A stretch of 64,000 bases of DNA from Candidatus Marinacidobacterium sp. (GTDB lineage: Bacteria > Acidobacteriota > Vicinamibacteria > Marinacidobacterales > Marinacidobacteraceae): assembly GCA_965250045.1 (NCBI GenBank), contig OZ252286.1, forward strand, positions 434,355 to 498,354, read 5' to 3'. How positions within the stretch are numbered: position 1 is the first letter of the stretch; the number at the start of each line of letters is the position of its first letter. Made by a program: the position numbers and the translations under genes. The notes below the pieces were generated by a model. That model saw only the letters and a program-made list of their open reading frames with translations. It was not told the origin of the DNA and made no database searches. This document shows, piece after piece, positions 1-64,000 of this stretch.

Positions 1-591
1 TACGCCGGCAGCACCACCAGCTTCTCGGTGGTTGATGGGGCCGGCAACGCGGTGGCTTGCACCCCGACGCACGGCGGCATGTTCGGCACCGCGGTGGTGG
101 TCGGCAACACCGGCCTGACCTTCAACAACGGAACCCGCATCGGCTCGACGGCCCCCCACCCGGATCACCCGAACTACGCGCGCGGCGGCCAGATCCCGAT
201 CCTGAACAACTCGCCAATCATCGTCCTCAAGGACGGCGAACTCCTGCTCGCACTGGGGACCCCCGGCGGCGAGACCATCGGGCAGACGCAGTTCCAGGTG
301 CTGTTGAACGTCCTCGACTTCGGGATGGGCATTCAGGAGGCGGTGGCGGCTCCGCGCCTCAGCCTCTTCGCGGACCCGAACTTCTACACGCCGGGCTCCG
401 GCATCCTGGTACGGGTGGAGAACCGGGTCATGCCGGGAGTGATCGAAGCACTCCTCGGGATGGGCCACCGTGCCGAACTCACCGGCGGCTTCGCGCTCGG
501 CAGCAACAACGGCATCCTCATGGATCTCGCCGCCGGCACCATGACGGCGGGCGCCGACCCCCGCCGCGCCGCCTACGCCATCGGCTACTGA
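1..591 (+). CDS. ggt: gamma-glutamyltranspeptidase, C-terminal part. The 5' end is cut by the window start.
   Basis: Frame-1 translation from base 1 continues into ORF 28..591. Motifs ...TTSFSVVDGAGNAVACTPTHGG... and GTPGGETIGQTQ are typical of the GGT small subunit. Confidence 0.85.
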   Translation, partial: YAGSTTSFSVVDGAGNAVACTPTHGGMFGTAVVVGNTGLTFNNGTRIGSTAPHPDHPNYARGGQIPILNNSPIIVLKDGELLLALGTPGGETIGQTQFQVLLNVLDFGMGIQEAVAAPRLSLFADPNFYTPGSGILVRVENRVMPGVIEALLGMGHRAELTGGFALGSNNGILMDLAAGTMTAGADPRRAAYAIGY

Positions 592-821
592 TGCCCGCGC
601 CAGGGGCCCAACACCCAATCCTCCCTTCCCGGATGGCACCGCCGGGGAGGGAACGCCGGCCAGTTCTCCCGGTGGGGGCCTTCAGACCGGCACCGCTGCC
701 CGCAGGGCAGCGAAACGCACTGCGTTCCTTACCCGGATGGCACCGCCCGCACGGGAACGCCGACCTCCGGTCGGCACCGCCGCGCGGAGCGCGGCGAAAC
801 CGCACAAACTCAATACTGGAC
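592..821. repeat. Intergenic cluster of REP-like palindromic units (family D): GGGAACGCCGGCCAGTTCTCCCGGTGGGGGC and GGGAACGCCGACCTCCGGTCGGCACCGC.
   Basis: The same 25-45 bp palindromic cores recur at 1735-1800, 15470-15760, 21400-21620 and 37420-37500. Confidence 0.6.
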
Positions 822-1730
822 ATGATCAGAACCACGCGTAACCCCCAGCTCCCAGCGGCATTCGCCGCCCTTCTCGCAATCGCCCTCCCGGCCACCGCGC
901 CCGCCCAGGACTTCCCCGCCCCCGAAATGGTGGAAATCAAGGGCGGCGTCTTCTTCATGGGCTCGCAAACCGGCCCGCCCCAGGAGAAGCCGATCCACGC
1001 CGTCCAGGTCTCCGACTTCTGGATCTCGAAGTACGAGGTGACCCACGCCCAGTTCGCGGCCTTCGTCGAGGACACCGGCTACGTCACCGAAGCGGAGAAA
1101 TTCGGCACGGGGCGGATCCTCCGGGACGGCAGCTTCGGCTATTACCCCGGCTTCATCTGGAAGGAACCCCACGGCCCCGGCTCGACGGTCGAAGAGCCCG
1201 ACAAGTACCCCGTCGTCCAGGTGAGCTGGAACGACGGGGTGGCCTACACCCGCTGGCTGAGCCGCAGGACGGGGCAGGCGTACCGGCTACCGACGGAAGC
1301 GGAATGGGAGTACGCCTGCCGCGGCGGCACCCAGACGACCTACTGGTGGGGCGACGAGTTCGATCCCACGATGCTGAACAGCTCGGTGACCTGGCGGCAG
1401 GGCGATGCGCCCTGGCCGCGGGACGAGCACACCCTGATCACGCGCGTGGATCGCTACCCGGCGAACGCGTTCGGCCTCCACGACATCCTCGGCAACAACT
1501 GGGAGTGGGTCCAGGACTACGCCTCCGCCGACCACTACGCCACGGAAGTTCGCCGGCCGGAGTCCCCCGTGGTGGACCCCCAGGGCCCCGCCTCCGGACA
1601 CGAGCGCGTCCTCCGGGGTGGCGGCTGGAACGGAACCGCCGCCCGTTCGACCTGTTCTTTCCGCTTCCTCGCCGATCCGCCGGTGTACCGCAGCGACCAC
1701 GTCAGCCTGCGGGTCGTCCGGAACCCCTGA
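822..1730 (+). CDS. formylglycine-generating enzyme (FGE/SUMF1) family protein. Secreted; signal peptide present.
   Basis: ATG at 822 is in frame with the long ORF 57..1730. N-terminal signal LPAAFAALLAIALPATAPAQ. FGE-sulfatase domain motifs MVEIKGGVFFMG, GYRLPTEAEWEYACRGG, GNNWEWV. Confidence 0.85.
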   Translation: MIRTTRNPQLPAAFAALLAIALPATAPAQDFPAPEMVEIKGGVFFMGSQTGPPQEKPIHAVQVSDFWISKYEVTHAQFAAFVEDTGYVTEAEKFGTGRILRDGSFGYYPGFIWKEPHGPGSTVEEPDKYPVVQVSWNDGVAYTRWLSRRTGQAYRLPTEAEWEYACRGGTQTTYWWGDEFDPTMLNSSVTWRQGDAPWPRDEHTLITRVDRYPANAFGLHDILGNNWEWVQDYASADHYATEVRRPESPVVDPQGPASGHERVLRGGGWNGTAARSTCSFRFLADPPVYRSDHVSLRVVRNP

Positions 1731-1823
1731 CGCGCGGGCGGGCACGGCCGGTGAGGGAACGCCGGTGTTCACACCGGCATCGCCCGCCAGACGCGGGCGA
1801 AACGCGAAACTTGGTCTACTCAT

Positions 1824-2234
1824 GTGGCCCGAAGTGCCGGGGCGGGCGCGTTCCTGTGGTCAGACCTCTCCGGTAGACAAGATCCCGCTTTGACCTCTGC
1901 GCTGCAACTGCATCCGGCGGAACAGCACTGGCTGGACGCCTACCGTCGGGAGCTCAAGAAGCGCCATCCGGACGCCGTGAAGGTCATGGTCATATACGGC
2001 TCCAGGGCTCGCGGCGATGGAGGCGAAGACAGCGACCTCGATGTCCTGCTCGTGGTCCGGAACGAGGCCGCCGGGTTGAAACGGGATCTACGTCGAATCG
2101 GTTATCGGCTGTCTGCGGCGTCGTACGCCGTACCGTCCATCCTCGCCTATACCGAAGGCGAGTGGGAGCATCGTAGGCGCGTCCGGTCGCCGTTTCTGGA
2201 AGCCGTCGAACGGGACGCCGTGAGGGTTCTGTGA
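1824..2234 (+). CDS. Minimal nucleotidyltransferase (MNT/MntA-like antitoxin-type NTase). No HEPN partner is present.
   Basis: NTase motif GSRARGDGGEDSDLDVLLVV (GS-x9-DxD). Alternative TTG start near 1891. Lies inside a 549-bp insert bounded by 80-bp direct repeats. Confidence 0.7.
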   Translation: MARSAGAGAFLWSDLSGRQDPALTSALQLHPAEQHWLDAYRRELKKRHPDAVKVMVIYGSRARGDGGEDSDLDVLLVVRNEAAGLKRDLRRIGYRLSAASYAVPSILAYTEGEWEHRRRVRSPFLEAVERDAVRVL

Positions 2235-2279
2235 ATCGCGAAGCCGTCATCGGTGAATGGCGGCGATCACAGGAATCCC

Positions 2280-2359
2280 TCTGTTCTTTCCGCTTCCTCG
2301 CCGATCCGCCGGTGTACCGCAGCGACCACGTGAGTCTCCGGGTGGTCCGGAACCCCTGA
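2280..2359. repeat. Direct repeat. This is a second copy of the last 80 bp of the FGE gene (copy 1 at 1651..1730, about 5 mismatches).
   Basis: Both copies encode ...CSFRFLADPPVYRSDHVSLRVVRNP-stop. Confidence 0.8.
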
Positions 2360-2402
2360 TCCCAAACCGCGGAAGACGCGCCACGCCCTCCGCTGTGTCT
2401 TG

Positions 2403-3188
2403 CTACCGGGCGCAGGTGAGGTGGCGTCCCCCGTCCACCGGAATCGTGACCCCGGTGCAAAAGCTCGCGTCGTCCGATAGCAAGAAGAGCGCGAGGTCGG
2501 CCACTTCCTCCGGAGTACCGATCCGGCCGATCGGGTGGGTGGTCTTGCTGTGCTCGACGAAGGCCGCGTAGCGCTCGGCGTCGAGCCCTCCGGCGGTATG
2601 GAGTTCCGTGCGGGTGACTCCAGGGTTCACCGAGTTGATTCGAACGCCTTTGGCGGCGAGTTCGAGGGCCGAGCAGCGCGTCAACTGATCAAGAGCTGAC
2701 TTGCTCGAGTTGTAGGCCAGCACTCCCGGGAACGACCGGATCCCGTTCACGCTGGACACGTTCACGATGCTGCCCTGCCGCTCGAGCAGGTGGGGTACCG
2801 AAAGCCGCATCAGATCGAAGACCGCCTCCACGTTGAGGGCGAACATCCGCTGCCAGGCGTCGAGTCCGGTGTTCTCGATCGTGCCGAAGGCGATCACCCC
2901 GGCGGAGTTCACCAGATGGTCCAGCCCGCCGAAGCGGCTCACGGTCTCGCTGACGACCCGGGAGCGGAAGTCGGCATCGGTCACATCCCCGGCCAGGGGC
3001 AGCGCCGCCCCGCCTGCCAACTCGATTTCGCGGGCCACGGCTCCGAGACGTTCGGGACGGCGAGCAGTGACGGTGACCTTTGCTCCCTCAGCGCCGAGCG
3101 CGAGGGCGGTGGCCCGCCCTATCCCGCTGGAAGCTCCGGTCACGACGGCGACTCTGTTCTGAAAGCGTTTCTGCGCGCGATTCGGCAC
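2403..3188 (-). CDS. short-chain dehydrogenase/reductase (SDR) family oxidoreductase
   Basis: GTG start, preceded on the coding strand by GAGGAGAA Shine-Dalgarno. N-terminus VAVVTGASSGIGRA (TGxxxGxG). NSAG and YxxxK-type motif YNSSK. Confidence 0.85.
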   Translation of the reverse strand: MPNRAQKRFQNRVAVVTGASSGIGRATALALGAEGAKVTVTARRPERLGAVAREIELAGGAALPLAGDVTDADFRSRVVSETVSRFGGLDHLVNSAGVIAFGTIENTGLDAWQRMFALNVEAVFDLMRLSVPHLLERQGSIVNVSSVNGIRSFPGVLAYNSSKSALDQLTRCSALELAAKGVRINSVNPGVTRTELHTAGGLDAERYAAFVEHSKTTHPIGRIGTPEEVADLALFLLSDDASFCTGVTIPVDGGRHLTCAR

Positions 3189-3284
3189 CGTTGTTCTCCT
3201 CTGGCTGGCAGCGGCGCCTCCACGCCACCCGCTGGACATCCCCAAACCCCGAGCGGGAGACTATCGCCGGTCCCCGAGAATCCC

Positions 3285-4265
3285 GTGCCCGAATATCCCG
3301 ATGTCGAGCTCTACCGCTGGGCGGTTGGGGACCGGATCGTCGGGGCGCGCCTCTCGTGCTTCCGGATCGCCTCACCGCATCTCCTCGCTTCGGTCGAGCC
3401 GGCGCCCGAGGCACTGGTCGGCCGCCTCGCCACCGGGGTGCAGCGGATCGGCAAGCAGCTCGTAATGGAGTTCGAAGAGGACCTGTTCTGCGCCGTCCAC
3501 CTGGCGGTGGCGGGGCGGTTCCACTGGACCGCGAGTTCCGGCTCCGTGAAACCGGTGCGTGTGTCTCCGCGCGGCAATCTGGCCGTGTGGACTTTCGAAT
3601 CCGGCCCGGTGGAAGGCGGGCACCTCCGGCTCGTCGAGAGGAGTCCCAAGAAACGGGCCTCCATCCGGGTCGGTCGCGGAGAAGAGCAGCTTCGGGCGCT
3701 CGATCGGGGCGGCCTGGAGATCCCCGGTTCCACCCGGGAGGCGTTCGCGGCCCGGCTCGCGGGTCTGACCAGCACCATCAAGCGCGTACTGACCGAACCG
3801 GCCCGCTTCGCGGGAATCGGAAACGCCTATTCCGACGAGATCCTGCATCGCGCCCACCTGTCGCCTTCGAAGCGCGCCGGCAGCCTCAACGACGGGGAGG
3901 TCGGACGGCTGCACGGGGCGGCCGAGTCCGTGCTCACTCAATGGGCGGCAAAGCTCCAGGACGAGTGCGGGAGGGCTTTTCCCACCGGCGTCACTGCTTT
4001 CCGCGAGGGAATGGCCGTTCACGGCCGCTTCGGCAAGCCGTGTCCCGACTGCGGCTCCCCGGTGCAGCGGGTTCGACGCGCCGAGAACGAGTTCAACTAC
4101 TGCGCGACGTGCCAGACCGGCGGACGACTGCTCGCCGACCGTGCGATGTCGCGGCTGCTGCGGAAGAAGTGGCCGCGGACGCTCAAGGCGGCCGAGGAAC
4201 GTCGGCGGCGAGTGAGGGGTACAACTTCTGAGCCGCCATCCGAGCAGGAGCCCGAATCAGCTTGA
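3285..4265 (+). CDS. Fpg/Nei-family DNA glycosylase (formamidopyrimidine or endonuclease VIII-like)
   Basis: GTG start gives (M)PEYPDVELYR, matching the canonical PELPEVE N-terminus with catalytic Pro2. C-terminal zinc finger CPDCGSPVQRVRRAENEFNYCATCQ. The upstream 165 codons of ORF 2790..4265 are antisense to the SDR gene. Confidence 0.85.
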   Translation: MPEYPDVELYRWAVGDRIVGARLSCFRIASPHLLASVEPAPEALVGRLATGVQRIGKQLVMEFEEDLFCAVHLAVAGRFHWTASSGSVKPVRVSPRGNLAVWTFESGPVEGGHLRLVERSPKKRASIRVGRGEEQLRALDRGGLEIPGSTREAFAARLAGLTSTIKRVLTEPARFAGIGNAYSDEILHRAHLSPSKRAGSLNDGEVGRLHGAAESVLTQWAAKLQDECGRAFPTGVTAFREGMAVHGRFGKPCPDCGSPVQRVRRAENEFNYCATCQTGGRLLADRAMSRLLRKKWPRTLKAAEERRRRVRGTTSEPPSEQEPESA

Positions 4266-4354
4266 GCAAGGCGGAGCCCCCGGGAGCTCAGGTCCTGGGA
4301 ATGGTTGACACTTGCACATTCGGCACGAACAGACTAGTCTCCTGTCTAGTCAGC

Positions 4355-4630
4355 ATGACGAAGAACACCATGAGCAACCGATGGCAGGTTCAGACCGCCA
4401 AGGCCCGATTCAGCGAGTTTCTGGAACGAAGCCTGGACGAAGGACCCCAGATTGTTACCCGGCGCGGAGTCGAGACCGCGGTACTCGTGCCTATTGAGCA
4501 ATGGCGTCGCCTCGAGCGCATGACCAAACCCGATTTGAAGCAACTACTTCTCTCACCGGACGCTCGCACCGACTCCTTGACGCCACCTCGACGTCGATTC
4601 TCCCGGCGCCCGCCTCCGGATCTCGACTAG
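4355..4630 (+). CDS. Phd/YefM-family antitoxin
   Basis: MSNRWQVQTAKARFSEFLERSLDEGPQIVTRRGVETAVLVPIEQWRRLE matches the Phd/YefM fold pattern. Immediately upstream of a PIN toxin. Alternative start at 4370. Confidence 0.7.
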   Translation: MTKNTMSNRWQVQTAKARFSEFLERSLDEGPQIVTRRGVETAVLVPIEQWRRLERMTKPDLKQLLLSPDARTDSLTPPRRRFSRRPPPDLD

Positions 4631-4634
4631 CTCC

Positions 4635-5045
4635 GTGTATCTCCTCGACACGAATGTCGTCTCGGAACTCCGTCGCCAAAGACCTCATCCCGCGGTCGAG
4701 GAATGGATTCGACCAATACCCACAGAAAAGCTCCTTCTCTCGGCCATGACGGTCGGCGAAATCCAGGCCGGAATCGAGATCACCCGGGAACAGGACCGTT
4801 CCAAAGCCAAGGAACTCGAGGTGTGGCTTGATCAGGTGATCGCCAGGCACCAGATTCTGGTCCTTGATGCCCCGGTGATGCGGGAGTGGGCTCGCCTCAT
4901 GCACCGGACATCGGACACGCTGATTCAGGATGCATTGATTGCCGCAACCGCCGCAGTGCACCGATTGACCGTGGTAACCCGGAATGTCCGGGATTTCGAA
5001 CCGTTCGGTGTCGGGACACTCAATCCGTTTCGTCATCAGGCATAG
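4635..5045 (+). CDS. vapC: VapC-type PIN-domain toxin
   Basis: GTG start 4 bp after the antitoxin stop. (M)YLLDTNVVSE... contains PIN acidic residues. Confidence 0.85.
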   Translation: MYLLDTNVVSELRRQRPHPAVEEWIRPIPTEKLLLSAMTVGEIQAGIEITREQDRSKAKELEVWLDQVIARHQILVLDAPVMREWARLMHRTSDTLIQDALIAATAAVHRLTVVTRNVRDFEPFGVGTLNPFRHQA

Positions 5046-5085
5046 CTGTCACCCCCGCGAACGTCGGCGGCCGTGTCATCCGGGG

Positions 5086-5160
5086 TTGGCAGGGGGTGCG
5101 GCACTCACGTTGGCAGGGCGCAGCGTCCTCGGCGCTGGTTTCGCGCTCCCGCGCGTGCCG
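5086..5160. repeat. Family-C REP-like element (CACGTTGGCA...GCGCTGGTTTCGCGCTCCCGCGCGTGCCG). It diverges from full copies after about 5160.
   Basis: Fuller copies at 37320-37500 and 63410-63600 continue ...AGAGGTCAGCGTTCCAAGCCGTCCCCGCGCTT, which is absent here. Confidence 0.55.
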
Positions 5161-5419
5161 GGCCCCTATAGGATCGCGGGCGTCATGTGGGAGTTGGTTT
5201 TCCAGTTCCCGCGACCTCAAGTGAGGTTGGCCTATCCGCCGGGAGTATCAGCCGGCCCCGGTGCTGCGAGCACCTGCGGTGGACCCCGTACCCCGACGGA
5301 TGGCCGTGATGGCACACCCTGTGGAGAGTTTGCGCCAATCGAGCGCCCATATAGGGCTTGGCTGCCATCGCGGCAAGGCGGACCTTTTTACGGAGCGGAA
5401 GCTCAAGGGAACACCCGCG
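5161..5419 (+). ncRNA. Candidate IS110-family bridge (guide) RNA locus in the left noncoding end. This is a hypothesis.
   Basis: The noncoding span (extent approximate) lies between the putative element junction and the transposase ATG. IS110/IS621-group elements are known to encode a roughly 180-nt structured bridge RNA in this position. Confidence 0.3.
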
Positions 5420-6691
5420 ATGGAAGAGAAGGTTTTTTCCTGTTTCGTTGGGATCGACTGGGGCGAGAAGAAGCACCAGGTGTGCATATTGGATGGTGCG
5501 GGGAGGGAGCTGGGAAGCCGCTCCTTTTCGCACCAGGGCAAGGGCCTGAAGGCGCTGGTCAAGTGGCTGCTGGAGAAGGCGGACGCGGGGCCGGAGTCGG
5601 TGGCGGTAGCGATCGAGCGGCCTGACGGGCCGGTGGTGGCGACGCTGCTGGCGGCGGGGTTCGCGGTGCATGTGATCAACCCGCGGCAGTCGAGCAATCT
5701 GCGGAAGTTCGTTTCCCATGCGGGGCACAAGGACGACCATCGGGACGCGGGGATGCTGGCGGGGGCGGCGAGGACCCACCGTCAGGTGATGCGTCGGCTG
5801 CGGCCGCATCCGGAGTTGATCGAGCGGCTGCGGGAGCGGACGAAGACGGCGGACCGTCTGCTCCGGGAACAGCTGCGGCAGTGCCAGCGGATTCGGAACG
5901 CGCTGGTGGACTTCTTCCCGCAGATGCTGGAAGTGGCGAGCAAGCTGAAGCATCTGGGGCAGCCCTTGTTCTTTGAGATCTGGGAGAAGGCTCCGACGCC
6001 GGCCGCGGCGCGGAAGGTGCGGCGGTCGACCTGGGCGTCGCTGCTGCAGCGCTACGGGGTGAAGCGGATCTCGGCGGAGCGGGTGTTCGAGCTGTTCCGA
6101 GAGGAGCCTCTGACGGTGGCGCCGGGGGCGACCGCGGCGGCGGTGGAGACGATTCGGACGGCGCTGACGCTGTTGCGGGTGGTGAACGCGGAGGTCGCGC
6201 GGGCGGAGGAGCAGATGACGCAGTTGCTGGATGCGCTGTCGGAGACGGAGGAGGTTGGGGGCGGCCCGGCGGCGCCGGGTCCGGATCTGGTCACCATCCT
6301 GCGGTCTCGGAAGGGGCTGGGAGACAAGTCGCTGGCGCGGCTGTTCGCCTGGGCGTTCGAGGCGGTGTGCGGCGGCGACTACCGCCGCCTGCGAGCGGCG
6401 TCGGGGGTGGCTCCGGTGGGGGAGCAGTCCGGGACGGTGACCCGAGCTCGTATCCGGCGCTCGGTGCCCTACTCTTTGCAGCAGGCGGCCTACATTCTGG
6501 CGCGGGGGGTGTTGCGGTGGGACGAGGAGGCAAAGGCGTACAACCGGAAGCTGAAGGAGGCGGGGAAGACGACGGCGCGGCGGCAGCGCGGGATCGCGGA
6601 CAAGCAGTTTCGGGTCTTGTGCGCGATGGTGCGCACCCGCACCCTCTTCGACCCGAACTTCCGTGGCCGGAGCGGGAGGGCCGCCGCCTGA
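5420..6691 (+). CDS. IS110-family transposase (DEDD recombinase)
   Basis: MEEKVFSCFVGIDWGEKKHQVCILD is the N-terminal RuvC-like DEDD motif of IS110 transposases. 423 aa. Confidence 0.9.
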   Translation: MEEKVFSCFVGIDWGEKKHQVCILDGAGRELGSRSFSHQGKGLKALVKWLLEKADAGPESVAVAIERPDGPVVATLLAAGFAVHVINPRQSSNLRKFVSHAGHKDDHRDAGMLAGAARTHRQVMRRLRPHPELIERLRERTKTADRLLREQLRQCQRIRNALVDFFPQMLEVASKLKHLGQPLFFEIWEKAPTPAAARKVRRSTWASLLQRYGVKRISAERVFELFREEPLTVAPGATAAAVETIRTALTLLRVVNAEVARAEEQMTQLLDALSETEEVGGGPAAPGPDLVTILRSRKGLGDKSLARLFAWAFEAVCGGDYRRLRAASGVAPVGEQSGTVTRARIRRSVPYSLQQAAYILARGVLRWDEEAKAYNRKLKEAGKTTARRQRGIADKQFRVLCAMVRTRTLFDPNFRGRSGRAAA

Positions 6692-6756
6692 CGGCGCGCT
6701 GACGCTCCGCCCGGCGGAACCGTTTCCTCAGACCGGCCTTTTGCTCCAGGTGTTGG

Positions 6757-6982
6757 TGTGGGAAGGGTGGGAAGGGCGCACGCGCTGCCCCCGCGTTGCG
6801 GGCTACCGCTCCCCGTCCTGGCGGGAGGCGTGCGCGCTTTCCACGCTTTCCACACCCGCCGCCGCCACTCGTTCCTTGCCTGTGGGAAGGGTGGGAAGGG
6901 CGTCCGCGCCCTCACCCACGCACCGCACCGGCCCCCAGCGCGCTTGCCGAGCACGCGGGCGCGCTTTCCACGCTTTCCACAG
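6757..6982. repeat. Two tandem roughly 124-bp units. Each carries a G-quadruplex-type motif GGGAAGGGTGGGAAGGG and an imperfect complementary arm GCGCGCTTTCCACGCTTTCCAC.
   Basis: G4 motifs at 6760-6776 and 6884-6900. Partner arms at 6832-6856 and 6959-6982. Confidence 0.7.
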
Positions 6983-7065
6983 GACCCCGCCGCCATTCCT
7001 GTCGCACTGCCCCGCCGCAGAACAGGCACGCTCTCCCACCCCGCCCCAGCCCCTCCGCCGCCAGC

Positions 7066-7110
7066 CGCCGGAAAAAACAAAATGGCCGCAAACTCAACGG
7101 GTTTGCGGCC
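7066..7110 (-). terminator. Rho-independent terminator for the minus-strand DUF4013 operon
   Basis: Perfect 10-bp stem GGCCGCAAAC/GTTTGCGGCC with a 7-nt loop. On the minus strand it is followed by ATTTTGTTTTTTCC. Confidence 0.75.
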
Positions 7111-7205
7111 CTGCCGCATGACCCACGGCCCTCTGTTTACCCCCTTGCATTCTCATGGAGAGTCCACCGGGAGAACTGGCCGGCGGTCCCTGAGCTGATC
7201 CGCGG

Positions 7206-7973
7206 TCAGGCGACTCCCGGCTCCACGCGGACGCCCATCAGCCGTCCGGTGTGGCCCACCGCCGCTCCGGCGGCCGTGATCCCCCAGAAGTGGCCCGGGA
7301 TCGCGCCGATCAGGCACAGGAGGAAGGTGAGGTCCGAAACGATCGCGAACAGGATCAGGGTCAGCAGCATCACGACGTAGGTGCCGAAACTGCCGCGAAT
7401 CCACGCGATGTTCTCGTTCAGCCGGAAAGCCGCGGTGAAGCGGCCCGTCGCCGCCAGTTGCATGATGCCCGCCGGGATCAGCGCCTTGGCGATCAGTGCC
7501 GCGAACACGAGGAAAAAGACGGAGGTGATGCTGCCCAGGATCGAGGTCACTACCACCGCGGGTGAGCCCATGGACTGCCCGATCACCGCCCACAGGATCC
7601 CGATCCCCACGACAGCCACACCCATCGCGATGACGGCCAGCGAATACCCGAGGACCACCCCCAGCGCCTTGAGCCCGTCGGCCAGCAGGCCGCCGAAATC
7701 ATCCCAATCGGGCATCGGGTGCTCGTCACCCCGCAGGGTTCCCCGGGCCGTCCGCACGGCGAAGCCGAGGAGCGCGAGCAGCCCAAGGCCGAACAGGGGA
7801 ATGAGGAGAACCATGAGGCTGCCGATCAGGAACTTCGACAGCGCCTTCGGGTCCCGAAAGGCAAAGCCGAACAGCTGGCCGATGTCGAATCGCTCCGGCG
7901 CCGGGGGAGTCGGCGGTGGAGGTGGAGGCGGCGTCTGCTCGCCGGTAGTCGGAACTGGCTGGTCTTCGGTCAT
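7206..7973 (-). CDS. DUF4013-like polytopic membrane protein (paralog 1 of 3)
   Basis: Shared motifs [30 protein letters not shown] and multiple TM helices. SD GGAAGGAAAA precedes the ATG. Pro-rich N-terminus. Confidence 0.7.
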   Translation of the reverse strand: MTEDQPVPTTGEQTPPPPPPPTPPAPERFDIGQLFGFAFRDPKALSKFLIGSLMVLLIPLFGLGLLALLGFAVRTARGTLRGDEHPMPDWDDFGGLLADGLKALGVVLGYSLAVIAMGVAVVGIGILWAVIGQSMGSPAVVVTSILGSITSVFFLVFAALIAKALIPAGIMQLAATGRFTAAFRLNENIAWIRGSFGTYVVMLLTLILFAIVSDLTFLLCLIGAIPGHFWGITAAGAAVGHTGRLMGVRVEPGVA

Positions 7974-8089
7974 CGTTTTCCTTCCGGGGATACCAGGGTC
8001 ATTTCCCTTCCCCGAATCCAGTTAACGAATACGACTCGCGAAAGTTCTTGGGCGCTGGGGACGACGCGGGGTGCTGTCTCCACGGGCCG

Positions 8090-8764
8090 CTAGATCCCCA
8101 TCAGGCGGGCGACGCGGCCGAGAGCCACTCCCGAGGCGGCGTGACCCCAGAAGATGCCCGGGATCAGCCCGATCCCGCAGAGCGCGGAACTGGCGGTCGA
8201 CAACACCTCGATCAGGATCACGATCAACAGGAAGATGACGTAGGTCCCGAGGTGGGCCTGGATCAGGCGGAGGTTTTCCTGGAACCCGAACGCCGATCGG
8301 ATCTCGTTACTGGCGACCATCCGCGCCACGGCCACCGGCATGAGCGCGTAGGCGAGCAGGCTCAGCAGCAGAGTCAACGGACCGAGGACCACGTTCGCGA
8401 GCGCGCCCAGCACCGGGATGAAGCCGAGGATGCCGATGACTACCGTCAAGGCGAGCACCGGCAGGAGATAGCCGAGAATCACGCCGAGCACGCGCAGCCC
8501 GTCACCCAGTATCTGGCCGAGATCTCCCCACTCCGGCATCGGGTGCTCCTCGCCATTGCGGGCGCGCTGCGCCGTTTGGAACAAGAAGCCGAGGAGAGCG
8601 AGCAGACCAAGTCCGAAGAACAAGATGCCGATCACCGCGAGGCACCCGCCGAGGAACTTCGGCAAGGCTCGCGGATCCCGGAAGGAGCCTCCGAGAATGT
8701 CTCCGAGATCCAGGGTTCCGGACGCGGCGGCCCTGCCGTTCGGGGTGGGCTGTTCTTGGGTCAT
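8090..8764 (-). CDS. DUF4013-like membrane protein (paralog 2)
   Basis: Start MTQEQ preceded by GGGAGAA. Motifs SFRDPRALPKFL, GEEHPMPEW, DGLRVLG. Confidence 0.7.
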   Translation of the reverse strand: MTQEQPTPNGRAAASGTLDLGDILGGSFRDPRALPKFLGGCLAVIGILFFGLGLLALLGFLFQTAQRARNGEEHPMPEWGDLGQILGDGLRVLGVILGYLLPVLALTVVIGILGFIPVLGALANVVLGPLTLLLSLLAYALMPVAVARMVASNEIRSAFGFQENLRLIQAHLGTYVIFLLIVILIEVLSTASSALCGIGLIPGIFWGHAASGVALGRVARLMGI

Positions 8765-8794
8765 GTTGTTCTCCCTGTTCACCCGTAACGACTC

Positions 8795-9646
8795 TTAGTC
8801 GGCAGCGGTTTCCGCGGTTTCCGCGGCCTCCACCTCGATCCCCATGATGCGGCCGGCCTGGCCGATCGCGGCGCCGGAAGCCGCGAAGGCCCAGAAGAGG
8901 CCGGGCACCAGGCCCACCAGGAAGAGCGACAACGAGGCGCTGGCGAGGATCGCGAACAGAACGAGGATCAGCAGGAGCAGGATGTACGTCCCGGGGTGGA
9001 CGCGGATCCGCCGCAGACTGTTGACCCAACCGAGCGCCGGCCGGATCCGGCCGGTGGCCGCCAACTGCATGAACCCCGCAGGGAGGAGCGCCTTGGCGAA
9101 GCCGGCCAGCAACACCACGAACCAGCCGGTGACCACCAGACCGAAGACGGCGGACGCTCCGATGAGGCCGGCTCCCGCGACCGGGACCGCAACCAACTCG
9201 GGAAGGATTTCGCCAAAGACATCGGGGCCGACCCCGATCTCCGTCACGGCGCCGACGACCCCGGCCAGGACCCCGCCGGCAATCCCGACCGCGATCATCC
9301 CGATCAGGAAGCTCACCAGGAAGAGCCCGCCCCCGATTACCGCCACCACGGCGCCATAGACGAGGGCGACTGCCAGCGCCCGAAGACCGTCGGCGAGCTG
9401 GCTGGCCCACGCATTCCAGCCCGGCATCGGGTGTTCGTCGCCGCGCAGCGCGCCGCGCGCCGTCTGGACGGCGAACCCGAGCAGCAGCAGCAGCCCGAAC
9501 CCCAAAAACGGGATCAGCAGAACCGCAACACAACCGATCCCCCACTTGCGGAACGCCATCGGGTCTCGGAAGGCGAACCCGAACAGGAAGCCGAGGTCGA
9601 TTCGTGCCCGCGGCGTGCCGGCAGCGGTGGTTGCGTCGTCGTTCAT
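8795..9646 (-). CDS. DUF4013-like membrane protein (paralog 3)
   Basis: Motifs [47 protein letters not shown] hairpin sits immediately 5' of the start. Confidence 0.7.
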
Positions 9647-9699
9647 CGTGGCCCCCGGAGGGGCCGCTCGCCGTTATCCTTACCGCCCCTCACTGGCCG

Positions 9700-12414
<2,715 letters not shown>

Positions 12415-12441
12415 TCGCCACCCCGGCTGGTTCCGGCGCGA

Positions 12442-13422
12442 TCAGCGGGCCGAAGTCGGAGTCTCGCCGGCGAGGATCCGCCGGAAGACGCCCATTTCGA
12501 TATTCCCGCCGGAAACGACGCAGACGATCCGGCGCTTTCGGCCTTCTTCGCCCGGACGGATCGGCACCCGGCCGGCCACCGCCACCGCCACCGGGCTCGC
12601 GCCGGCGCCCTCCGCCACGATCCGGCTCCGCCCCGCCAGAATGCGAACCGCGTCTGCGATCTCGTCGGGGGACGCGAGCAGCGGCTCGTCGAGAAGCTCC
12701 TGGACCAGCGGCCACATCGGCTCCAATACGGTGTTCCCGCCGATCCCGTCCACGAAGCTGGGCTCGGTGTCGATCCATTGAGGAGACCCGTGTTCAACCG
12801 CGGCCACCACCTTGGCTGAGGTAGTGACTTCCACGGGATGCACGCGCGCCGCCGAGCCCTTCTGCCGGAGGGCGCTAGAAATGCCGCAGCTAAGCCCGCC
12901 GCCTCCGAAGGGCACCAGTACGGCGTCCACGTTCGGCAGATCTTCGAGAATCTCCAGTCCGGCGGTGCCGTTGCCGGCCATCACCGGATCCCCTTCCACC
13001 GGGTGAACGAAGCGGGCGTCGGATCCCGGGTGGGTGTGGGTGACGATCGCCTTCCACCACTCGGCGAACGGCTCCACCACGACCTCCGCCCCGAGGGCCG
13101 CGATGGCCTGACGCTTGTTCTCCGGGGACGTCTCGGGCACAACCACAGTGCAGGGGACTCCCCGCTCCCGCGCCATGAAGGCAGCCGCCTGTGCCCAGTT
13201 CCCGGCGCTCGCGGTCACCACCCCGCGCGAGAGTTCCGCGTCGTCAAAGGACGCGAAGAGGTTGGCGGCAGCGCGGATCTTGAAACAGGCGAAGGGCTGG
13301 AGGTTCTCCAGCTTCAGCCAGATCTCGTCCGGGCCGTCCACCGGCAGCCGGACCAGCGGCGTCCGGACCGCGTAGGGGGCGATCCGCGAACGAGCCGCTT
13401 CGATTTGTTCCAGGGGGATCAT
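12442..13422 (-). CDS. PLP-dependent threonine/serine dehydratase-family enzyme
   Basis: Lys-containing motif FACFKIRAA (PLP site) and glycine-rich loop PFGGGGL. About 320 aa, typical of catabolic threonine dehydratase or serine racemase-like enzymes. Confidence 0.8.
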   Translation of the reverse strand: MIPLEQIEAARSRIAPYAVRTPLVRLPVDGPDEIWLKLENLQPFACFKIRAAANLFASFDDAELSRGVVTASAGNWAQAAAFMARERGVPCTVVVPETSPENKRQAIAALGAEVVVEPFAEWWKAIVTHTHPGSDARFVHPVEGDPVMAGNGTAGLEILEDLPNVDAVLVPFGGGGLSCGISSALRQKGSAARVHPVEVTTSAKVVAAVEHGSPQWIDTEPSFVDGIGGNTVLEPMWPLVQELLDEPLLASPDEIADAVRILAGRSRIVAEGAGASPVAVAVAGRVPIRPGEEGRKRRIVCVVSGGNIEMGVFRRILAGETPTSAR

Positions 13423-13454
13423 GGGCGCGGGAGTCTAAGCGCGGACGCCGGTGG

Positions 13455-13555
13455 CGGCCCGGAGGCCGCCTGCCGCCCGGAGGCCGCCTGCCGCCCGGAG
13501 GCCGCCTGCCGCCCGGAGGCCAACTGCCGCCCGGAGGCCGACTGCCGCCGCGAGC
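13455..13555. repeat. Tandem repeat, 18-bp unit CCGGAGGCCGCCTGCCGC, about 5.5 copies. The last two copies are variant.
   Basis: Seen directly. Lies in the intergenic gap between the coaX stop and the dehydratase start. Confidence 0.85.
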
Positions 13556-13599
13556 GCGGCCGGACCATGCGCTACAAGTCGGGCGCTACGAGCCGGGCG

Positions 13600-14370
13600 C
13601 TAGTCCGCAGCCTGTCGGGAGTACACGATTCGGATCCCCTCCAGCGTCAGGCGTTCGTTCACGACGTCCACCACTCCGCTCCAGTCGGCCACCTGCTGAG
13701 CGAGCCCGCCGGTGGCAATCACCGTGTAGTTCCCGCCGAGTTCCTCCTTCAGCAGCCGGACCATCTCGCGCACCATTCCGGTCCAGCCGAGGACGAGCCC
13801 GGACTGCATGGCGGCGACGGTGTGCGTCCCGACGACGCGCTTCGGCGGCCGGAGTTCCACCCGTGGCAGGGCGGCCGTCCGCCGGACCAGCGCTTCGGCG
13901 GAAACCCCGAGTCCGGGCGCGATGGCCCCGCCCCGGTATTCCCCTTCCTCGGACACCACATCGAAGGTGAGCGCGGTACCCGCATCCAGGACGATGGCCG
14001 CGACTCCGTAGAGGTGATGGACCGCCGCGGTGTTGGCGATGCGGTCCGGACCGGTCTCCTCGGGAGTGTCCACCGCCAGGCGAATCCCGCGGGCGGTCTT
14101 GTGGTTCAGGACGAAGAGGCGGTTCCCGAAGTGACGCTCCGCGAGGTTTCGCAGAATCTCGGTGGCCGAGGGGACCACGCTGGCGGCGGCCAGCCCGTGA
14201 ATGTCCTCCCGCGAAACCCCTGCCCCGGTGAGGAAGCTGTCGAGCAGCGCCGCGGTCTCGTCGGCCAGCCGCTCGGCCTGGGTGGAAATCCGCCAGTCGC
14301 AGACCCAGCGCTCGCCGTCATGGAGGCCGATGGCGGTCTTGGTGTTGCCGACGTCGAAGACGAGGAGCAT
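13600..14370 (-). CDS. coaX: type III pantothenate kinase
   Basis: MLLVFDVGNTKTAIG N-terminus (the CoaX DVGNT motif). 256 aa. The upstream 100 codons of the ORF are a GC-driven extension. Confidence 0.9.
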   Translation of the reverse strand: MLLVFDVGNTKTAIGLHDGERWVCDWRISTQAERLADETAALLDSFLTGAGVSREDIHGLAAASVVPSATEILRNLAERHFGNRLFVLNHKTARGIRLAVDTPEETGPDRIANTAAVHHLYGVAAIVLDAGTALTFDVVSEEGEYRGGAIAPGLGVSAEALVRRTAALPRVELRPPKRVVGTHTVAAMQSGLVLGWTGMVREMVRLLKEELGGNYTVIATGGLAQQVADWSGVVDVVNERLTLEGIRIVYSRQAAD

Positions 14371-14398
14371 GGTTACCCGCTGAATGCTACGGGAATGG

Positions 14399-15355
14399 TC
14401 AGCCCGTCTCCGGATCGCCGGATGGGGGGCGCGCGGCGGTTGCGCGCCAGATCCCCGCGAGCACACTCCCGATGAGCGAATGGAAGAGGCTCGAAATGGC
14501 GCTCGGAACCGCAACCAGGGGGCTCGTGAAGTTCTGTCCGGCAAGGACCACCCCGAGCCCGGAGTTCTGCATTCCGACTTCGATCGAAACCGTGCGCGCC
14601 GTCGCGACCCGGCGCGAAACGAGCCGGGTGAGCGCATAGCCGAAGAAGAAACCTCCCGCGTGGAGCGCAAACACCGCCACGATCAGCAGGTCGCCCGACT
14701 CGAGGATGATCTCCCGGCTGGAGCCGATGATGGAAGCCACGATCAGCGTGATCAGCACCACGGACGTGAAGGGACCGAAGGGGAGGAGTACCCGGGTGAC
14801 ACCCCGGGCGTAGCGTCTCAGGAAGAGACCCGCCGCGATGGGAAGGATGACCACCTGAACCGTGCTGAGGAGCAGTCCGGCGGCCGGCACGTCAATCCGG
14901 CTGCTCGCGAGCATGGAGGTCATCGCCGGGGTCATGAGCACCGAGAGGCTCGTCGAGACCGCCGTCATGGATACCGAGAGGGGCACGTCGGCGAGGGCGA
15001 GATAGGAAATGACGTTCGAAGCCACCCCGCCGGGGCAACAGGAAACAAGGATCAGACCCACCGCGAACTCCCGTGGAAGATCCAGCGCCCAGGCCACCGT
15101 CCATCCCATCAGGGGCATCACCAGGTACTGAAGCACCACTCCGAGCCCGATGGGCGCCGGCCGTCGCAGGACACGCCGGAAGTCGTCCACTTCCAGCGTC
15201 AGTCCCATCCCCAGCATGATGAGACCCAGCCCGTAGGTGATCAGGTCGCCGCTGAACCAGGTGAAGATCTCCGGCCGCCACAGCGCCAGCAGGCTGGCCA
15301 GCAGAACCCAGACCGGAAACGCGAAGGTGCCGATCCGGAGAGCCCGGTGAAGCAT
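14399..15355 (-). CDS. bile acid:sodium symporter (BASS) family transporter
   Basis: About 10 TM helices. BASS-like motifs GLILVSCCPGG and NSGLGVVLAG. Confidence 0.8.
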   Translation of the reverse strand: MLHRALRIGTFAFPVWVLLASLLALWRPEIFTWFSGDLITYGLGLIMLGMGLTLEVDDFRRVLRRPAPIGLGVVLQYLVMPLMGWTVAWALDLPREFAVGLILVSCCPGGVASNVISYLALADVPLSVSMTAVSTSLSVLMTPAMTSMLASSRIDVPAAGLLLSTVQVVILPIAAGLFLRRYARGVTRVLLPFGPFTSVVLITLIVASIIGSSREIILESGDLLIVAVFALHAGGFFFGYALTRLVSRRVATARTVSIEVGMQNSGLGVVLAGQNFTSPLVAVPSAISSLFHSLIGSVLAGIWRATAARPPSGDPETG

Positions 15356-15808
15356 CGGGTGAGCTTAGTGGGGGGACGCTCGGCCGGAACGGTGCCGGGC
15401 GGCCGGACCTGTCGACTCCCGGCGCCGCACGTTCGCTGTGAGAATGCCGGCGCGCGGGACGCCGACAGCCCGGATGGCGCGCTGGCCAGGGAACGTCGGC
15501 CAGTTCTCCCGGTGGGGGCGTTCACACCGGCACCGCCCCGCGGAGCGGGGCGAGAGGGCGTAACGCCAACCGCGAAGAAGCGCGGGGACGGCTTGGAACG
15601 CCGACCTCCGGTCGGCACCCGCTGGCCTCCGGCCAGCGCACGGCGCATCGGTAAGTGGCGGTGTGGTTCCCCTCTCGGCACGTGCCCCACCGGGAGAACT
15701 GCCCAGAGGTCGGCCTTCCCTCGCCGGCAGCGCCATCAGCAGGGCTGGGGTACCAGGGGAACCTCCCCTTGCACCGCAACTGGGCTGGCGTTCCCTCCCG
15801 GTTTCCGC
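15356..15808. repeat. Intergenic mosaic of family-D and family-C REP-like palindromic units
   Basis: Contains GGGAACGTCGGCCAGTTCTCCCGGTGGGGGCGTTCACACCGGCACCGCC (the exact inverse of 37420-37490), GGAACGCCGACCTCCGGTCGGCACC, and CCCACCGGGAGAACTG. Confidence 0.6.
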
Positions 15809-16939
15809 CTACCGCCGTCTGGCGGTGAGGGTCAGCGACGGACGGTCGCCGCCGGCGTGAACGAAATCCAGAACGAGGCGGCCTTCGGCGTCCCGGTGGG
15901 GCAGCGCCGGCTGGTCCAGGGAAGTCAAAGCCCAACCGGGGGGCAGCACGATCCGCGTCCGGGGACGGGCCAGGAAACGGAGCAGCCGGAGGTCCCCGTC
16001 CTCGAGCAGTTCAAGACCCGGATTGATCGCGGTCTGGTAAAGCCGGACGCGCGCGCTCCCGCCCTCTGGAACCGGGTAGCCCAGATCGGCCACCAGGACC
16101 TTCACATCGGCGGGGAGGGGCTCCGGGGCATGCGGGATCGCGGCGGCCTCCTCCACAGACACGATTCGGGTCGGCAACTCGACCCCGCGATCCACGTCGA
16201 GGGTCACGGGGTCGAGGATCTCGTCGGTGGGAATCAGCACCGAGAACACGTGAGCCTGACCCGGGGTGTCCAAGAGCAGTTCCAGAGCGAGGCGCAGCCG
16301 GTGTTCGGCGGGATCCTCGAGCCAGTAGATGATGTTCTTCTCGTCTTCCGCCCGGAAGTCCCCCTCGCTGGGGCGGACTGCTCCCGGGTCTCCGGGTTCG
16401 AAATCGAGCCGGACCGGGAGGGGCTCCGGACCGGGATTCAGGATGCCCAATTTGAGCCGGCCGTCCTCCACGGCGGTCTGCACCGGAACCGTCGAACTCC
16501 GGAGGACCGTGCCCGGGGGCAGCACCACCGTGATCCGTCCCGGCGGTGCGGCGTGCTCGAAGATCAGCCCGGCGGCGTGGGGCCGGACGTAGTGGGGCCG
16601 GTCGGCGGTCTCCTCGATGCGGAGACGCCGTTCCGCCCGTTCTCCGAGCGTCGTCCCGAGCGCAATCCGGAGGGCCTCCCCCGTCGCCGTGGTCGAAAGG
16701 ACGGTGCCGGCGGCCCGGTCCGTAGCCACGGCTCGTTCGGGGACGCTCCCGTGCGACAGGAGGAACACATGTTCCTCGACCCCGGCGCCTTCCACGATGC
16801 GGTCCGAGACGATCCGGATCTCGCTTCCGTCGCCGATCTCGTAGCGAGTCGCCAGCGCCAGGCTACGGAACGGGTCATCCGCGGTGACCAGAGCTGCGAC
16901 CGGAACCGACACCAGCAGCGCGACGAGGGTTTTCTTCAT
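15809..16939 (-). CDS. secreted hypothetical protein, 376 aa, with signal peptide
   Basis: Start MKKTLVALLVSVPVAALVTA. The 148 codons upstream in the ORF overlap the repeat region and are rejected. Function unknown. Confidence 0.6.
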   Translation of the reverse strand: MKKTLVALLVSVPVAALVTADDPFRSLALATRYEIGDGSEIRIVSDRIVEGAGVEEHVFLLSHGSVPERAVATDRAAGTVLSTTATGEALRIALGTTLGERAERRLRIEETADRPHYVRPHAAGLIFEHAAPPGRITVVLPPGTVLRSSTVPVQTAVEDGRLKLGILNPGPEPLPVRLDFEPGDPGAVRPSEGDFRAEDEKNIIYWLEDPAEHRLRLALELLLDTPGQAHVFSVLIPTDEILDPVTLDVDRGVELPTRIVSVEEAAAIPHAPEPLPADVKVLVADLGYPVPEGGSARVRLYQTAINPGLELLEDGDLRLLRFLARPRTRIVLPPGWALTSLDQPALPHRDAEGRLVLDFVHAGGDRPSLTLTARRR

Positions 16940-17042
16940 GACGCGGCCAGCCTCCCGAACCAGCCTCGGGTAGTGTTGTGCCTCTTGTCCGCACCCCGCA
17001 AATCCGCCCCCAGCGGGCAGGGCTTCCGGTAATGAGGGAGTC

Positions 17043-18407
17043 ATGAACGGCGGGACGGCGAACGAGAAAGAACACCAGAGCTCCATCGCCGCATGGCGCG
17101 ACCACATGTTGCGGGCCGGCGAAGTCCCCGGCCCCGAACTGGACGAGTTGGAGCGAGCGCTTTCGGAGGAATTCGGCTCACTCCGGGAAGCGGGGCTCGA
17201 CGACGACGACGAAGCGTTCCTCGTCGCCCTGAAGCGGCTGGGCGAACGGCATGCCCCAACCCGCGAGTTCGCTCTCCCGTACGCCCGGAATCTCCTCGAC
17301 CGGCCCGCGGAGACGGCAGATTCCGGCCGGCGCTCCCGGACCGAACCGATGGTGGTCTTCGGACTCGCCGCGCTCGCCGCCATCGCGATCAGGCTCCCGG
17401 AGCTGTTCGGCTTTCCGCTTGAGGACGGCGGCGGGGTCTATGTGCGGAACCTGAGCCTCTTCGTCTTTCCGTGTCTCGCGGGCTATTTCGGGTGGAAGCG
17501 CCGGCTCGAAGTCCCGAGCGCGATCCGGGTCGGCCTCGCCTTCGTCGCGGCCGCTGTCCTGGTCAACGCCTTTCCGTTTGCCTCGGAAGGAGCGACCGAG
17601 TCGCTCGCCGCGCTGCATCTCCCGATCGCCCTGTGGATGGCCGTCGGGGTGGCCTACGCCGGCGGGCGCTGGAACAGCACCTCGCACCGCTTGAAGTTCG
17701 TGAGATTTTCCGGCGAACTGTTCATCCACTGCGTGCTGATCGGGCTCGGCGGCGTGGTGCTCATCGGGCTGACCATGATCACCTTCCGCGCGATCGGGGT
17801 GGACGCCGAACGGCTTGTGGAGGAGTGGGTGCTTCCCTCGGGAGCCCTGGGGGCGATCGTCGTCTCGGGTTGGCTCGCCGATACGAAAGCGAACGTGGCC
17901 GGGAACATGGCGCCGATGCTGACCCGCATCTTCACCCCGCTCTTCGCTGCGGTCCTGATCACGTTCCTCCTGACGATGGCCTGGGCGGGAACCGGCATCC
18001 GAATGGAGCGTGAGGTGCTCATCGGCTTCGATCTGCTCCTCGTGGTGGTCGTCGGGCTGGTTCTCTACGCAGTGGCGGCGCGGGCACCGGCCGCCCCGCC
18101 CGGCGCCTTCGATGGCCTTCAGCTCGTTCTCGTGATTTCCGCGCTCGCCGCGGACGCGCTGGCGCTCGGAGCGATCGGCGCCCGGATCTCCGAGTTCGGC
18201 TTCACCGCCAACCGGACCGCGGCCCTCGGCGTAAACCTGATCCTGTTCGCCAACCTTGCCGGATCGGCCTGGCTCACCCTCCAGTTTCTCCGGAGGCGCG
18301 GTTCGGGCGCCGCGCTCGAGCGCTGGCAGACCGCCTTCCTGCCGGTGTACGCCGGTTGGGCGGCGGTAGTCGTCGCCCTGTTTCCACCGCTGTTCGGCTA
18401 CCGCTAG
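17043..18407 (+). CDS. polytopic integral membrane protein of unknown function, with a roughly 110-aa soluble N-terminal domain
   Basis: SD GAGGGAG before the ATG. About 10 predicted TM segments. Transcribed divergently from the secreted protein gene. Confidence 0.65.
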   Translation: MNGGTANEKEHQSSIAAWRDHMLRAGEVPGPELDELERALSEEFGSLREAGLDDDDEAFLVALKRLGERHAPTREFALPYARNLLDRPAETADSGRRSRTEPMVVFGLAALAAIAIRLPELFGFPLEDGGGVYVRNLSLFVFPCLAGYFGWKRRLEVPSAIRVGLAFVAAAVLVNAFPFASEGATESLAALHLPIALWMAVGVAYAGGRWNSTSHRLKFVRFSGELFIHCVLIGLGGVVLIGLTMITFRAIGVDAERLVEEWVLPSGALGAIVVSGWLADTKANVAGNMAPMLTRIFTPLFAAVLITFLLTMAWAGTGIRMEREVLIGFDLLLVVVVGLVLYAVAARAPAAPPGAFDGLQLVLVISALAADALALGAIGARISEFGFTANRTAALGVNLILFANLAGSAWLTLQFLRRRGSGAALERWQTAFLPVYAGWAAVVVALFPPLFGYR

Positions 18408-18413
18408 CAGCCG

Positions 18414-19541
18414 GTGGCAGCACGGCCCATGAGAACCTCGTCCCCGGCGCGATCGCCCGGATCATCAATGCGTCCCCCTGACCCGCGCCGCTACCGCGCC
18501 CGGCGCCCGGTCATCGCGGTCGCGGGGTTCGTCTGCGCCCTGCTCCTGGAAAGCAGTCCCGGCTGGGGGTACCGCTTCTACCCTTCGCGCGACGAGGACT
18601 CCGTCGTCCCGCGCAGCGATGCGGCGAGGCGCTGGCAGTCGACCGTCTGGGGACCGGGAGATACCCTGGTCTGGCACTTGCTGGACGATCCGCTGTGGCT
18701 GGCCCATTTCTCGGGACCGGAGGAAGCGCTTCCCCTTGTTGAGGAATCGCTGGACGCGTGGGGGCGAATCCCGAGCACCGACGTGCGCTGGCGAGTTGAC
18801 GGGATCATCGTGGGAGAGCAGGTTCGGGGCGATGGCCGCAACACCGTGTCGGTGGAGGAAACGGAGGACTTCGCCGGGCAGGCACGACGGTGGAGTAGAA
18901 GGCGGCTAGGCGGACCTTGGGAAAGGGTGGAGTGTGATGTCGTGCTCGGTACCGTCTATCTTGAGAAGTTGGCGGGTACCGACGACAATCGCCTCAGCAC
19001 GCTCCTCCACGAGCTCGGGCACTGCCTTGGCCTGGCGCATGCGGCGGTGACCCCGACAGTCCGCTGGAATCGGAGCTGGACCGATTCGTCGGTCTGGCAA
19101 AAGGATCCCCAGATGTCCTATGGCAGGGACATTGACAACACCCTGGCCGAGGACGAGGCGATCGGCGCCTCGCTGTTACGTCCGGTGCGCGGATGGCTGC
19201 GAACCACTGGAAGCATCTCGGGACGGGTTCTGTCCGACAGCGGTCCGGCGGCCTTCGTCTCGGTCCATGTCCTGCGTAACAACGGCGGCAGGGCGCGGCC
19301 CGCCGTTCAGGTGTTCAGCAACGAAACCGGTGAATTCCTCACCGAGGGTCTCGCCCCCGGCGAGTACCTCCTCTGGATCCATCCGATGATCGCCCAGAGC
19401 GCCCATGGTCGCCTTCTCCAACGGGGTGACCCCCTGTCGGACCTGAACGACTCCCTCGAATTGCAGCTGCTCGTCGTGCGCGCCGGGCGGGAAACCCGGG
19501 CGGGCGAGTTGACCCTCTCGCACGGACGGGTCGTCCCGTGA
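18414..19541 (+). CDS. secreted metzincin-type zinc metalloprotease with a C-terminal carboxypeptidase-regulatory-like beta domain
   Basis: HELGHCLGLAH (HExxHxxGxxH). Signal-peptide-like RRPVIAVAGFVCALLL. SISGRVLSDSG is CarbopepD_reg-like. Confidence 0.75.
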   Translation: MAARPMRTSSPARSPGSSMRPPDPRRYRARRPVIAVAGFVCALLLESSPGWGYRFYPSRDEDSVVPRSDAARRWQSTVWGPGDTLVWHLLDDPLWLAHFSGPEEALPLVEESLDAWGRIPSTDVRWRVDGIIVGEQVRGDGRNTVSVEETEDFAGQARRWSRRRLGGPWERVECDVVLGTVYLEKLAGTDDNRLSTLLHELGHCLGLAHAAVTPTVRWNRSWTDSSVWQKDPQMSYGRDIDNTLAEDEAIGASLLRPVRGWLRTTGSISGRVLSDSGPAAFVSVHVLRNNGGRARPAVQVFSNETGEFLTEGLAPGEYLLWIHPMIAQSAHGRLLQRGDPLSDLNDSLELQLLVVRAGRETRAGELTLSHGRVVP

Positions 19542-20374
19542 GCCGCGCGGCGAGACTCCTGGGAGCACTTGGGGCGCTACTGGGGGCAGCCTGCGGCGGC
19601 GACAGCAGCGGGGCCGCGCCAAGTGTCGTCGCGCCGGTACCTCCGGCCGTGACCGTCTCCTTTGCCCGGGACGCCGTCACCGTTGGAGAAGGGGAGACCG
19701 CAGAAATCGAGGTGCGGTATCGCATCAACAGCCTCGCCAGTCCTCTCTCGCTCGTGGTCTCCCCACTCGACCAGGGCGCGGCACCGGAAGACTACGAGCT
19801 GTCTGCGACCAGCTTCGAGATCCCCGCCGGGCAGAGAGTGAGCGGAACCGCTGGGCTGGCGCTGACCGCGCTCCCGGACGGCCAGATCTCGGAAGGGGAA
19901 GAAGTCGTGGCTCTGCGCCTGGTGCCGCCGGGGAGCATCCGGGCGCAGCTCGATGACAACCTTGAGGTCACCATCGCCGATCGGCCGGGGGTTCCCTGTC
20001 CGGGAGTTGGGGTGCTGGCGTCCCCGATCGTCCCGCTGGACTCCGCCCCACAGTGGCTGACCACAACACTCGCGCTCCAGCGGGAACCGAGCGCCGGACG
20101 CATCCAGTTCGACTGGGAAGGACCGTACCTCCACGACCGGGAAAACTGTGACGATGATGCGTGCCGTGAGTGGTGGGAGGCCCGATCTCCCTATCTCGAA
20201 CTCAATGTGGTGGAGTGGCGGGTCGAGTCATCGTCTCGCGGAACGCATCACTCGATGGACATCGAGTGGTTCCAGTCCAAGACCGCCCACCTCCGGTTCC
20301 GTTCCCCGGACGGGGCCTGCGAAGGCGCACCGACGGTTGTCTGCAACGACTCCGGCTGCGAACTGCACCGGTAG
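19538..20374 (+). CDS. lipoprotein with a Calx-beta-like domain. Its start overlaps the protease stop by 4 bp, so the two are an operon.
   Basis: Lipobox LLGAACGG. VTVGEGETAEIEVRY is Calx-beta-like. Confidence 0.65.
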   Translation: MSRAARLLGALGALLGAACGGDSSGAAPSVVAPVPPAVTVSFARDAVTVGEGETAEIEVRYRINSLASPLSLVVSPLDQGAAPEDYELSATSFEIPAGQRVSGTAGLALTALPDGQISEGEEVVALRLVPPGSIRAQLDDNLEVTIADRPGVPCPGVGVLASPIVPLDSAPQWLTTTLALQREPSAGRIQFDWEGPYLHDRENCDDDACREWWEARSPYLELNVVEWRVESSSRGTHHSMDIEWFQSKTAHLRFRSPDGACEGAPTVVCNDSGCELHR

Positions 20375-20445
20375 CTGGTTCCGGGCGCACCGCGATGTCC
20401 ACTTGACATCAACATGGAGGCATATGTTGCTGCCATGATGCTCCT

Positions 20446-20715
20446 GTGCGGACGACACTGACGATCGAGCCGGATGTCGCGATCGAGATCGACAGACGGC
20501 GACGGGCCTCCGGAAGCTCGCTGAAGCGGGTCATCAATGGCCTGTTGCGGAAGGGGCTGCGGGCCGAGGCGGAAGCTCCGACTCCGTCACCCTATCGGTC
20601 GGAGACTTTCGATCTGCAGTTCCGCCCCGGAATAGATTCACTGAAACTGAACCAGCTCGTGGACGAGCTGGAAGTGGAATCGTTTGTGGAACGGGAAGCA
20701 CCGAATCGTCCGTGA
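20446..20715 (+). CDS. vapB: VapB-family antitoxin
   Basis: GTG start. 89 aa. MRTTLTIEPDVAIEIDRRRRASGSS... Its end overlaps the downstream PIN gene start by 4 bp. Confidence 0.7.
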   Translation: MRTTLTIEPDVAIEIDRRRRASGSSLKRVINGLLRKGLRAEAEAPTPSPYRSETFDLQFRPGIDSLKLNQLVDELEVESFVEREAPNRP

Positions 20716-21143
20716 TCGTTCCGGACGTCAACCTGCTGAGCTACGCGATCAACCGCAACAGCCCGTTCCACGATCAGGCCCGCGAGTGGTGGGACGCTGC
20801 GGTCTCCGCAGGGATCGTCGCGCTGTGTTGGCCGACCGTGGTCGGATTCCTGCGCCTCGCGACGAATCGCCGCGTCCTGGTGGACCCCCTGCCGGTGGAG
20901 AAGGCGACGGGCATCGTGGACACCTGGCTCGCACAGCCCGACGTCCATCTGTTGGTCCCGACTTCCGCGCACTGGGGCATCCTGGCCAGACTGCTGCGAG
21001 CCACCCAGGTCGGCGGGAATCTGGCCACGGACGCCCACCTCGCCGCCTACGCCATCGAGCACGGCCGCACCCTCGCCTCGAACGACGCGGACTTCGGCCG
21101 GTTTCCGGGGCTACGCTGGCGGAATCCGGTCAGGGCTTCCTGA
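20712..21143 (+). CDS. vapC: VapC-type PIN-domain toxin
   Basis: (M)IVPDVNLLSYAI..., ...LATDAHLAAYA..., ...LASNDADF... Confidence 0.85.
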   Translation: MIVPDVNLLSYAINRNSPFHDQAREWWDAAVSAGIVALCWPTVVGFLRLATNRRVLVDPLPVEKATGIVDTWLAQPDVHLLVPTSAHWGILARLLRATQVGGNLATDAHLAAYAIEHGRTLASNDADFGRFPGLRWRNPVRAS

Positions 21144-21195
21144 CTCACGGCCGGAGGACCGGCACCGCGGAAAGGAATGCGGATTCGGTCGCCGG

Positions 21196-21313
21196 CAAAA
21201 ACCGGACATCGAGTGGCACGACTCAAGAGCCGCCCACCTCCGTTTCCGTTCCCCGGACGGGGTCTCTGCCGGAGAACCGACGGTTGCCGGGAACGACGCC
21301 GGTTGCGAACTGA
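21196..21313. repeat. Diverged direct repeat of the lipoprotein gene 3' end (copy 1 at 20255..20374, about 80% identity)
   Basis: Encodes DIEWHDSRAAHLRFRSPDGVSAGEPTVAGNDAGCELTG, versus the authentic C-terminus DIEWFQSKTAHLRFRSPDGACEGAPTVVCNDSGCELHR. Confidence 0.8.
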
Positions 21314-22070
21314 CCGGGTAACCGCTCTCTGCCGCCGGACCGAACGCCGGGGTGCGGCGGCCGGTCAAGACCGCGTTTTCAGGATCGGTGATGCGCGTTT
21401 GCCGTGAAGATGCAGCCCCGCGCGGGAACCCCAACGGTCCAGATGGTGCCGGCCGCAAGGGAACGCCGACCTCCGGCCAGTTGCTGTGAAAATGCAGTCG
21501 TGACCGGGACGCCGACAGTCCAGATGGCGCATGGGCAAGGGAACGCCGACCTCCGGGCAATTCTCCCGGTGGGGCCCGGCACCGCTGCGCGTAGCGCAGC
21601 GAACGGTGTCTTCACTCAGCTGTAGGGATGACGCCGCACGCCGCGGTTCCCGCCGGAAGCAGGACCACCCCCGAACTGGACGGAGGTTCTTCCCTGCCGC
21701 CCGCCTTCGGCGGGCTGTGCCGACCGGAGGTCGGCGTTCCCTTGCCTGCGCGTCGCTCTACATGGTGGCCTGGGTGCCGAGACGTACACCATCTCGGAAC
21801 TGCATTTTCATGCCCGGCGGGGTGGGCAGGCGGAGCCGATCATGGGGGTTCCTAGCTCTGCGGGCGGCGATGCCGGCCGGAGGTCGGCGATCCCTTTCGG
21901 CGTCACACCAACGGGGAACAGAGGCGGCCCTTAACAAGCCTGTGGTGAAACCCAGGCGGCCCAGTTCTCCCGGTGGGTGCTCCTCCCTCACGCGCCTTGT
22001 CAGCCGGACCCCCACCGGGAGAACTGGGCCTCACCGCTCTCGGCGCTCACCCGGGTTCCACCACCGGCTG
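21314..22070. repeat. Roughly 750-bp noncoding composite of family D, family B (about 21670-21855) and family A (21936-22073) repeat elements
   Basis: The family B unit is about 80% identical to 58031-58215. The family A unit has CAAGCCTGTGGTGAAACCC...GGTTCCACCACCGGCTGCTA ends. Confidence 0.7.
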
Positions 22071-22910
22071 CTATCGGATCAGTTCGAAATCCGGGGCCTC
22101 CGGCACCACCCCCGCGCGTTCCGCCATCGAGAAGAGCACCCGAAGGGCCGCTTCTCCGGAATCTCCCATGTCCCGCGTGAGCGCCGAGACGTACATCTTC
22201 ACGAACCGCCGGCCGAGCTCGCGTTCGAGGCCGCGGCCGAACAGGAGGGCGTAGTCGAGCGCCTCGTCCTCGTTCGCGTAGGCCCAGTCGATGCTCGCCC
22301 GCATCGCGCGGTTCACTTCGATCGCCAGATCGCGGCCCAGGTCGCGCCGCACCACGTCGAGCCCGAGCGGCAACGGGAGTCCGTGCTCCTCCTCAAACCG
22401 GACGCCGAAATCCGAGAGCAGGTGGAACCCGCGCGACGCGTAGGTCAACTGTCCCTCGTGGATGACGACCCCCGCTTCGGCGCGGCCCTCTTCCACCGTC
22501 TCGAAAACCTGGTCGAAGGGCACCATGACCGGTTCGAACTCCCCGATGTAGCACCGGGCGAGCAGGGCCGCGGTGGTGCGAGGGCCGGGGATCGCCACCC
22601 GGCGTCCCTGCAGATCCTCAAGGTTTCCGGCCTTCCGGCTTACCACCACCGGGCCGTACCCCTCCCCCATGCTGGCCCCGCTCGCCATGATCCAGTAGCG
22701 GTCCGCCACCGACAGGTAGGCGTGCGCCGAGATCGCGGTGATCGGAAGCTCGCCGGCGAGCGCCCGGTCGTTCAGGCTCTCGATGTCCTCGAGGACGTGT
22801 TCCACCCGGTAGTCGCGGATGCGCACCGCGCCCTTTGCGAGGGCGCAGAACATGAAGGCGTCGTCAGGATCGGGGCTGTGCCCGATGCGCAGGATGGGAG
22901 GAGGGGTCAC
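22071..22910 (-). CDS. MqnA/MqnD-family menaquinone (futalosine pathway) biosynthesis protein
   Basis: LRIGHSPDPDDAFMFCAL signature. GTG start with AAAGGAA SD. The 27 upstream codons are rejected. Confidence 0.75.
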   Translation of the reverse strand: MTPPPILRIGHSPDPDDAFMFCALAKGAVRIRDYRVEHVLEDIESLNDRALAGELPITAISAHAYLSVADRYWIMASGASMGEGYGPVVVSRKAGNLEDLQGRRVAIPGPRTTAALLARCYIGEFEPVMVPFDQVFETVEEGRAEAGVVIHEGQLTYASRGFHLLSDFGVRFEEEHGLPLPLGLDVVRRDLGRDLAIEVNRAMRASIDWAYANEDEALDYALLFGRGLERELGRRFVKMYVSALTRDMGDSGEAALRVLFSMAERAGVVPEAPDFELIR

Positions 22911-23557
22911 GGACTCGTTCCTTTCTCTGGGGTTGCCGAGGGAAGGACAGAAGTATCCACCCCCAGGCAAGCCGCGGCGCGGGCCACGCACTCATCGCCC
23001 CAATCCATCGCAAGAATGAGATCCGCGACCCCGGCGGCCCCGGCCAGGTAGCGCCGCTGCGCCGGGATCACCATCGTCTCGAACCGGTCCCGGACCTCAG
23101 CCGCCGAATAGCAGCGTTCCGCGCCATCCCTCCGGATGCGCCTTCGGAGAAGCTCATCGAGATCCCCCTCCAGCAGAATCCGGAGGGCGGCCGCCTCCCG
23201 GATCCGCGAATCCCAGAGGGCGAAGACCCCCTCCGCGACCACCAACCGCGTCGGGCCGAGCGAGCCGGCGCTTCGGCGCGCGCCGGTGCCGAAGTCGTAC
23301 CCGAAGCGTGGGACGGACCCACCGGAGCGGAGTGTTTCCAGATGCGCGGCGAAGACGTCGAGATCGTAGGACTCCGGCTCGTCGTAGTTCACGTCGGTAC
23401 GCCGGCTCCGTGACAGATGGGAGGTGTCGCGGTAGTAGTCGTCCTGGGACAGCACCACCGGCTTCAGGGATGGGAACCGCTTGGCCAGCGCCCGCGCGAA
23501 ACGGGTCTTCCCGGTACAGGTCCAGCCCGCGACCGCGACGACCCGGACGTTCGCCAC
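22907..23557 (-). CDS. udk: uridine kinase
   Basis: P-loop AGWTCTGKTRFA. Motifs VLSQDDYYRD, YDEPESYD. Confidence 0.8.
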   Translation of the reverse strand: MANVRVVAVAGWTCTGKTRFARALAKRFPSLKPVVLSQDDYYRDTSHLSRSRRTDVNYDEPESYDLDVFAAHLETLRSGGSVPRFGYDFGTGARRSAGSLGPTRLVVAEGVFALWDSRIREAAALRILLEGDLDELLRRRIRRDGAERCYSAAEVRDRFETMVIPAQRRYLAGAAGVADLILAMDWGDECVARAAACLGVDTSVLPSATPEKGTSP

Positions 23558-23565
23558 GAGGGGAT

Positions 23566-25056
23566 TCAGGATCCGGCGCGATCGGCGTCCAGCGCGCGCT
23601 CGAGTGCGGCCCGCGCCTCGCGGGCGTCCGCCTTCCCCCGGAGTTCCCGCATCGCCAGACCCACGAAGAAGCCGATCACCTTCTTCTTGCCTGCCCGGTA
23701 GGCATCCCGGTCCGCAGGGTGTTCGGCCACCAGCCGGACGGCGATCTCGTCCAACCGGGAGCCGCCGGCCATCTCGGCAAATCCCATGTCCGTCATGAGT
23801 TCGCGGGCGGTGCGTCTGCTGTCACCCATCGCGGCGAAGACTTCCCGCGCGGCGTTCCGCGGCAACTCGTTCGCCACGAGCAGATGCACCAGTTCGCCGA
23901 GCCGTTCCGGCGCTGTCGCCCGCTTCCCGTCCTGTTTCTCGCGGGACGCAACCTCGGTGGTGATCCAGCCCGCCGCTACCGGCGCGGCGTCCTCGAGCGG
24001 CGATCCGGCGGAGGTGGCGGCCGCCAGCGTCGCCTCGTAGTAATCCGCCAATTCACGGCGCGCGGCGATCCGCTCGGCCTGATCGGCGGCGATCCCGTGC
24101 TCGCTCAGGTAGCGGGCCGCGCGAGCGGCCGGGAACTCGGGAAGCCGGAGACGCGACGCAGCGAGCAGCCCCTCCGGTAGTCGAAGCGGGGGAAGGTCGG
24201 GATCCGGGAAGTACCGATAGTCCTCGGCCTCTTCTTTGCTCCGCATGGGCTGCGTGACCCCGCGCGCCTCGTCGTAGAGGCGGGTTTCCTGAACCGCGGT
24301 CCGCCCGGCGGAGAGGAGTTCGCGGTGCCGGCGCTCTTCGTATTCGAGGGCCCGTTGGAGAAACCGGAACGAGTTCAGGTTCTTGAGCTCCACTTTGACG
24401 CCCAGCTTTGGATCCCCCCGACGCCGGACCGAGATGTTCCCATCCATCCGAAGATTGCCCTTCTCCATGTCCGCGTCGGAAACGCCGCAATAGACAACCC
24501 GGCTCCGCAACTCGCGCGCGTAGGCGACCGCCTCGGCAGCCGAGCGCATGTCCGGGTCGCTCACGATCTCGATGAGCGGCACGCCGGCCCGATTGAAATC
24601 CACTCCGCTTCGCCGGTCGGAGCCCGCAAAGCCTTCGTGGACCAGCTTGCCCGCGTCCTCTTCGATCTGGATCCGGTGGATCCCGACCGAGCGGTCTACC
24701 GCCGAGGAACCCGACTCGGCTTCCAGCCGGATGCGGATGGTGCCGGCCATCGCCAGTGGGTGCTCGTACTGGGTGATCTGGTAGCCCTTGGGGAGATCCG
24801 GATAGAAGTAGTGCTTCCGTTCGAAGACCGACTCTTCATTGATTTCGCAGTCCAGGGCGAGCCCAGCGAGAACCGCGAGTTCCACGGCTCTCCGATTGGG
24901 CACCGGCAACGCTCCCGGGAGGCCGTAGCACACCGGACACAGGTGGGTGTTCGGCGGCGCACCGAATTCATTCCGGCAGCCGCAGAACAGCTTGGTCCGG
25001 GTGTCGAGCTGAACGTGCACCTCCAGCCCGATGACGGTCTCAAAGGCGCCGGTCAT
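23566..25056 (-). CDS. gatB: Asp-tRNA(Asn)/Glu-tRNA(Gln) amidotransferase subunit B
   Basis: ETVIGLEVHVQL, CPVCYGLPGALP, YFPDPDLPPL and the C-terminal GatB/YqeY domain. Confidence 0.95.
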   Translation of the reverse strand: MTGAFETVIGLEVHVQLDTRTKLFCGCRNEFGAPPNTHLCPVCYGLPGALPVPNRRAVELAVLAGLALDCEINEESVFERKHYFYPDLPKGYQITQYEHPLAMAGTIRIRLEAESGSSAVDRSVGIHRIQIEEDAGKLVHEGFAGSDRRSGVDFNRAGVPLIEIVSDPDMRSAAEAVAYARELRSRVVYCGVSDADMEKGNLRMDGNISVRRRGDPKLGVKVELKNLNSFRFLQRALEYEERRHRELLSAGRTAVQETRLYDEARGVTQPMRSKEEAEDYRYFPDPDLPPLRLPEGLLAASRLRLPEFPAARAARYLSEHGIAADQAERIAARRELADYYEATLAAATSAGSPLEDAAPVAAGWITTEVASREKQDGKRATAPERLGELVHLLVANELPRNAAREVFAAMGDSRRTARELMTDMGFAEMAGGSRLDEIAVRLVAEHPADRDAYRAGKKKVIGFFVGLAMRELRGKADAREARAALERALDADRAGS

Positions 25057-25111
25057 CGAGCCGGGCTCGCAACCGCGCGCCGGTGACGTGCCCGTACGCC
25101 CGAGAGTCGCA

Positions 25112-26899
25112 CTAACCCGCGTACAAGGCTTCGATCAGGTCGGCGTACCGCTCGGCCACCACCCGACGCTTCACCTTCATCGTGGGCGTCAGCTCCCCAC
25201 TCTCGATCGAGAAGGCCGCCGCTACCACGGCGATCTTCTTGATTCGTTCGAAGGACGCGAGCCCTTCGCTCAACCGGTCGATTTCGGACATGAGGTGCTC
25301 CCGCACCCGGTTGTCGCGGGCCATTGCCTCCGGGCCATCGGCAGGAATTCCCTCGCCTTCGCACCACCTCCCGAGCTGCTCGAAGTCGGGCGCCACCAGC
25401 GCCGAGAGGTACGGCTTGCCGTCCCCGACCATCACCAGTTCCGCGATGTACACACTCGACTTGAGCTTCCCCTCGATCGGCTGCGGCGCCACGTTCTTGC
25501 CGCTGGCGGTGACGAGCAGATCCTTCTTGCGGTCCGTGATTCGCAAGAAGCCGTCTTCGTCAAACGCTCCGACGTCTCCGGTGTGGAACCAGCCGTCCAC
25601 GATCGCCTCGCGCGTGGCTGCGGGGTTGCCGAAGTACCCCTTCATCACGTTGTGGCCGCTGCAGAGGATTTCCCCGTCATCGGCGATCTTCACGTCCACC
25701 CCGCGAATGGGAACCCCCACCGTGCCGAAACGGAACCGGTCGAGACGGTTCACGGTAATCACCGGCGAGGTCTCGGTCAGGCCGTAGCCCTCGATGACGA
25801 CCCAGCCGGCAGCCAGGAAGAACTCCGCAACGTCGGCGGGAAGCGCCGCCCCTCCGGAGATGAAGAGCCGCATGCGCCCGCCCATCCGGGCGTGGAGCTT
25901 GCTGAAGACCAGTTTGGTGGCCAGCCCGTAGCGGATCCTGAGTCCCAGGGACGCCGTGGTTCCTTCCTGGCGATGACGGCCGATTTCATAGCCGGTCGCG
26001 AACGCCCAGTTGAAGATCTTCTGCTTCAGGGGACTTCCGGCGGCGGCTGATTCGAGGACCCGGTCCCGCATCTTCTCGTAAAACCGCGGCACACACGCCA
26101 TCACGGTGGGATGGATCTCCCCGATGTTCTGCACCAGGGTGTCCATGCTTTCGGCGATGGCGATCGTGACCCCGGCGTGCGGATAGAGGTAGTGAGCCAC
26201 CATGCGGGCAAATACGTGGCTGTACGGCAGCACCGAAATCGCCCGATCCTCCGTGGAAAGGGTCAGCGCTTCGTGGGACGCCACGGTGTTCTGGAGGAGA
26301 TTCTGCTGGCTGAGCATCACCCCCTTCGGGTTCCCCGTCGTTCCCGAGGTGTAGATGATGGTGGCGATGTCATCGCCGGAAACCGCCGCGGCGAGGCGCT
26401 CGGCCGCCCCGGAATCCACGCCGCGAGATCCCTTCCCGGCATCCGTCACAACCGACCACGACCGTGCTCCCGAGCCCGCCACTGGAGCGTCGAGAGTGAA
26501 GATCATCTCGACGTCGGGCAGCGAATCCCGGACCTCGGCGATCTTCGCCTGCTGTTCGGCAGAAGAGGCGATCACCGCCCTCGCCCCCGAGTCCCGAATG
26601 ATGTAGGCGGCCTGCGGCGCGGTGAGCGTGGGATAGATCGGCACCGTGACGGCGCCCAGGATCTGGAGCCCCGCCTCGATGGTGAACCACTCCAGCCGGT
26701 TCTCCGAAAGGAGCACCACCCGGTCTCCCTTCTGCACTCCCCGCATCGAAAGACCCACTGCCGCATCCCGTGCGGCGTCGAGCCAGGCCGCGGAAGAGAG
26801 CTTCTTCCACTCCCCCCCCACCTTGTGGAGGATGGCGTCGTCCTTGTTGTGCCGGGCACAGGCGGCGGCAAAAAGCTGGTTGAGAGTCTGCGCTTCCAT
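25112..26899 (-). CDS. long-chain fatty-acid--CoA ligase (AMP-dependent synthetase)
   Basis: IYTSGTTGNPKGVMLSQQNL (AMP-binding), GYGLTETSP, and a C-terminal Lys. Start chosen at MEAQTLNQLF. Confidence 0.85.
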   Translation of the reverse strand: MEAQTLNQLFAAACARHNKDDAILHKVGGEWKKLSSAAWLDAARDAAVGLSMRGVQKGDRVVLLSENRLEWFTIEAGLQILGAVTVPIYPTLTAPQAAYIIRDSGARAVIASSAEQQAKIAEVRDSLPDVEMIFTLDAPVAGSGARSWSVVTDAGKGSRGVDSGAAERLAAAVSGDDIATIIYTSGTTGNPKGVMLSQQNLLQNTVASHEALTLSTEDRAISVLPYSHVFARMVAHYLYPHAGVTIAIAESMDTLVQNIGEIHPTVMACVPRFYEKMRDRVLESAAAGSPLKQKIFNWAFATGYEIGRHRQEGTTASLGLRIRYGLATKLVFSKLHARMGGRMRLFISGGAALPADVAEFFLAAGWVVIEGYGLTETSPVITVNRLDRFRFGTVGVPIRGVDVKIADDGEILCSGHNVMKGYFGNPAATREAIVDGWFHTGDVGAFDEDGFLRITDRKKDLLVTASGKNVAPQPIEGKLKSSVYIAELVMVGDGKPYLSALVAPDFEQLGRWCEGEGIPADGPEAMARDNRVREHLMSEIDRLSEGLASFERIKKIAVVAAAFSIESGELTPTMKVKRRVVAERYADLIEALYAG

Positions 26900-27008
26900 G
26901 GGACCCCTCCCGGCGTTGATCTTATTCAACCGCTCGTGTTCCCGCACCGGGGCCGGCCCGGAGAGTCAGCGAAACGGGCGAAGATTCCCGCGGCTCGGTC
27001 TCCACTCC

Positions 27009-27608
27009 ATGTTCGAACTCGTCTTTCCCGTGGCGCTGTTCGCGGTTTCCATGTCCATCACCCCCGGACCCAACAACGTCATGGTGACCGCTTCGGGGGC
27101 TAACTTCGGATACCGGCGAACGATCCCGCATCTCCTGGGAATCGGCCTGGGATACCCGGCAATGGTCGCCGGAGTCGGTTTCGGGCTCGGGGGCGTATTC
27201 GACGCGGTCCCCGAGCTGCATGCCGTCCTCAAGTACGCGGGCTCCGGCTACATCCTCTGGATGGCCTGGAAGATCGCGACGGCCAGCGGGATCAGCCAGC
27301 TGACGGAACAACCAGGGCGTCCCCTCACCTTCCTCCAAGCCGCCGCCTTCCAGTGGGTCAACCCGAAGGGGTGGGTGGTGGCCGTCGGGGCGATCAGCAC
27401 GTTCACCAGCCTCCAGGGAGACCTCTTGCTCGAGGTCGGGGCGATCACGCTGACCTTCGCGTGCGTGAACTACCCCTGCGCCTCGGTATGGACCCTCTTC
27501 GGGGTAGCGATCGGGCGGCTCCTGAAGCGCGGGAGATGGCTCCGAATCTTCAATATGGCGATGGGACTGCTGCTCGTCACCTCCATCGCACCGCTCTTCG
27601 CCGGCTGA
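27009..27608 (+). CDS. LysE/RhtB-family amino-acid exporter
   Basis: MFELVFPVALFAVSMSITPGPNN is the typical LysE N-terminus. 6 TM helices. Confidence 0.8.
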   Translation: MFELVFPVALFAVSMSITPGPNNVMVTASGANFGYRRTIPHLLGIGLGYPAMVAGVGFGLGGVFDAVPELHAVLKYAGSGYILWMAWKIATASGISQLTEQPGRPLTFLQAAAFQWVNPKGWVVAVGAISTFTSLQGDLLLEVGAITLTFACVNYPCASVWTLFGVAIGRLLKRGRWLRIFNMAMGLLLVTSIAPLFAG

Positions 27609-27739
27609 CCCGAAAGGGCCGCCAGGAGCGGGGGTCCAACGCGGACATCCGTTCTCCTCCGGGCCCCCGGTCGCCCTCCCTCGGGGACATCTCCCCGTCG
27701 GGGGGCGCAACGCCCCGTCTGTTAGGATGCCGGGCTCAT

Positions 27740-28675
27740 ATGAGCATGCCGGACGGGCGCGGGAATTCGGGCGTGAGCCCCGACAACCGTCCTGGCCCTC
27801 AGGTCCCCAAGGGCCTGTTCGTTCGCTGCGACGGGTGCTCGGAGATCGTCTACGGGCGGGCGCTTCGCGAGAACCTCGAGGTCTGTCCGCGCTGTGACTT
27901 CCACATGCGGCTCGGGGCGCGCGACCGCCTCGAGATGCTCGTGGACGAGGGTGTGTACCGGGAGATCTCCGGCGGCATCCGATCCAACGATCCACTCCGC
28001 TTCCGGGACCGGGTGGACTACCGCGACCGGCTCCGCAAGGGCGCCGAAATTACCGGCCTGGACGACGCCATTATCGTGGTGCGCGCCGAGATCGAGCGGA
28101 CTCCGGTGGTCCTCGCGGTCATGGAATACGCCTTCATCGGCGGCAGCATGGGCGTCGTGGTCGGCGAAGAGATCACCCGGGCGGTGGAAACCGCGTGCGA
28201 CGCGCGCATTCCGCTGATCGTGGTCTCCTGTTCGGGCGGCGCCCGGATGCAGGAAGGCGCGCTTTCGCTGATGCAGATGGCGAAGATTGCGTCGGCGCTC
28301 GCCGTACTCGACGACGCGGGAGTGCCTTTCGTCTCGTTGCTCACCCATCCCACCACCGGGGGAGTCACGGCCAGTTACGCGATGCTCGGCGATGTGAACC
28401 TCGCCGAGCCGGGAGCCCTGATCGGTTTCGCCGGCCCCCGGGTGATCCAGCAGACGATCCGCGGCGAATTGCCTCCGGGCTTCCAGCGTTCGGAATTCCT
28501 GCTCCGCCACGGGATGCTCGACCGGGTAGTCCACCGCCGTGAGCTTCGCGGCGTGCTGGGCGGCCTCTTGCGATTCATGTACGAGCCCGCCGGAGCGACG
28601 GCTTCAGCGGAGGAGGACGCCGCCGCCCAGGTGCAGACCGCACCCGAGCCGGCGCTCGTCCGCGCCGTCCGGTAG
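27740..28675 (+). CDS. accD: acetyl-CoA carboxylase carboxyltransferase beta subunit
   Basis: Zinc finger CDGCSEIVYGRALRENLEVCPRCDFH. Motifs GGSMGVVVGEEIT, GGARMQEG. Confidence 0.9.
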   Translation: MSMPDGRGNSGVSPDNRPGPQVPKGLFVRCDGCSEIVYGRALRENLEVCPRCDFHMRLGARDRLEMLVDEGVYREISGGIRSNDPLRFRDRVDYRDRLRKGAEITGLDDAIIVVRAEIERTPVVLAVMEYAFIGGSMGVVVGEEITRAVETACDARIPLIVVSCSGGARMQEGALSLMQMAKIASALAVLDDAGVPFVSLLTHPTTGGVTASYAMLGDVNLAEPGALIGFAGPRVIQQTIRGELPPGFQRSEFLLRHGMLDRVVHRRELRGVLGGLLRFMYEPAGATASAEEDAAAQVQTAPEPALVRAVR

Positions 28676-28698
28676 AGCGGGCGCTCGATCCCGCTCCG

Positions 28699-28901
28699 AA
28701 CAGCCGGTGGACAGAGTCGCGTGGCGTTCGGCCGGCGATCCATCCCGGCTGAACCACGCCGCTTCGCGTTGTTCATCGTTCCGCTGCGGTCGAAATACTC
28801 CCGGGCCAGTTCTCCCGGTGGGGGCTCCTCCCTCGCGCGCCTTGTCAGCCGGGCGCCTCACCGGCCTCGGCACTCACGCCACTTTGCCCACCGGCTGTTA
28901 A
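28699..28901. repeat. Family-A MITE-like element (copy with a degenerate left end) between accD and folC
   Basis: GGCGATCCATCCCGGCTGAACCACGCCGCTTCGCG...GGGCCAGTTCTCCCGGTGGGGGCTCCTCCCTCGCGCGCCTTGTCAGCCGG...CACCGGCTGTTA. Confidence 0.7.
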
Positions 28902-28917
28902 AGCCTGGATCGGTACC

Positions 28918-30324
28918 ATGCAATACGAGGACGCGCTCGCGTTCCTGCGGGAACGCGAACAGTTCCACGTCAAGGTCGGAACCCGGAACATCCGGCTGCT
29001 CGCCAAGGCGCTCGGCCACCCCGAACACCGGTTCCCTTCCGTGGTGGTCGCCGGGACGAACGGAAAGGGCTCGACGGTCGCCATTCTGGACTCGATCCTG
29101 CGCGCCCACGGACTCCGGGTGGGGCGTTTCACCTCCCCGCATCTCGTATCCATCAACGAGCGCATCCTGGTGAACGGCCGTCAGCTTCCGAATGAGGAGT
29201 TCGCCGACCTGGTGGGGGCGATCGCCTCGGCGTCGCGCGGCCTGCTGCCGGACCAGCAGCCATCGTTCTTCGAGACGATCACCGGAGCCGCCTTCCTGGT
29301 GTTCGCCCGGCACGGGCTCGACGCCGCGGTCTTCGAGGTGGGCATGGGCGGCCGCTGGGACGCCACCACCGCGACCGACGCCCGGCTCGGCCTGGTGACG
29401 CGCATCGCGCTCGATCACGAGCGCTATCTCGGTCGCACCGTCGCCGAGATCGCCGGCGAAAAAGGGGCGGTGGCCCGTCCCGGGGGAGAACTGCTGATCG
29501 CCGGGCAGGAGCCGGAGGCCGCCGCGGTGCTCCACGAGAGCGCCCGGGCGCGCGGCGCCCGTTCCCGGGATCTGGCCGTCGAGACCGAGACCGACTTCAC
29601 GATCCTCCGTGCCGGAGCGACGGGTCGGCTCGTTACCCCCGAAGCGACGTACGAGGATCTCTGGCTCCCGCTCCCGGGCCGCCACCAACTCGATAATCTG
29701 GCGCTTGCGGTCCGGGGGGCGGAGCGGTTCTTCGCGCGCGAGGACCTGGGAGCGCTCGACCCCGTGCGGGTCCGTCAGGGCGTCTCCGCGGTCCGCTGGC
29801 CGGGCCGGCTCGAATGGTTGCCTCGAGAGGGCGCTCGTCCACGCGTGCTCCTCGACGCCGCCCACAATCCGAGCGGCGCCGAGCGCCTGGCCGACTACCT
29901 GGGTTCCCTCGGCCGGAACGGCCGGCGCGTACTGGTCTTCGGGGCGATGCGCGACAAACGCGTCGAGGGGATGTTGCCCCCCCTCGCGCCGCACTTCGAG
30001 CGGGTGGTGTTGACTGCCGCCGCCAGCCGCCGGGCCCTCTCCGCCGCTGACCTGCGCGCAACCGGCGAAGCGGTGTTTTCCGGGAACGGAACCCGCTGCG
30101 AGGCCGTGGAGCAGGTTCCGGACGCGCTCGCGCGTGCCTTCCGGCTCGCCGGTGAGTCAGGCGAGGTTGTTATCGCCGGATCCATCTACCTGCTCGGGGA
30201 CGCTCTCAAGACGCTGCGATCCGAGGACGGCGACGGCCTCGAAGCGAGCGTGATCGAGATGCCGGCTGTCCCGACGGAGCCGGTCAGGCCGACGGGAACC
30301 GCTCGGCAGACCTCAGCGGCCTGA
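28918..30324 (+). CDS. folC: bifunctional folylpolyglutamate synthase / dihydrofolate synthase
   Basis: P-loop VAGTNGKGST. Mur-ligase family motifs. The accD-folC order is conserved in many bacteria. Confidence 0.9.
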   Translation: MQYEDALAFLREREQFHVKVGTRNIRLLAKALGHPEHRFPSVVVAGTNGKGSTVAILDSILRAHGLRVGRFTSPHLVSINERILVNGRQLPNEEFADLVGAIASASRGLLPDQQPSFFETITGAAFLVFARHGLDAAVFEVGMGGRWDATTATDARLGLVTRIALDHERYLGRTVAEIAGEKGAVARPGGELLIAGQEPEAAAVLHESARARGARSRDLAVETETDFTILRAGATGRLVTPEATYEDLWLPLPGRHQLDNLALAVRGAERFFAREDLGALDPVRVRQGVSAVRWPGRLEWLPREGARPRVLLDAAHNPSGAERLADYLGSLGRNGRRVLVFGAMRDKRVEGMLPPLAPHFERVVLTAAASRRALSAADLRATGEAVFSGNGTRCEAVEQVPDALARAFRLAGESGEVVIAGSIYLLGDALKTLRSEDGDGLEASVIEMPAVPTEPVRPTGTARQTSAA

Positions 30325-30370
30325 CCGCCGTACACTCCCCCGCGCCTGAGCGGCCCCTGTTCTCCAACTG

Positions 30371-32140
30371 ATGCGCCTTTCCCACCATTTCGGCCTCACT
30401 CTCCGTGAAGCGCCGGCCGGCATTGAAGCCGAAAGCCATCGGTTCCTGCTGCGGGCCGGTTTCATCCGGCAACTCGGCCAGGGCCTTTATTCCTACCTGC
30501 CGCTCGCGCACCGGTCCATCACCCGGATCGAAAACATCCTGCGCGAGGAAATGAACCGGATCGGCGGGCAGGAAATGACCATGCCGGTCGTCCACCCGGC
30601 AGAGATCTGGCGCCGGTCGGGTCGCTACGACGCCGTCGGGCCCGAAATGGCGCGGTTCAAGGATCGGAAAAACAGCGACCTCGTCCTCGCCATGACCCAC
30701 GAGGAAGTGGTGGCCGACCTCTGCCGGACCGAAATCCAATCCCACCGGCAGCTTCCGCAGCTCGTCTACCACATCCAGACCAAGTTCCGGGACGACCCCC
30801 GCCCCCGGGCCGGACTCATCCGCGTGCGCGAGTTCACGATGAAGGACTCCTACACCCTCGACCACGATGCCGAGGGTCTGGCTCGGCAGTACCGCGCCCA
30901 CTACGAGGCGTACTTCCGCATCTTCGGCCGGTGCGGACTGCCCACGATCGCCGTCGGCTCGGACGTCGGGATGATGGGTGGCAGCCAAGCGCACGAGTTC
31001 ATGTACCTCACGCCGGTGGGCGAGGACACCCTGGTGCTCTGCGACGCCTGCGGCTACGCCGCCAACCGGCAGATCGCCCGCTTCTCGAAGGCGCCGGCGG
31101 AGCCCGAGGCGCCGCTCCCCCTCGAACGGGTCGCGACACCCGGAGCGCAGACGATCCGCGAGCTGGCGGAGTTCCTCGGGATCCCGGCCGCGCGGACCGC
31201 GAAGGCGGTGTTCCTCACCGCCGGCCTCGACGGTGGCGCCCGCGAGGAACTGGTGGTCGCGATCGTCCGCGGCGACATGGACGTCAACGAGACGAAGCTC
31301 GCGAACGCGGTCGGGGCTTCCTGGCTCCGCCCGGCGGAGGAAGAGGCGATCCGGAGCGCCGGCGCTACCCCGGGATACGCCTCCCCGATCGGGCTCACCT
31401 CGGGCACGGTGGTGGTGGACGATTCGATCCCGGAGTCACCGAACCTGGTGGCGGGCGCGAACGAGCAGGACGTGCACTTCCGGAACGTGAACCCGGGACG
31501 GGACTACGACCCCGGACTGGTCACCGACATCGCGGTGGCGGAGGACGGCCATTCCTGCGTGGAATGCGGAGAGCCGGTCCGCACTTCCCGCGGCGTCGAG
31601 GTGGGCAACATCTTCCAGCTCGGCACCCGCTACGGGGACGCCGCCGGGGCTCGCTTCCTCGACGAATCGGGAGTCGAACGCCCCATCTGGATGGGCTCCT
31701 ACGGGATCGGCTCGGGACGCCTGCTGGCCTGCGTCGCGGAGCAACACCACGACGAAAACGGCCTCTGCTGGCCGATGAGCGTCTCCCCCTACGACGTTCA
31801 CCTCATTCCGCTGGTCGGGCGCTCCGGTGCGGATGACGAGGCGGGAAAGGAGGCGGAACGCCTGCACGACAGCCTTGAAGAAGCGGGTCTCGAAGTGCTG
31901 CTCGACGACCGGGATGAACGCGCGGGGGTGAAGTTCGCCGACGCCGACCTGATCGGGATTCCCCTGCGGGTGGTGATCTCCCGCCGTTCGCTGGACCGGG
32001 GCGGCGTGGAAGTTCGGGTGCGGGGCGAGGAATCCGCGGAAATCGTGCCGCTGGAGCACCTCGCGGAAACCCTCGCGTCCCGCCGGGCCGAACTTCTGGG
32101 CCGCATCGAGGCAGCGGTCCGGATCCCGGAATTCGGCTGA
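30371..32140 (+). CDS. proS: proline--tRNA ligase (bacterial type with editing domain)
   Basis: Class II motifs FRDDPRPRAGLIRVREFTMKDSY and GSYGIGSGRL. INS domain. C-terminal anticodon-binding domain. Confidence 0.95.
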   Translation: MRLSHHFGLTLREAPAGIEAESHRFLLRAGFIRQLGQGLYSYLPLAHRSITRIENILREEMNRIGGQEMTMPVVHPAEIWRRSGRYDAVGPEMARFKDRKNSDLVLAMTHEEVVADLCRTEIQSHRQLPQLVYHIQTKFRDDPRPRAGLIRVREFTMKDSYTLDHDAEGLARQYRAHYEAYFRIFGRCGLPTIAVGSDVGMMGGSQAHEFMYLTPVGEDTLVLCDACGYAANRQIARFSKAPAEPEAPLPLERVATPGAQTIRELAEFLGIPAARTAKAVFLTAGLDGGAREELVVAIVRGDMDVNETKLANAVGASWLRPAEEEAIRSAGATPGYASPIGLTSGTVVVDDSIPESPNLVAGANEQDVHFRNVNPGRDYDPGLVTDIAVAEDGHSCVECGEPVRTSRGVEVGNIFQLGTRYGDAAGARFLDESGVERPIWMGSYGIGSGRLLACVAEQHHDENGLCWPMSVSPYDVHLIPLVGRSGADDEAGKEAERLHDSLEEAGLEVLLDDRDERAGVKFADADLIGIPLRVVISRRSLDRGGVEVRVRGEESAEIVPLEHLAETLASRRAELLGRIEAAVRIPEFG

Positions 32141-32154
32141 CGCGCGGAGGGCAA

Positions 32155-32373
32155 ACAGCCTGTGGCAAAACCCACGCGGCGTTTGCCCGGCGATCCATCC
32201 CGGCTGAACCACTCCGCTTCGCTCCGTTCTGTGTTGCGTTTCGGTCGAAATACACTCGGGCCAGTTCTCCCGGTGGGGGCTCCTCCCTCACGCGTCTTGT
32301 CAGCCGGACCCCCACCGGGAGAACTGGGCCTCACCGGGCTCGGCGCTCACGTGGGTTTCACCACAGGCTGTTA
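32155..32373. repeat. Family-A MITE-like element, the best-preserved copy: about 219 bp with about 25-bp terminal inverted repeats and an internal long palindrome
   Basis: Left AACAGCCTGTGGCAAAACCCACGCGGCG. Right CGCTCACGTGGGTTTCACCACAGGCTGTT. Internal CCAGTTCTCCCGGTGGGGGCTCCTCCC...CCCCCACCGGGAGAACTGG. Confidence 0.8.
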
Positions 32374-32380
32374 GCAGCGA

Positions 32381-33796
32381 GTGCTCCAACCCGTTTCCGT
32401 CCCGCTGATCCTCCTCGCGTTGCTTGCGGCCGGGTGCCTCTACGGACTGATCGTTCGACCTCTCTGGCAGCGGCGCCGCGAGCAGCGGAATACCCACGCT
32501 TTCCACGAGGCGCAGGGCCGGCTGGCCATCCAGCCTTCCGCGTTCCAGCTCCTGAAACCAACGAGCACCGCGGACCTGCTGATGGTGGACCCGCTCGTTC
32601 AGGACGCAATCCTCAAGGAGACCGAGCGGAGCGATACCGACCAGTGCGACGCCCTGGTGCAGGCGCGGGAATACGCCCGGGAGATCGTTCCCTCGCTGAG
32701 CGCCGGCTTCTACTTCCGCCTCATCCACGGACCTCTCAAGCGGTGGATGCTCCAGCTCTTCCGGGTCCGGGTGCGGTACCTGGACGAGGATGCGATCGTG
32801 CGGGCGGCCAGGACCTCAACGCCGGTTTTCGTTCTGAATCACCGCAGCAATCTCGACTACGTGATCGCCGCCACTTCGCTCGCCGACCGGGCCATCCTCT
32901 CGTTCGCGGTGGGCGAATGGGCGCGTTACTGGCCCCTCGAAGGGCTGCTCCGCGCCCTCGGCGGCTTCTTCGTCCGACGAGGATCGGGCAATCCGCTCTA
33001 CCGGGCCGTCCTTGCCGCCCACGTCAAGATCGCAACCCGGGCCGGAGTCCCGCAGGCGTTCTTCATCGAGGGCCGCTTTTCCGTTGACGGGAAGCTGGGC
33101 AGTCCGCGTCTCGGTCTTCTCGACTATGCGGTCCGGGCCTTCGATCCGGAGACGCGGCGCGATGTGGCGTTCATCCCGGTGGCGGTGAACTACGACCGGG
33201 TCATCGAGGACAAGAACCTCCAGATCATGAAGGCCCAGGGGAAACGTGCGACCCGGACCGGATCCTGGCGAGCCTCCGCCGCCTTTCTCGGCCACCAGTT
33301 CTGGCTGCGCCTCAACCGCCGCTGGCGGCCCTTCGGCTACGCCACCCTCAGCGTTGGCAAACCGGTATCGCTCCGGGATTGGCTCGCGAGCCGGGGCTTC
33401 GATCCCCGGAAAGCCGACCGCGAAACGCGGTTCGCCGAGGTAGGCCAACTCGCTGACGAACTCATGCAGCGCATCGCGGACATCATGCCGGTGCTACCGG
33501 TCCCGCTGATGGCAGCGGTCATCCGGGACGGGGGAGAGGAGGGAATCACGCGAGCAGACGCACGCGCCGCTGCTTTCGAAATCCTCGAGACTCTCGCGGC
33601 GCGCCCGGGCGAGCCGGACATCCCTCCCGAGGACTGGGAGCCGGCGGTCGAACTCGGGGTACAGCTCCTGTTGCAGCGCCGGATGGTGAAAGCCGAGCGG
33701 GAAAGGCTCATCATCCTCGAGCCGCGCCGCCACTTCGTGAACTACTACGCGAACTCGATCGGCCACCTGGTGCCGGAGCGATCCGGTCCGTCGTAG
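32381..33796 (+). CDS. PlsB-like glycerol-3-phosphate / lysophospholipid acyltransferase family protein
   Basis: HxxxxD acyltransferase motif VLNHRSNLDY. FIEGRFS. N-terminal TM helix. GTG start immediately after the MITE. Confidence 0.7.
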   Translation: MLQPVSVPLILLALLAAGCLYGLIVRPLWQRRREQRNTHAFHEAQGRLAIQPSAFQLLKPTSTADLLMVDPLVQDAILKETERSDTDQCDALVQAREYAREIVPSLSAGFYFRLIHGPLKRWMLQLFRVRVRYLDEDAIVRAARTSTPVFVLNHRSNLDYVIAATSLADRAILSFAVGEWARYWPLEGLLRALGGFFVRRGSGNPLYRAVLAAHVKIATRAGVPQAFFIEGRFSVDGKLGSPRLGLLDYAVRAFDPETRRDVAFIPVAVNYDRVIEDKNLQIMKAQGKRATRTGSWRASAAFLGHQFWLRLNRRWRPFGYATLSVGKPVSLRDWLASRGFDPRKADRETRFAEVGQLADELMQRIADIMPVLPVPLMAAVIRDGGEEGITRADARAAAFEILETLAARPGEPDIPPEDWEPAVELGVQLLLQRRMVKAERERLIILEPRRHFVNYYANSIGHLVPERSGPS

Positions 33797-33863
33797 GGCT
33801 ACCGAGTCGGAGAAGGCGGTCCGCCGGAAAGGGACCGCCGGTCTCCAGACCGGCATCGCCCGC

Positions 33864-34085
33864 TAGCAGCCTGTGGCGGAACCCGGGTGAGCGCCGAGAC
33901 CGGCCAGTCCTCCCGGTGGGGGCGAGGCACCCGGCTGACAAGGCGCGTGAGGGAGGAGCCCCCACCGGGAGAACTGGCCCTGGTGTATTTCGACCGAAAC
34001 GCAACGATGAGCGGCGCGAAGCGACGCGGTTCAGCCGGGATGGATCGCCGGCCGAACGCCGCCTGGGTTTCACCACAGGCTGCTA
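33864..34085. repeat. Family-A MITE-like element (inverted orientation relative to 32155-32373)
   Basis: TAGCAGCCTGTGGCGGAACCC...GGGTTTCACCACAGGCTGCTA. Internal GTGTATTTCGACCGAAACGCAACGATGAGCGGCGCGAAGCG. Confidence 0.8.
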
Positions 34086-34203
34086 GAGCTAGAGGCGGGC
34101 GAAACACGCACGTCGCTCCTCAACTCATAACACTCCAAGCCGTAAATGCTCCTGCCGTGAGCATTGGCGCTCAGACCATCGTCGTAGCTGTCGCTCGGCG
34201 CGT

Positions 34204-35422
34204 TCAGGCTGCCAACCGCCCGTAGGTGAGCGTCCGCCAGACCCACTCGAGCGGCCCGTAGGAGAAGCGCCGCAGCCAGATCGGGGACAGCCACAACTGG
34301 AACGCCCACACCGCGACGACGATCAGGAGCTGCTGGTACCTCTCCACGCGGCCGTAGAAACCCAGCCCGTGGCCGTAGAAGATCGAGGTGCAGAGCACCG
34401 TCTGGAGCAGGTAGTTCGTGAAGGCCATCCGTCCGACCGCGGCCAGCCGCGCCTGGAAGCCCGGGAGGAACCCCCGCCGGACGGCGAGCATCACCAGGCC
34501 GATGTATCCGATCGCCATCGGGACACATCCCCACATGTTGAACAGCCCACCGAAGAACATTGAGCGCTGCCAACTCCAGCCGCCGGAAAAGTTCCACCAG
34601 ATCCCGAAAGCGACTACCGGCGCACCGGCGAGCAGTCCAACCCCGGCGAGCCGCCGGTAGAAGCGGTCGTCCTTCGCCGCACTCAGGACTCCCCATTTGT
34701 AGAGGGCCATGCCGATCAGCATCAGGCCGCCGCAGAACCAGAGGACGAAGAACGGCACGGTGCCGAGGTGGATGCCGAGCGCCTGCTCCACCCGGAGCGG
34801 CTGCTGCTGCCTCCACCCGGCTCCGTAGGCGGCGATCTCGGCGTCGAGTGCGGAGGGATCCGGCGCCCACTCGTTCTCGATCTCCTGGGTTACCTCCTCC
34901 GGGACGCCCGGGACCAGGAGGGCGGCGCCGACGAGCAGAACCAGCAGGCTCGTGACCGAAAAGAGCGCCAATCCGGTGACCAGCAGGGTCCGCGGCCGCC
35001 AGCGGCGCACCAGATACACGAGACAACCGCAGATCATACGGCGCCAGGATGTCGCCGACCCAGAGGAGATAGGCGTGGGCCAGGCCGAACGCCAGCAACC
35101 AACCCATGCGGCGGTAGTGCCACCCCGCGGGCCGCCCGCCCCGGGCCTCGATCCGGTCGGCGAAAAGACAGATTCCGGCGCCGAACAGGAGGGAAAAGAG
35201 GGTGAGGAACTTCTGGCTGGCGAGCAGGTCACTCAGGATCCAGATGCCAAGGTTGATCCCCGAGAGGTCGCCCCACGCCGTCGGGTTGCCGTACGCCGCG
35301 ATCGGCATGGCAAAGAGCTGGATGTTCATCACCAGGATGCCGAGCAGCGCGAAGCCGCGCAGCACGCCCAGGCTCTTGATCCGGGACCCGGCTTCGGTCG
35401 GCCCGGACCGAGCCGGGCTCAT
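34204..35422 (-). pseudogene. Frameshifted DUF418/YeiB-family membrane protein gene (or a sequencing error)
   Basis: The N-terminal half (LRGFALLGILVMNIQLFAMP...AHAYLLWVGDILAPYD) is in the frame of ORF 34070..35725. The C-terminal half (MICGCLVYLVRRW...GPLEWVWRTLTYG) is in the frame of ORF 34204..35232. The frames switch near 35030-35040. Confidence 0.6.
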
Positions 35423-36102
35423 TCCGAGGAGTCCGCCCCTGGGCTTTCCCGATAGAGCCACGCGGCAAACGGAGCCGCGATCGCCGCCCCGAGGATCTCC
35501 ATCAGCACGAACGCCGGGGCGTCGAGCGGACGGATCCCGCAGAAGGTGTCGGTGAAGCTCCGCGCCAGGGTGACCGCCGGATTTGCGAACGAGGTCGAGG
35601 CGGTGAACCAGCAGGCCGCGAAGATGTAGAGGCCCACCGCGGCGGCCACCGCCTGGGGGCGGACCTTGATGCAGCCGAAGATGGTCAGGATCAGACCGAA
35701 GGTGGCCACGACTTCGGAGACCCACTGGCCGGGTCCGGTCCGGACCTGCGTCGCGACCTGCACGAGCGGCAGGTCGAACATCAGGTGCGTGACCAGCATT
35801 CCGACAAGGCCGCCCGCCGCCTGCACGACGACGTAGAGCCCGGCGTCCCGGCCGGAGATCTCCCGCCGCAGCAGGAACGCCAGGGTGACGGCGGGATTGA
35901 TGTGACAGCCCGACACCGGAGCGAACAGCCAGATGAGGACCACCAGAGCGGCGCCGATGGCGGCCGTGCAGCCGATGAGCGCGACGCCATCGTTCCCGCC
36001 CGACAGGTTGTCGGCCATGATGCCGGAACCGATGATCGCGGCGAGCAGCCCCGCGGTCCCGAGGAATTCGGCGGCGAGGCGCCGGAAGAGCATCGGATTC
36101 AC
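35419..36102 (-). CDS. aquaporin / MIP-family channel
   Basis: Two NPA boxes (HINPAVT and ANPAVTL). 6 TM helices. Its stop overlaps the yeiB-like start (ATGA). Confidence 0.9.
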   Translation of the reverse strand: MNPMLFRRLAAEFLGTAGLLAAIIGSGIMADNLSGGNDGVALIGCTAAIGAALVVLIWLFAPVSGCHINPAVTLAFLLRREISGRDAGLYVVVQAAGGLVGMLVTHLMFDLPLVQVATQVRTGPGQWVSEVVATFGLILTIFGCIKVRPQAVAAAVGLYIFAACWFTASTSFANPAVTLARSFTDTFCGIRPLDAPAFVLMEILGAAIAAPFAAWLYRESPGADSSE

Positions 36103-36145
36103 GCCGCTCCGGAAATTCCGTTCCCCGGCGCGTCCGCGGGAGGAA

Positions 36146-37057
36146 TCAGCCGAGCAGGCTCAGATCGGCACGCCCGTCGCGGATCGGGGGACACCAGAAG
36201 TACGCGCCGGTCACCGGCCTCGTGAACCGGAAGAGATGGTCCACGATCCCGTCCAGAGCGCCGACCATCCGGGCGAGGTGGTATTCGAAAGCGTCCAGGT
36301 TGCTTCCGAAGGCGGCGAACACGAGACCGGCCCGCTGCGCGTCTGCCCAGGGCATGGATCGCCGGAGCAGAAAGGCGGGCGGATCGGGGGCTTCCTGTTC
36401 GGTGCGTTTCACATGGGCCGCGTCCGGCCCGTCCTTCAGTTCCACATTGTCGCTCTTTCGACGCCCGATGATGTGGTCCTTTGTCTGGGAGGAAAAGGAT
36501 TCGAAGCGATCCAGATCGTGGACCCACTGCTGCACCGCCACGAAGGAGGATCCGTCGAGTCCGGGGCCGTGGCCGGAGACGACCGCGGCCTCGGCAGCGT
36601 CGTCCCCCTTCGGGTTCTCGGTTCCGTCCTCGTATCCGGTGAGATCGAGGCCGGTCCGGTACCGGAACGCGTCCGCCACCGAATCCACCGCGAAGGCGCC
36701 GGAAAGCACCCTTTCCACCCGGCGCGTCTCGTGGACGAGTTCGCCCCGTTCCTCGGCCCGGAGCCAGACCCAGAGCTCGGCCGGGGTCGAAGGAACGCTG
36801 AATCCGGGTCCGCTGGACGCCGGGAAGTCCCGGAGTCCGGGGACTTCGGCCCCCAACTCGCGCACCAGCGATTCGCCGAGGCCGAACACCAGGGGCAACC
36901 CGGGATGCGGGTCCGCGAGCCGCTCGAGGGCTTCGCGCGGGCTGGGCGCCGAGGGGCGGCGCCGGAAGGTGAGGTAGCGGGCGTGGGAGGGGATTTCCGC
37001 CAGCACGCCGGGCTGGGGAAGGGACAACTGTGATCCGGATTGCGATGCCTTGTTCAT
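36146..37057 (-). CDS. Dyp-type peroxidase family protein
   Basis: GLDLTGYEDGTENP (DyP GxxDG motif region). About 300 aa. Confidence 0.8.
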   Translation of the reverse strand: MNKASQSGSQLSLPQPGVLAEIPSHARYLTFRRRPSAPSPREALERLADPHPGLPLVFGLGESLVRELGAEVPGLRDFPASSGPGFSVPSTPAELWVWLRAEERGELVHETRRVERVLSGAFAVDSVADAFRYRTGLDLTGYEDGTENPKGDDAAEAAVVSGHGPGLDGSSFVAVQQWVHDLDRFESFSSQTKDHIIGRRKSDNVELKDGPDAAHVKRTEQEAPDPPAFLLRRSMPWADAQRAGLVFAAFGSNLDAFEYHLARMVGALDGIVDHLFRFTRPVTGAYFWCPPIRDGRADLSLLG

Positions 37058-37107
37058 TCTCTTTTCGAAGAAAGGCTAGCGCGCTACTGCGCTTCGAAAT
37101 CTCGCGA

Positions 37108-37275
37108 CGGCGTTCGTCGGCTGGGGCGAACATGTCGCACCAGCAGGGCCGGCTGGAATCAACATGTCGCAGTAGCGGGCTCTCCCGGCTCGGACATGTC
37201 GCAGTAGCGAAGCCGGCTGGAATCAACATGTCGCAGTAGCGGGCTCTCCCGGCCCGGACATGTCGCAGTAGCGGG
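37108..37275. repeat. Tandem repeat, about 62-bp unit x about 2.7. It carries the 16-mer ACATGTCGCAGTAGCG four times plus a variant ACATGTCGCACCAGCA.
   Basis: Seen directly. Lies in the divergent promoter region between the Dyp peroxidase and the aminopeptidase. The inverse motif GCGCTACTGCGC is at 37077-37088. Confidence 0.85.
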
Positions 37276-37319
37276 GTCGGCTGGCGGAGGCTCCCGGCAT
37301 TGGCGGGGTTGGTGTCTTT

Positions 37320-37500
37320 CTGCAGGGGACGTCATCAGCGCAGGTTTCGCGCTCCCGCGCGTGCCGACCAGAGGTCAGCGTTCCAAGCCGTCCCCGCGCT
37401 TCCTCCCGGTCGGCGGTACGCGGTCTCGCCCCGCTGCGCGGGGCGGTGCCGGTGTGAACGCCCCCACCGGGAGAACTGGCCGGCGTTCCCGGCACGGCGG
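37320..37500. repeat. Family-C plus family-D REP-like unit
   Basis: GGTTTCGCGCTCCCGCGCGTGCCGACCAGAGGTCAGCGTTCCAAGCCGTCCCCGCGCTT ... GGCGGTGCCGGTGTGAACGCCCCCACCGGGAGAACTGGCCGGCGTTCCC. Confidence 0.65.
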
Positions 37501-37598
37501 CGCGATCGGGGTGAGGAACGTGGGCCCGCAGACTCCTTTTGGTCACCAACTCCCCAGAGGTCGGCGGTTCCCTCGCTTCGGTAGAGTCTGCGAACGCC

Positions 37599-39074
37599 AT
37601 GCTCTCCCGACTCTCCCTCCTTCCACTCTTGCTTGTGCTCGCCCCAGCGGCCGCGACGCAGGACACGCCCATCTTTACCGAGGACTTCCCTGCCGCCGAG
37701 TTCCAGGCGCGCCGGCAAGCCGTCATGGACGCGATCGGACCCGGGGCGATTGCGCTACTGCAGGGGGCGCCGTCCCCGCTCGGGTACGTCCGCTTCCGGC
37801 AGACCAATTCCTTCTACTACCTGAGCGGAGTGGAGACGCCCCACGCCTACCTGGTGCTGAACGGCACGACCGGCCGCTCGTCGCTCTACCTGCCGCCGCA
37901 GGACGTCCGCCGGGAATCCTCGGAGGGACGCCTCCTGACTTCGGACGACGCGGACCTCGCCCGGGAGAAGACCGGGGTGGCCGAAGTGCACCCGAGCTGG
38001 AAGCTGAGCGACCACCTCGCCCGCCTCGCCTGGAGTCCGAATCCGCCGGTGGTCCACACCCCGCTCGCCCCCGCCGAACTCGCGGCAATGAGCCGGGATC
38101 TGGCCACCCGCGGCAACTCCGACATCGCGAATGACCCCTGGGACGGGCGCGCCTCGCGCGAAGCGACCTTCGTGTCCCGCCTCGAGGGACGGTTTCCCCG
38201 TCTTGAGATTCGCGATCTGACCCCGGTGCTCGACCGGGCGCGACTCGTGAAGAGCGAACACGAGATCGCCCTCATCACCAAGGCCACCCGCCTTTCCGGG
38301 TTCGCGCTCATGGAGGCCATGCGCTCCACCGCTCCCGGGATCTACGAACGGGAACTCGACGCCATCGGGAAGTTCCTCTTCTTCCGGGACGGCGCCCAGT
38401 CGGATGCCTACTACTCGCTGGTGGCGACCGGAACGAACGCCTGGTACCCGCACTATCACCGGGGGGCGAGCCGGCTCGAAGACGGTGACCTGATCCTGAT
38501 GGACTACGCCCCCGACATCGGCTACTACACGAGCGACGTGACCCGCATGTGGCCGGTGAACGGGGTCTTCAACGAGTGGCAGCGCGATCTCTACGGTTTC
38601 TATCTCGCCTGCTACCAGGCGATCCTCGACGCCATCCGGCCCGGCGACGTGGCGACGGTGATGGGGGAGGCAGCCACCCGCATGGAGGAGATCGTGCGGG
38701 ATTGGCCGTTCACGAAACCCCACTACCGGCCGGCGGCGGAAGCCTTCGTGGCCGCCTACCGCCGCCGCGCCGCCGGGCGTCCGAACGGGGTGGGTCACGG
38801 CGTGGGGATGGCGGTCCACGATGTCGGCAATGCGGACGGGACGCTCACCCCGGGCATGGTGTTCACCATCGAGCCGCAGTTCCGGGTGCCCGGGGACCGG
38901 ATCTACATCCGGCTCGAAGACGTCATCCTTGTCACCGAAGACGGCGCCGAGAACATCTCGGAGTTCCTTCCGATGGAGATGGACGCCATCGAGGCCCTGA
39001 TGGCCGAGCCCGGGCTGCTGGATCGCTACCCGAGTCCGCTCGACGCCTTCCCGGACCCCGGCGGACTGCGGTGA
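37599..39074 (+). CDS. secreted Xaa-Pro aminopeptidase / prolidase (peptidase M24B)
   Basis: Signal peptide MLSRLSLLPLLLVLAPAAA. M24 metal-ligand region DIGYYTSDVTRMWPVNG, GHGVGMAVHD, FTIEP. Confidence 0.8.
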   Translation: MLSRLSLLPLLLVLAPAAATQDTPIFTEDFPAAEFQARRQAVMDAIGPGAIALLQGAPSPLGYVRFRQTNSFYYLSGVETPHAYLVLNGTTGRSSLYLPPQDVRRESSEGRLLTSDDADLAREKTGVAEVHPSWKLSDHLARLAWSPNPPVVHTPLAPAELAAMSRDLATRGNSDIANDPWDGRASREATFVSRLEGRFPRLEIRDLTPVLDRARLVKSEHEIALITKATRLSGFALMEAMRSTAPGIYERELDAIGKFLFFRDGAQSDAYYSLVATGTNAWYPHYHRGASRLEDGDLILMDYAPDIGYYTSDVTRMWPVNGVFNEWQRDLYGFYLACYQAILDAIRPGDVATVMGEAATRMEEIVRDWPFTKPHYRPAAEAFVAAYRRRAAGRPNGVGHGVGMAVHDVGNADGTLTPGMVFTIEPQFRVPGDRIYIRLEDVILVTEDGAENISEFLPMEMDAIEALMAEPGLLDRYPSPLDAFPDPGGLR

Positions 39075-39216
39075 ATCTGCCAGTCCATCCGTATTGTATT
39101 TCGTTCCGGCCAGTAGAATAAAATACAATTAGGTTGTCCGATACTAGGAGCGGGCCACCGCGAGGTATGACAATTCATATTGCGAGATATTCCTCTTAAT
39201 GGAAGGAAACGCAATA
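39075..39216 (+). promoter_or_regulatory. AT-rich (about 40% GC) promoter/operator region upstream of abiEi, with the inverted repeat ATTGTATTT-N19-AAATACAAT
   Basis: Sharp GC drop relative to the flanks. Inverted-repeat arms at 39093-39101 and 39121-39129. SD GGAAGGAAA lies before the ATG at 39217. Confidence 0.5.
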
Positions 39217-40041
39217 ATGTTATCCAGCACCGCCACTGGACAGGGGATCACTGCCCGCAATCGGCAGCGGCTCGCCGGGCTGCTCCGGGGGGTCGAGGGG
39301 CCGTTCACGGTCGGGGACGCGTCCGAAGTCCTGGACGCCGACGTGGCCCGCACCCGGCGGTTCCTTGCCTACCTGGCCGCGCGGGGCTGGCTCATCCGGA
39401 TCCGGTCCGGCATCTACGACCGGGCGCCACTCGAAGCCGCCGGTCCCGTCGGTCGGGAGCGAATGTGGGCCAAGGCATACCGGATCTTCGCCCCCTGCTA
39501 CCTCGGGGGCTTCACCGCCGCGTCCTACTGGGGTCTGACGGAACAGTTCTTCCGCAATGTGATGGTGCTCAGCACCCGGTGGACCCGGAATCGCCGACCC
39601 ACAATCCAGGGCGTGCAGTACGAGGTCAAGGTAATCGCCCCGAAGCGGCTGTTCGGCACCCGGTTGGGTTGGGACGAGGATCTGAGGGTCGAGTTCTCGG
39701 ACCCGGCCCGCACCATCGTGGACACCCTGGACGATCCTGCGATTGGCGGCGGCATACGACAAGTGGCAGACACGGTCCAGAACTTCTTTCTGTTCGCGGA
39801 ACTGCGAAACGACGAGCGCCTGCTCGAGTACATCGCGCGGTTCGGCAACCGGTCACTCTACAAGCGGCTCGGCTACCTGATCGAGAAACTGGAGATCGAT
39901 GCGCCCGAGGTGCTGGAGACCTGCGCGCGGCGTATGAGTCAGGGAGTCGTCCGCCTCTATCCTGGCGGTCCCGATATCGGGCGGCCGGTGAAGCGTTGGC
40001 GGCTGATCGTGAACTCCACCATCGCCCCCCACGACTCATGA
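39217..40041 (+). CDS. abiEi: AbiEi-family antitoxin / transcriptional regulator (type IV TA, abortive infection)
   Basis: N-terminal wHTH (FTVGDASEVLDADVARTRRFLAYLAARGWLIRIRSGIY) plus the COG5340-like C-terminal domain. 4-bp overlap with the downstream NTase. Confidence 0.8.
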   Translation: MLSSTATGQGITARNRQRLAGLLRGVEGPFTVGDASEVLDADVARTRRFLAYLAARGWLIRIRSGIYDRAPLEAAGPVGRERMWAKAYRIFAPCYLGGFTAASYWGLTEQFFRNVMVLSTRWTRNRRPTIQGVQYEVKVIAPKRLFGTRLGWDEDLRVEFSDPARTIVDTLDDPAIGGGIRQVADTVQNFFLFAELRNDERLLEYIARFGNRSLYKRLGYLIEKLEIDAPEVLETCARRMSQGVVRLYPGGPDIGRPVKRWRLIVNSTIAPHDS

Positions 40042-40868
40042 TTTCCAGGGCGCGCCTCCGACTCGGCGCGCAGGAGTGGGGTGTCGGGGATGTTGTCGTG
40101 GAGAACGACTATGTCCTCGGCTGGCTGCTGTGGGGAATCGGCTCCGACCCAACGCTCCGGGAGCAGTGGGTGTTCAAGGGCGGGACCTGCCTCAAGAAGT
40201 GCTACATCAGCGACCATCGGTTTTCCCAGGATCTCGACTTCACCGTCCGGAAGGGTGGTCCTGTCGCCCCTGAAGCGGTGCTCCCGATTCTGCGGCTGCT
40301 GCTGCAGCGAGTGAGCGATGCTTCCGGACTCGACTTCGCCGTCGCCGAACCCCGGTTGGACCTCCACCGGGGAAGGAACTTCGCCCGGGGCCGCATCTAC
40401 TACACCGGTCCGCGCCGCGCCCGCATGCCGACCCGGCTGATTCTGGATCTCAGCGGCGAGGAACTCCTCGTCGTGGAGCCGGAATGGAGAACTGTGCTCC
40501 ATGACTACGGAGACAAGCTTCCCCCGCCGGCGACGGTGCTGTGCTACCCGCTGGTCGAAGTATTCGCGGAGAAGATCCGCGCAATGGGAGAGCGGGGACG
40601 CCCGCGGGACCTCTACGACCTCGTCAGCGTGTTCCTCAGACCGGAGGTTCGGCCCGACCCGGCGGAGGTCCGACCGGTGCTGGCGCGGAAGTGCGCGCAC
40701 AAAGGGATTCCGGTTCCGAACCTCGACTCCGTCCGCGCTGCAGAGACGCTGGCCGAACTGAAGTCCGAGTGGAGGCACATGCTGGACCGACAGATGGCCG
40801 TGGTCCCCTCGCTCGACGACACGTGGGGCGAACTCCCGGCCCTCTTCCGCTGGCTTAACAGCCTGTGA
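40038..40868 (+). CDS. abiEii: AbiEii/AbiGii-family nucleotidyltransferase toxin (DUF1814)
   Basis: NDYVLGWLLWGIGSDP...WVFKGGTCLKKCY...RFSQDLDFTV matches the AbiEii NTase core (GG-x-n-DxD). 276 aa. Confidence 0.85.
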   Translation: MISRARLRLGAQEWGVGDVVVENDYVLGWLLWGIGSDPTLREQWVFKGGTCLKKCYISDHRFSQDLDFTVRKGGPVAPEAVLPILRLLLQRVSDASGLDFAVAEPRLDLHRGRNFARGRIYYTGPRRARMPTRLILDLSGEELLVVEPEWRTVLHDYGDKLPPPATVLCYPLVEVFAEKIRAMGERGRPRDLYDLVSVFLRPEVRPDPAEVRPVLARKCAHKGIPVPNLDSVRAAETLAELKSEWRHMLDRQMAVVPSLDDTWGELPALFRWLNSL

Positions 40869-41130
40869 TGAAACCCACGCGGCCCAGTTCTCCCGGTGGG
40901 GGCTCGGCCGGCGATCCATCCCGGCCAAACAGCCGGTGGCGGAGCCCACGCGGCGTTCGGCCGGCGATCCATCCCGGCTGGACCGCGTCGCTGCGCGCCG
41001 CTCATCGTTGCGTTTCGGTCGGAATACACTCGGTATTCCTCCCTCACGCGCCTTGCCAGCCGGGCGCCTCGCCCCCACCGGGAGGACTGGCCGGCCTCGG
41101 CGCTCACGCGGGTTCCACCACAGGCTGTTG
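40856..41130. repeat. Family-A MITE-like element (composite copy with nested partial duplications)
   Basis: TAACAGCCTGTGATGAAACCCACGCGGCCCAGTTCTCCCGGTGGGGGC...GGTTCCACCACAGGCTGTTG. Contains two GGCGATCCATCCCGGC modules. Confidence 0.75.
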
Positions 41131-41521
41131 AGCCGGAGAAGTGTTGACACCCGCCCGGCAGCGGCGCCGGGCTGGCGAAGGGGGCCGCTCCGACCTCAGC
41201 CGGCCGGGTCCGCCCAATCCGCAGCGATAGAGATCGGGTGTCCCGCATGCAGACGGCGGAGGCAGTCGGTCGCCGGCAGGCAAAGTGCGCCGGCGATCAG
41301 TAAACGGCGCGTTCCCCGATAGTCGGCCCACGCGCAAAGGTGCTCGGCCACCAGTCCTTCCAAGGCGGCGCCCTCAATCTCGCTGAGACGGTCAAGCGCA
41401 CCGGCCGGACGTGACGGCATTTCAGCATCTGTTCCGCCACTTTGACGATCAAGATGGCATGCCGAATGCCGAAATACCCTTCTCACGCCTCATTGGCGCG
41501 AGAACCGAGGTCCTCCGCGCG

Positions 41522-42139
41522 CTACTGACCGTTCCTGGCCAGATACGCCCGCGACGCCTCCGCGTCCTGCAGCGGCACCACCTTGTCCGGATCCACCCGG
41601 ACCATGAGGTAGGTAATGTGGTCCTCGATCCGCGTGAACTGATGGCCGGTCCCGGCGGGAACGACCAGCATGTCGCCGGCGGTGAGCTCGAAGGTCACCC
41701 CGTCCCGCACCGCGGCGGCGTTATTTCCCGGCCCGTTCAGGAACTGCACCGCCCGGTTGTCGGCCGGGCGCCGGCGCTTGTCCACGAGGTCCGGCCCGGT
41801 GAGGTTCGTTCCCGAGCCGCTGAGCACGTAATACACCTCGGTCACCAGATCGTGTTCGGCGACCGAGTGAGGCCGCGGCGCCTCGAGGGCGCCCCGCTTC
41901 ACGAGTGCGATCTGGACGTTGGCCTTGCCGATGTCGAGGGACCGGACCTGCAGGTCGGTCAGCCCGGTGGCGTCGGCGACCCGCTCGTAGGCCTCGAGCT
42001 CCTCGGCGGGGACGAAGTCCGCATCGCACATGTCGCAGCTCGGGGCGGGACCCGGATCCTGGGCGCCGCCGGAGATCCGTCCGAGGGCGAAAGCCGCCGC
42101 CACCGCCACTGCGCAGACCCCAAGGGTTCGCCTGTTCAT
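41522..42139 (-). CDS. secreted cupin-domain protein
   Basis: Signal peptide MNRRTLGVCAVAVAAAFALG. Cupin-like beta-barrel motifs (HSVAEHDLVTEVYYVLSGSG...GHQF). Confidence 0.7.
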   Translation of the reverse strand: MNRRTLGVCAVAVAAAFALGRISGGAQDPGPAPSCDMCDADFVPAEELEAYERVADATGLTDLQVRSLDIGKANVQIALVKRGALEAPRPHSVAEHDLVTEVYYVLSGSGTNLTGPDLVDKRRRPADNRAVQFLNGPGNNAAAVRDGVTFELTAGDMLVVPAGTGHQFTRIEDHITYLMVRVDPDKVVPLQDAEASRAYLARNGQ

Positions 42140-42342
42140 GATTCGCTCCTTCCCGCAAGGGCTTCGGATTTCACCAGCGAGAGCCGGGCACGCCGGCCCG
42201 GTCGGGCTCCCGATCGCCGCGGCACCCGCTTCCTGCGGATCATGTCCGATCGAGTCACGTGATTCTCGGGAACGGCCCGGCGTGACGCGCGTTCTGACTT
42301 GGGCGACAATCCGCGCGGTACACGAGGGATAGACCGGCCACC

Positions 42343-44835
42343 ATGCTCCATGAATTCGCCGAGGCGCTGAAGAGCCTTTCCAAGCGGCCGGGGTTCGCCC
42401 TGCTCGTGTGCGTTCCCCTCGCCCTCGGCATCGGGGCGACCTCGACCGTTTTCTCGGCGGTATATGGCGTCTTGCTCAAGGCTCCGGCGTACGACGAGCC
42501 CGAGCGTCTGGTGCAGGTGTGGGAGCGGCGCCCGCGGCTACCGATGCCGGACGAGGTGGCGGCCTTTTCGACCGACCACTTCCGGGAGTGGCGGGACGCC
42601 AACACCGTCTTCGACGGGATGGCGATGTACGGCGACCGGCCGGTCGCCTACCGCGGGCTCGCCGGAATGCCCGGGGAGCCGCGCCCCCTCTTCGCCGAAC
42701 AGGTCTCGCCGGAACTCTTCGAGATCCTGGGCGTTTCGCCGCACCCTGGTCGCGCCTTCCGTCCCGAAGAAGCGACACCGGGACGCGACGCGGTGGTCAT
42801 CCTCGGTCACGCCTTCTGGACGCGGGAGTTCGGCGGCGACCCGGCGGTCGTCGGCGAAATGCTGCGCCTGGACGACCGCAATTTCGAAGTCATCGGAATC
42901 GCGCCGCGCGACTTCGGGTTTCCGATTCCGACCACCGAGATCTACCTCCCCTACCCGACGCGGCCAGCCGCCAATCTTCAGCCGGGGCAGGTTCGGCTCG
43001 AACTCGTGCAGGTGGTCGGCCGGCTTCGGGACGGCATCAGCATCGAGCAGGCGGAAGCCGAAGCGGCGGCGCTGATTGCCCGGCTGAGCGAGGAAAGCGA
43101 AATCCAGCGCATGATGAACGAAGGGGTGACGGTGCACCTGAGTTCGTTCACCGAACGATCCACCCGGCGCATCCGCCAACCGCTCATCGCGCTCTTCGGG
43201 GTGACGCTGCTCGTTCTGCTCATCGTGTGCGGCAACGTGGCCAACCTCCTGCTCACCCGGGCCGCCTGGCGGCAGCGCGAACTGGCAGTGCGGAGCGCCC
43301 TGGGCGCCGGCCGCTCGCGGCTGCTCAAGCGGCTGTTCGCGGAGAGCGTGCTGCTCGCCGGCGCGGCGGGGACGCTGGGGGTGCTGCTGGCCGTGGTTGG
43401 GGCCAGAATCGTTCGTTCGCTCACCGTTTTGGGCCTGCCGCAACTGGCGGCCGCCGGCGTGGACGCCCGCGTCATCGCCTTCACCTTCGGGATCGCCGGC
43501 CTGGCGGCCCTGGTGTTCGGAACGCTGCCGGCGCTGCGCGCCTCTTCCCGGGATCCCTCAGCGGCCCTCGACGCTTCGGCCCGCGGCGAGTCCACCGCCC
43601 TGGGCGGCAGCACACGTGGCGTAGGGCGCCGCGGACTGTTCGCCGCCCTCCAACTGGCCCTGGCGCTGCCGCTCTTGATCGGAGCGGGACTGCTGACCAA
43701 GAGCTTCCTGGCTCTCGTCAGCGCGCCACCCGGCTATGAACCCGCGAACACCGCGGTCTTCGAAGTACAGCTCGCGGCCAGCCGGTATCCGGATGCGGAA
43801 GCACAGACGGCGGTCCTCGACCGCATCCGCGAGTCGCTGGCCGCGATTCCGGGGGTGAACCAGGCCGGCATCGTGGACACCCTGCCGCTGAGCGGCGAAC
43901 GCGCGGTAATCGGCTTCCAGCGGATCAGCGAGGATCCGATCACCGACCCCAACCAGGTTCCCCGGGCCCTGCTCCGCCGGGTCTCGCCCGGGTATTTCCG
44001 CGCCATGGGCATTCCCCTGCGCGAGGGACGGGTGTTCGAGCAGACGGACCGCGCCAACCCGGCCGGGGTATCCGTCGTGAACCAGAGCCTCGTCGAGCGC
44101 TACCTCTCCGATCCGCCCGTGGGTCTGGAACTGCGGGGTCTGGGCGAGATCGTCGGCGTGGTCGGCGACGTGTACGAAGAAGGCGCGGACAGTCCGCCGG
44201 AACCGATCCTCTACCGCCTGATCGGGGATCCCCGGATACCCGCCCCCCGTGAGGTGACCAACATGAGCGTGGTCCTCCGCCATGCGGCCGGCGCCTCGGT
44301 GATGCAGACGGCGGCGGCGCGACTCAAGGAAGTGGATCCCGAACTCGCCGCCCTGAACCCACGTACTCTCGGGGACCGCATCCGCGAATCGGTTGCGCAG
44401 CCCCGGCTCTACGCGCTCCTCCTCGGCGCCTTTGCCATCGCCGCGGCCCTCCTCGCCGCCTGGGGTGTCTTCGGGGTGGTCGGCTTTCAGGCGAACGCCC
44501 GCATTCCGGCGCACGGCGTACGGATGGCGTTCGGCGCCACGCCTACGGACATCCGCCGCCTGGTTCTCGGGGACGCCCTGCGGATCGCCGCGCTCGGTCT
44601 CCTGCCGGGGCTTTTCCTGGTCTTCTTCCTGGTGCGCATCGCCCGCAGCGAGCTGAGCCCGCTCCTCTTCCAGGTCACCCCGCTGGACCCCGCCGTGTAC
44701 GTCCTGGTCCCGCTCCTGCTCCTGGTGGCGGTAGTCGCGGCCGCCCTCCAGCCGGCCGCCACCGCCGCCCGCCTCGACGTGGTGCAGGCGCTCAGGTCCG
44801 AACATCCGCGGCCCATGAGAAGCTGGTTCGCCTGA
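42343..44835 (+). CDS. ADOP-family ABC transporter permease (duplicated FtsX domains, MacB-like periplasmic domain)
   Basis: 830 aa. N-terminal MLHEFAEALKSLSKRPGFALLVCVPLALGIGATSTVFSAV. Two FtsX-like 4-TM modules. Confidence 0.85.
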   Translation: MLHEFAEALKSLSKRPGFALLVCVPLALGIGATSTVFSAVYGVLLKAPAYDEPERLVQVWERRPRLPMPDEVAAFSTDHFREWRDANTVFDGMAMYGDRPVAYRGLAGMPGEPRPLFAEQVSPELFEILGVSPHPGRAFRPEEATPGRDAVVILGHAFWTREFGGDPAVVGEMLRLDDRNFEVIGIAPRDFGFPIPTTEIYLPYPTRPAANLQPGQVRLELVQVVGRLRDGISIEQAEAEAAALIARLSEESEIQRMMNEGVTVHLSSFTERSTRRIRQPLIALFGVTLLVLLIVCGNVANLLLTRAAWRQRELAVRSALGAGRSRLLKRLFAESVLLAGAAGTLGVLLAVVGARIVRSLTVLGLPQLAAAGVDARVIAFTFGIAGLAALVFGTLPALRASSRDPSAALDASARGESTALGGSTRGVGRRGLFAALQLALALPLLIGAGLLTKSFLALVSAPPGYEPANTAVFEVQLAASRYPDAEAQTAVLDRIRESLAAIPGVNQAGIVDTLPLSGERAVIGFQRISEDPITDPNQVPRALLRRVSPGYFRAMGIPLREGRVFEQTDRANPAGVSVVNQSLVERYLSDPPVGLELRGLGEIVGVVGDVYEEGADSPPEPILYRLIGDPRIPAPREVTNMSVVLRHAAGASVMQTAAARLKEVDPELAALNPRTLGDRIRESVAQPRLYALLLGAFAIAAALLAAWGVFGVVGFQANARIPAHGVRMAFGATPTDIRRLVLGDALRIAALGLLPGLFLVFFLVRIARSELSPLLFQVTPLDPAVYVLVPLLLLVAVVAAALQPAATAARLDVVQALRSEHPRPMRSWFA

Positions 44836-44931
44836 CGGCATTTGCGCCTACGGTGCGAACTCCTCCGGGGAACACCTGGGGGGAACGGTCGTAGAAATAG
44901 GCGGATGGAGAACAGGTTAGGATTGATCTAA

Positions 44932-46449
44932 TTGCCGAAATTCCCACGCCGTTGGCGTCTCCTGGCCGGACTGGGAATTGCGGGGGTCCTGACCCTCTAC
45001 CGGGTTGGGTCCGACACCCCGGAAGAGTCTGACGAAGAAAGAGCGGAGGCGGAGAGCATCGTCTCACCCTGTCCTCCCGGCGAAGGCGTGGAAGGTGGAC
45101 TCTGCGGAACGCTTGAGGTCCCGGAGGACCGGGCGAACCCCGAGGGAAGGAAGATCCCGCTGAACATCCTCGTGGTGCCAGCCGCCGAGCAGGGCGGCGA
45201 GCCGGACCCGGTGTTCTTCCTGGCCGGGGGGCCGGGACAGGCGGCCACCGAGCTCGCCGCTCTCCTCCGGCGGGCCGTTCCGGATCTGTTCCTCCGCCGG
45301 GACTTCGTGTTCGTGGACCAACGGGGGACTGGAGACTCCAATCCGCTGACCTGCGACTTCCTCGAGGAGCGGGTCACTTACTTCGACAGCGTTCCCGAAG
45401 AGTTGTCGGAAGAGGACTGGAGGGAGTGCCTCGACTCGCTGGAAGCGGACCCGGAGCACTACACGACGCCCGTCGCCATGGACGATCTCGAAGAAGTGCG
45501 GGTGGCTCTCGGCTACGGACCCATCAATGTCTGGGGCGGCTCCTACGGCACCCGCGCGGCCACCGTCTTCCTCCGGCGCCACCCGGAGAGCGTCCGCACG
45601 GTGATTCTCGACGGCGTGGCCCCGGTGGACATGCGGATCCCGCTGCACTTCGCGGAGGACGGCCAGCGGGCCCTGACCCTGCTCATCGAATCCTGCGCCG
45701 CGGACGCCGCGTGCAAAGCACGCTTTCCGGACCTCGGGAATTCCATCGAGACGCTGCTCGCGAGCCTCGATCAGGATCCGCCCCCGCGCTACCGCGTCCG
45801 CCATCCCCGGACCGGGGATTGGCAGGAGATCTCCATCGGACGCGAACTGGTGGCCGGGGTGTTGCGGGCCGTGCTCTACAACCCGACGAGCACCTCGGTC
45901 ATCCCGCTGATGATCGAGAGCGCGCTCGACGGCGACTTCGGCCCCATGCTGGTGTTCGCCGATCCGGTCGCGGGGCCCCAACTCGCCATCGGCATGTTCC
46001 TCTCGGTGTTGTGCGCCGAGGACATCCCCTTCCTGACCACGGACGAAGCGGCGCAGGCTGCCGAGGAGAGTTTCCTTGACGCGCTGATGGCCGAGCAGAT
46101 GCAGGAGGCGTGCGCCGTTTGGCCGCGCGGCGAAATCCCGCCCGGCTACCGGGAGCCCGTCGAGTCCGAAGCGCCCGTGCTGATCATGTCCGGTGAACTG
46201 GATCCGGTGACCCCACCGCGTTGGGGGGACCATGCCGCCGCCACGCTCCCGAATTCCCGGCATCTCATCGTCCCGGGTACGGGGCACGGCACGATGATGG
46301 CCGGCTGCGTTCCCGAACTGATCGGGGAGTTCCTCGATTCCGCCGATCCCGCCGCCCTGGACGCCGATTGCCTGTCCGGCATCTCCCGGCCTCCTTTCTG
46401 GAAGTCGGCAACCGGCCCCGGCGCTCCGAAATCGGATTCCCAGCCGTGA
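44932..46449 (+). CDS. alpha/beta hydrolase (TAP-like / prolyl aminopeptidase-like). TTG start.
   Basis: FFLAGGPGQAAT oxyanion region. Nucleophile elbow GGSYG. C-terminal TAP domain. Confidence 0.8.
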   Translation: MPKFPRRWRLLAGLGIAGVLTLYRVGSDTPEESDEERAEAESIVSPCPPGEGVEGGLCGTLEVPEDRANPEGRKIPLNILVVPAAEQGGEPDPVFFLAGGPGQAATELAALLRRAVPDLFLRRDFVFVDQRGTGDSNPLTCDFLEERVTYFDSVPEELSEEDWRECLDSLEADPEHYTTPVAMDDLEEVRVALGYGPINVWGGSYGTRAATVFLRRHPESVRTVILDGVAPVDMRIPLHFAEDGQRALTLLIESCAADAACKARFPDLGNSIETLLASLDQDPPPRYRVRHPRTGDWQEISIGRELVAGVLRAVLYNPTSTSVIPLMIESALDGDFGPMLVFADPVAGPQLAIGMFLSVLCAEDIPFLTTDEAAQAAEESFLDALMAEQMQEACAVWPRGEIPPGYREPVESEAPVLIMSGELDPVTPPRWGDHAAATLPNSRHLIVPGTGHGTMMAGCVPELIGEFLDSADPAALDADCLSGISRPPFWKSATGPGAPKSDSQP

Positions 46450-47192
46450 TCGAGGCCTCCGGTCTCAGGAAGACCTTCGGCAGCGTCGTGGCCGTGGAGG
46501 ACGTGAGCTTTCGCGCCGAAGACGGGCAGATCACCGGGCTCCTCGGTCCCAATGGGGCCGGGAAGTCCACCACCCTGCGGATGCTCTACGGCCTGATGGC
46601 GCCGGAGGCGGGCGACGTCACGGTGGATGGGGTGCACGTCCAACGGGAAACAATGGCCGCGCAGGAGCGAATCGGAGCCCTTCCGGACTCGCACTCCCTC
46701 TACCCGCGGCTGACCGGCCGCGAGAACATCCGCTACTTCGCACAGCTTCGCCGTATTCCGCGAGACGAAGCCGAGGCCCGGATCGCGGAGTTCGTCCGGC
46801 TGCTGGAGATGGACGACTTCGTGGATCGGCGGGCAAAGGGCTATTCCCACGGAGAACGCTCGCGGGTGCTGCTCGCCCGGGCGCTGGTCCACGAGCCCCG
46901 GAACATTCTCCTCGACGAGCCGACAAACGGGCTGGACGTGATGAGCACCCGGCGCATGCGGGACCTGATCCGCGAGCTTCGGGCGCGGGGCTGCGCGGTG
47001 CTCTTTTCGAGCCACATCATGCAGGAGGTGTCCCTCCTCTGCGACCGGATCGTGCTCATCGCTGCCGGCCGGGTGGTCGCCGCAGGGTCCCCCGACGCGA
47101 TCCGCCACACGGCAGGCTGTGAGGACCTCGAAGACGCCTTCGTCAGCCTCACCGGCCTCGGCGCTCACCCGGGTTCCACCACAGGCTGCTAG
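46446..47192 (+). CDS. ABC transporter ATP-binding protein
   Basis: Walker A GPNGAGKST, signature YSHGERSRV, Walker B ILLDEPT. The last 15 codons (SLTGLGAHPGSTTGC-stop) are encoded by a family-A repeat fragment. Confidence 0.9.
   Translation: MIEASGLRKTFGSVVAVEDVSFRAEDGQITGLLGPNGAGKSTTLRMLYGLMAPEAGDVTVDGVHVQRETMAAQERIGALPDSHSLYPRLTGRENIRYFAQLRRIPRDEAEARIAEFVRLLEMDDFVDRRAKGYSHGERSRVLLARALVHEPRNILLDEPTNGLDVMSTRRMRDLIRELRARGCAVLFSSHIMQEVSLLCDRIVLIAAGRVVAAGSPDAIRHTAGCEDLEDAFVSLTGLGAHPGSTTGC
47147..47191. repeat. Family-A right-end fragment (CTCACCGGCCTCGGCGCTCACCCGGGTTCCACCACAGGCTGCTAG) fused to the ABC ATPase 3' end
   Basis: Identical to the ends of the copies at 21936-22073 and 32155-32373. 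Supplies the TAG stop. The GTG start of the next gene follows 1 nt later. Confidence 0.8.
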
Positions 47193-48355
47193 TGCGAAGC
47201 GCGGCCACCGTCTTCCGGAAGGAGCTCCTCGACGGGATCCGCGACCGGCGGGCCTTCATCGCGGTCCTGGTTTCGATCAGCATCTTCCCGATCATGATGC
47301 TGCTCATCGGCCGCTTCGGCGAGGGAATCCGCGACGAGGTCCGGAACATGGAGGTACCGGTGGAAGGACGGGAAAACGCTCCCGCGCTCGTCGAATGGCT
47401 CGAACGACAGCCGGGTCTGGAACTGACCCCGGCCCCCGAGGACCCCGAGTCCGCGGTGCAGGACCGGGAGGTGGATCTGGTGCTGCGGATCCCGGCGGAC
47501 TACGAGGAGCGGTTCGCCGAGGGGCGGCCGGCGGAGTTGGAATTGATCGCCGACAGCTCCCGGGCGGCGGCGGGGGCGAAGGCGCGCCGCATCACGGGGC
47601 TTCTCGAGGGCTACGGGAACGAGGTCGCCGCCCTGCGCCTCATCAGCCGGGGGGTGAGCCCGCTACTCATCCGCCCCCTTTCCGTCGAGCGCGCGGAAGT
47701 CTTCAGTTCCCGGCGGCGGACGGCCTTTTCCGTTCTCGGCTTCATCCCCATGTTCCTGCTGATGAACGCCTTCTTCGGCGGCATGCAGATCGCCTCCGAC
47801 GCCATTGCCGGCGAACGCGAGCGGGGGTCCATCGAGGCGCTGTTGCTGAACGCGGTTCCGGCGCGTTTCCTGATTCTGGGGAAGTGGGCGGCGGCGGCGA
47901 CCTTCGCCGTTTTCCTGACGCTGCTCGGGATCGGAACCTGTGTGCTGGTGCTCCGGTTCATGCCCGGAGCGCTGAACATTTCCCCGACCGTCGGCGACTG
48001 GGTCGTCGTGGGATTGGCCGCCCTTCCGCTCGCGCTCTTCTGCTCGGCGCTCCAGGTGGTGGTCTCGACCTACGCGAAGTCCTACAAGGAGGCGCAGACC
48101 TATTTCGGCTACGTGGCCTTCCTCCCGATGATCCCCTTCTTCGCGGTCACCTTCAATTTGGTGGAGGAGGGGACCTGGACGGCCTTCATCCCGATTCTCG
48201 GCCAGCACCTGATGATCCTGAACGTAATGGCCGGCGAAACGCTCGCGGTCTGGGAACTGGCGCTGGCCGGATTCATCGCCCTCGCCGCCGCCTGGGCGCT
48301 CCTGCGGTTCGCCTCAGCCCTCTTCGTTCGCGAGAGCGTCGTCTTCGTGCGCTGA
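47192..48355 (+). CDS. ABC-2 type transporter permease
   Basis: GTG start. 6 TM helices. ABC-2 family pattern, with a large periplasmic loop between TM1 and TM2. Confidence 0.8.
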   Translation: MRSAATVFRKELLDGIRDRRAFIAVLVSISIFPIMMLLIGRFGEGIRDEVRNMEVPVEGRENAPALVEWLERQPGLELTPAPEDPESAVQDREVDLVLRIPADYEERFAEGRPAELELIADSSRAAAGAKARRITGLLEGYGNEVAALRLISRGVSPLLIRPLSVERAEVFSSRRRTAFSVLGFIPMFLLMNAFFGGMQIASDAIAGERERGSIEALLLNAVPARFLILGKWAAAATFAVFLTLLGIGTCVLVLRFMPGALNISPTVGDWVVVGLAALPLALFCSALQVVVSTYAKSYKEAQTYFGYVAFLPMIPFFAVTFNLVEEGTWTAFIPILGQHLMILNVMAGETLAVWELALAGFIALAAAWALLRFASALFVRESVVFVR

Positions 48356-48997
48356 GCGGACCGCCGCCACCGCCTGGATCCGGCGGCCTTCCCGTAAGTA
48401 CTTCCGTTCGAAGTTGGACCCCACCAGCTCCCCCTCGCACGCGGAAGCGGGCGGTTCGTAGGGACGGCGGTCGAACTTCTTCCGGGACGCCAGCGCTTGC
48501 TCGATCTCGGCAAAGTACTCCGGGGCGTCAGTGACCACTCGCAGCGAAGCTCCCGGCGCCAGCACCCGTTCGCAGGCGGCGAGAAAGTCCGGCTGAATCA
48601 GCAGGCGGCGATGCGCGTGCCGCCGCTTCGGCCAGGGATCGGGGAAATACGCGTGCAGCCCGGCAACCGAACCTGCGGGCAGCGCTTCCAGCGTCTCGCG
48701 AGCATCCCCCTGGACGATCCGGGCGTTCGGTCGTTCCCGCCGGCGGAGCCGGTCCGCGGCGTACAGCCAGTAGCGCCGGGCCCGTTCGACTCCCAGTAAC
48801 AGGACATCCGGCCGGATCTCGGACTCGGCGATCAGGAAGGAGCCCTTGCCCGAGCCGATCTCGACCTCGAACGGAGCATCTGGCCGGCCTCCTTCAAACA
48901 GCCGCAGCGGGTCCACCGGCCGTTCCAGCTCTTCCAGGGTGAACCCGTAGCCGGCGGAATCGGCGTCCCGGCGGGTGCGGACGTGGCTGCGACCCAT
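48314..48997 (-). CDS. trmB: tRNA (guanine46-N7)-methyltransferase
   Basis: EVEIGSGKGSFLIAESE, FPDPWPKRRHAHRRL. Its 3' end overlaps the converging permease gene by about 40 bp. Confidence 0.85.
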   Translation of the reverse strand: MGRSHVRTRRDADSAGYGFTLEELERPVDPLRLFEGGRPDAPFEVEIGSGKGSFLIAESEIRPDVLLLGVERARRYWLYAADRLRRRERPNARIVQGDARETLEALPAGSVAGLHAYFPDPWPKRRHAHRRLLIQPDFLAACERVLAPGASLRVVTDAPEYFAEIEQALASRKKFDRRPYEPPASACEGELVGSNFERKYLREGRRIQAVAAVRSAHEDDALANEEG

Positions 48998-49402
48998 CTA
49001 GCAACCTGTGGTGGAACCCGGGTGAGCGCCGAGGCTGGTGAGGCGCCCGGCTGACAAGGCGCGTGAGGGAGGAATACCGAGTGTATTTCGACCGAAACGC
49101 AACGCAGAACGGAGCGAAGCGGAGTGGTTCAGCCGGGATGGATCGCCGGCCGAACGCCGCCTGGGTTTCACCACCGGCTGCTAACCCGAGGGGAAAGCAC
49201 CCCGCACTGTTCCGCGGACAACACACGTGCCGAATCTGGCGGGTTCTGCGCGTGCGGGGCGCTTTCCCCTCGGGGTGATGGCGCGAATCGCTCCGCGATC
49301 CGCGCCATCGTCTTTCGTGGGGAGGGGAAACCCCTCCCCACACCCCTCCCGCGCGGCGCTCCGCGCCGCGAACTGCTGCCGCCAGACCTCCGCCACCGGC
49401 TG
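48998..49402. repeat. Family-A element (inverted, 48998-49184) followed by four consecutive stem-loops (49195-49385), filling the whole trmB-esterase intergenic gap
   Basis: Hairpin 1: CGAGGGGAAAGCACCCCGCAC / GTGCGGGGCGCTTTCCCCTCG. Hairpin 2: GATGGCGCGAATCGC / GCGATCCGCGCCATC. Hairpin 3: GTGGGGAGGGG-AAA-CCCCTCCCCAC. Hairpin 4: CGCGCGGCGC-TC-CGCGCCGCG. Confidence 0.75.
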
Positions 49403-50200
49403 TTAACGAGAGGTCCCGTTCCGGCGCTGGCTGAAGAGCCAGTCGTAGAGGCCGTCCTCGCGATAGGCCGGGATCCAGGAATTGTGCGCGACGCCGGGAT
49501 ATTCGGTGTAACGAGGCTGCGCTCCCGCTGCTTCGAGCGCCGCGACCATCCGCCGGGACTCCTCGGTCGGTACCCGCCGATCCTCCTCGCCGTGGAACAC
49601 CCATACCGGAATGCCGGCGACCACCCGCGCCGTTTCCGCCCAGGGGTCTTCCGGATGAGTGGCCGATGGATGCCAGTCGGGCACGGACATCCGGGTACGC
49701 GACGTGGTTACCCCGCCGCAGACCGGAACCAGGGCCGCGAAGCGCTCCGGGTAGCGATAGGCGAGGGCCCACGTCCCGTAGCCGCCCAGGGAGAGTCCGG
49801 TGAGGTAGGTCCGCTCGGGATCGCCGCCGAACTCGGCGACCGCCGCATCGAGCGCGGCGAGCGCCATCCGTTCGATCTCGGGAGTCCCCCACCAGGCGCC
49901 TCGCGGGGATTGGGGCATCACCACCAGCGCGGGGAAATCGGATTGCTCCCGCAGGACGGCAGGCAGTCCGATCTCGGTCTGCCGCACGCCGTCGGAACCG
50001 AGCTGCCCGGCGCCGTGGAGGAAGAGAACGACCGGGGGATTCGTTTCCGCACCGGACAGCACGGCGGCGGGCACGAAGACCTGCCACCCGTACGTCTGGC
50101 CGTCCAATTCGGTGCTCCGGGACAGAACCCGCCCGTACTCGGCGGAAGCCGCGGGGGCCGGCAACAGGCTCAGAGCAAGACCGAGGAGAACGAGGCGCAT
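49403..50200 (-). CDS. secreted alpha/beta hydrolase (esterase / PHB-depolymerase-like)
   Basis: Signal peptide MRLVLLGLALSLLPAPAASA. Nucleophile elbow GLSLGG. VLFLHGAGQ. Confidence 0.8.
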   Translation of the reverse strand: MRLVLLGLALSLLPAPAASAEYGRVLSRSTELDGQTYGWQVFVPAAVLSGAETNPPVVLFLHGAGQLGSDGVRQTEIGLPAVLREQSDFPALVVMPQSPRGAWWGTPEIERMALAALDAAVAEFGGDPERTYLTGLSLGGYGTWALAYRYPERFAALVPVCGGVTTSRTRMSVPDWHPSATHPEDPWAETARVVAGIPVWVFHGEEDRRVPTEESRRMVAALEAAGAQPRYTEYPGVAHNSWIPAYREDGLYDWLFSQRRNGTSR

Positions 50201-50349
50201 GGCGCGGGATGCTACTCCGGAAACCGCACGGAGTCGCCCCGGCAGCAGCGTGCTGCGAGGATTGGCGGCCGATGTCGCCGGGCGGGAAGCTCCCATGGTA
50301 TATACCGTGATATACTGCATCGCCCGGGAGAGCCTCCCGGGAGGGTTCC

Positions 50350-50601
50350 ATGTCGCAGGAAGTTGTCTATCGAGGCGTCGCCAAGGTCTTTTGGAATGGT
50401 CGCAGCCAGGCGGTTCGGCTGCCCGCGCCGTGTCGTTTCGACGCGCGGGAGGTAGAAGTCGTGAAGCGCGGGCGGGAAGTCATTCTGCGGCCCCGCGGAA
50501 AGGACTGGGACGCCTTCTTCGACTCGATCACACCCGGATCGTGGCCCGCGCGCGAACAGCCGCCACTCGACGACGTACCCGACTTTGACGTTCTTCCTTG
50601 A
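50350..50601 (+). CDS. vapB: AbrB/MazE-fold VapB-type antitoxin
   Basis: MSQEVVYRGVAKVFWNGRSQAVRLP is a SpoVT/AbrB swapped-hairpin N-terminus. Overlaps the downstream PIN gene. Confidence 0.75.
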   Translation: MSQEVVYRGVAKVFWNGRSQAVRLPAPCRFDAREVEVVKRGREVILRPRGKDWDAFFDSITPGSWPAREQPPLDDVPDFDVLP

Positions 50602-50986
50602 CACCGACGTCTGCGTTCATCTCCTCAGGGGCGACGAAGCACCGCGGGAGCACTTCCGGCGAAATGCGCCGGAGACTCGCATGTCGGCCATCGCCTATGC
50701 CGAACTCCGCTTCGGCCTTGCACGTTCGACCCAGCGGGACGAGAACGCAGAACGGCTGGAAGCGCTCTGCCGCGGACTGGACATCGTGCCCTTCGACGAG
50801 GACGCGGCGGTCCACTACGGCGAGATCCGACGGGAACTCAGCCGGCGGGGCGAGTTGATCGGCGCGAACGACCTCCTGATCGCGGCCCACGCCCGCAGTC
50901 GGGGCGCCACGCTGGTGACGAACAACGAACGCGAGTTCGGGCGGGTACCCGACCTGCGGATCGAGAACTGGCTTCGGCCCGAATGA
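50585..50986 (+). CDS. vapC: VapC-type PIN-domain toxin. TTG start.
   Basis: (M)TFFLDTDVCVHLL..., ...GANDLLIAAHA..., ...LVTNNEREF... Confidence 0.85.
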   Translation: MTFFLDTDVCVHLLRGDEAPREHFRRNAPETRMSAIAYAELRFGLARSTQRDENAERLEALCRGLDIVPFDEDAAVHYGEIRRELSRRGELIGANDLLIAAHARSRGATLVTNNEREFGRVPDLRIENWLRPE

Positions 50987-51029
50987 GTCGGCCCGACCAC
51001 TCCGGATTCACAATGAGAGGAGTTTCCCC

Positions 51030-51530
51030 ATGAACATCGCCGAAGGCTTCGCCGCGGAATTCCAGTTGGAGGCCGCCGCCACCCGCAAGTTCCTCGAGCG
51101 CTTCGAAGAGCAACACGCCGACTGGCAGCCTCACGAGAAATCCATGACGCTCTCCCGGCTGGCGACGCACCTCGTGGAATGCCCCGGCTGGGCCTTCAGC
51201 ATCCTGGACGACGACCACTTCGACTTCGGCACGAGCGACTACCAGTCGCCGCATTGGAAGACCCGCGCCGAACTGCTCGCAAACCACGAGCGGATAGGAG
51301 CCGGATTCCTGGAGCGTCTGGAGGGACGGTCGAACGAGTTCATGCGCAGCGGCTGGCGTCTGCTCCAGAACGGTCAGGTACTTCAGGAAACAGTCCGCGA
51401 CGCCGCCGTGCGCGGGTTCATTCTGAGCCACCTGATCCACCACCGCGGCCAGTTGAGCGTGTACTACCGGCTGCTCGGGATCCCGGTGCCGGGGCCCTAC
51501 GGCCCCTCGGCGGACGACCACAACGAGTAG
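51030..51530 (+). CDS. DinB/YfiT-family (DinB_2) metal-dependent protein
   Basis: SD GAGAGGAG. H-x-n-HLIHHRGQL four-helix-bundle motif. Confidence 0.8.
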   Translation: MNIAEGFAAEFQLEAAATRKFLERFEEQHADWQPHEKSMTLSRLATHLVECPGWAFSILDDDHFDFGTSDYQSPHWKTRAELLANHERIGAGFLERLEGRSNEFMRSGWRLLQNGQVLQETVRDAAVRGFILSHLIHHRGQLSVYYRLLGIPVPGPYGPSADDHNE

Positions 51531-51540
51531 CGGCCCCACC

Positions 51541-52788
51541 GGCGGCAGGACCGCCCTCGTTCTGGGTGCGGGCGCCATCGGTCTGTCCTGCGCCTATTTC
51601 CTCCGGCGCGCAGGATGGGAAGTCACGCTCGTCGACCGGGGCGAGCCCGGCCACGGCGCGACCTGGGGAACCGCCGGGCTGCTTTGTCCGGCCCATTCGC
51701 AGCCGCTTCCCGGCCCGGGAGTGCTGGCGAAGGCGCTTCGCTGGATGCTCCGGGAGGACAGCCCCTTCCACATCCGTTTCCGCCTGGATCCGGCTCTCCC
51801 CGGTTGGCTCCTCGGCTTCGCCCGAGCGTGCACCCGTGCCCGTTCCCGCGAGGGATTCCGGGCCATCTGCGCGCTGTCCAGACTGAGCCTCGCTCTCTAC
51901 GAAGAGGTCCTCGAGAGGGGCGACGCCGATTTCTTTTTCGAGCGGCGCGGCGGCTACTGGGCTTTCCTGACCGAGGCGGGGGTAGCACACGCCCGGGCGG
52001 AAGCCGCGGAGCTGCGGCGGAACGGTTTCCCGGTCGATTTCCTCGTCGGCGATGCCGCCCGGGAGCGCGAAGCGGCGCTTTCCGCCTCGGTCCGGGCCGC
52101 GGTCTTCCTCCACGGGGATGCGCACGGGTCGAGCCTCGGTTTCGCGGAGTCGCTCGCCGCCACCCTGAAGCGGCAGGGAGTCCGGGTAGAAGCCGGCGTT
52201 CAGGCGCTGCGGCTCCTGCGCGAGGGCAGCCGCGTCTCAGGCGCCGAAATCGTGACCGGCGACGGCGCCCGCGAAGAGCGCATCGCCGACGAGACGGTTC
52301 TGGCGCTCGGCGCGTTCTCCCCCGCCCTCGCCCGCACCGCCGGCGTCCGGCTTCCGATCCAGGCGGCGAAGGGTTACAGCGCGACGGTTCGGACGTTCGC
52401 GGGAGTGCCGGCGATTCCGGTCACGGTGGCGGAACGAAAGGTCATCATCACGCCGCTCCGGGACCATGTGCGTTTTGCGGGGACGCTGGAACTCGCGGGG
52501 TTCGACGCGAGCCTCAACGAGCGGCGCTACCGGGCCGTGATCGCCGGCGGCCAGGCCGGGCTCCGGGCACCGATCCCGCTCGAGGATGAAGTTGCGTGGG
52601 CCGGATTCCGGCCCCTGACCCCGAGCAGCATCCCGTTCATCGGGCGGCCCCGGAGACGGGAAGGCCTGCTGGTCGCCGCCGGCCACGGGATGCTCGGTTT
52701 CACCCAGGCCCTCGGCACCGGCCGGCTGGTTCAACAACTCGCCGGCGGCGAGCCGCCGAGCGTGGACCCGGCACCCTACGCGCCGTAG
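51541..52788 (+). CDS. D-amino-acid dehydrogenase-like FAD-dependent oxidoreductase. The start is undetermined; there is no canonical start codon in frame upstream of the Rossmann motif.
   Basis: The frame reads TGGRTALVLGAGAIGLSCAYFLRRAGWEVTLVDRG...GHGATWGTAGLL (the DadA-type FAD-binding N-terminus) before the first ATG at 51721. The C-terminal end is HGMLGFTQALGTGRL. Confidence 0.7.
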   Translation, partial: GGRTALVLGAGAIGLSCAYFLRRAGWEVTLVDRGEPGHGATWGTAGLLCPAHSQPLPGPGVLAKALRWMLREDSPFHIRFRLDPALPGWLLGFARACTRARSREGFRAICALSRLSLALYEEVLERGDADFFFERRGGYWAFLTEAGVAHARAEAAELRRNGFPVDFLVGDAAREREAALSASVRAAVFLHGDAHGSSLGFAESLAATLKRQGVRVEAGVQALRLLREGSRVSGAEIVTGDGAREERIADETVLALGAFSPALARTAGVRLPIQAAKGYSATVRTFAGVPAIPVTVAERKVIITPLRDHVRFAGTLELAGFDASLNERRYRAVIAGGQAGLRAPIPLEDEVAWAGFRPLTPSSIPFIGRPRRREGLLVAAGHGMLGFTQALGTGRLVQQLAGGEPPSVDPAPYAP

Positions 52789-52834
52789 CGGGCCGCCGGC
52801 CTCACGCCGACGTTGTGTTTCGCCTGAAGGAGGA

Positions 52835-53980
52835 TCATCCCGCGGAACCCGCTTCCGCGGGTTCGAGGGAGAGCAGGTAGTCGGCGAAGCTGGGGATGCC
52901 CATCTCCCAGCCAGCGGGGCTCCTCCACAGCACACCGAGGTCGGAGAGCGTGTCGAGCAGCCAGTTCTCGTCACCCGGAAGGGAACCCAGCGCCGCCAAA
53001 CGCCTCATCACGGCACCCACCTCGATTTGACCAAAAGGCTGACCGCGGCGTTCCCGGAGCAGCCGGGCGAGCGGGAGCAGCACCCCCTCGACCTCGCGCT
53101 CCCGCGCTTCATCGAACCGTTCGGCGCAGAACCCTTCGATGACGACCCGGGCCGTATCCACCGCCTCCTCAGCGCACTTTCCGGTGACGGTCGGTTCGCC
53201 GCCTCGGACAGCCATCTCCCAGGCGGCGCTACCCAGAAGCTGGACGAAGTAGGGGTAATCCTGCGATGCCCGCCCGAGGCGCACGCGAGCATCGTCGTCC
53301 ATCGGTCGTCCGGCAGCCCCGGCCGGCTTCGTCAAGGCCGCAGTCGTCGCTGCGGGATCCAGCCGCCCGATCGGCAGTTTCTCGAAAGCCCGCTCCGCGA
53401 AAGTCCCCGCGCGCCGGATCTTCCTCGGCGCGTCGGGAGTTCCGGCTGCGATGACCATATACGGCAGCGCGTCAGTCCCGGCGTTCTGGACGGCTTCGAA
53501 AAAAGCGTGGCCCGCCTCCGGATCCATCGTCTGGGCCTCGTCCAGCAGTACTACCAGCGGCTCCGACACCGCCTGCACCCAGGCAGAAAACAGGCGGGAC
53601 ACATTTCTCGTGGGGGCGCCGGGCTGGGTCGTAGCTCCGATGGGTCCGTGCTGGACGCCGTTCAGACGGTCCTCCGTGAGGCCGGCGCGTTCCTGGAGTT
53701 CCTGGCCCAGCACGTCCCGATCCCGGACCGTATCGGCAGGCAGCCGTTCCGCGCGCATGCCGAGTTCGCGAGCCCGATCCGCGATGCGCTCCAGCAGGAT
53801 CGTCTTGCCGTTGCCCCGCGGGCCGTAGAACAGGATGCCCTGAGCCGGAGGGACACCGCCGGCGAGTTCGTGGAGCCGCCGTTCGGCAAGAGCGAGTTCC
53901 TCGTCCCTTCCCGCCAGCAACGGAGGCATCTGGCCCGCCCCCGGCCGAAACGGGTTCCCGTTGCCTCCGGCCCTGACCAT
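52835..53980 (-). CDS. AAA+ ATPase (ORC/Cdc6-like / PF01637 Arch_ATPase-like) with a C-terminal winged-helix domain
   Basis: NPFRPG N-terminus. Walker A GPRGNGKT, Walker B VVLLDEAQ. Confidence 0.75.
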   Translation of the reverse strand: MVRAGGNGNPFRPGAGQMPPLLAGRDEELALAERRLHELAGGVPPAQGILFYGPRGNGKTILLERIADRARELGMRAERLPADTVRDRDVLGQELQERAGLTEDRLNGVQHGPIGATTQPGAPTRNVSRLFSAWVQAVSEPLVVLLDEAQTMDPEAGHAFFEAVQNAGTDALPYMVIAAGTPDAPRKIRRAGTFAERAFEKLPIGRLDPAATTAALTKPAGAAGRPMDDDARVRLGRASQDYPYFVQLLGSAAWEMAVRGGEPTVTGKCAEEAVDTARVVIEGFCAERFDEAREREVEGVLLPLARLLRERRGQPFGQIEVGAVMRRLAALGSLPGDENWLLDTLSDLGVLWRSPAGWEMGIPSFADYLLSLEPAEAGSAG

Positions 53981-54029
53981 AGTCGGAGCCTACCGCAGCA
54001 GCCCGGCCCCGCGGCTCCCGCCGGGAGTA

Positions 54030-54278
54030 CGCCGGGCTTCGGGACAGACGCCCCAGCGCCGGCACGGTAACCGCCCCGTAGACGGCTCCGAACAGTGCCC
54101 CGAACAACGGACTCTCCCCCTTGAACCCGATGGCCGCGCCCACCGCCACGGTAACGACTGCGGCCAGGACGAAACCGCCGGCGCTGGCGGCGGCCAACAG
54201 GCCGGCTCCCGGCGCGGACCGCCGAAGGACGAGCCAGTGCGCGAGGACGAAGGCGGTGAGCCCCACCACGGCGGGCAC
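54030..54278 (-). pseudogene. Partial duplicate (C-terminal half) of the membrane protein gene at 58349..58954. The stop appears to be lost.
   Basis: The 85-aa stretch is nearly identical (PAVVGLTAFVLAHWLVLRRSAPGAGLLAAASAGGFVLAAVVTVAVGAAIGFKGESPLFGALFGAVYGAVTV). About 200 nt are roughly 95% identical to 58441-58640. The ORF then reads antisense through the ATPase gene. Confidence 0.5.
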
Positions 54279-54315
54279 CGCAGGCGGCTCGGGGTAGCCG
54301 GCCAGGCTCAGAGCC

Positions 54316-55458
54316 CTACAGTCTCCGCAGATAGGCCGATACGACCGGATCCACCAACGTCCAGCGCCCGTCGTCCTCCTGGCGGATCAGGTCTTCCCGT
54401 TCCAACACCTCCCTGGCCTGGTTCCCGGTGGAGGTGGGCAGGCGAAGGGCGGACAGGAAGCGGTGCGAACCGGGATGCTCCACCCCGCCGTCCAGGTGCG
54501 CAATCGCCCGCAGGACGGCGCGCTGGCTGGGTGAGAGGCGGATCACTCGGCCGGCGACGATACGTCCTTCCTCTTCGACAATCCGGGACCATTGCGCGTC
54601 CACCGACTCGGGCGTGGGGGGACGCCGCGCCCCCCAAAGCCGGGCACAGAGCGCGTTGACGTAGTAAGGGTGCCGGGCGGTGAACTTGAGGATCCTGGCA
54701 ATCGCATCGTCGGTCGCGGCCCGCCGCCAGCGCGTTTCGCTGGCATGACGTATGAAGGCTTGGTAGTCGGCCTCGCCGATGCGGTCGAGAGTCATCTTCC
54801 GGCAAAGGCGGTACAGCGGTCGTTCCTCCTCCTCGAACATCGCCGCCAGCAGGTGTTTCTGGCTACCGGAGAACAGGTAGGTGACATTTGCGGATCGCTC
54901 CACGGCGTGCCGGATCGCGCCTTCCAGACTGCGTGGCGCCGTCCGCGGAGAAAGCTGCGCCAGTTGCTGGAACTCATCGAGCACCATGACCACCCGCCGC
55001 TGAACCGCCCCCGCCGCCCGGTCGAGCCCGAGCAGCATCTCCATGATCCCGCGTGCCGGGGGAGCCGGCGGCGAGAGCTTGAGCTTCAGACCCATCGCGC
55101 CAAAGGAGAACTCGGGCGCAAGCGCCCGAAAGGCATCGCCGAGCTCTTCGCTCGCCCTCCGGCCCTTTGGCGCAATCCGGGCACTGACCTCTTCAACGGC
55201 GGCCCGCAATCGCCCTTCAAGATCCTCGGCGTCATGCGCGACGAGAAGGTCAACTGTCGCCGCAGCGATCGCCCCACCGGCAAGATCCTGGAGCACCTGT
55301 TCGACAAGGCTGGTCTTGCCCATCCGGCGGCGGCCCCAGAGCCAGGTGTGCACCCCGGCGCTGATGTTGCGCCCGAGTTCGGCGCGCTCCTCGGTGCGGT
55401 TGCAGTGGGCGTCCCCGGTGGCGATTCCGAGCGGGAAAAGGTTGGAGCTGGCGGGCAT
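54316..55458 (-). CDS. AAA+ ATPase, PF01637 (Arch_ATPase)-like
   Basis: NLFPLG N-terminus. Walker A GRRRMGKTS, Walker B VMVLDEFQ. An AT-rich stretch lies immediately upstream (55459-55540). Confidence 0.8.
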   Translation of the reverse strand: MPASSNLFPLGIATGDAHCNRTEERAELGRNISAGVHTWLWGRRRMGKTSLVEQVLQDLAGGAIAAATVDLLVAHDAEDLEGRLRAAVEEVSARIAPKGRRASEELGDAFRALAPEFSFGAMGLKLKLSPPAPPARGIMEMLLGLDRAAGAVQRRVVMVLDEFQQLAQLSPRTAPRSLEGAIRHAVERSANVTYLFSGSQKHLLAAMFEEEERPLYRLCRKMTLDRIGEADYQAFIRHASETRWRRAATDDAIARILKFTARHPYYVNALCARLWGARRPPTPESVDAQWSRIVEEEGRIVAGRVIRLSPSQRAVLRAIAHLDGGVEHPGSHRFLSALRLPTSTGNQAREVLEREDLIRQEDDGRWTLVDPVVSAYLRRL

Positions 55459-55539
55459 GAATCTGATTCTACTCCAATACTTTATGAAACGTCCTACCCC
55501 GTTCCGTATATCTACGTTTCACTATTTGCGGGTGCCATG

Positions 55540-55990
55540 AGCACGCAGACCTTTCTGGCCGTGAATCGGCGGTGCCCCACCCGGTATCGGCGTTCCGCGT
55601 TCAGTCCGGTACGCGATCGGCTGGGGCGTGTCGCAGACCGGACCCTTCCCGCGGCACTTCCTGCCCCTTACGAGCCGCCGAAGACAGGCCCGAACCGGGC
55701 GCTCCAAGGCCGCTCCCACCGCCGAGGTCAGGACCCCGGCAACCACGAAGCTGCCGGCACTGGCTGCGGCCAGCCGGGGCACCCGCCGGTGCAGGACGAG
55801 CCACGGAGCAAGGAAGAAGGGCGGCGAGTCCGGTAGTTGGTGCTGCCGAAGATGCGCACGGACCACCGGCGAACAAACCGATGGGGAGATCGTCCCGAGC
55901 CCGACTGGCTACGATTGCCACCCCACGCCGCAGGTCGAGGAGACGCCGGATGCCGGGCGCTCCAGGATCGTCGTGGCGGAAGTGCGACCC
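55540..55990. other. Mosaic of gene fragments: a degenerate third copy of the membrane-protein gene (about 55690-55850, minus strand) and a roughly 60-bp internal fragment of the downstream hydrolase gene (55607-55665, versus 56866-56924)
   Basis: Fragment GTACGCGATCGGCTGGGGCGTGTCGCAGACCGGACCCTTCCCGCGGCACTTCCTG, versus the genic GTACGCGATCGGCTGGGGCGTGTCGCAGACCGGACGCTTCCTGCGGCACTTCCTG. Residual protein similarity FFLAPWLVLHRRVPRLAAASAGSFVVAGVLTSAVGAA. Confidence 0.65.
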
Positions 55991-56001
55991 GGAGGAACTT
56001 C

Positions 56002-58020
56002 ATGCGCCTGATTGCGACCACGGTGGTCTCCTGTTTACTGCTGGCAACGGGAATAGCGCAAGCCGAGCTGGTCCGCCTGCGGGTGGAACGCCGCGAAACG
56101 GTGGCGAACGGCATGGCGTTCGGTCTGGCCGGCCCCTACGAGAAGCTGGTCGGGATGGCTGACTTCGCCCTCGATCCCGATGTGCCGCAGAATCGAATCA
56201 TCGTTGACCTTCCCCTCGCGCCGAGGAACGCCGATGGCCGTGTCGAGTTCAGCGCGGAGTTCTTTCTCCTGAAACCTGTCGATCCGACTCGCGGCAACGG
56301 GCGGCTCTTCTACGAAGCGGGAAACCGGGGCTCGAAACGCATCCTCGTGACGTTCCAGCAGGCGGCGCGGGCGTCCGATCCGATGACTGCGGAAGAGTTC
56401 GGCGACGGGGCGCTGATGCGTGACGGTTTCTCGCTGCTCTGGATGGGTTGGCAGTGGGACACGCCCGAGGGACGGATGCGCATGACCATGCCGATCGCCA
56501 CCGAGGGCGGCGATCCGATTACCGGGTTGGTGCGCGGCAACTTCATCGTTGCCGCCCGGGACCAGCCCGGGCTGCTCGCCGATCGCGGTCATGCGGCCTA
56601 TTCGGTCGTCGGCCCCGGGAACAATGAGCACGCCATGACGGTGCGGGACCTTCCGACCGATCCGCCGGAGACGGTGCCTCGGGACACATGGCGATTCACC
56701 GAGCCCGGCGTCGTGGAGCTCGATGGCGGCTTCGAGCCGGGCCGCATCTACGACGTGGTCTATCTCAGCCGGGATCCAAAGGTGGTCGGCGTCGGGCTTG
56801 CGGGTACGCGCGACATCGTCAGCTTCTTCAAGTACGACACCACCGAGGCGAACCCGCTACCCGGCATCGAGTACGCGATCGGCTGGGGCGTGTCGCAGAC
56901 CGGACGCTTCCTGCGGCACTTCCTGTATGAGGGCTTCAATGAGGACGAGCAAGGTCGCCAGGTCTTCGATGGGGTCTTCGATCAGGTGGGGGGCGCCGGC
57001 CGCGGCTCCTTCAACCATCGGTTCGGGCAGGCGTCACGCGACGCCGAGCAGCACCTGAACTTCCTTTTCCCGGTGGACATGTTTCCGTTCACCGATGCGA
57101 CGACGACGGACCCGGTAACCGGCGAAACCGACGGTCTACTGGAACGGACGGAGACCACCGGGACGACACCGAAGCTGTTCCATGTGTTGACCAACTCGGA
57201 ATACTTCAACCGCGCCGGTTCGCTCGTTCACACCGACGTAACCGGCTCGCGGGATATCGAACCACCGGCGACCAGCCGCATCTATTTCATCTCGTCGGCG
57301 CCGCATGTCCTCGGTCGCTTTCCGCCGCAACCCAACCCGAACGAATCGTTTCGCGGGCAGGCGCCGATGAATACCCTGGCCTACGCGCCGGTGATACGCG
57401 CCCTGTTCCGGGCGCTCGACGCCTGGGTCGTTGAAGGAGACGAGCCGCCTCCGAGCCTCTATCCGCGCATCGACAACGGGACGCTCGCGCCGCCGGCGGA
57501 CGCCGGCTGGCCGCACATCCCCGGGTTCAGCCTTCCGCAGCATCCGCTGACGGCGCTGCGCCTCGATTTCGGACCCGATTGGGACCGGGGCATCGTGACC
57601 AGGGAGCCACCCGGAATCGGCGCCCCCTTCGTCCAGCTGGTGCCGGCCGTGGACGCCGACGGGAACGACCGCGCCGGGATCCGGATGCCCGAAGTGGCGG
57701 TTCCGCTGGCGACCCACACCGGCTGGAACTACCGGCACGCGAGCATCGGCGCTCCGGATCGTCTGTCCGGCGAGATCGGCTCCTACTTCGCCTTTCCGCG
57801 AACCCGTGCGGAAGGTGAGGAGTCCGACAATCCGCGACAATCCATCGAGGAGCGGTATCGCGACCGGCATGACTATCTGGGAAGAGTCACCCAGGCCGCG
57901 CTCAAACTGGTGGAGCGGGGTTATCTGTTGGCCGCCGACCTCCCGGACATCATCAATCGGGCCGGCCGCCACTATGACTGGGCACTATCGGAACACGAAC
58001 GGAGCGGCGACCGCCATTAG
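56002..58020 (+). CDS. secreted alpha/beta-hydrolase-domain protein of unknown specificity
   Basis: SD GGAGGAA. Signal peptide MRLIATTVVSCLLLATGIAQA. 672 aa. Confidence 0.75.
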   Translation: MRLIATTVVSCLLLATGIAQAELVRLRVERRETVANGMAFGLAGPYEKLVGMADFALDPDVPQNRIIVDLPLAPRNADGRVEFSAEFFLLKPVDPTRGNGRLFYEAGNRGSKRILVTFQQAARASDPMTAEEFGDGALMRDGFSLLWMGWQWDTPEGRMRMTMPIATEGGDPITGLVRGNFIVAARDQPGLLADRGHAAYSVVGPGNNEHAMTVRDLPTDPPETVPRDTWRFTEPGVVELDGGFEPGRIYDVVYLSRDPKVVGVGLAGTRDIVSFFKYDTTEANPLPGIEYAIGWGVSQTGRFLRHFLYEGFNEDEQGRQVFDGVFDQVGGAGRGSFNHRFGQASRDAEQHLNFLFPVDMFPFTDATTTDPVTGETDGLLERTETTGTTPKLFHVLTNSEYFNRAGSLVHTDVTGSRDIEPPATSRIYFISSAPHVLGRFPPQPNPNESFRGQAPMNTLAYAPVIRALFRALDAWVVEGDEPPPSLYPRIDNGTLAPPADAGWPHIPGFSLPQHPLTALRLDFGPDWDRGIVTREPPGIGAPFVQLVPAVDADGNDRAGIRMPEVAVPLATHTGWNYRHASIGAPDRLSGEIGSYFAFPRTRAEGEESDNPRQSIEERYRDRHDYLGRVTQAALKLVERGYLLAADLPDIINRAGRHYDWALSEHERSGDRH

Positions 58021-58030
58021 AGAGGCGAAT

Positions 58031-58215
58031 CACCCCCGAACTCGGGGTCCTTCCCTGCCGCCCGCCTGCGGCGGGCTGTGCCGGCCGGAGGTCGGCGTTC
58101 CCTTGCCTGCGCGTCACTCTGCATGGTGGCGTGGGGCCGAGACTTTCACCATCCAGGGAACTGCACTTTCATGGCGGCGGGGTGAACAGGCCGACCCGAT
58201 CATGAGGGTTTCTCC
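58031..58215. repeat. Family-B repeat element (about 185 bp, about 80% identical to 21670-21855)
   Basis: Shared CCCCCGAACT...TTCCCTGCCGCCCGCCTGCGGCGGGCTGTGCCGGCCGGAGGTCGGCGTTCCCTTGCCTGCGCGTC...GCACTTTCATGGCGGCGGGGTG...GATCATGAGGGTTTC. Confidence 0.75.
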
Positions 58216-58348
58216 CGGTGGGGCCCGGCATCGCCGCCGGAGGCGGGCGCGACAGTAAGAAAGCACTCCCGCATTTGGGGGGCGCTCATCCTGCCAAGCG
58301 CCAGTGATACCGCCCTGCGAGCCAGCGAGATGCCCGGCGGATTTGCGG

Positions 58349-58954
58349 TTACTCCGACGGTTGTACCAGCCGTCCCAGCGCCACTACCGTCACCGCCCCG
58401 TACACGCCCCCGAACAACGCTCCGAACAGCGGACTCTCCCCCTCGAACCCGATGGCCGCGCCCACCGCCACGGTGACGACTGCGGCCAGGACGAAACCGC
58501 CGGCGCTGGCGGCGGCCAACCGGCCGGCTCCCGGCGCGCACCGCCGAAGCACGAGCCAGTGCGCGAGAACGAAGGCGGTAAGCCCCACCACGGCGGGCAC
58601 CGCCGGCGGCTCGGGGTAGCCGGCCAGGCTCAGGGCCTCGTCTGCCGCGAAGCCGGTGGCGGCGGCGGCCGCCCCGGCGGCGGCAAGGGCCGCGGGCCAG
58701 CGGGCCGCCCAGGAGACCCGCTGGCGCAACAGCAGCCACTGCGCAAGCGCGATCCCGCCGAGGACTCCGCCCCCCGCAACCGCTCCTACGACCGCTTCCC
58801 CGACCACGCCGCCGAAGGCCTGGTGCGCCGCGCCTCCCACCAGGTAGGAGAGCGGCCGCGCCACCACCCCGGCCACCGCCATCCCGGCCGCGCTGGCGAG
58901 CACCCAGCGAAGCCGGAACCCGCGGTCCGTCAGCCCGTGGTCCGGCTCCGACAT
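58349..58954 (-). CDS. Gly/Ala-rich polytopic membrane protein of unknown function with an internal duplication. This is the full-length paralog of the fragments at 54030 and 55690.
   Basis: 201 aa. 5-6 TM segments. Supported as a gene by conservation of its paralogous copies. Confidence 0.6.
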   Translation of the reverse strand: MSEPDHGLTDRGFRLRWVLASAAGMAVAGVVARPLSYLVGGAAHQAFGGVVGEAVVGAVAGGGVLGGIALAQWLLLRQRVSWAARWPAALAAAGAAAAATGFAADEALSLAGYPEPPAVPAVVGLTAFVLAHWLVLRRCAPGAGRLAAASAGGFVLAAVVTVAVGAAIGFEGESPLFGALFGGVYGAVTVVALGRLVQPSE

Positions 58955-58979
58955 TCTCGGTGGCGACCCGTCTACCCCG

Positions 58980-60416
58980 TCAGCGGACCTTCTCGGAGTA
59001 GTTCACCCCGACGTAGATGCGCACCGCGGCGCCCTCGTCGTTCACTTGGAAGCGCACCAGTTCCCCGTGGGCGCCGAAGCCGTCGCTCTCCAGCCGGAAC
59101 ACGTGGGGTTCGTCGGTGGAGCGCAGAACCCCCTTCGAACGGTCGGGGTTTTCCGAAAGCGGCGAGAAGATCACCAGTTCATCCTCGAGGCGTAGAACGC
59201 TCGTATCCCCCCAACGGTTGCGGTAGGTGCCGAGGTAGATGTCCCAATCCGGATCGTAGGTGACGGTCTTCTCCTCCTCCTTCGCCAGGTGCGGAGCCAC
59301 CCATTCGAAGGCCTTGTCGACATAGCGGCCGGGGTTTCCGTCACCCCCGTTCGTGAACACCACGACGCCGACCTTCTCCTCGGGGCTCAACTGGGTCTGG
59401 GTGCGGTAGCCGGGGTAGGAGCCGCCGTGGCCGATGAGGTCGCGGTCCTCGGTATGGCGTACCGAAAAACCAAGCCCCCAGCCGCTGTCCCAGGAAGGCT
59501 GGACCCAATGGACCCGCTGCATCTCGAGGAGGGTGTTCGTCGCCAGCACCTCATCGCTGCGACGGTCACGCACGCGCATCTGCCACTGGAGGAACTTGAG
59601 CATGTCGGGGACGGTGGAGGAGACCCCGGTCGCCGGATCAAAGGCCCGGGCGTCCACGAAGGGCATGCTCTGGCGGCTGCCATCCGCCATCCGCCGGCCG
59701 TATCCGGTAGCGAGGCGGCCATCGTGATCGGCCGGGATCGGACCCACGCTCGTCGAGTCCATCCCGAGTGGCTCGAGGATTCCCTGGTTCACGAGTTCGG
59801 CGAACGACTTTCCGGAGGCGGCCTCCGCCACCATCCCGGCGAGGGTGAAGCCCAGGTTCGAGTACTTCCATTTGGTCTCGGTGGCGTAGGTGGTTTCCTG
59901 ATCGGAGATGGTGTCGCGCACCGCCTCGGCCTCGGGAAACTCGAAATCGGTCCACGCCGGGTGGATGGACTCCCGCGGCAGACCGGCGGTGTGGGTGAGG
60001 AGGTGCCGGACGGTCACCGGACGGGCCTTGGGGTGGCGGTTCTCGATATCGAACCACGGAAGGTGGGTCGCGACCTCATCATCCAGGCGGAGCGCTCCGG
60101 CGTCCCGGGCACGGAGCACGCTGATCGCGGTGAAGAGTTTCGAGTGGGAAGCGATGCGGAAGATCCCGTCCTCCCGCATCGGTGTTTCGGGGTCGAGGGA
60201 GGCGTACCCGTACGCCTTCAGCCAGACGAGGTCCTGATCGTGGACGATGCCGATCACGAGTCCGACTCCCGAGTACTCGACTTGTGAGCGAATCCACTCG
60301 TCGAGCATGGTGATTCCCGCCTGGACCTTCGGGTCGGGATCCTCCGCTGCCCGGGCGGGCAGGCTGAGAAGGAGTGCGGCGAGGACAGCGCCCGCCAGGA
60401 CGATTTGTCGAAACAT
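58980..60416 (-). CDS. secreted serine hydrolase (class C beta-lactamase / penicillin-binding-protein-related family)
   Basis: Signal peptide. SxxK motif IASHSKLFTA. YSN (KYSNLG). HGG (IGHGGSYPG). Confidence 0.85.
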   Translation of the reverse strand: MFRQIVLAGAVLAALLLSLPARAAEDPDPKVQAGITMLDEWIRSQVEYSGVGLVIGIVHDQDLVWLKAYGYASLDPETPMREDGIFRIASHSKLFTAISVLRARDAGALRLDDEVATHLPWFDIENRHPKARPVTVRHLLTHTAGLPRESIHPAWTDFEFPEAEAVRDTISDQETTYATETKWKYSNLGFTLAGMVAEAASGKSFAELVNQGILEPLGMDSTSVGPIPADHDGRLATGYGRRMADGSRQSMPFVDARAFDPATGVSSTVPDMLKFLQWQMRVRDRRSDEVLATNTLLEMQRVHWVQPSWDSGWGLGFSVRHTEDRDLIGHGGSYPGYRTQTQLSPEEKVGVVVFTNGGDGNPGRYVDKAFEWVAPHLAKEEEKTVTYDPDWDIYLGTYRNRWGDTSVLRLEDELVIFSPLSENPDRSKGVLRSTDEPHVFRLESDGFGAHGELVRFQVNDEGAAVRIYVGVNYSEKVR

Positions 60417-60439
60417 ATGGCTACGGCCGTTAGTGGCTC

Positions 60440-60600
60440 GTGGACAGAGTGGCGTGAGCGCCGAGACCGGCGAGGCGCCCGGCTGACAAGGCGCGCGAGG
60501 AAGGAATACCTAGTGTATTTCGACCGAAGCGCAACGATGAGGGGCGCGAAGCGGCTCCGTTCAGCCGGGATGGATCGCCGGTCGAACGCCGCGTGACTCT
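60440..60600. repeat. Family-A element, partial, in inverted orientation
   Basis: GTGAGCGCCGAGACCGGCGAGGCGCCCGGCTGACAAGGCGCGCGAGGAAGGAATACCTAGTGTATTTCGACCGAAGCGCAACGATGAGGGGCGCGAAGCGGCTCCGTTCAGCCGGGATGGATCGCCGG. Confidence 0.7.
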
Positions 60601-60613
60601 GTGCACGGGCCGC

Positions 60614-61807
60614 TTAACGCCGGAAGACAACGGCGCCGTCCACCAGGACCACCGCGGTCTTGGCGTAGGTGCCAATCGGATGCGAATCCCAGATGACGAC
60701 ATCGGCGTCGAGGCCGGGGGCGAGGCTCCCGATGCGGTCATCCACGCCGAGGATCGCTGCCGCGTCCGCGGTGACCGCGGTGAGCGCCGCTGCCCGCGGC
60801 AGCCCGTGGGCCCAGGCGACGATCGCTTCCATCGCGACCGAGCGGCCCCGGGAGCCGAAGGTGGAGAGCGCGATCTTCACGCCGGCGGCATGGAGGATTC
60901 CGGCCGTGGCGGGCGTGTGGCCCTTGAGTTCCATCGGGCCTCCGTCTCCGATCCCGATAATCGAAGGGCCGACCACCACCGGGACTCCAGCCTCGGCGAG
61001 CCGGGATGCCACGGTCGAGGCGCCAGCCGCCTGATCCAGCACGAGGCGCACTTCGAACTCCGCGGCGACCCGGAGCGCCGTCTCGATGTCGTCGGGCTTG
61101 TTGGCGAGTATCCGGAGCGGCAGTTCGCCCGCAAGCAGGCGGCCCAATGTCCGGCCGGCCTCGCCGGAGATGGCGTCCTCTCCCGCGCGGATCAGCGTGT
61201 TCCGGAGGTCGTAGATCATCCCCTGCCGGGTGGTGCGTCCACCGGGCGCCTCGCGGCCCGGGGGGGTGTCCCCGACCGCCGATTCGCCGAACGAGGCGGC
61301 CACTGCCACCTCCTCGGCCAGGAGAGCGGTCTCCGCGGGCCCGGAGAGCTTCACGACCGCTCCCGTGCCGCCGATCAGGAGCCGCGGATCGGGGGCCAGA
61401 TAGACCGATGTGACTCCGGATTGGAGCCACAGCGGAGCCGGGTTCTCGGCGAAGCGATCCGCGGCGCGCACCTGGGGGACGATCGCTGCATCGGGATCGC
61501 CGCTCAGGCTGACGAGCCCCCCGCCCTCTCCCGGAGAGGTGCCGAGGAACGTCTGGGCGTCAATGAACCCCGGAGTGACGACCATCCCCTCGGCGGAGAT
61601 CACCTCGGCCCCCTCCGGAAGCTCGACTCCCGGGCCAACGGCGGTGATCTTCCCGGCCTCGATGACAACCGTGGCTCCTTCCAGGACTTCCCCGTTGCCG
61701 ATGTGCACTTCGCCACCGACAATGGCCACCGGCTGGGCGACGGCAAGGGCCGGACAGCCCAGTAGCGCCGCCAAGAAGATCAGCCGGAAGCGGAAACGCT
61801 GCATCAC
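60614..61807 (-). CDS. secreted amidohydrolase-family metal-dependent hydrolase
   Basis: Signal peptide. TPGFIDAQTF. C-terminal GSLAPGLDADVVIWD (Asp in the amidohydrolase active site). Confidence 0.8.
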   Translation of the reverse strand: MMQRFRFRLIFLAALLGCPALAVAQPVAIVGGEVHIGNGEVLEGATVVIEAGKITAVGPGVELPEGAEVISAEGMVVTPGFIDAQTFLGTSPGEGGGLVSLSGDPDAAIVPQVRAADRFAENPAPLWLQSGVTSVYLAPDPRLLIGGTGAVVKLSGPAETALLAEEVAVAASFGESAVGDTPPGREAPGGRTTRQGMIYDLRNTLIRAGEDAISGEAGRTLGRLLAGELPLRILANKPDDIETALRVAAEFEVRLVLDQAAGASTVASRLAEAGVPVVVGPSIIGIGDGGPMELKGHTPATAGILHAAGVKIALSTFGSRGRSVAMEAIVAWAHGLPRAAALTAVTADAAAILGVDDRIGSLAPGLDADVVIWDSHPIGTYAKTAVVLVDGAVVFRR

Positions 61808-63069
61808 CAGCCCTCCGGCACCACGTTGCCGAAGACGTTGTAGCCGGTCTCGCGGTTGAAGACCTCCACCCCGTCCACGAAGACCGTCATCACCAGGCTC
61901 TCGTAGGCGAGCGGGTCCTCGCCGTCCAAAATGGCGATGTCGGCGTCCTTGCCGGCTTCGAGGCTGCCGACCCGGTCGTCGATGTGGAAGATACGGGCGC
62001 CGTTCAGAGTGAGCGCGGCAAGCGCCTCTTCCGGCGGCATGCCCTGCCGGACGAACATCGCGCCGGTGTGGCGTAGCCAGTAGGGATGGCCGTCCGGAGG
62101 ATCCTGATGGAACGCCACCAGCCCGCCGAGTTCCGCGAGCCGCACCGGACCGAGGAGATCCTCGCTCTCGCGGCTGTCACCCGGCAGCACCGGGCCGAAA
62201 CTCACGGGCATGCCAAGTTCGTGGAGTTCCTCCGCGAGCGCCAGCGTCGCCCCGCCGTGATGGATGTAGGCATCGAGGTCGAACCGGCGCTTGATTTCCA
62301 TCGCGTGGCGCATCTGCTGCTCTGAGCTCGAATGGATGCCGAGGACCCACTCGCGGGTCAGCAGCCGGCCGAGCGCCTCCCGCGTGAGGTTCCGGGGCGG
62401 TCTGGCTTGCTCGGGATCCGCCTCGTGCGCGGCGATGGCGTCGAGGTACTCCTGGGCGGCCTCCAATTCGCCGCTCAGCAGGTCGAAGACCTCCTGCTCG
62501 TTCTCGGGAAAGTTCGGATACGGGGTGGTGGCGCGGATCGCGAACTTGATCCCGCCGGGAGCCAAGTACATGTCCTCGACGGTTCCGCCCCGCATCTTGA
62601 CGAGGGCCGACTGGCCGCTGTTGGGGCTCCGGCTGCCCGTGGTGATGTTCTGGGTGGTGATGCCCGAGGCGACCGCCAGGGCGAGAGCGGGGTCCTTGGA
62701 GTCCAGCCCGTCAATCGCCCGCACATGGGCGTTGATGGGGACCGACAACTCATTGTTGTTGGATCCCGTCGCGGGCAGGTTGAGCACCTTGAAGCCGGTG
62801 TGGGAATGGGTCTCGATGATCCCCGGGATGACGCTCATCCCGGTAGCGTCGATCACCTCGGCTCCGGCAGGAATCGAAACGTCGGCGCCGACCGCCTCGA
62901 TCTTGCCGTCCCGGATCACCACGGTGCCCCCGGGAATCGGCTCGGAACTCACCGGGTACACGAGCCCGCCGGTGATGGCGATCAGCCCTGATTCCGGTTC
63001 TCCAGGCCCACAGGCGGACGCGGCAAGCGCCGTCGCCAGCCCAAGAGTGAGAACCGTTCTGCCCTTCAT
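61804..63069 (-). CDS. amidohydrolase-family lipoprotein. Its stop overlaps the downstream amidohydrolase start, so the two form an operon.
   Basis: Lipobox LATALAASACG. IPGIIETHSHTG (HxH metal site). GSLEAGKDADIAILD. Confidence 0.8.
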   Translation of the reverse strand: MKGRTVLTLGLATALAASACGPGEPESGLIAITGGLVYPVSSEPIPGGTVVIRDGKIEAVGADVSIPAGAEVIDATGMSVIPGIIETHSHTGFKVLNLPATGSNNNELSVPINAHVRAIDGLDSKDPALALAVASGITTQNITTGSRSPNSGQSALVKMRGGTVEDMYLAPGGIKFAIRATTPYPNFPENEQEVFDLLSGELEAAQEYLDAIAAHEADPEQARPPRNLTREALGRLLTREWVLGIHSSSEQQMRHAMEIKRRFDLDAYIHHGGATLALAEELHELGMPVSFGPVLPGDSRESEDLLGPVRLAELGGLVAFHQDPPDGHPYWLRHTGAMFVRQGMPPEEALAALTLNGARIFHIDDRVGSLEAGKDADIAILDGEDPLAYESLVMTVFVDGVEVFNRETGYNVFGNVVPEGW

Positions 63070-63409
63070 GGTTCCGGCCTGCCACTGTATCAGGGTGCGC
63101 TCGGCGATTCTTGTGGGAAGCCTGCAGACCAAAGTGACGACCCGTAGGCTGGGAACTAGGGTTCAGACCGGCACCGCGGCCCGACGGGCCGCGAACTACG
63201 CAGCACCCGAGAGCTGGATGGTCGGGACGCCGCCCATAGGGCATTCACCCCGCCCCGCGCCCACGTCCCACGGGGCCGCTCCCGACGGTGGAAGGCCTTA
63301 CAAAACGCGTGGGACAAGTTTTGGAGTGGCGAACAGGAGAGCCGCAAACGCCCCGGGTAGGGCGGAGCGGTAAGCGGTCGCGACATTCGAGGTTGGGAAA
63401 GGGTGGGGA

Positions 63410-63600
63410 ACTCACGTTGGCATGGCGTAGCATCATCGGCGCTGATTTCGCGCTCCCGCGCGATGCCGGCCGGAGGCCGGCGTTCCAAGCCGTCCCCGCG
63501 CTTTTGTTCCGGGGGGCGCTGTGCGATTCGCCGCGCTCCGCGCGGCGGTGCCGGTGCGAACACCGGCGTTCCCAGACTGGTGGGCCCCTCCGCAGATCGA
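63410..63600. repeat. Family-C REP-like element, full copy
   Basis: ACTCACGTTGGCATGGCG...GCGCTGATTTCGCGCTCCCGCGCGATGCCGGCCGGAGGCCGGCGTTCCAAGCCGTCCCCGCGCTT...GGTGCCGGTGCGAACACCGGCGTTCCC. Confidence 0.7.
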
Positions 63601-63624
63601 TAGTCCCTATAAAGTGGCGCCCGC

Positions 63625-64000
63625 ATGACGGGCGCGTGGGCCAACGTGGATGGCTGGATCGGTCCCGCCCACGAGGCGCGGGTGAGTCCGGTGGACGCGG
63701 GGTTCCTCTACGGGGAGGCCGTGTACGAGAACCTGCGGACGTACGGACAGGTGCCGTTCCTCTTCGCGTCGCACTTGACGCGGCTCCGGCACTCGGCCGA
63801 GTTCCTCGAGATTCCGGTCGCGGTGTCGGACAGGGAGATCACGGCCCGGCTCCGGGCCACCCAGGAGGCCTGCGGCATCATCGGTGAACACTCGCTCCGG
63901 GTGATCCTGACGGCCGGACCCCAGGGCGGCGAACCTTCGCTCATCATCCTGGTGCGTCCGCTTCCGCCGCTTCCGGTGGACCCGGAACGGGACGGGGTCG
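63625..64000 (+). CDS. class IV aminotransferase (branched-chain/D-amino-acid aminotransferase or aminodeoxychorismate lyase family). The 3' end is cut by the window end.
   Basis: Translated by hand: MTGAWANVDGWIGPAHEARVSPVDAGFLYGEAVYENLRTYGQVPFLFASHLTRLRHSAEFLEIP... This is the fold-type IV pattern. It is not in the ORF track because there is no stop within the window. Confidence 0.75.
   Translation, partial: MTGAWANVDGWIGPAHEARVSPVDAGFLYGEAVYENLRTYGQVPFLFASHLTRLRHSAEFLEIPVAVSDREITARLRATQEACGIIGEHSLRVILTAGPQGGEPSLIILVRPLPPLPVDPERDGV

Follow-up and report, generated by a model that had tools for sequence, protein, structure and literature searches.

Results

Organisation of the FGE–SDR interval

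The region studied lies in a 64-kb stretch of DNA (called the window below, at its full length), where a full-length FGE/SUMF1-type gene and a convergent SDR gene enclose a REP-like element, a minimal nucleotidyltransferase gene of the MNT type, the stump of a HEPN toxin gene and a second copy of the FGE 3' end. The features are as follows:

822–1730, plus strand: full-length FGE/SUMF1-type gene, 302 aa with signal peptide (Pfam FGE-sulfatase, E = 4.5e-62, profile positions 2–255 of 255)
1652–1730, plus strand: repeat copy 1, the last 26 codons and stop of the functional FGE gene (self-comparison of the window)
1731–1805, no strand: REP-like palindromic element directly after the FGE stop, member of repeat families D2/D3
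1890–2234, plus strand: intact gene for an MNT-type minimal nucleotidyltransferase, 114 aa (Pfam NTP_transf_2, E = 2.3e-9; PADLOC PDC-S09, E = 9e-14)
2222–2281, plus strand: predicted quasi-palindromic hairpin across the MNT stop and HEPN start, which overlap in GTGA (DNA fold −14.1 kcal/mol, z = −2.85)
2231–2281, plus strand: HEPN toxin gene stump, first 17 codons (VNREAVIGEWRRSQESL), 50 of 51 nt identical to the HEPN start of locus L046
2231–2359, plus strand: chimeric 42-aa ORF, HEPN codons 1–17 in frame with FGE codons 278–302 (ORF list)
2281–2359, plus strand: repeat copy 2, displaced FGE 3' fragment, gene positions 831–909 (self-comparison and FGE alignment)
2360–2402, no strand: 43-nt spacer from the displaced FGE stop to the SDR stop (SDR-proximal alignment)
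2403–3245, minus strand: SDR gene, convergent with FGE (Pfam adh_short_C2, E = 9e-62)

The element behind the FGE stop codon belongs to a family of short palindromes dispersed intergenically on both strands, as is required of REP-type sequences. Its motif AGGGAACGCCGRY occurs 15 times in the window, on both strands, against about 1 expected occurrence, and positions 1731–1805 fold as DNA into a set of hairpins (−29.4 kcal/mol, z = −3.2), which confirms the REP-like sequence reported for this insert in the initial annotation. Scans of positions 1600–2500 for promoter and terminator consensus sequences gave no match.

The MNT gene, also recognised in that annotation, carries the minimal nucleotidyltransferase motif GSx10DxD, visible in its translation. 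Its start codon is TTG in the window versus ATG in the relatives, an alternative GTG start lies at 1824, and its nucleotide identity to the MNT genes of loci L046–L048 is 92.5–93%. In the relatives, a PF01909 nucleotidyltransferase gene and the PF05168 HEPN gene behind it overlap by 4 nt (GTGA). The HEPN gene is intact in L046 (141 aa), and its product matches HEPN proteins of the PDB at E = 1e-9. By its gene arrangement, this is a putative MNT–HEPN toxin–antitoxin (TA) pair. The window differs in keeping only 17 HEPN codons, and the MNT protein scores 27.1 bits with the NCBIfam MntA equivalog NF047752 against a cut-off of 60 and so does not reach the level set for the type VII MntA/HepT systems, with their AMPylating antitoxin; its partner in the relatives is a HEPN of the UPF0332 type and not a DUF86 HepT.

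Two statements of the initial annotation need to be revised in the light of these data. The nucleotidyltransferase was described as solitary, yet it occupies the same locus in at least 15 relatives and is accompanied by an intact HEPN partner in two of them (L046 and L047); HEPN was said to be lacking, yet positions 2231–2281 represent the first 51 nt of the HEPN gene. We presume that the MNT protein of the window is an orphan antitoxin.

The direct repeat

The direct repeat of the FGE 3' end, together with its bracketing of the insert, is real, while the dimensions first given (80 bp with about five mismatches, 549 bp) have to be adjusted slightly: positions 1652–1730 and 2281–2359 are identical at 75 of 79 nt, their starts are 629 nt apart, and the insert measures 550 nt (1731–2280). 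An exact match over the first 51 nt is found at just these two sites in the window, with 0 expected in 100 shuffles. The joint between the HEPN stump and the second copy (...GAATCCCT(C)TGTTC...) contains 1 nt of microhomology; it is known from a single assembly, in which one 3.67-Mb MAG contig carries both FGE and MNT.

All four mismatches between the copies are synonymous and occupy third codon positions (P = 0.004 if substitutions were random). The parallel case of L004 shows the same pattern, its FGE copies differing at eight sites, all synonymous, so that in the two loci combined 12 of 12 differences are synonymous (P = 1.4e-7 under random change). Older fragments are decayed, with seven synonymous and eight non-synonymous changes plus a frameshift in L002 and three and nine, respectively, in L082. 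These data indicate that the two copies of the FGE 3' end behave as functional alleles, one of them being a replacement copy, and not like the products of a duplication in situ.

The lineage-specific motif CTGTTCTTTCC is common to copy 2, the FGE gene of the window and the FGE gene of L082. Since the first 51 nt of the copies are identical, this lineage-specific variant included, either the parental sequences were very close or gene conversion has occurred since. The tail of the L049 fragment is identical to that of the window fragment.

The FGE–SDR interval as a variable hotspot

Comparison with about 30 orthologous loci from MAGs of marine Vicinamibacteria/"Ca. Marinacidobacterium" (a scan of metagenome contigs with FGE added one orthologue only, L053) demonstrated that the FGE–SDR interval is a strain-variable defence/TA hotspot in this marine Acidobacteriota clade. 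The GGT-FGE-[variable]-SDR-FPG synteny is kept in most of the loci, and the FGE orthologues show 73–97% identity. The FGE gene forms the conserved left border and the SDR gene the right one, and their stop codons are the exact limits of similarity between loci; for SDR, this was seen in the alignment of SDR-proximal sequences. The size of the interval ranges from 86 nt between the two stop codons in L009 to about 7 kb, and L009 thus provides the empty site in a relative for which the initial annotation had proposed to look.

Between these conserved core genes the cargo is variable and rich in defence and TA genes, as in core defence hotspots. Its PADLOC matches comprise an AriA/Old/GajA-like ATPase with Mrr_N, PDC-S01, PDC-S09 (the MNT protein), PDC-S16 and an RmrA-like HTH-M78 protein. 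No integrase or recombinase was found among the island genes of the approximately 30 loci, and transposase genes occur only in the islands of L002 and L083, one insertion sequence in each. The IS110 transposase gene of the window (5261–6691) was considered as a source of recombinase and rejected: it is located at a distance of 3 kb, in a segment specific to the window, is absent from the other loci with FGE fragments, and no IS end is present at the joints.

Repeated loss of the HEPN toxin

The HEPN gene is intact only in L046 and L047 and is damaged differently in all other relatives that could be checked: it contains a nonsense codon in L048 and internal deletions in L051/L052 and in L085, is full-length and frameshifted in L082, where an FGE fragment (positions 569–776) follows 60 nt downstream, and is cut at nt 51 in the window and L002 and at nt 30 in L004. 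In total, the toxin was lost at this orthologous locus in at least seven independent events.

The breakpoints of toxin loss cluster at HEPN nt 5–51, inside the predicted hairpin, and the 3' foot of the hairpin coincides with the HEPN break. The window and L002 share the breakpoint at nt 51 despite their non-sister MNT cassettes and different FGE partners. A consensus fold of the hairpin comprises 26 pairs across seven cassettes, the alignment of which contains no clean compensatory pair. When the sequences were folded singly, the sole hint of covariation was a register-shifted change from TTC:GAA to TCC:GGA.

A slippage between CACGAC repeats that would convert the L002 joint into the window joint was rejected because the expected product retains CACGAC and the window does not have it.

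Displaced FGE fragments in other loci

Displaced FGE 3' fragments recur across the loci with variable lengths: 79, 168 or 257 nt in combination with MNT cargo and 66, 285 or 453 nt with other cargo. Their 5' limits fall at FGE gene positions 457, 625, 654, 741, 831 and about 844, and all of them reach the stop codon except the internal piece of L082. The 89-nt steps between 79, 168 and 257 nt are a coincidence, as L002 has a 1-nt insertion and the other three lengths break the series. The 285-nt fragment of L048 does not represent a separate displacement; it results from a secondary deletion that joined the end of a MITE to an FGE stretch resembling it.

The fragment is located downstream of the MNT gene and truncated HEPN in the window, L002 and L004 and upstream of MNT in L046–L049, which means that stacking occurs in either order. 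Microhomology at the joints amounts to 1 nt in the window, 4 nt (CCTC) in L002 and 0–1 nt in L004; the first two are the MNT-side junctions whose parental sequences are clear. The fragments run on into sequence that in other loci lies behind a full-length FGE gene: the L046 fragment corresponds in this respect to the full gene of L002 ("type B" downstream sequence), that of L086 to the full gene of L008, and that of L004 to the full gene of the window. The most instructive is L047, which joins two island haplotypes existing separately in other genomes, an L003-like one (97% identical as far as position 9414 of L003, which is 220 nt before SDR) and, from about FGE position 457, an L082-like one.

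All three fusions of truncated HEPN with an FGE fragment are in frame at the joint, for which the probability by chance is about 1 in 9 to 1 in 27. When the 42-aa ORF was used as a query for further fusions, a word-indexed search gave no candidates, and an exhaustive search revealed no fusion and one more FGE fragment (P0122/L086); a second assembly with the exact 51|831 joint was not found in these searches.

Discussion

Origin of the repeat

The presented analysis suggests that the repeat is probably a scar left when two strain variants of the hotspot recombined untidily, i.e. by homology-facilitated illegitimate recombination (HFIR) with displacement of a gene 3' end. We suppose that the cargo of the hotspot is usually swapped between strains via ordinary homologous recombination within the core genes on either side and that an occasional event would be one-sided, one end being homologous and the other joined illegitimately. 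Selection would retain one full-length FGE gene, so the product would consist of this gene, the incoming cargo with its broken end, the displaced FGE 3' fragment and the sequence that followed FGE in the other parent. For the window, the parents may have been an FGE-REP-MNT-HEPN haplotype and an "empty" FGE-SDR haplotype, and an illegitimate joint between HEPN nt 51 and FGE nt 831 would have eliminated the toxin but not the antitoxin and created the 79-nt repeat. The sequences themselves show the anatomy of the locus, the variability of the hotspot, the lack of a recombinase, the differing fragment lengths, the joints at microhomology and the allelic, synonymous divergence of the copies; we infer the recombination pathway, the roles of the parents as donor and recipient and the number of steps (one or two).

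The loci show the signs by which HFIR is recognised: homology on one side, on the other side a non-homologous joint with no microhomology or a few nt of it, and a fragment colinear with the sequence after an intact copy elsewhere. Both parental haplotypes are seen for L047 and, for the window, the MNT–HEPN type only (L046/L047); the 43-nt spacer of the window has no counterpart in any other locus compared, and an "empty" parent carrying it is absent from all of them. This absence and several other observations count against HFIR as the source of the scar. The breakpoint at nt 51 shared by the window and L002 is unexpected if illegitimate joints are purely random, and the in-frame state of all three fusions, the identity of the first 51 nt of the copies and the single-assembly junction point in the same direction.

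The alternative that the locus arose in two steps is unlikely. According to it, an older displacement gave the order FGE, REP, MNT, full HEPN and FGE fragment, and a later selected deletion removed the toxin from HEPN nt 51 into the fragment, so that the 79-nt repeat is the remnant of a longer one. The L082 locus, which keeps the full length of HEPN ahead of an FGE fragment, resembles the proposed intermediate, internal HEPN deletions do occur (L051/L052, L085), and the foot of the predicted hairpin could be prone to deletion, which would account for the breakpoint that L002 and the window have in common. However, an old fragment should resemble the decayed ones of L082 and L002, and non-synonymous changes amount to 0 of 12 in the window and L004; to stay this clean, it would require repeated gene conversion. 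Moreover, in no relative does a full HEPN gene precede an FGE fragment extending to the stop codon.

One can also suggest, as a distinctly doubtful extension, that the FGE 3' coding region is a reusable "landing pad" for integrase-free cassette capture, by which a defence hotspot is built up, and that a conserved hairpin at the MNT/HEPN overlap directs the breakage. If so, independent events would clip the toxins at the same sites, HEPN nt ~30 and nt 51, with in-frame fusions of the stump with FGE as the outcome, and the process would be structured and recurrent instead of random illegitimate recombination.

Initially, the 629-bp unit was interpreted as a decayed integrative element, or as a cis-mobilisable cassette moved in trans by an integrase specific for the FGE 3' end, with the repeats as attL and attR, which now appears highly unlikely. 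The accessory nature of the cassette and the replacement copy of the gene 3' end within the direct repeat stand, and the empty site in L009, the slightly lower GC content of the insert (0.63 vs 0.68–0.73) and the stacking of cargo, which resembles tandem island arrays, fit such an element as well. Nevertheless, the islands of about 30 loci lack an integrase, and the boundaries are not those of att sites: with the same MNT cargo the repeat extends over 79, 168 or 257 nt in place of a constant length, and the right end falls inside the broken toxin gene, at nt 30 or nt 51, in place of a defined end. The close MNT homologues that were recovered sit at the FGE–SDR locus, and MNT and its flanking genes have diverged to a comparable degree, although not in step at each locus (in L082, identity is 96.8% for FGE and 81.7% for MNT). 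Scans of the window for tRNA and Rfam features were empty, which means that there is no tRNA-type attachment site.

It is still less probable that the 3' end of FGE was duplicated in tandem in situ together with the adjoining sequence and then decayed, with no exchange between strains. Microhomology-driven tandem duplications are common, and the copies agree fully over their first 51 nt, the lineage-specific variant included; yet copy 2 is followed by unrelated sequence without a second REP-MNT unit, all differences are synonymous and represent variants circulating in other alleles (as in the L049 tail), unlike the neutral decay of a dead copy, and L047 joins two different haplotypes.

The single MAG contig and the lack of a second assembly with the same joint might suggest that a variable locus was misassembled from a strain-mixed metagenome. 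This is hardly credible, as errors in assembly graphs join at shared sequence and not at a 1-nt HEPN/FGE microhomology, and analogous structures are present in independent assemblies (L002, L004, L046–L049 from four ENA assembly records, L082 and L086).

Relation to known systems

The proposed recombination scar represents a further case of an architecture and a kind of mechanism already known from the literature, and the FGE–SDR locus reveals no new kind of mobile element. The same architecture was described for C-terminal displacement at rhs, CDI and T6SS loci, for which HFIR was proposed as the mechanism (Kirchberger et al. 2017, PMC5361080; Jackson et al. 2009, as cited therein). In these systems, too, an incoming module brings its own 3' part of a conserved gene and pushes the old 3' end with the downstream genes distally, leaving a row of "orphaned" 3' fragments together with orphan protective genes, and no integrase takes part. 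The differences are that displacement here concerns an FGE gene of housekeeping type with synonymous allele ends in place of polymorphic toxin tips, and that the cargo consists of defence/TA cassettes, the orphan being an antitoxin left by truncation of its own toxin.

The HFIR studies themselves (de Vries and Wackernagel 2002; Prudhomme et al. 2002; Meier and Wackernagel 2003; the E. coli conjugation study PMC3240628) likewise deal with one homologous anchor, one joint at a microhomology of a few nt and foreign DNA trapped beside the anchor. The FGE case differs from them in being deduced from natural sequence variation only and in having the joint inside the homologue of the anchor gene, which results in a partial duplication.

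Islands, ICEs and cis-mobilisable elements integrate into the 3' ends of tRNA, tmRNA and protein genes and carry the replacement end in attP (Williams 2002, as cited in PMC10250203). The direct repeat of a gene 3' end, the intact target gene, the empty sites and the tandem accretion are common to these islands and the FGE locus, which differs by having no integrase, a variable extent of the repeat and an "end" inside a broken gene.

Previously, Johnson et al. (2023, PMC10250203) described core defence hotspots with conserved flanks, highly variable cargo and no obvious mobile element, for which homologous recombination of the flanks has been proposed. As that paper notes, such exchange would leave no scars, while the FGE–SDR locus bears FGE fragments that would record rarer one-sided events. 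How cargo is added to integrase-free defence islands between core genes is an acknowledged open point in the same work, and the locus is useful here because it keeps traces that flank exchange does not: fragments of differing length and age mark individual one-sided recombination events, and for L047 both parental haplotypes can be identified.

Erosion of chromosomal TA systems was demonstrated by Belot et al. (2026, PMC13617665), who reported frequent loss by deletion or toxin pseudogenisation, the antitoxin often outlasting the toxin. The FGE–SDR locus differs in that the losses are concentrated at one orthologous site, with breakpoints clustered at the 5' end of the toxin gene. It offers a compact set of natural variants in which the toxin was lost and the antitoxin kept, and the clustering of breakpoints gives a testable lead on structure-directed deletion.

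The FGE repeat and the HEPN remnant

The window feature is most simply explained as a scar of recombination in a defence/toxin–antitoxin hotspot that carries no integrase, accompanied by toxin erosion. The direct repeat of the 3′ end of the formylglycine-generating-enzyme (FGE) gene, proposed in the initial annotation, is confirmed at 79 nt with 75/79 identities, as are the REP-like sequence and the nucleotidyltransferase of the insert.

822–1730: intact FGE gene, 302 aa (Pfam FGE-sulfatase, E = 4.5e-62)
1652–1730: repeat copy 1, the end of the intact FGE gene
1731–1805: REP-like element of a dispersed family (15 motif hits vs ~1 expected; folding z = -3.2)
1890–2234: intact minimal nucleotidyltransferase (MNT) gene (NTP_transf_2, E = 2.3e-9)
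2231: GTG overlapping the MNT stop (GTGA) and starting a 42-aa ORF
2281–2359: repeat copy 2, beginning at FGE position 831

The first 51 nt are identical in both copies and absent elsewhere in the window (0 expected from shuffles). All four mismatches are synonymous and fall at third codon positions (P = 0.004 if changes were random), and both copies encode the C-terminal ...HVSLRVVRNP*. The MNT gene starts with TTG at 1890, where other aligned MNT cassettes have ATG; a public annotation (P0001) instead gives a 136-aa product from GTG at 1824. The 90%-identity protein cluster of the window FGE also contains ~618-aa gamma-glutamyltransferases, probably a clustering artefact from fused or mis-called GGT–FGE ORFs such as the mechanical ORF 57–1730.

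The HEPN toxin partner, previously reported as absent, persists as its first 17 codons. Codons 1–17 of the 42-aa ORF (VNREAVIGEWRRSQESL) match, at 50/51 nt, the start of the intact 141-aa HEPN gene that adjoins the orthologous MNT in L046/L047 (L numbers denote loci of other genomes, here of relatives), the product of which matches PF05168 and PDB HEPN proteins (E = 1e-9). Past HEPN nt 51, the window changes in frame to FGE position 831 at the joint ...GAATCCCT(C)TGTTC..., where the microhomology is 1 nt.

The FGE–SDR interval in related genomes

A genome scan with FGE gave 18 orthologous loci in Vicinamibacteria/“Ca. Marinacidobacterium” MAGs, and MNT-homologue look-ups and other searches added ~12. 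Their synteny is GGT–FGE–(variable)–SDR (convergent)–Fpg, the FGE and SDR stops being the exact limits of between-genome similarity. The accessory status suggested for the cassette is borne out, and the empty site that was sought exists: in L009 the interval is 86 nt and carries no cargo. Elsewhere it holds a TonB-dependent-receptor-like gene (seven genomes), an AAA_14/DUF4143 ATPase (PADLOC PDC-S01), an AAA_15/21 ATPase (AriA/Old/GajA-like) with Mrr_N, a HEPN-domain protein, or MNT(-HEPN) (PDC-S09) with DUF2188 (PDC-S16), HTH-peptidase M78 (RmrA-like) and DUF3368. None of the islands at the ~30 orthologous loci codes for an integrase or another site-specific recombinase; transposase genes were seen only in one IS each of L002 and L083, and neither tRNA nor Rfam features occur in the window. 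The FGE–SDR interval is a core defence hotspot lacking mobile-element hallmarks, a class described earlier (PMC10250203).

In L002 (6834–9700), FGE and MNT are separated by an IS, whose transposase ORF encodes 484 aa (7219–8673), and by REP/MITE copies. The more distant L084 (4955–5440) has no FGE; GGT is followed directly by MNT, a HEPN stump of ~29 nt and an 18-G homopolymer (5416–5433). The MNT–HEPN module also occurs outside the hotspot, since in L087–L089 (2501–3288, same sample series) a 68%-identical MNT and an intact 137-aa HEPN sit at an unrelated locus, flanked by an ankyrin-repeat protein gene on one side and a very large kinase-domain gene on the other.

Origin of the displaced FGE fragments

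Displaced FGE fragments recur across the hotspot loci, and all except that of L082 extend to the stop codon.

Table. Displaced FGE fragments: locus; length; 5′ limit in FGE; location; synonymous/non-synonymous differences from the full FGE gene; other damage
Window; 79 nt; 831; downstream of MNT-HEPN′; 4/0; none
L004; 168 nt; 741; downstream of MNT-HEPN′; 8/0; none
L002; 257 nt; 654; downstream of MNT-HEPN′; 7/8; frameshift
L048; 285 nt; 625; upstream of MNT
L046/L047/L049; 453 nt; 457; upstream of MNT; 14/6 (L046); indels (L046)
L086; ~66 nt; ~844; MNT not seen on the 549-nt contig
L082; internal piece, FGE 569–776; downstream of full-length HEPN; 3/9; 1-nt indel

In L046–L049 the order is FGE-ATPase-Mrr_N-′FGE-MNT-HEPN..., and the shorter L048 fragment is a secondary deletion between an end of the MITE-like CCAGTTCTCCCGGTGGGGG element and a similar FGE stretch. 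The sequence 3′ of a fragment is the sequence found 3′ of full-length FGE in another genome. The two parents of L047 can be recognised: its left part follows the L003 haplotype at 97% identity until 220 nt before SDR, after which the sequence switches to a haplotype resembling L082, at approximately FGE position 457.

In the window and L004 pooled, 12/12 differences are synonymous (P = 1.4e-7 under random change); therefore, the copies represent two functional alleles recently united, not a duplicate decaying in place. Copy variants also circulate in other alleles, the L049 fragment tail being identical to that of the window, and FGE is a mosaic, identical between the window and L082 for hundreds of nucleotides, while their MNT genes share only 82%.

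The simplest account of the window structure is that two island haplotypes recombined by homology-facilitated illegitimate recombination (HFIR), which has been demonstrated experimentally in several bacteria (PMC3240628; references in PMC5361080). A homologous crossover on one side would be coupled to an illegitimate joint on the other, with one intact FGE kept by selection. Either REP-MNT-HEPN′ could have entered an empty strain, anchored in FGE, or ′FGE-spacer from an empty strain could have replaced HEPN and the downstream cargo, anchored in SDR; as both routes yield the same product, the structure alone does not tell the donor parent. The architecture matches 3′-end displacement at T6SS/rhs loci, for which the same mechanism was proposed (PMC5361080). 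The feature adds a further case of a type of event already known, from a setting that is new.

A two-step history, in which a toxin-removing deletion followed an older fragment displacement, is suggested by the L082 arrangement; we consider it less probable, but a serious rival. With only 1 nt of homology at the joint, and comparable structures in other, independent assemblies, an assembly artefact is unlikely. The site-specific integrative element initially favoured is rejected on three defining marks: there is no recombinase, the repeat ends vary, and one end of the supposed element lies within a broken gene. In-situ tandem duplication of the FGE 3′ end fails, contradicted by the downstream context of copy 2 and by the synonymous-only divergence.

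Toxin erosion and breakpoint clustering

HEPN is intact in L046/L047, carries nonsense mutations in L048 and L050 and a frameshift in L082, and is internally deleted in L051/52 (nt 34–367) and L085 (nt 103–326). Other sequence takes its place from nt ~5 onwards in L049/L083 and, in L084, from nt ~29. In three loci it is fused to FGE: at nt 30 in L004, and at nt 51 in both the window and L002. MNT is intact throughout these loci, except for a 7-nt deletion in L002, where antitoxin, toxin and FGE fragment are therefore all pseudogenes. An intact MNT beside a damaged HEPN fits the published picture of toxin pseudogenisation (PMC13617665). The window MNT is most plausibly an orphan antitoxin; its score is below the curated MntA cut-off, so it is not classed as type VII MntA.

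Six of the seven HEPN deletion or replacement breakpoints fall within the first 51 of 426 nt, and the nt 51 breakpoint is common to the window and L002, though their cassettes are non-sisters. A quasi-palindromic hairpin is predicted at 2222–2281 (-14.1 kcal/mol, z = -2.85), covering the MNT stop and the HEPN start until nt ~51, with its 3′ feet on HEPN at nt 50–52 (outer helix) and nt 31 (inner helix); L046, L050 and L082 have comparable predicted folds. Structure-directed breakage at this hairpin would account for the clustering; as covariation gives it little support, we propose it as a hypothesis only. The breakpoint hotspots offer a modest, testable lead. The reading frame is kept at the joint in all three HEPN–FGE fusions, possibly by chance (~1 in 9 to 1 in 27).

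Other elements of the window

Long same-strand ORFs (545, 882, 454, 375, 278 and 506 aa) follow one another at 12838–23051, with essentially no Pfam matches even at E <= 0.1; the 375-aa ORF alone gives weak matches, to the CarboxypepD_reg and metallopeptidase families. The ORFs may represent genuine genes whose function is unknown, or else may arise spuriously from the high GC content. A Phd/YefM–PIN (VapBC-like) toxin–antitoxin pair (4262–5045), immediately after the Fpg/Nei gene, holds the same place in L001, L003 and L083 and is stable, unlike the MNT–HEPN pair. Between the PIN and DUF4013 genes lies a window-specific 2.1-kb segment (5074–7205; ~0.5 kb in L001) with an IS110-family transposase (5261–6691; DEDD_Tnp_IS110, E = 6e-32) and two long palindromes (GTGGGAAGGGTGGGAAGGGCG...CGCGCTTTCCACGCTTTCCAC) at ~6750–7000. 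The second dispersed repeat, CCAGTTCTCCCGGTGGGGG, has 15 window copies vs 0.07 expected (e.g., at 660–678, 15500–15702, 21961–22027, 32261–32327, 33904–33977 and 40884–41090), often as inverted pairs 30–190 nt apart, and is also inserted in the L047 and L048 islands.

What the first reader, a model, noticed from the sequence alone, without database searches (positions are those of the whole stretch)
5161..5419. IS110-family element whose roughly 259-bp left noncoding end is a candidate bridge RNA
A DEDD IS110 transposase (5420-6691) lies downstream of a roughly 259-bp noncoding stretch with no plausible ORF. IS110/IS621-group elements encode a structured bridge RNA in exactly this position, which programs target and donor recognition. 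The element also abuts a family-C REP-like repeat that looks truncated relative to its paralogues at 37320 and 63410, and many IS110 members target REP sequences. The 500-bp structured region 3' of the transposase (6692-7200) could instead hold the ncRNA if the element is IS1111-like.
Basis: partly seen in the sequence, partly recalled or inferred. Interest (0 to 1): 0.65.

Follow-up and report, generated by a model that had tools for sequence, protein, structure and literature searches.

The report
IS110 insertion sequence with bridge RNA
The noncoding stretch upstream of this transposase gene very probably encodes a bridge RNA, the guide RNA that tells an IS110-type mobile element where to insert; it is a clear but ordinary new example of a mechanism described in 2024.

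Summary
The element runs from 5167 to 7163, with a CC core dinucleotide at each junction (about 2.0 kb). Its ends were set using two near-identical copies, ten more distant copies, and 13 element-free copies of the target motif in the window.

The 253-nt left end (5167-5419) is conserved in every relative. It folds into a 5' stem-loop and two stem-loop domains, each with an internal loop.

- **Target loop:** carries GCCGGCCCC, which matches the left flank plus the first core base, and CGGUGG, complementary to the core plus the right flank.
- **Donor loop:** carries UGGAGAGU, which matches the right end of the element, and UAUAGG, complementary to the core plus the left end.

Strand polarity, core inclusion and the "handshake" dinucleotides follow the published IS621 rules. 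Across lineages the left-target guide changes with the left flank. In the one lineage with a different right flank, the right-target guide has changed to match it.

The 3' noncoding region is variable cargo that two relatives lack, so the IS1111-like alternative is rejected. The transposase keeps the DEDD and Ser catalytic residues. RNA expression and recombination activity were not tested. This is a new member of a known kind.

The parts
5067..5164 (+). Left part of the host REP-like repeat that the element interrupts. Its last bases, GCCGGGCC (5157-5164), are the left target (LT).
   Evidence: 81% identical to 63374-63471. The same repeat family flanks copies L008 and L013 in other genomes.
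5165..5166 (+). Left copy of the core dinucleotide CC.
   Evidence: Junction comparison across 14 copies.
5167..7163 (+). The IS110-group insertion sequence: 1997 bp, or 1999 bp counting one core copy.
   Evidence: 99.6% identical to L001 and L002 across this span. The ends are conserved in all homologues. ACCGGGAGAACTGG to the right of 7165 is a host motif that also occurs without the element.
5167..5419 (+). Left end (LE), noncoding, holding the bridge RNA gene. CC+TATA (5165-5170) is the right donor (RD). TAGGAT (5169-5174) is a candidate -10 box of the circle-junction promoter.
   Evidence: Conserved in 11 lineages. Junction geometry.
5181..5392 (+). Predicted bridge RNA transcript, about 210 nt. 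Both its start and its end are inferred, not measured.
   Evidence: MFE -101.7 kcal/mol, z = -2.69. Consensus structure.
5187..5212 (+). 5' stem-loop (SL1).
   Evidence: 6 of its 10 pairs show compensatory changes.
5234..5301 (+). Target-binding domain. Stem 5234-5248 pairs with 5288-5301, and there is an apical hairpin at 5261-5273.
   Evidence: coordinates.
5251..5259 (+). Left target guide (LTG), GCCGGCCCC. It has the same sense as LT plus the first core base, so it would pair with the bottom strand.
   Evidence: Matches 9/9 in L001 and L013, and 8/9 in the window, where the flank has G at 5162 instead of C. It changes with the left flank across lineages. Permutation test: observed 88 against 69.3 +/- 3.8, reached by 2 of 100000 shuffles.
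5277..5284 (+). Right target guide (RTG), CGGUGG (5277-5282), the reverse complement of core plus RT (CCACCG). It is followed by the handshake dinucleotide AC (5283-5284), complementary to the last two bases (GT) of the element's right end.
   Evidence: Constant wherever RT is ACCG. In L036, RT is TCTCC and the loop reads GGAGAGG-AC.
5303..5374 (+). Donor-binding domain. Stem 5303-5311 pairs with 5366-5374, and there is an apical hairpin at 5332-5346.
   Evidence: Three stem pairs show compensatory changes once the alphaproteobacterial relatives are included.
5322..5331 (+). Left donor guide (LDG), UGGAGAGU followed by UU. [quoted passage not shown]
   Evidence: 8/8 match. G and A co-vary: UAGAGAGU occurs with TAGAGAGT in L007-9, L013 and L037.
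5350..5356 (+). Right donor guide (RDG), UAUAGG, the reverse complement of core plus the LE start (CCTATA). It is followed by the handshake base G (5356), complementary to the last base of LT.
   Evidence: In L014, L036 and L037 the match extends to GUAUAGG against CCTATAC.
5225..5232 (+). 5' strand of a predicted outer stem (GGUUGGCC) that pairs with 5377-5384 (GGCGGACC) and encloses both domains.
   Evidence: Its sequence is mostly invariant. L036 and the alphaproteobacterial relatives have different sequences here that can still pair (the pairing was judged by eye). Support is weak.
5393..5410 (+). Small conserved hairpin, GAGCGGAAGCUC (5393-5404), then a ribosome-binding site, AAGGGA (5405-5410).
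5420..6691 (+). IS110 DEDD/Ser recombinase, 423 aa. Catalytic candidates are D13, E66, D106, D109 and S337.
6692..7139 (+). Variable cargo between the stop codon and the conserved right end. It holds two ~100-nt hairpins (6756-6856 and 6880-6983) and a minus-strand terminator-like hairpin (7084-7110).
   Evidence: Absent or different in L006, L037, L011, L010 and L014. Folds. Terminator scan.
7140..7163 (+). Conserved right end (RE): CCCCCTTGCATTCTCATGGAGAGT. It contains the -35-like TTGCAT (7145-7150) and the left donor LD, TGGAGAGT (7156-7163).
   Evidence: Conserved in all copies. The Skermanella relative L038 has TTGACA at the same position.
7164..7165 (+). Right copy of the core dinucleotide CC.
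7166..7195 (+). Right target (RT), ACCG..., and the rest of the host repeat module: ACCGGGAGAACTGGCCGGCGGTCC.
   Evidence: The same module occurs 13 times in the window without the element, against 0.02 expected by chance.

Best explanation
Window 5167-7163 is an intact IS110-group insertion sequence. Its left noncoding end encodes a bridge RNA of about 210 nt.

**Proposed mechanism (by analogy with IS621)**

1. The element excises as a circle. This joins the right end to the left end across the CC core.
2. The join places a conserved -35-like box (TTGCAT) 17 nt upstream of TAGGAT, forming a promoter that would drive the RNA and the transposase.
3. The RNA folds into a 5' stem-loop plus two stem-loop domains, each with an internal loop.
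4. The target loop reads the host site GCCGGCCC-CC-ACCG. [quoted passage not shown]
5. The donor loop reads the circle junction TGGAGAGT-CC-TATA in the same way.
6. A recombinase tetramer (DEDD plus Ser) exchanges strands at the CC core and inserts the element into a REP-like host repeat.

**Shown here:** the element boundaries, the conserved structure, the guide complementarity and its co-variation with the flanks, and the catalytic residues.

**Inferred:** transcription, the promoter, the ends of the RNA, and recombination activity.
For: **Boundaries**
- Two copies with an identical transposase sit at other sites and share 99.6% identity over 5149/5230-7188.
- Ten more lineages share the ends.
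- The motif CCCCCACCGGGAGRACTGG occurs 13 times in the window without the element, against 0.02 expected. This places the true right end at GGAGAGT|CC.

**Structure**
- The RNAalifold consensus has SL1 and two domains.
- 95.2% of pair cells are paired, against 35-40% with partners slid.
- When relatives at 37-39% protein identity are added, the domain stems are 94% paired with 7 compensatory pairs, a value reached by 0 of 500 shuffles.

**Guides**
- LTG matches 9/9 in L001, L013 and L037, and 8/9 in the window.
- Cognate LTG-flank pairings beat shuffled pairings: 88 against 69.3 +/- 3.8, reached by 2 of 100000 shuffles.
- RTG CGGUGG matches CCACCG in 13 sites. L036 has RT TCTCC and RTG GGAGAGG.
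- The LDG and the right end co-vary G/A. RDG UAUAGG matches CCTATA.
- The handshake AC matches the donor GT, and the handshake G matches the target C.
- Polarity, core inclusion and handshake rules are as published (PMC11208160; PMC11208158).

**Relatives**
- Skermanella, Labrenzia and Sinorhizobium elements show the same layout and matching guides.

**Protein**
- Pfam hits. IS621 structure 8WT6 matches at E=3.4e-7, with D, D-x-x-D and SG aligned.
Against: - No expression or activity data exist for this element.
- No Rfam family matches the region.
- Most stem pairs in the close family never vary, so covariation support for the two domain stems rests on three distant relatives. The outer stem has almost none.
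- The window copy sits in a site with one LTG mismatch (G at 5162).
- The -35 and -10 boxes are weak by E. coli standards: 3/6 and 4/6.
- The transposase scores just below the NCBIfam cutoff (134.5 against 140 bits).
- HMMER placed the IS621 glutamate three residues away from E66. Assigning E66 as the catalytic residue is my own reading of the AIE/CIE motif.
- The lineages are related, so the permutation result is not a true probability.
Confidence: 0.88

Rival explanations
1. The left end is only a 5' UTR with promoter and transposase-binding sites. Its conservation reflects recent common descent, and no guide RNA is involved.
For: Most stem positions are invariant among the close relatives. 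No Rfam hit. No expression data.
Against: - The variable positions fall exactly in the loop segments, and they change with the flanking DNA of each lineage.
- In L036 the RTG changed together with the right flank.
- SL1 and the domain stems show compensatory changes.
- The layout persists down to 37% protein identity.
Confidence: 0.06
2. The element is IS1111-like, and the guide RNA lies in the structured 3' region 6692-7163.
For: The 3' noncoding region is long (472 nt), folds strongly, and its hairpins fold better on the sense strand.
Against: - The region varies between relatives and is nearly absent in L006 (22 nt) and L037 (50 nt), which keep intact ends and the left-end RNA.
- I saw no complementarity to the target or donor there, though I did not search for it systematically.
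- There are no subterminal inverted repeats of 7 bp or more.
- All four guides are accounted for in the left end.
Confidence: 0.02
3. Part of the region (5261-5419) is coding, as an N-terminal extension of the transposase from the GTG at 5261 (476 aa).
For: An in-frame ORF exists. One database cluster, P0001, is annotated at 460 aa.
Against: - Homologues differ in this stretch by 1-, 2- and 13-nt indels.
- The Pfam domain starts at residue 10 of the 423-aa form.
- The ATG and the ribosome-binding site are conserved.
- Most clusters are 419-424 aa.
Confidence: 0.02

Closest known systems
IS621 (E. coli) and its bridge RNA; IS110 group of the IS110 family (Durrant et al. 2024, PMC11208160; Hiraizumi et al. 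2024, PMC11208158)
   Same: - DEDD plus Ser recombinase.
- RNA encoded in the left end, ordered 5' stem-loop, then target loop, then donor loop.
- LTG and LDG have the same sense as the top strand; RTG and RDG are complementary to it.
- The core dinucleotide is read by the guides.
- A 2-nt handshake follows the RTG and RDG and pairs with the other DNA.
- The -35 box lies in the right end and the -10 box in the left end across the core.
- Inserts into REP-like repeats.
   Different: - The core is CC rather than CT.
- RTG and RDG cover the core plus only 4 nt.
- The LDG reads the core through U-G wobbles.
- A possible outer stem encloses both domains.
- The recombinase is 423 aa against 326 aa, and sequence similarity is weak (E=3.4e-7, N-terminal domain only at full significance).
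- The right end carries about 430 nt of cargo hairpins.
ISPpu9 and ISPpu10 of Pseudomonas putida (PMC12288879; bioRxiv 10.64898/2026.03.19.712850)
   Same: IS110-family elements that insert into REP sequences. ISPpu9 copies can carry an extra small-RNA gene (Ssr9) downstream of the transposase. ISPpu10 target recognition involves a hairpin in the target DNA.
   Different: I took only the abstracts from these papers and made no sequence comparison. ISPpu10 is reported to lack the 5' stem-loop, which this element has.
Annotated 'IS110 family transposase' elements on plasmids of Skermanella sp. TT6, Labrenzia/Roseibium and Sinorhizobium meliloti (NZ_CP067422.1, NZ_CP045383.1, NZ_CP021832.1)
   Same: They share the left-end RNA layout, the donor end ...GGGGAGT|CC, the handshake AC, and guides that match their own flanks.
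   Different: Only 37-39% protein identity. Their targets and guide sequences differ. The hosts are Alphaproteobacteria, whereas the window comes from an unidentified genome with 68% G+C.
IS1111 group (IS4321, IS5075, IS1111)
   Same: DEDD recombinase and RNA-guided site choice.
   Different: In IS1111 elements the RNA lies in the right end, and there are 7-17-bp subterminal inverted repeats. Neither feature is present here.

Membership tests
IS110 group bridge-RNA systems | Recombinase with an N-terminal DEDD RuvC-like domain and a C-terminal Tnp domain carrying a catalytic Ser. | tested here: met
   PF01548 E=4.5e-32 over the full model and PF02371 E=7.5e-6. The alignment to IS621 (8WT6) places GID (D13), DxxD (D106, D109) and SG (S337) on the IS621 catalytic residues. 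E66 was assigned by eye from the AIE/CIE motif.
IS110 group bridge-RNA systems | Structured noncoding RNA encoded in the left end, upstream of the recombinase gene. | tested here: met
   The 253-nt left end is conserved in 11 lineages plus 3 distant relatives. The consensus fold is 94-95% paired, against 30-46% in slid controls.
IS110 group bridge-RNA systems | [quoted passage not shown] | tested here: met
   LTG GCCGGCCCC against GCCGGCCC+C. RTG CGGUGG against CC+ACCG. Both co-vary with the flanks. The LTG covers only the first core base.
IS110 group bridge-RNA systems | Donor-binding loop complementary to the RE-core-LE junction. | tested here: met
   LDG UGGAGAGU(UU) against TGGAGAGT+CC. 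RDG UAUAGG against CC+TATA. The LDG and the right end co-vary G/A.
IS110 group bridge-RNA systems | The same core dinucleotide at both junctions, with no terminal inverted repeats. | tested here: met
   CC flanks all 14 copies. The best end-to-end inverted match is 6 nt and out of register.
IS110 group bridge-RNA systems | Handshake guides that pair with the non-cognate DNA and not with the cognate DNA. | tested here: met
   AC after the RTG pairs with donor GT and not with target CC. G after the RDG pairs with target C.
IS110 group bridge-RNA systems | Promoter rebuilt across the core in the circular form. | tested here: inconclusive
   TTGCAT-N17-TAGGAT is present at the modelled junction and the -35-like block is conserved. 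L038 has TTGACA at the same position. The hexamers are weak, and the scan tool cannot be run on a modelled junction.
IS110 group bridge-RNA systems | The RNA is expressed, binds the recombinase, and directs recombination. | not testable with these tools
   Requires RNA-seq and recombination assays.
IS1111 group | Guide RNA in the right end, downstream of the recombinase gene. | tested here: not met
   The right-end noncoding region is variable and shrinks to 22-50 nt in L006 and L037.
IS1111 group | Subterminal inverted repeats of 7-17 bp. | tested here: not met
   None of 7 bp or more between the first and last 70 nt of the element.
Any Rfam family | A match to a curated covariance model. | tested here: not met
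   No hit at gathering score anywhere in the window. In 4900-7400 there are only three chance-level hits with E of 1 or more.

The most novel reading that the evidence does not exclude
The two ~100-nt hairpins with conserved arms in the right-end cargo (6756-6856 and 6880-6983) may be a second functional RNA or regulatory module that travels with this IS110 lineage. Possible roles include controlling transposase or bridge-RNA expression, or excision, comparable to the Ssr9 small RNA of ISPpu9. The hairpins fold better on the sense strand, and one unit is present even in a relative with 51% protein identity. A related but less novel point is that this lineage keeps a fixed right-target guide, anchored on a host repeat module, while only the left-target guide diversifies.
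Probability: 0.2. Interest if true: 0.45.

Novelty: new member of a known kind. Interest (0 to 1): 0.3.

Why it matters
This result turns a generic "IS110 family transposase" annotation into a fully parsed RNA-guided recombination system: exact ends, a CC core, a target of about 14 nt, a donor, four guides and the handshake bases. The system comes from an uncultured high-G+C lineage that shares at most 39% protein identity with annotated relatives in the plasmid collection.

Such parsed orthologues are useful raw material for bridge-recombinase engineering. They also help explain how these elements colonise REP-like repeats. The set of related copies forms a small natural experiment, because the left-target guide changes with the left flank while the right-target guide stays fixed.

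It does not change current understanding of the mechanism.

Tried and rejected
1. **First boundary guess.** I initially placed the right end at ...GAGAACTGG|CC (7180) and defined two "target classes" inside a REP hairpin. I rejected this once 13 element-free copies of CCCCCACCGGGAGRACTGG were found and once the guides fitted only the GGAGAGT|CC boundary.
2. **By-eye guide guesses.** CCAGTTCC (5212-5219) turned out to be the 3' arm of SL1, GGAUGGCC (5298-5305) is stem sequence, and the RTG is not inside the hairpin GCACC.
3. **Rfam.** No hits at gathering score or at permissive thresholds.
4. **Genome collection scan.** Searching genome contigs with the protein found only one relative at 31% identity (L003). 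My covariance model finds no RNA in that locus.
5. **Metagenome scan.** A conserved 19-mer of the RNA gave 21 hits, all chance matches in unrelated contexts.
6. **Covariance model R1.** Built from 14 sequences, it finds only the known copy in the window. There is no orphan RNA, and the best other hit has E=0.3.
7. **Non-autonomous derivatives.** A search for other donor-like ends in the window found none.
8. **Host identification.** Not pursued. The only hints are an ADOP-family permease at 42343-44835 and 68% G+C. An acidobacterial-type host is my own guess from these and was not tested.

Full report
**Observation.** The ORF at 5420-6691 (+) is an IS110-family recombinase. Pfam DEDD_Tnp_IS110 scores E=4.5e-32 over the whole model and Transposase_20 scores 7.5e-6. 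NCBIfam "IS110 family RNA-guided transposase" scores 134.5 bits, just under its 140-bit cutoff. The stretch upstream has no credible ORF. The in-frame GTG extension from 5261 is contradicted by indels among homologues that are not multiples of three. Window 5067-5164 belongs to a host repeat that is 81% identical to 63374-63471 and stops where the element begins. So the described feature is present, although its edges needed correcting.

**Boundaries.** Two further copies encoding the identical protein lie in metagenome ERZ26167216 (L001 and L002). They share 99.6% identity with the window over 5149/5230-7188. Twelve look-ups of homologous proteins at 51-79% identity yielded ten more lineages, each with flanking DNA.

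- All copies share a left terminus, CC|TATAGGAT (TATACG or TATGGG in some).
- All share a right block, CCCTTGCATTCTCATGGAGAGT|CC|ACCGGGAG(A/G)ACTGG.

I first took ACTGG|CC as the right end, which was wrong. The motif CCCCCACCGGGAGRACTGG occurs 13 more times in the window without any element, against 0.02 expected, and again in L009, L010 and L014. It therefore belongs to the host target. The element is 5167-7163, flanked by the core CC at 5165-5166 and 7164-7165, giving 1999 bp counting one core copy. The first and last 70 nt share no inverted repeat of 7 bp or more.

**The RNA.** The left end is conserved from its first base to the ATG in all lineages. RNAalifold predicts these features (coordinates):

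- a 5' stem-loop at 5187-5212;
- a first domain at 5234-5301, with an internal loop and an apical hairpin;
- a second domain at 5303-5374 of the same design;
- a possible outer stem, 5225-5232 pairing with 5377-5384;
- a small hairpin and a ribosome-binding site just before the ATG.

On 11 sequences, 95.2% of pair cells are paired, against 35-40% when partners are slid. Compensatory changes are concentrated in the 5' stem-loop. The window sequence alone folds the same way, with z = -2.69.

Elements annotated only as "IS110 family transposase" on Skermanella, Labrenzia and Sinorhizobium plasmids share 37-39% protein identity and have the same layout. With these added, the four domain helices are 94% paired, against 30-46% slid, and show 7 compensatory pairs, a value no shuffle reached in 500 trials.

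**Guides.** The published rules for IS621 are as follows. [quoted passage not shown] The core is included in the pairing. Two handshake bases 3' of the RTG and RDG pair with positions 6-7 of the other DNA (PMC11208160; PMC11208158). The loops here fit these rules.

- **LTG.** On the 5' side of the first loop, GCCGGCCCC (5251-5259) equals the left flank plus the first core base. The match is 9/9 in L001 and L013, and 8/9 in the window, where the flank has G at 5162.
- **RTG and handshake.** On the 3' side, CGGUGG (5277-5282) is the reverse complement of CC+ACCG. The following AC is complementary to the donor's terminal GT and does not pair with the target's CC.
- **LDG.** In the second loop, UGGAGAGU (5322-5329) equals the right end, and the next UU would wobble-pair with the core.
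- **RDG and handshake.** UAUAGG (5350-5355) is the reverse complement of CC+TATA, and the following G is complementary to the last base of the left target.

**Co-variation between guides and DNA.** This is the strongest evidence.

- The LTG differs between lineages and follows each lineage's own left flank. The forms seen are GCCGGCCCC, GUCGGCCCC, GAAGGCCC, AGAGGCCCC, GCAGGCCCC, GCGCCCC and CUCGCCCCC.
- Summed contiguous pairing for cognate pairs is 88, against 69.3 +/- 3.8 for shuffled pairings. Only 2 of 100000 shuffles reached 88. The lineages are related, so this is not a true probability.
- The RTG is constant wherever the right flank is ACCG. L036 is the one lineage with a different right flank, CC|TCTCC, and its loop reads GGAGAGG-AC, which is exactly complementary.
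- The LDG and the right end co-vary: UGGAGAGU occurs with TGGAGAGT, and UAGAGAGU with TAGAGAGT.
- In the alphaproteobacterial relatives, all four guides again match their own ends and flanks. In Skermanella, for example, the LDG GUGGGGAGUC matches the right end GTGGGGAGT|CC, the RDG GUACAGG matches CC|TGTAC, and the RTG GGGGGGG matches CC|CTCCC with one G-T wobble.

**Promoter (inferred).** In the modelled circle, TTGCAT (7145-7150) lies 17 nt upstream of TAGGAT (5169-5174). The TTGCAT block is conserved in all right ends, even the 22-nt right end of L006. Skermanella has a perfect TTGACA at the same place. The hexamers are weak, and no sigma-70-like site exists in the integrated arrangement. 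That fits the IS621 model of a promoter rebuilt across the junction, but it remains untested.

**Protein.** The only solved structures that match are the IS621 (8WT6, E=3.4e-7) and ISCro4 recombinases. GID, DxxD and SG align with the IS621 residues D11, D102/D105 and S241-G242, which correspond here to D13, D106, D109 and S337. E66 (in the AIE motif) corresponds to IS621 E60 by my own reading of the motif.

**The 3' region.** Bases 6692-7139 contain two ~100-nt hairpins (6756-6856 and 6880-6983) and a minus-strand terminator-like hairpin (7110-7084).

- The region differs between relatives. L005 has one hairpin unit, L011 has none, L010 carries other host repeats, and L006 and L037 have almost nothing between the stop codon and the conserved right end.
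- It is therefore dispensable cargo and not the site of the guide RNA.
- The hairpins fold better on the sense strand in 10 of 11 units, and one unit is present in the relative at 51% identity. A function of their own is not excluded.

**Other searches.** Rfam gave nothing. A covariance model built from 14 sequences finds only this copy in the window, and finds the truncated copies L002 and L012. No other donor-like ends occur in the window. A metagenome scan with a conserved 19-mer returned only chance matches.

**Verdict.** This is a canonical IS110-group bridge-RNA element inserted in a REP-like host repeat. It is a new, divergent member of a kind described in 2024 and now well studied. Confidence in the assignment is about 0.88; the remaining doubt comes from the absence of expression and activity data. 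Interest is modest.

Noticed in passing
window 6756-6856 and 6880-6983: Two ~100-nt imperfect palindromes lie inside the element, with conserved arms (UGUGGGAAGGGUGGGAAGGGCG / CGCGCUUUCCACGCUUUCCACA) and variable tips. They fold 1-16 kcal/mol better on the + strand in 10 of 11 units taken from six elements. One unit also occurs in L036, a relative at 51% identity, and none occurs in L006 or L037. They are dispensable cargo of unknown function.
   Followed up: partly
window 7084-7110 (minus strand): An intrinsic-terminator-like hairpin, GGCCGCAAACCCGTTGAGTTTGCGGCC followed by ATTTTGTTTT, faces into the element from the right. It is conserved in L004, L005, L011 and L012, with some changes that appear to preserve pairing (judged by eye). 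It could block read-through from outside.
   Followed up: partly
window 660-678, 15500-15518, 15684-15702, 21961-22027, 28806-28824, 32261-32327, 33904-33977, 37461-37479, 40884-40902, 41072-41090: Thirteen element-free copies of the module CCCCCACCGGGAG(A/G)ACTGG are embedded in several repeat families. Compared with plain REP hairpins (for example 63462-63485), the module looks like an insertion of about 19 nt into the hairpin. Its origin is unexplained. None of the 13 is a perfect site for this element's left-target guide.
   Followed up: partly
L002 3812 (window equivalent 5230); L012 upstream of 1390: These are truncated copies. L002 lacks the first 63 nt of the element, which removes the left end and the 5' stem-loop. 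L012 lacks the left end, the 5' stem-loop and most of the target-binding domain. In L002 an assembly artefact cannot be excluded.
   Followed up: partly
L007 1228-1243: The same element as in L008 and L009 (three copies on one 4.2-Mb contig) sits here in a site whose left flank matches the left-target guide over only 6 contiguous bases, while the right flank matches fully. This is a half-matched or off-target insertion, as discussed in recent preprints.
   Followed up: no
window 4262-5045: A Phd/YefM antitoxin gene and a PIN toxin gene lie immediately upstream of the insertion site (Pfam E=6.4e-15 and 3.8e-17). The Skermanella relative L038 also has a PIN-domain gene directly upstream, probably by coincidence.
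   Followed up: no
window 7206-9646 (minus strand): Three tandem paralogous DUF4013 membrane-protein genes lie directly downstream of the element: 7206-7973, 8090-8782 and 8795-9646. Only the first was checked against Pfam. The other two are inferred from shared DNA repeats and the ORF list.
   Followed up: no
window 13421-13564 and 37127-37286: An 18-nt tandem repeat, (GCCCGGAGGCCGCCTGCC)n, and a 32-nt tandem repeat appeared in the repeat scan.
   Followed up: no
window 42343-44835: An ADOP-family duplicated permease (TIGR03434, E=2.6e-217), together with 68% G+C. To my knowledge this family is typical of Acidobacteriota, but the host was not identified and this was not tested.
   Followed up: no

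Follow-up and report, generated by a model that had tools for sequence, protein, structure and literature searches.

A displaced lipoprotein gene end beyond a vapBC pair as a probable scar of recombination between alleles

The second 3′ end of a lipoprotein-like gene found on the far side of a vapBC toxin-antitoxin pair was most likely left behind as a scar when variants of the locus with and without vapBC recombined, rather than by a new element that targets gene ends. In the reading that we prefer, with a probability of roughly 0.6, a cargo-bearing and a cargo-free allele were combined, one joint being illegitimate and the other the product of a homologous exchange. It is based on the alleles of the locus, on where they break off and on how the copies have diverged, all of which were directly observed in the 64-kb stretch of DNA analysed (referred to as the window) and in homologous loci of relatives (designated L001 and following). 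The features are compiled in Table 1.

Table 1. Features of the three loci in the window
Feature	Position	Strand	Basis or remark
Intact lipoprotein-like gene	19538–20374	+	ORF, 278 aa; family unassigned; signal peptide followed by Cys
Copy 1, functional 3′ end of the lipoprotein gene	20257–20374	+	Stop codon included
TTGACA hexamer in imperfect inverted repeat; possible vapBC promoter/operator	20403–20435	+	Predicted
Antitoxin-like ORF, putative VapB, 89 aa	20446–20715	+	Position; conservation in relatives
VapC PIN-domain toxin, 143 aa	20712–21143	+	Pfam PIN 4e-14; TIGR00028; PDB VapC43
Spacer between vapC and copy 2	21144–21203		First 9 nt common to L001 and L005; remainder only in L010
703-bp block of the window that L001 and L005 lack	21153–21855		BLAST breakpoints
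Copy 2, displaced, decaying lipoprotein 3′ end	21204–21320	+	
Likely intergenic remnant of a vapBC-free allele, perhaps with the tail of a convergent OMP gene	21321–21390		BLAST to L009
Nested MITE/REP-like elements	21452–21901		22–27 nt inverted ends GGCAAGGGAACGCCGACCTCCGG
Intact FGE-sulfatase-family gene	822–1730	+	Pfam PF03781 4.5e-62; last 79 nt (1652–1730) are copy 1
MNT-type nucleotidyltransferase, cargo	1824–2234	+	Pfam NTP_transf_2 2.3e-9
Residual FGE′ fragment	2281–2359	+	95% identical to 1652–1730
Intact membrane-protein gene M, 201 aa	58349–58954	−	3′ 271 nt (58367–58637) are copy 1; 36 homologues
M′ fragment	54045–54315	−	Matches the 3′ part of M at 91.5% identity; without its own stop
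M-locus cargo	54316–58020		Pfam: AAA ATPase 54316–55458 (−), alpha/beta hydrolase 55837–58020 (+)

The duplicated gene end and the intervening vapBC pair

The lipoprotein-like gene has 44 homologues, all within one Acidobacteria-like clade, and its product obtained zero matches in Pfam and NCBIfam. Its 3′ end (copy 1) recurs in diverged form (copy 2) downstream of vapBC. Self-BLAST aligned 20257–20371 with 21204–21317 at 82.8% identity with gaps and an E-value of 4.5e-24, which excludes a chance similarity of the two ends; ungapped, the copies are 79% identical and in frame across 38 codons, and over 132 nt the identity is 77%. The repetition of the last ca. 115 nt at ca. 80% identity reported in the initial annotation is real by this measure, but its start had been set at 21196, ca. 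8 nt too early; the similarity of copy 2 begins at GGACATCGAG (21204) and stops at the stop codon. It opens with 13 identical nt, and the longest uninterrupted match (19 nt) lies in its interior. As also recognized earlier, copy 2 encodes a pseudo-C-terminus (DIEWHDSRAAHLRFRSPDGVSAGEPTVAGNDAGCELTG) with retained frame and a stop codon at the equivalent position. Two of the three conserved cysteines are gone, all three being present in 39 of 40 listed tails of full-length homologues. Copy 1 and its counterpart in L001 share 97% identity, and copy 2 is 99% identical to the equivalent piece of L010. Since L010 stems from an independent sample, an assembly artefact is an unlikely source of the pseudo-end, and its pairing of an L001-like gene body with the same copy 2 led us to reject the view that copy 2 is the end that originally belonged to the divergent gene body of the window. 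A functional allele with a copy-2-like 3′ end was found neither among the 44 homologues nor in the JGI metagenome collection when this was scanned for exact or degenerate patterns, and a scan of species-representative genomes yielded a single locus, L009.

The 829 nt between the copies (20375–21203) hold the 89-aa ORF and the 143-aa PIN protein, whose ORFs overlap by 4 nt. The latter reaches 141.5 bits with NCBIfam TIGR00028 (cut-off 73.6) and matches VapC43 (PDB 7vwo) at 5.8e-20, such that the VapC part of the complete VapB/VapC insert previously described is confirmed. The 89-aa ORF obtained zero matches in Pfam, NCBIfam and PDB sequence searches; it is co-oriented, lies immediately upstream of vapC and has an 88–89-aa counterpart in L001, L002, L004, L005 and L010. 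Its designation as a putative antitoxin derives solely from this position and conservation. Of the TTGACA-containing promoter likewise proposed, the hexamer is present (20403–20408) and overlaps an imperfect inverted repeat with arms at 20404–20415 and 20424–20435, but a consensus scan detected no complete sigma-70-type promoter near 20403–20435; the segment is a possible promoter and operator of vapBC. The arrangement of a PIN toxin, a small overlapping upstream gene and an upstream inverted repeat is shared with type II VapBC systems (TIGR00028 subfamily, M. tuberculosis VapC43), whereas the predicted antitoxin-like ORF matches no described family. An Rfam search of the whole window, repeat and spacer included, gave zero matches.

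Alleles in relatives and the proposed recombination

In six of eight syntenic loci, including that of the window, vapBC is found at the same position, and just two of these six, the window and L010, contain the pseudo-end. In L001, L002, L004 and L005 the orthologous vapBC lies 71 nt past the lipoprotein stop codon and a second gene end is absent; therefore, the primary arrival of vapBC created no duplication. Empty sites, which the initial annotation had suggested to look for, do exist: L003 and L009 carry a single copy of the repeat. The same source had named relatives with duplicated ends but no cargo as the observation that would speak against an insertion mechanism directed to gene ends. 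The reverse was seen, namely cargo without duplicated ends, and none of the empty alleles contains a duplicated lipoprotein end. The idea that a gene-end-targeting insertion brought vapBC is not sustained, given the four occupied loci without a duplicated end and the position of the extra DNA. Compared to the closest relative, this additional DNA is the 703-bp block past vapC, vapBC itself being present in both. Its BLAST breakpoints are located at 7612|7614 in L001 and at 7605|7607 in L005, and its first ca. 340 bp are also found in L010. The block comprises the pseudo-end, DNA weakly similar to the intergenic region of vapBC-free alleles, and MITE-like repeats with dispersed relatives at other places in the window. 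A transposon or MITE carrying vapBC was considered and rejected, as no inverted repeats bracket 20257–21203 and the MITE-like repeats lie downstream of copy 2.

The segment composed of copy 1 and vapBC (20190–21152) shares 97–100% identity with L001 compared to 60–87% for the gene body upstream, and this contrast identifies the locus as a recombination mosaic. Correspondingly, the block from copy 1 via vapBC to copy 2 is 95–100% identical between the window and L010 despite different lipoprotein bodies. The right-hand part of the mosaic resembles an empty allele: BLAST to L009 extends from copy 2 beyond the stop codon to 21367, and the DNA past the stop codon of copy 2 is collinear with that of L009 up to the stop codon of the outer-membrane-protein (OMP) gene. 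The support from the past-stop part alone is modest, with 19 of 1000 shuffles (ca. 2%) reaching its score. The DNA 3′ of copy 1 has no similarity to the past-stop DNA of L009, and that 3′ of copy 2 displays such similarity to L009 only, not to the empty allele L003. tblastn detected no remains of the OMP gene in the window past its last ca. 25 nt. A hairpin with an 11-bp stem is located at 21331–21361, and the spacer upstream of copy 2 is weakly similar to the vapC end and spacer start of L004, at a score reached by 38 of 1000 shuffles.

A local origin of the pseudo-end, in which part of the gene end was tandemly duplicated within a single genome, either prior to or following the arrival of vapBC, and the spare copy then decayed neutrally, appears very improbable. 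The near-neutral dN/dS of 0.75 between the lipoprotein copies and the loss of two conserved cysteines would fit such decay, although this ratio is non-discriminating because tails of true orthologues also give 0.15–1.2. Against it stands the neighbouring DNA, which is 97–100% identical to L001, a locus without the second copy; an in-place divergence of 20% is therefore implausible, unless L001 deleted its copy. Furthermore, the DNA past the two copies differs and only that past copy 2 resembles an empty allele, no empty allele with a duplicated end was found, and the copies at the two further loci described below differ mostly at synonymous sites.

Recombination between alleles, whose route and direction of transfer we infer from sequence, might have proceeded as follows. 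vapBC would be an old accessory pair residing in synteny between the convergent lipoprotein and OMP genes of an Acidobacteria clade, the population containing alleles that differ in the presence of vapBC and of the OMP gene. Four alleles can be distinguished: the empty one, and vapBC combined with the OMP gene, with the pseudo-end, or with nothing but repeat elements. The allele of the window, common to L010, would be a recombinant, of which the left part (lipoprotein gene, copy 1, vapBC and spacer) derives from a cargo-bearing allele and the right part from a cargo-free allele, beginning 115 nt before its lipoprotein stop codon and extending into its own intergenic DNA. Arms of 115 nt at ca. 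80% identity, in which no more than 19 nt in a row are identical, would be a poor substrate for a crossover inside the repeat; the homologous exchange must thus lie elsewhere, presumably in or adjoining the flanking gene, and would be accompanied by one illegitimate joint. Two routes are conceivable, homology-facilitated illegitimate recombination (HFIR) of a linear fragment or single-crossover integration of a fragment re-circularised after cell entry. A fragment consisting of the lipoprotein 3′ end and vapBC would require an earlier, duplication-free insertion of the kind present in L002 and L004. The copy travelling with the cargo would keep the gene intact and leave the displaced copy free to decay, and vapBC as an addiction module may help to retain the repeat-flanked insertion.

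Both routes have experimental counterparts. With a non-replicating molecule carrying a lacZ-end arm, 56 of 60 E. coli recombinants had a gene-end duplication of 109–950 bp, which arose via single crossover of the re-circularised molecule, true HFIR being rarer (PMC3240628). As at the present locus, a gene-end arm linked to foreign DNA thereby produces a duplication around the insert, and HFIR combines one homologous and one illegitimate joint as proposed here. However, those events were recorded in the laboratory (E. coli, Acinetobacter, Pseudomonas, Streptococcus), whereas the route suggested for the window is deduced from sequence alone, and classical HFIR usually leads to a deletion of recipient DNA instead of the duplication found here.

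Two further loci with the same layout

The succession of an intact gene, a cargo and a diverged gene fragment is present at three loci of the window. The second locus of this kind, already pointed out in the initial annotation, is real (1652–1730 versus 2281–2359 at 95% identity), and a third, the M locus, can be added. At the FGE locus the MNT gene matches NCBIfam MntA below its cut-off, and the ORF behind it is truncated at the repeat edge after ca. 16 codons. The FGE′ fragment of L011–L016 comprises ca. 463 nt at 94–95% identity, of which the 79 nt in the window are the remainder; the window lacks the DNA corresponding to L015 4555–5409. The locus is empty in L017 and L019, where the repeat is present once. 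At the M locus, M′ begins 6 nt past the AAA ATPase stop codon. Its counterpart in L020 carries a PhdYeFM/PIN pair directly after M, and the duplication there covers parts of two genes and originally exceeded 1 kb. An origin of the AAA ATPases at the M locus as tandem duplicates was rejected, their identity being just 24% over partial length.

The copies are 5–21% diverged across the three loci. Between FGE and FGE′ dS is 0.15 and dN 0.026, between M and M′ dS is 0.24 and dN 0.033 (dN/dS 0.13), the ratios at these two loci amounting to 0.13–0.17. Since the differences are mainly synonymous, the copies must have diverged as working genes in different lineages, and the signature of purifying selection argues against local duplications that decayed. 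Recombination between alleles would account for the FGE/MNT and M loci by the same process as for the lipoprotein locus.

Common to the three loci are direct repeats of more than 30 bp flanking inserts below 20 kb (0.8–5 kb) that lack a mobility gene. The duplicated lengths vary (115 nt at the lipoprotein, 79/463 nt at the FGE and 271 to more than 1000 nt at the M locus) and the duplicated stretch need not start near a gene 3′ end. No recombinase gene was detected in or beside any of the three cargoes, and the only one in the window encodes an IS110 transposase (5261–6691). tRNA, a shared att core and terminal inverted repeats were searched for and not found, and the joints between cargo and displaced copy of different loci align no better than shuffled sequences. 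A recurrent mechanism targeting gene ends, as first proposed, is not supported in view of this variability of length and because no integrase, shared att core, terminal inverted repeats or tRNA were found. The one motif shared between loci, the 8-mer CGGCAAAA, immediately precedes the displaced copy at two of the three; it was noticed post hoc, and the preferred reading offers no explanation for it.

Part of the same evidence bears on a site-specific integrative element that has decayed, comparable to e14/icd-icdC, or on a cis-mobilisable remnant. An integrase island would have entered 115 nt before the stop codon, provided a surrogate end and lost everything except vapBC by deletions. The layout is the same as that of icd, e14 and icdC, where the gene runs into the surrogate 3′ end of the insert and a diverged C-terminal pseudogene remains at the far side (PMC13626634), and the end of the inter-copy similarity at the stop codon would also be accommodated. 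However, e14 encodes an integrase and uses a defined attachment site, whereas neither a recombinase nor a clear core sequence was found at the lipoprotein locus: the cargoes of the window and of the five related occupied loci (L001, L002, L004, L005 and L010) contain no integrase, apart from IS110 copies elsewhere no recombinase was encountered, no clear identical core was recognised at the repeat edges beyond the 13 nt with which the repeat opens, and no tRNA was found. Considering additionally that the displaced end is absent from four of six occupied alleles and that the M-locus duplication covers parts of two genes, we judge this origin to be quite improbable.

FGE-fold proteins are typical targets of diversity-generating retroelements. 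In a scheme of this type, the gene end would constitute the variable repeat and the downstream copy the template repeat, in agreement with the length of ca. 80–120 nt, the location at gene 3′ ends with a diverged copy nearby and the FGE-sulfatase fold of one of the genes. The mismatches are mixed and in none of the three pairs adenine-specific, and no reverse transcriptase is found among the annotated genes, which renders a retroelement exceedingly unlikely.

Precedents and the role of toxin-antitoxin cargo

By analogy, the closest precedent is the 'insertion with long target duplication' described for gene complexes of restriction-modification (RM) systems (Nobusato et al. 2000; Furuta, Abe & Kobayashi 2010, PMC2853133). 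These complexes lack a mobility gene, are flanked by direct repeats of 46–423 bp of the chromosomal target, some of them overlapping gene 3′ ends, have empty sites in sister strains and occur mostly in recombination-prone species (PMC2853133). The window agrees with them in the small addiction-type unit between long repeats, the missing mobility gene and the empty sister sites. It differs in that the cargo is a toxin-antitoxin (TA) pair or other genes and not RM, so that breakage of DNA by the cargo cannot be the cause. Moreover, the repeats of the window are 5–21% diverged and resemble alleles of different lineages rather than a fresh duplication, and most cargo-bearing relatives lack a repeat. 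In the literature searched, no link of 'insertion with long target duplication' to toxin-antitoxin cargo was found.

A life cycle like that postulated for RM complexes suggests another, though doubtful, explanation: a self-propagating, recombinase-free addiction cassette, in which a gene-end arm and the TA genes are excised as a circle via the flanking repeats. The circle would reach a naive strain, where host RecA would re-integrate it at the corresponding gene end and the TA genes would penalise its loss. Besides the RM precedent with its proposed cycle (PMC2853133), the three loci of identical layout within 64 kb accord with this model, as do the TA pair or TA-family gene (vapBC, MNT, PhdYeFM/PIN in L020) that one or more strains have right behind the intact copy at every locus, and the near-identity of the copy 1–vapBC–copy 2 block in the window and L010 behind unlike gene bodies. 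However, neither a circular or excised form nor a chimeric 'healed' gene end was encountered among the 44 homologues, the arms are only ca. 80% identical over 115 nt, and most vapBC-bearing alleles lack any repeat. Two of the three cargoes in the window are already devoid of a toxin gene or of the whole TA pair. The genome is also TA-rich, with TA genes at no fewer than five loci in 64 kb, and some association of TA genes with repeats is therefore expected by chance. The notion that TA cassettes of this Acidobacteria lineage carry a homology arm of the neighbouring gene and form a recombinase-free mobile unit dependent on host RecA, which would invade sister genomes, replace the gene end present there and be retained by addiction, is regarded as unlikely. 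If true, it would provide a TA counterpart of the RM-complex life cycle and render cleavage by the cargo unnecessary for 'insertion with long target duplication'. To our knowledge, the RM-complex life cycle itself has been proposed but never demonstrated.

Recombination between alleles is also reminiscent of the minimal mobile elements of Neisseria, for which alternative cargoes or empty sites between conserved neighbours, host recombination and a mosaic population are likewise described; leftover duplicated gene fragments are not mentioned in title and abstract of that report (PMC3787668). An accessory cassette together with a core gene end can accordingly mimic a targeted insertion, the actual cause being recombination between alleles in a highly mosaic population. 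If such scars prove to be common and enriched in addiction modules, the concept of 'insertion with long target duplication' would cover toxin-antitoxin genes in addition to RM, and the shared cause would be stabilisation by post-segregational killing instead of DNA breakage by the cargo. For annotation, copy 2 (21204–21320), FGE′ (2281–2359) and M′ (54045–54315) are to be treated as pseudogene fragments. ORFs reading through these fragments (for example 20684–21313 and 53472–54278) are spurious.

The repeated gene end and its cargo

The reported repetition of the lipoprotein gene's 3′ end at about 80% identity is borne out: its last ca. 115 nt (20257-20371, copy 1) match 21204-21317 (copy 2) with 82.8% identity in a gapped alignment (E 4.5e-24), or with 79% in frame without gaps and 77% across 132 nt. 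Copy 2 is still in frame and has a stop codon at the position equivalent to that of copy 1. Of the three cysteines kept in 39 of 40 full-length homologue tails it has just one; the loss of the other two marks it as a dead fragment. The longest identical runs amount to 13, 13, 19, 11 and 9 nt, and no long identical core is present between the copies. The dN/dS ratio of the pair (0.75) is non-discriminating, as the tail is also fast-evolving among true orthologues.

The intervening 829 nt encode an 89-aa ORF overlapping that of a 143-aa PIN protein by 4 nt. Judged by its matches to Pfam PIN (4e-14), TIGR00028 (141.5 bits, cut-off 73.6) and VapC43 in the PDB (5.8e-20), the latter is clearly a predicted VapC. 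The 89-aa ORF, matching no family or structure in Pfam, NCBIfam or PDB, is a putative antitoxin by position and conservation only. The initial annotation had also assigned the pair its own TTGACA promoter; the hexamer is present (20403-20408), within an imperfect inverted repeat, and scanning detected no full sigma-70-type promoter near it. The cargo has the composition of the host (G+C 65% vs 68% in the window). VapC comprises 143 residues in the window, L001, L005 and L010 and 146 in L002 and L004; from the compared sequences (window 21120-21143, L002 7590-7612, L004 7583-7605) a C-to-T change appears to have given the shorter form an earlier TGA stop codon.

Features of the three loci and of the block following vapC (window coordinates unless stated otherwise)
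Feature	Position	Strand	Remarks
Lipoprotein-like gene	19538-20374		278 aa
703-bp block	21153-21855		starts 9 nt past vapC stop codon
Block, part 1			spacer, ~50 nt
Block, part 2			copy 2
Block, part 3			~50-70 nt, collinear with post-stop DNA of empty allele L009, reaching the OMP stop codon
Block, part 4			nested MITE/REP-like elements, inverted ends 22-27 nt
FGE-sulfatase gene	822-1730
MNT nucleotidyltransferase	1824-2234		3′ of FGE-sulfatase gene
FGE′ (copy of FGE end)	2281-2359		79 nt, 95% identity
Membrane-protein gene M	58349-58954	minus	36 homologues
M′	54045-54315		91.5% identical to 3′ 271 nt of M (58367-58637); both on minus strand
Duplicated segments, L020	7555-8584 and 13314-14003 (L020)
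IS110-family (DEDD) transposase gene	5261-6691	plus
IS110-family (DEDD) transposase gene, L010	6297-7556 (L010)

Alleles of the lipoprotein locus in relatives

Homologues of the lipoprotein gene (44) come from a narrow clade, and seven syntenic loci were recovered for comparison (amino acid identity to the window: L001 86%, L002 80%, L003 72%, L004 and L005 64%, L009 71%, L010 83%). In L001, L002, L004 and L005 the same pair of antitoxin-like ORF and PIN gene begins 71 nt past the lipoprotein stop codon, and none of the four contains a second gene end (best local score 22-25 vs 126 in the window). The gene of an outer-membrane beta-barrel protein (OMP) follows 45-65 nt past vapC in L002 and L004, in the latter as a frameshifted pseudogene. 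Comparative genomics also yielded the empty sites that had been suggested as a check: L003 and L009 lack vapBC, and their lipoprotein and OMP genes are directly convergent. The presence of vapBC at the same site without a second gene end in four relatives identifies it as an old resident whose primary arrival was duplication-free, and is direct evidence that vapBC is earlier than the duplication. The proposed arrival by an insertion duplicating the gene end is thus not supported, and nothing in the data points to a mechanism dedicated to targeting gene ends.

Among the relatives, copy 2 is found in L010 only, 99-100% identical to that of the window and with an IS110/IS21 insertion further downstream. 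Compared to both L001 and L005, the window contains one extra 703-bp block (Table); these two alleles may represent a window-like allele minus the block, or the window may have gained it. The similarity of the DNA following copy 2 to L009 is by itself modest (score reached by 19 of 1000 shuffles); none was found to the empty allele L003, and the DNA following copy 1 shows none. Sequence comparison is suggestive of copy 2 being the end of a vapBC-free allele. As L010 combines an L001-like gene body with the copy 2 of the window, this copy is not simply a former end of the gene body now present in the window.

Window and L001 are 99-100% identical across 16.9-18.6 kb, drop to 60-87% from 18.6 to ~20.1 kb (the peptidase gene plus the greater part of the lipoprotein gene) and return to 97-100% from ~20.19 kb through vapBC, while other strains have different blocks in common with the window at 96-100%. 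These alternations indicate frequent homologous exchange between diverged alleles in this region. Within 15700-20200, blocks of 60-70% adjoin blocks of 99-100% identity to L001, L002, L005 or L010, the partners changing by block, which makes the stretch a strong recombination mosaic; variation is greatest in the peptidase-like and lipoprotein-like surface genes.

The MITE/REP-like elements (21452-21901, some nested) have inverted ends of 22-27 nt (GGCAAGGGAACGCCGACCTCCGG); related intergenic pieces are dispersed at 640-770, 1741-1800, 15435-15750, 58046-58135 and 63464-63503, and the elements occupy gaps where genes such as OMP were lost. The IS110 copy of L010 lies inside this block downstream of copy 2, just past the equivalent of window 21491, in agreement with IS110 elements being known to prefer repeated palindromes as targets.

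Recurrence of the layout at the FGE and M loci

The layout of intact gene, cargo and gene fragment recurs, as annotated initially, at the FGE/MNT locus and, in addition, at a third locus absent from that annotation, that of gene M. The MNT gene is followed by an ORF ending abruptly at about 16 codons and then by FGE′. In six related contigs FGE′ measures 463 nt, at 94-95% identity, with a cargo of about 1.85 kb; the window's version is a deletion derivative. L017 and L019 are empty at this locus. M′ begins 6 nt past the stop codon of an AAA ATPase gene. The order in L020 is beta-lactamase-like gene, M, PhdYeFM/PIN pair, hydrolase, AAA ATPase and a fragment in which the beta-lactamase gene end (426 nt) is fused to the M end (268 nt); the duplicated segment there originally extended over two genes and measured >1 kb. 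The excess of dS over dN (M/M′ 0.24 and 0.033; FGE/FGE′ 0.15 and 0.026) implies that the copies of both pairs were functional genes of separate lineages while they diverged, and were juxtaposed only afterwards. A further, more diverged M-like fragment (72%) lies between the AAA ATPase and hydrolase genes (55708-55831).

No integrase, other recombinase or reverse transcriptase was found in or beside the cargo at any of the three loci, the sole recombinase gene in the window being the IS110 transposase; the window contains no tRNA or Rfam family, and no terminal inverted repeats bracket the vapBC unit. FGE-fold proteins are typical targets of diversity-generating retroelements; such an element is excluded by mismatches between the copies that are not adenine-specific.

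The 8-mer CGGCAAAA lies 2-3 nt 5′ of the displaced copy at two unrelated loci (lipoprotein, 21193-21200; FGE in L015, 5021-5028), with no alignment between the sequences around it; the window has just four occurrences of GGCAAAA. This pattern, spotted post hoc, may be due to chance. Further toxin-antitoxin-type genes at 4370-5042, 39199-40041 and 50585-50986 comprise a PhdYeFM/PIN pair (100% and 92% amino acid identity to that of L015), an AbiEi-like regulator (match under the Pfam cut-off) and another PIN protein, giving at least five such loci in 64 kb, vapBC and MNT included. Tandem arrays at 13421-13564 and 37127-37286 consist of about six overlapping copies of an 18-nt unit (GCCCGGAGGCCGCCTGCC) and of 32-nt units with the common motif ACATGTCGCAGTAGCG. 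Three tandem paralogous DUF4013 membrane-protein genes (7206-9646, minus) are the source of repeat families D1, D12 and D17.

A proposed two-step scenario and related systems

As the simplest account we propose two steps. First, vapBC would have entered once, without duplication, into the gap that separates the lipoprotein gene from the convergent OMP gene, the state found in L002 and L004; this step is required, since only a fragment in which gene end and vapBC are already joined can be moved. Second, a cargo-bearing and a cargo-free allele would have recombined by one homologous exchange and one illegitimate joint, the latter connecting the post-vapC spacer to the lipoprotein gene of the cargo-free allele at position -115. 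This might proceed by homology-facilitated illegitimate recombination (HFIR) of a linear fragment or by single-crossover integration of a re-circularised fragment, with either genome as recipient. The circular route has a direct experimental precedent in E. coli, where 56 of 60 recombinants obtained with a non-replicating molecule carrying a lacZ-end arm had a gene-end duplication of 109-950 bp, true HFIR being rarer (PMC3240628). Given the identity of about 80%, a crossover inside the 115-nt repeat is unlikely. What is established about addiction modules leads us to infer that the toxin-antitoxin pair might stabilise the otherwise unstable repeat-flanked insert. That a recombinase-free, arm-carrying toxin-antitoxin cassette spreads by host recombination appears improbable.

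The closest described phenomenon concerns restriction-modification gene complexes and is known as insertion with long target duplication. Seen mainly in species with natural competence, these complexes lie between direct repeats of 46-423 bp and lack mobility genes, and sister strains have empty sites; the authors proposed a virus-like life cycle and suggested that breakage of DNA by the cargo is the common cause (PMC2853133). The present case differs in that its cargo is a toxin-antitoxin pair of the RNase type, that the repeats are not a fresh duplication but alleles of different lineages, and that most cargo-bearing alleles lack the repeat. No report of such insertions with toxin-antitoxin cargo was found in the literature searched, the co-mentions checked being reference-list citations only. 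The icd/e14/icdC system resembles the lipoprotein/vapBC case in layout (PMC13626634), and the minimal mobile elements of Neisseria resemble it in the population process (PMC3787668).

Follow-up and report, generated by a model that had tools for sequence, protein, structure and literature searches.

The repeat that separates proS from a plsB-like gene belongs to family A, a previously undescribed family of high-copy, small, non-coding mobile elements that are MITE-like and form TA-flanked hairpins; we found no description of these repeats in the literature. We favour, with some reserve, the reading that family A is a non-autonomous foldback MITE of marine Vicinamibacteria, most probably mobilised in trans by a TA-specific DDE transposase. 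Copies measure 174-278 bp, below the limit of roughly 300 bp that applies to MITEs, and like MITEs they are non-coding and multi-copy, have inverted-repeat ends in common and vary in their presence between genomes. An autonomous element with the same ends, a further generic hallmark, did not turn up in the DNA searched, and the mode of insertion, into TA of the CTAG type, is that of IS630/Tc1-mariner-type elements. Family A is ordinary in kind; what is unusual is the conservation of its hairpin and of its old copies.

Copies, modules and hosts

An earlier note had listed eight places in the window (the whole stretch of 64,000 nucleotides analysed here, 68% G+C) as copies or fragments of one repeat family. 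Searching the window by nhmmer with an HMM built from six long copies, we recover all of them as family members (8/8) and, beyond them, nothing else of note. Of the members in the window, six are full copies; the others are a short form, an extra left-half unit and a fragment of the right end (Table 1). Some boundaries had to be redrawn: the member given as 60440-60600 in fact runs from 60430 to 60617, that given as 40856-41130 is not a single unit but the left-half unit at 40855-40929 followed by a full copy at 40926-41131, and the one at 21936-22073, a member all the same, is not full, since modules A and B are missing from it. The sequence motifs held up well. The end motif CAGCCTGTGGYRAAACCC matches the window 11 times (0.00 expected from shuffles), the three internal modules quoted in the note are conserved across the aligned copies, and the terminal inverted repeats are kept among copies.

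Table 1. Family-A features in the window, with the parts of the focal copy, and IS630-family elements in related loci (approximate positions marked ~)
Sequence	Feature	Position	Strand	Length (bp)	Structure and surroundings
Window	Short form	21932-22074	+		Left end, arm hairpin, right end; no modules A and B
Window	Full copy	28698-28902	+	205	Single arm; GGTGGACAGAGTC end subtype; flanked by accD (stop 28675) and folC (ATG 28918), 17 nt before folC
Window	Focal full copy	32152-32374	+	223	Two arms; between proS stop (32140) and plsB-like GTG (32381), 15 nt past proS and 7 nt short of the GTG
Window	Focal copy, left flank	32152-32155			CAAA (degenerate)
Window	Focal copy, left end	32156-32173
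Window	Focal copy, module A	~32190-32210			GGCGATCCATCCCGGCTGAAC
Window	Focal copy, module B	up to ~32254
Window	Focal copy, forward arm	32261-32280
Window	Focal copy, loop	32281-32308
Window	Focal copy, reverse arm	32309-32327
Window	Focal copy, right end	32353-32370
Window	Focal copy, right flank	32371-32374			TTAG
Window	Full copy	33863-34086	-	224	Two arms; CTAG on both flanks; convergent spacer past the plsB-like gene
Window	Extra left-half unit	40855-40929	+	75	Left end, arm, module-A-like end
Window	Full copy	40926-41131	+	206	Directly behind the extra left-half unit
Window	Right-end fragment	47142-47193	+		Fused to an ABC-transporter ATPase ORF at its 3' end
Window	Basic copy	48997-49184	-	188	No arms; trmB (48314-48997, minus strand) has its ATG directly next to the CTAG (48998-49001)
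Window	Basic copy	60430-60617	-	188	Ends of a divergent subtype; a beta-lactamase-family gene (58980-60416, minus strand) starts 13 nt downstream
L059	IS630-family IS	1867-3037
L051	IS630-family IS	4537-5690
L099 and L100	IS630-family IS	around 1440-2590

The core of the element is 186 bp long, with termini YTAR-CAGCC…GGCTG-YTAR. On the strand that we call F it reads CAGCCTGTGG(T/C)(G/A)AAACCC, then GGCGATCCATCCCGGCTGAAC, through to GGGTTYCACCACAGGCTG; strand S is the complement. The ends had been described as terminal inverted repeats of about 25 bp, and inverted repeats they are, but of greater length: conserved pairing extends about 58 nt inward from either end, in the form of two helices (1 and 2) of 27 and 20 pairs. 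The long internal palindrome noted earlier exists in the focal copy but is not general, being an optional pair of 18-bp arms that is absent from the copies at 48997-49184 and 60430-60617. Copy lengths accordingly form a ladder (about 186, 205, 223, 241, 259 and 276 bp) whose step is the optional arm, CCAGTTCTCCCGGTGGGG or its complement, which occurs at several fixed sites and mostly in complementary pairs. Alternatively, a copy can be parsed into two halves, the left one 53 or 71 bp and the right one about 142 bp long, either of which can be repeated in tandem. An array in locus L037 consists of 6.8 left halves, the same unit as window 40855-40929, and then 2 right halves, and a region represented by two copies with 99.8% identity has a different number of left halves in each. 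Module A ends in a sequence (GATCCATCCCGGCTG) similar to the right terminus, and what had looked like a nested insertion into module A we reinterpret as tandem half-units. Family-A termini also bound other cores, as well as a 51-bp element made of ends only; family A thus belongs to a superfamily. A conserved ORF was not found among the copies. One candidate, a mini-ORF on the complementary strand (MSGAKRRG…), was rejected, as its length is variable (commonly 16, 19, 40, 45 or 46 aa) and its stop lies off the junction.

Parts of the element also occur on their own. Tandem arrays of the arm alone (CCCCACCGGGAGAACTGG, at least 4 copies) lie in L041 (4282-4360) and L066 (about 3750-3830), and the 18-bp arm acts as a small satellite in its own right. 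Combined with a hairpin module, TTCAGACCGGCACCGC…, the arm is found in the window at 628-716, 15480-15625, 21534-21603, 37354-37511 and 63162-63195; these repeats are further families with modules common to family A. The window contains other repeats, too. There are tandem repeats at 13421-13564 (an 18-bp unit, GCCCGGAGGCCGCCTGCC, in about 7 copies) and at 37127-37286 (a 32-bp unit with ACATGTCGCAGTAGCG, about 5 copies), and a 271-nt direct duplicate at 92% identity (54045-54315 and 58367-58637) beside AAA-ATPase-like genes. A dispersed family (…CTCACGTTGGCAGGGCG…GGTTTCGCGCTCCCGCGCG) occupies 5067-5164, 63374-63471 and 37330-37366 and recurs in at least 15 related loci. Three DUF4013 paralogues stand in tandem at 7206-9646, and toxin-antitoxin-type genes at 1890-2234, 20712-21143, 40038-40868 and 50585-50986 encode NTP_transf_2, two PIN and AbiEii domains.

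Family A is not restricted to the window. Related loci, to which the L-numbers refer, are at least 95 stretches of DNA that match one exact 23-mer from module A. Among the loci listed (95 loci, 759 kb, seven MAGs) nhmmer gives 333 matches, and the matches listed include 153 distinct full copies. Hosts among these matches are Acidobacteriota MAGs in every case: CAXXLQ01 and OY821641 (Vicinamibacteria), OZ244986 and CBDHFO01 (Candidatus Marinacidobacterium, a genus of the class Vicinamibacteria), MPMW01 and VXWI01 (labelled 'Acidobacteria') and JAKZVK01 (labelled 'Bryobacterales'). MPMW01 is bin61 from the sponge Aplysina aerophoba (PMC5649159), and the host clade is marine and apparently sponge-associated, with at least one sponge-derived MAG. 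The window itself comes from a separate genome, syntenic to L039, L029 and L023 at about 88% identity. Viral contigs and plasmids gave no family-A match, and Rfam gave no match at gathering score in the window, only look-alikes of miRNA hairpins below threshold (E of 0.015 or more).

Insertion sites and candidate transposases

Across 122 copies, the left flank has Y at position -4 in 118, T at -3 in 77, A at -2 in 117 and R at -1 in all 122, and the right flank mirrors this pattern. The inner bases covary as element ends, A with T and G with C, and 18 informative flank pairs favour TA plus an element-borne R/Y, against 5 that favour a 4-bp direct repeat; a YTAR duplication of the IS5 type was rejected as the less consistent of the two. 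Where copies abut, they have one TTAA in common. Most copies show TA within YTAR on both sides, and one site without the element carries a single CTAG. As read from sequence, the flanks would fit duplication of the TA and insertion into its centre without duplication alike.

Comparison between related genomes yields orthologous sites in both the filled and the empty state. L066 reads GAGG-CTAG-GAACC (empty) where L061 reads GAGG-TTAG-element-CCAG-GAGCC (filled), and L035 reads CCCTA-CCGCTG where L089 reads CCCTA-ACAGCC, between flanks that are 98% identical. Several other empty sites are blurred by divergence and do not reduce cleanly. The copy at 33863-34086 is missing from the orthologous spacer of L039, and L023 has a full copy at the site orthologous to the short form at 21932-22074. 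At the site orthologous to 60430-60617, likewise just before the start of the orthologous gene, L029 carries a different element with related ends (1944-2144, CAXXLQ01), which points to replacement or to two independent insertions into the same target.

With genes called by a simple codon-bias caller that was checked against Pfam in the window, 150 of 156 full copies are intergenic. The earlier note placed copies immediately before starts or after stops, rightly so: where a strict end faces a gene from its 3' side (157 ends), the stop codon lies exactly at the junction in 41 cases (TAA 20, TAG 19), and any other stop-to-end distance within 12 nt is represented by 3 ends at most. This count rests on a strict 18-mer end; a loose 9-mer pattern, which gives 57 junction stops, was set aside because many of its matches are due to chance. 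Whichever way the element lies, its terminal purine completes TA to a stop, which makes stop codons harmless places to insert. Elements have also supplied the ends of reading frames. The fragment at 47142-47193 is the source of the last 11 codons of the ATPase and of its TAG stop (47190-47192), which overlaps the GTG of an ABC-2 permease gene, and the AbiEii ORF (40038-40868) extends 10 nt into the left-half unit at 40855-40929 and has its TGA stop within the end variant GTGATG. Solo end-like sequences stand exactly at the stop codon of gene 17043-18407 (CTAG-CAGCCGGTGGCAGC, window 18404-18425) and at the stop of a peptidase gene on the minus strand (49403-50200; TTAA-CAGCCGGTGGCGGAGG, window 49378-49406).

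Under the explanation that we prefer, a copy is a unit of 186 bp without coding capacity (RCAGCC…GGCTGY) between TA flanks that lie within YTAR (CTAG, TTAA, TTAG or CTAA), and its two halves form an imperfect inverted repeat, so that either strand can fold into a rod-like hairpin. The element would enter TA sites, which are rare in these genomes of 68% G+C and are often part of a TAA or TAG stop, the element's terminal purine then rebuilding the stop. The mover, acting in trans, would most probably be a DDE transposase with TA specificity, of the IS630/Tc1-mariner type. Within inserted copies, ordinary recombination and slippage would lead to gain and loss of 18-bp arms, left halves of 53/71 bp and right halves of 142 bp could be amplified in tandem, and copies would probably be carried on adjacent transcripts. 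Duplication of the TA (as against insertion into its middle), the identity of the enzyme and an effect at the RNA level are parts of this account that we infer.

Several observations sit less comfortably with it, the first of which concerns the enzyme. The earlier note saw no transposase associated with the repeats, and for matching ends this holds: the sole transposase of the window is an IS110-family gene (5420-6691), and its ends are unrelated. In 823 kb of DNA we find no transposase between family-A ends, and a metagenome scan for a family-A end followed after 15-45 nt by an MP[RK]GR start returned one chance match only. The element-flanked gene at 1925-3037 of L059 does encode an IS630-family transposase (370 aa, DDE_3 and HTH domains; thousands of relatives, named 'IS630 family transposase' by NCBI). 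However, the IS to which it belongs, found in L059, L051 and L096-L100 (Table 1), ends in TA-GTGTGGYGTCCCGCAAATA, whereas family A ends in RCAGCCTGTGGTGAAACCC; with only TGTGGTG in common, at an offset of 5 nt, it was rejected as the parent. Two copies of this IS are 99.6% identical. It inserts in CTAG, and in four independent cases (L051, L059, L099, L100) the CTAG lies at a family-A terminus. These data show that a TA/CTAG-specific transposase is active in these genomes.

The IS110-family element of the window spans 5160-7163 and carries DEDD_Tnp_IS110 and Transposase_20 domains. Its left flank belongs to another repeat family, paired hairpin repeats (GTGGGAAGGGTGGGAAGGGCG … CGCGCTTTCCACGCTTTCCACA, 6750-6990) fill its 3' non-coding part, and directly behind its right end (CTTGCATTCTCATGGAGAGT, 7144-7163) stands CCACCGGGAGAACTGGCC, the 18-bp arm motif of family A. 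The arm may be the target of this element. A relative in L062/L090 has the same ending and a family-A copy between transposase stop and right end. A link between family A and the IS110-family element was nonetheless rejected, as the ends are unrelated and family A has merely inserted in a relative.

The hairpin, the old copies and the alternative readings

A second difficulty for cut-and-paste by a DDE transposase lies in the fold of the element. The consensus of 43-44 basic copies folds to -107 kcal/mol on the S strand as against -52 kcal/mol on the F strand. The S structure has 64 pairs, with 97.8% of cells paired and 19 pairs that have changed on both sides; none of 500 shuffles reaches these values, and slid controls are 29-41% paired. 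Summed over 153 copies, the S-strand cells comprise 8422 Watson-Crick, 989 G·U and 60 A·C pairs. Among pair-states present in at least three copies, G·U exceeds A·C by 37 to 6 (p=1.6e-6), as against 11 to 14 among pair-states seen once (p=0.69). Deamination of the S strand was rejected as the cause of the G·U excess, since unpaired columns lack an excess of C>T or A>G. Given that the excess is confined to propagated variants and that there is no deamination bias, the filter would act on lineages that yield further copies rather than on copies that have landed. A single-stranded S form at the copying step would explain such a filter, and cut-and-paste of double strands, which does not predict one-strand pairing of variants in three or more copies, would not.

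It is here that a different mode of propagation has to be considered, in which the hairpin of one strand is copied in single-stranded form by a domesticated HUH enzyme (RAYT or IS200/IS605-type) and copies persist vertically, as with REPINs. We regard this as unlikely, though it is the strongest competitor. The whole-element hairpin with its compensatory changes, the large difference between the strands, the propagated G·U variants without deamination bias, the conservation of old orthologous copies described below and the tandem clusters all speak for it, and REPINs likewise have hairpins with compensatory changes and ordered clusters (PMC3116915). The anatomy speaks against it: the TA/YTAR flanks resemble a target duplication, the ends are long inverted repeats instead of REP palindromes of 20-40 nt, a GTAG-type motif is absent, and at 186-276 bp the element exceeds the GI REPIN, in which two conserved 16-mers start 71 bp apart (PMC3116915). 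Nor does a search of about 0.8 Mb with Pfam reveal a RAYT (Y1 HUH) or other HUH gene among the 20 genes that have elements on both sides; the one transposase among them is the IS630-family enzyme of L059.

The third observation that the preferred explanation does not predict is the persistence of old copies. Both the accD-folC copy and the focal proS-plsB copy are common to the window and OZ244986 (L039). The former is 92% identical to its L039 orthologue, with locus-specific variants in common, and the latter is 95-96% identical and differs by two clean 18-bp arms; in the four genes that flank them, identity at 4-fold degenerate sites is 67-81%, a contrast measured on two orthologous pairs. 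Homogenisation by gene conversion was rejected as the cause, because locus-specific non-consensus variants have been retained. Taken over these two pairs, the conservation of old copies exceeds what a purely selfish, decaying element would show.

Might the elements then be kept by the host? On this reading a copy is a structured RNA or DNA module (an RNase III or other processing site, a transcript insulator or a protein-binding site) that is under host selection, and its spread is secondary; we give it slightly less credence than single-strand copying. Besides the identity of the two old copies and their locus-specific variants, it draws on internal motifs that are nearly invariant outside the stems and on a bias in orientation. 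Between co-directional genes, F is the sense strand in 61 copies and S in 29 (p=0.001), a preference that is also present at stop codons (25:12) and within 40 nt upstream of start codons (28:9). In F-sense copies, rare pair-states are more often G·U when read on the sense strand (14 against 4), as would be expected from weak selection on the mRNA or from mutation linked to transcription; one may speculate that operons are harmed by the very stable rod of S-sense copies or by its GGGAGGA motif. Against host function, however, stands the fact that the better-folding S strand is usually antisense to the adjacent genes. Private mutations, moreover, show no strand-specific protection, many copies are present in one and absent from another of genomes that are about 95% identical, and the old orthologous pairs number just two. 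Signatures of promoters or terminators are lacking in the copies scanned, as is an Rfam match in the window. The earlier note had seen the copies as positioned to act as terminators, promoters or mRNA stabilisers. The first two roles are not borne out by the three copies scanned in window 28600-34200: the region has 0 sigma-70-like promoter sites, no T-run terminator lies in or at the copies, and the 2 terminator-like sites of that region (shuffle mean 3.3) both lie outside elements. A role in stabilising mRNA would have to contend with a hairpin that, though real, folds better on the strand that is mostly antisense to adjacent genes.

That family A is not mobile at all, having spread only through recombination or gene conversion or being an artefact of assembly, is highly improbable: arms and half-units do change locally, with clean 18-bp indels between orthologues and unit numbers that differ between copies with 99.8% identical flanks, but the idea is contradicted by copies that recur at hundreds of unrelated sites with exactly the same YTAR junctions, by their occurrence in seven independent assemblies, megabase contigs among them, and by filled and empty orthologous sites between genomes.

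Known relatives in kind and wider significance

Correia/NEMIS elements of Neisseria and ERIC elements of enterobacteria are TA-flanked foldback MITEs in intergenic DNA. Family A has no sequence relation to them, resides in a different host phylum and, unlike them, has no detected IHF-site or promoter motifs. BIMEs of E. coli and MIRU-VNTRs of mycobacteria are mosaic intergenic repeats in which a few modules form variable tandem arrays between the genes of operons. The array L7R2 and the difference in unit number between near-identical family-A copies recall them, but sequences and hosts are unrelated, and family A has transposon-like ends and flanks and lacks coupling ORFs. Of the known elements, those nearest in mechanism are RUP with IS630-Spn1 and Correia/NEMIS, and those nearest in hairpin evolution and persistence are REPINs.

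For RUP, mobilisation in trans by an IS630-family transposase has been proposed (PMC2229807). Like family A, RUP elements are small, non-coding, intergenic MITEs with inverted-repeat ends and TA insertion that tend to adjoin or lie within IS elements, and the parallel extends to the IS630-family IS found here, which uses the same CTAG targets as family A. In contrast to RUP, whose ends resemble those of IS630-Spn1, family A has ends unlike those of the IS found; it is also larger (186-276 vs 107 bp), modular, folded into a hairpin almost from end to end and subject to strand-specific G·U conservation. Correia/NEMIS elements are transcribed with adjacent genes, and their RNA hairpins have been proposed as substrates of RNase III (PMC2229807). 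REPINs and family A both consist of two inverted halves that form a hairpin with compensatory changes, and both occur in hundreds of intergenic copies and in ordered tandem clusters (PMC3116915); later REPIN papers report long vertical persistence. Family A differs from REPINs in its TA/YTAR flanks, its long inverted repeats starting from RCAGCC and its larger size, and from REPIN-RAYT systems in that no RAYT was found near it among the 20 element-flanked genes.

At the density of the window, about 8 copies in 64 kb, extrapolation to a genome of 4 Mb gives some 500 copies, or about 2-3% of its length, from this one family. Several other families have ends or the arm module in common with it, and elements of this sort shape nearly all short intergenic spacers of this uncultured, marine and at least partly sponge-derived clade of Acidobacteria. 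Copies break short-read assemblies, as at the end of contig L089, which falls within a copy, and they confuse the calling of gene ends where they supply stops or C-terminal tails (47142-47193 and 40859-40868). The presence or absence of copies and the number of their units offer markers for strains.

With its contrasting propagated and private variants and its conserved old copies, family A is a clean test case for the question whether a bacterial MITE is propagated or selected through a strand-specific hairpin. Alongside the TA-specific, trans-mobilised MITE that we prefer, we see a small chance that family A is instead a vertically persistent REPIN-like replicator or a domesticated module, copied or selected through the ssDNA or RNA hairpin of one strand, with TA and stop codons as its sites and selection keeping its old copies between essential genes; if true, this would make it the first system of its kind in Acidobacteriota.
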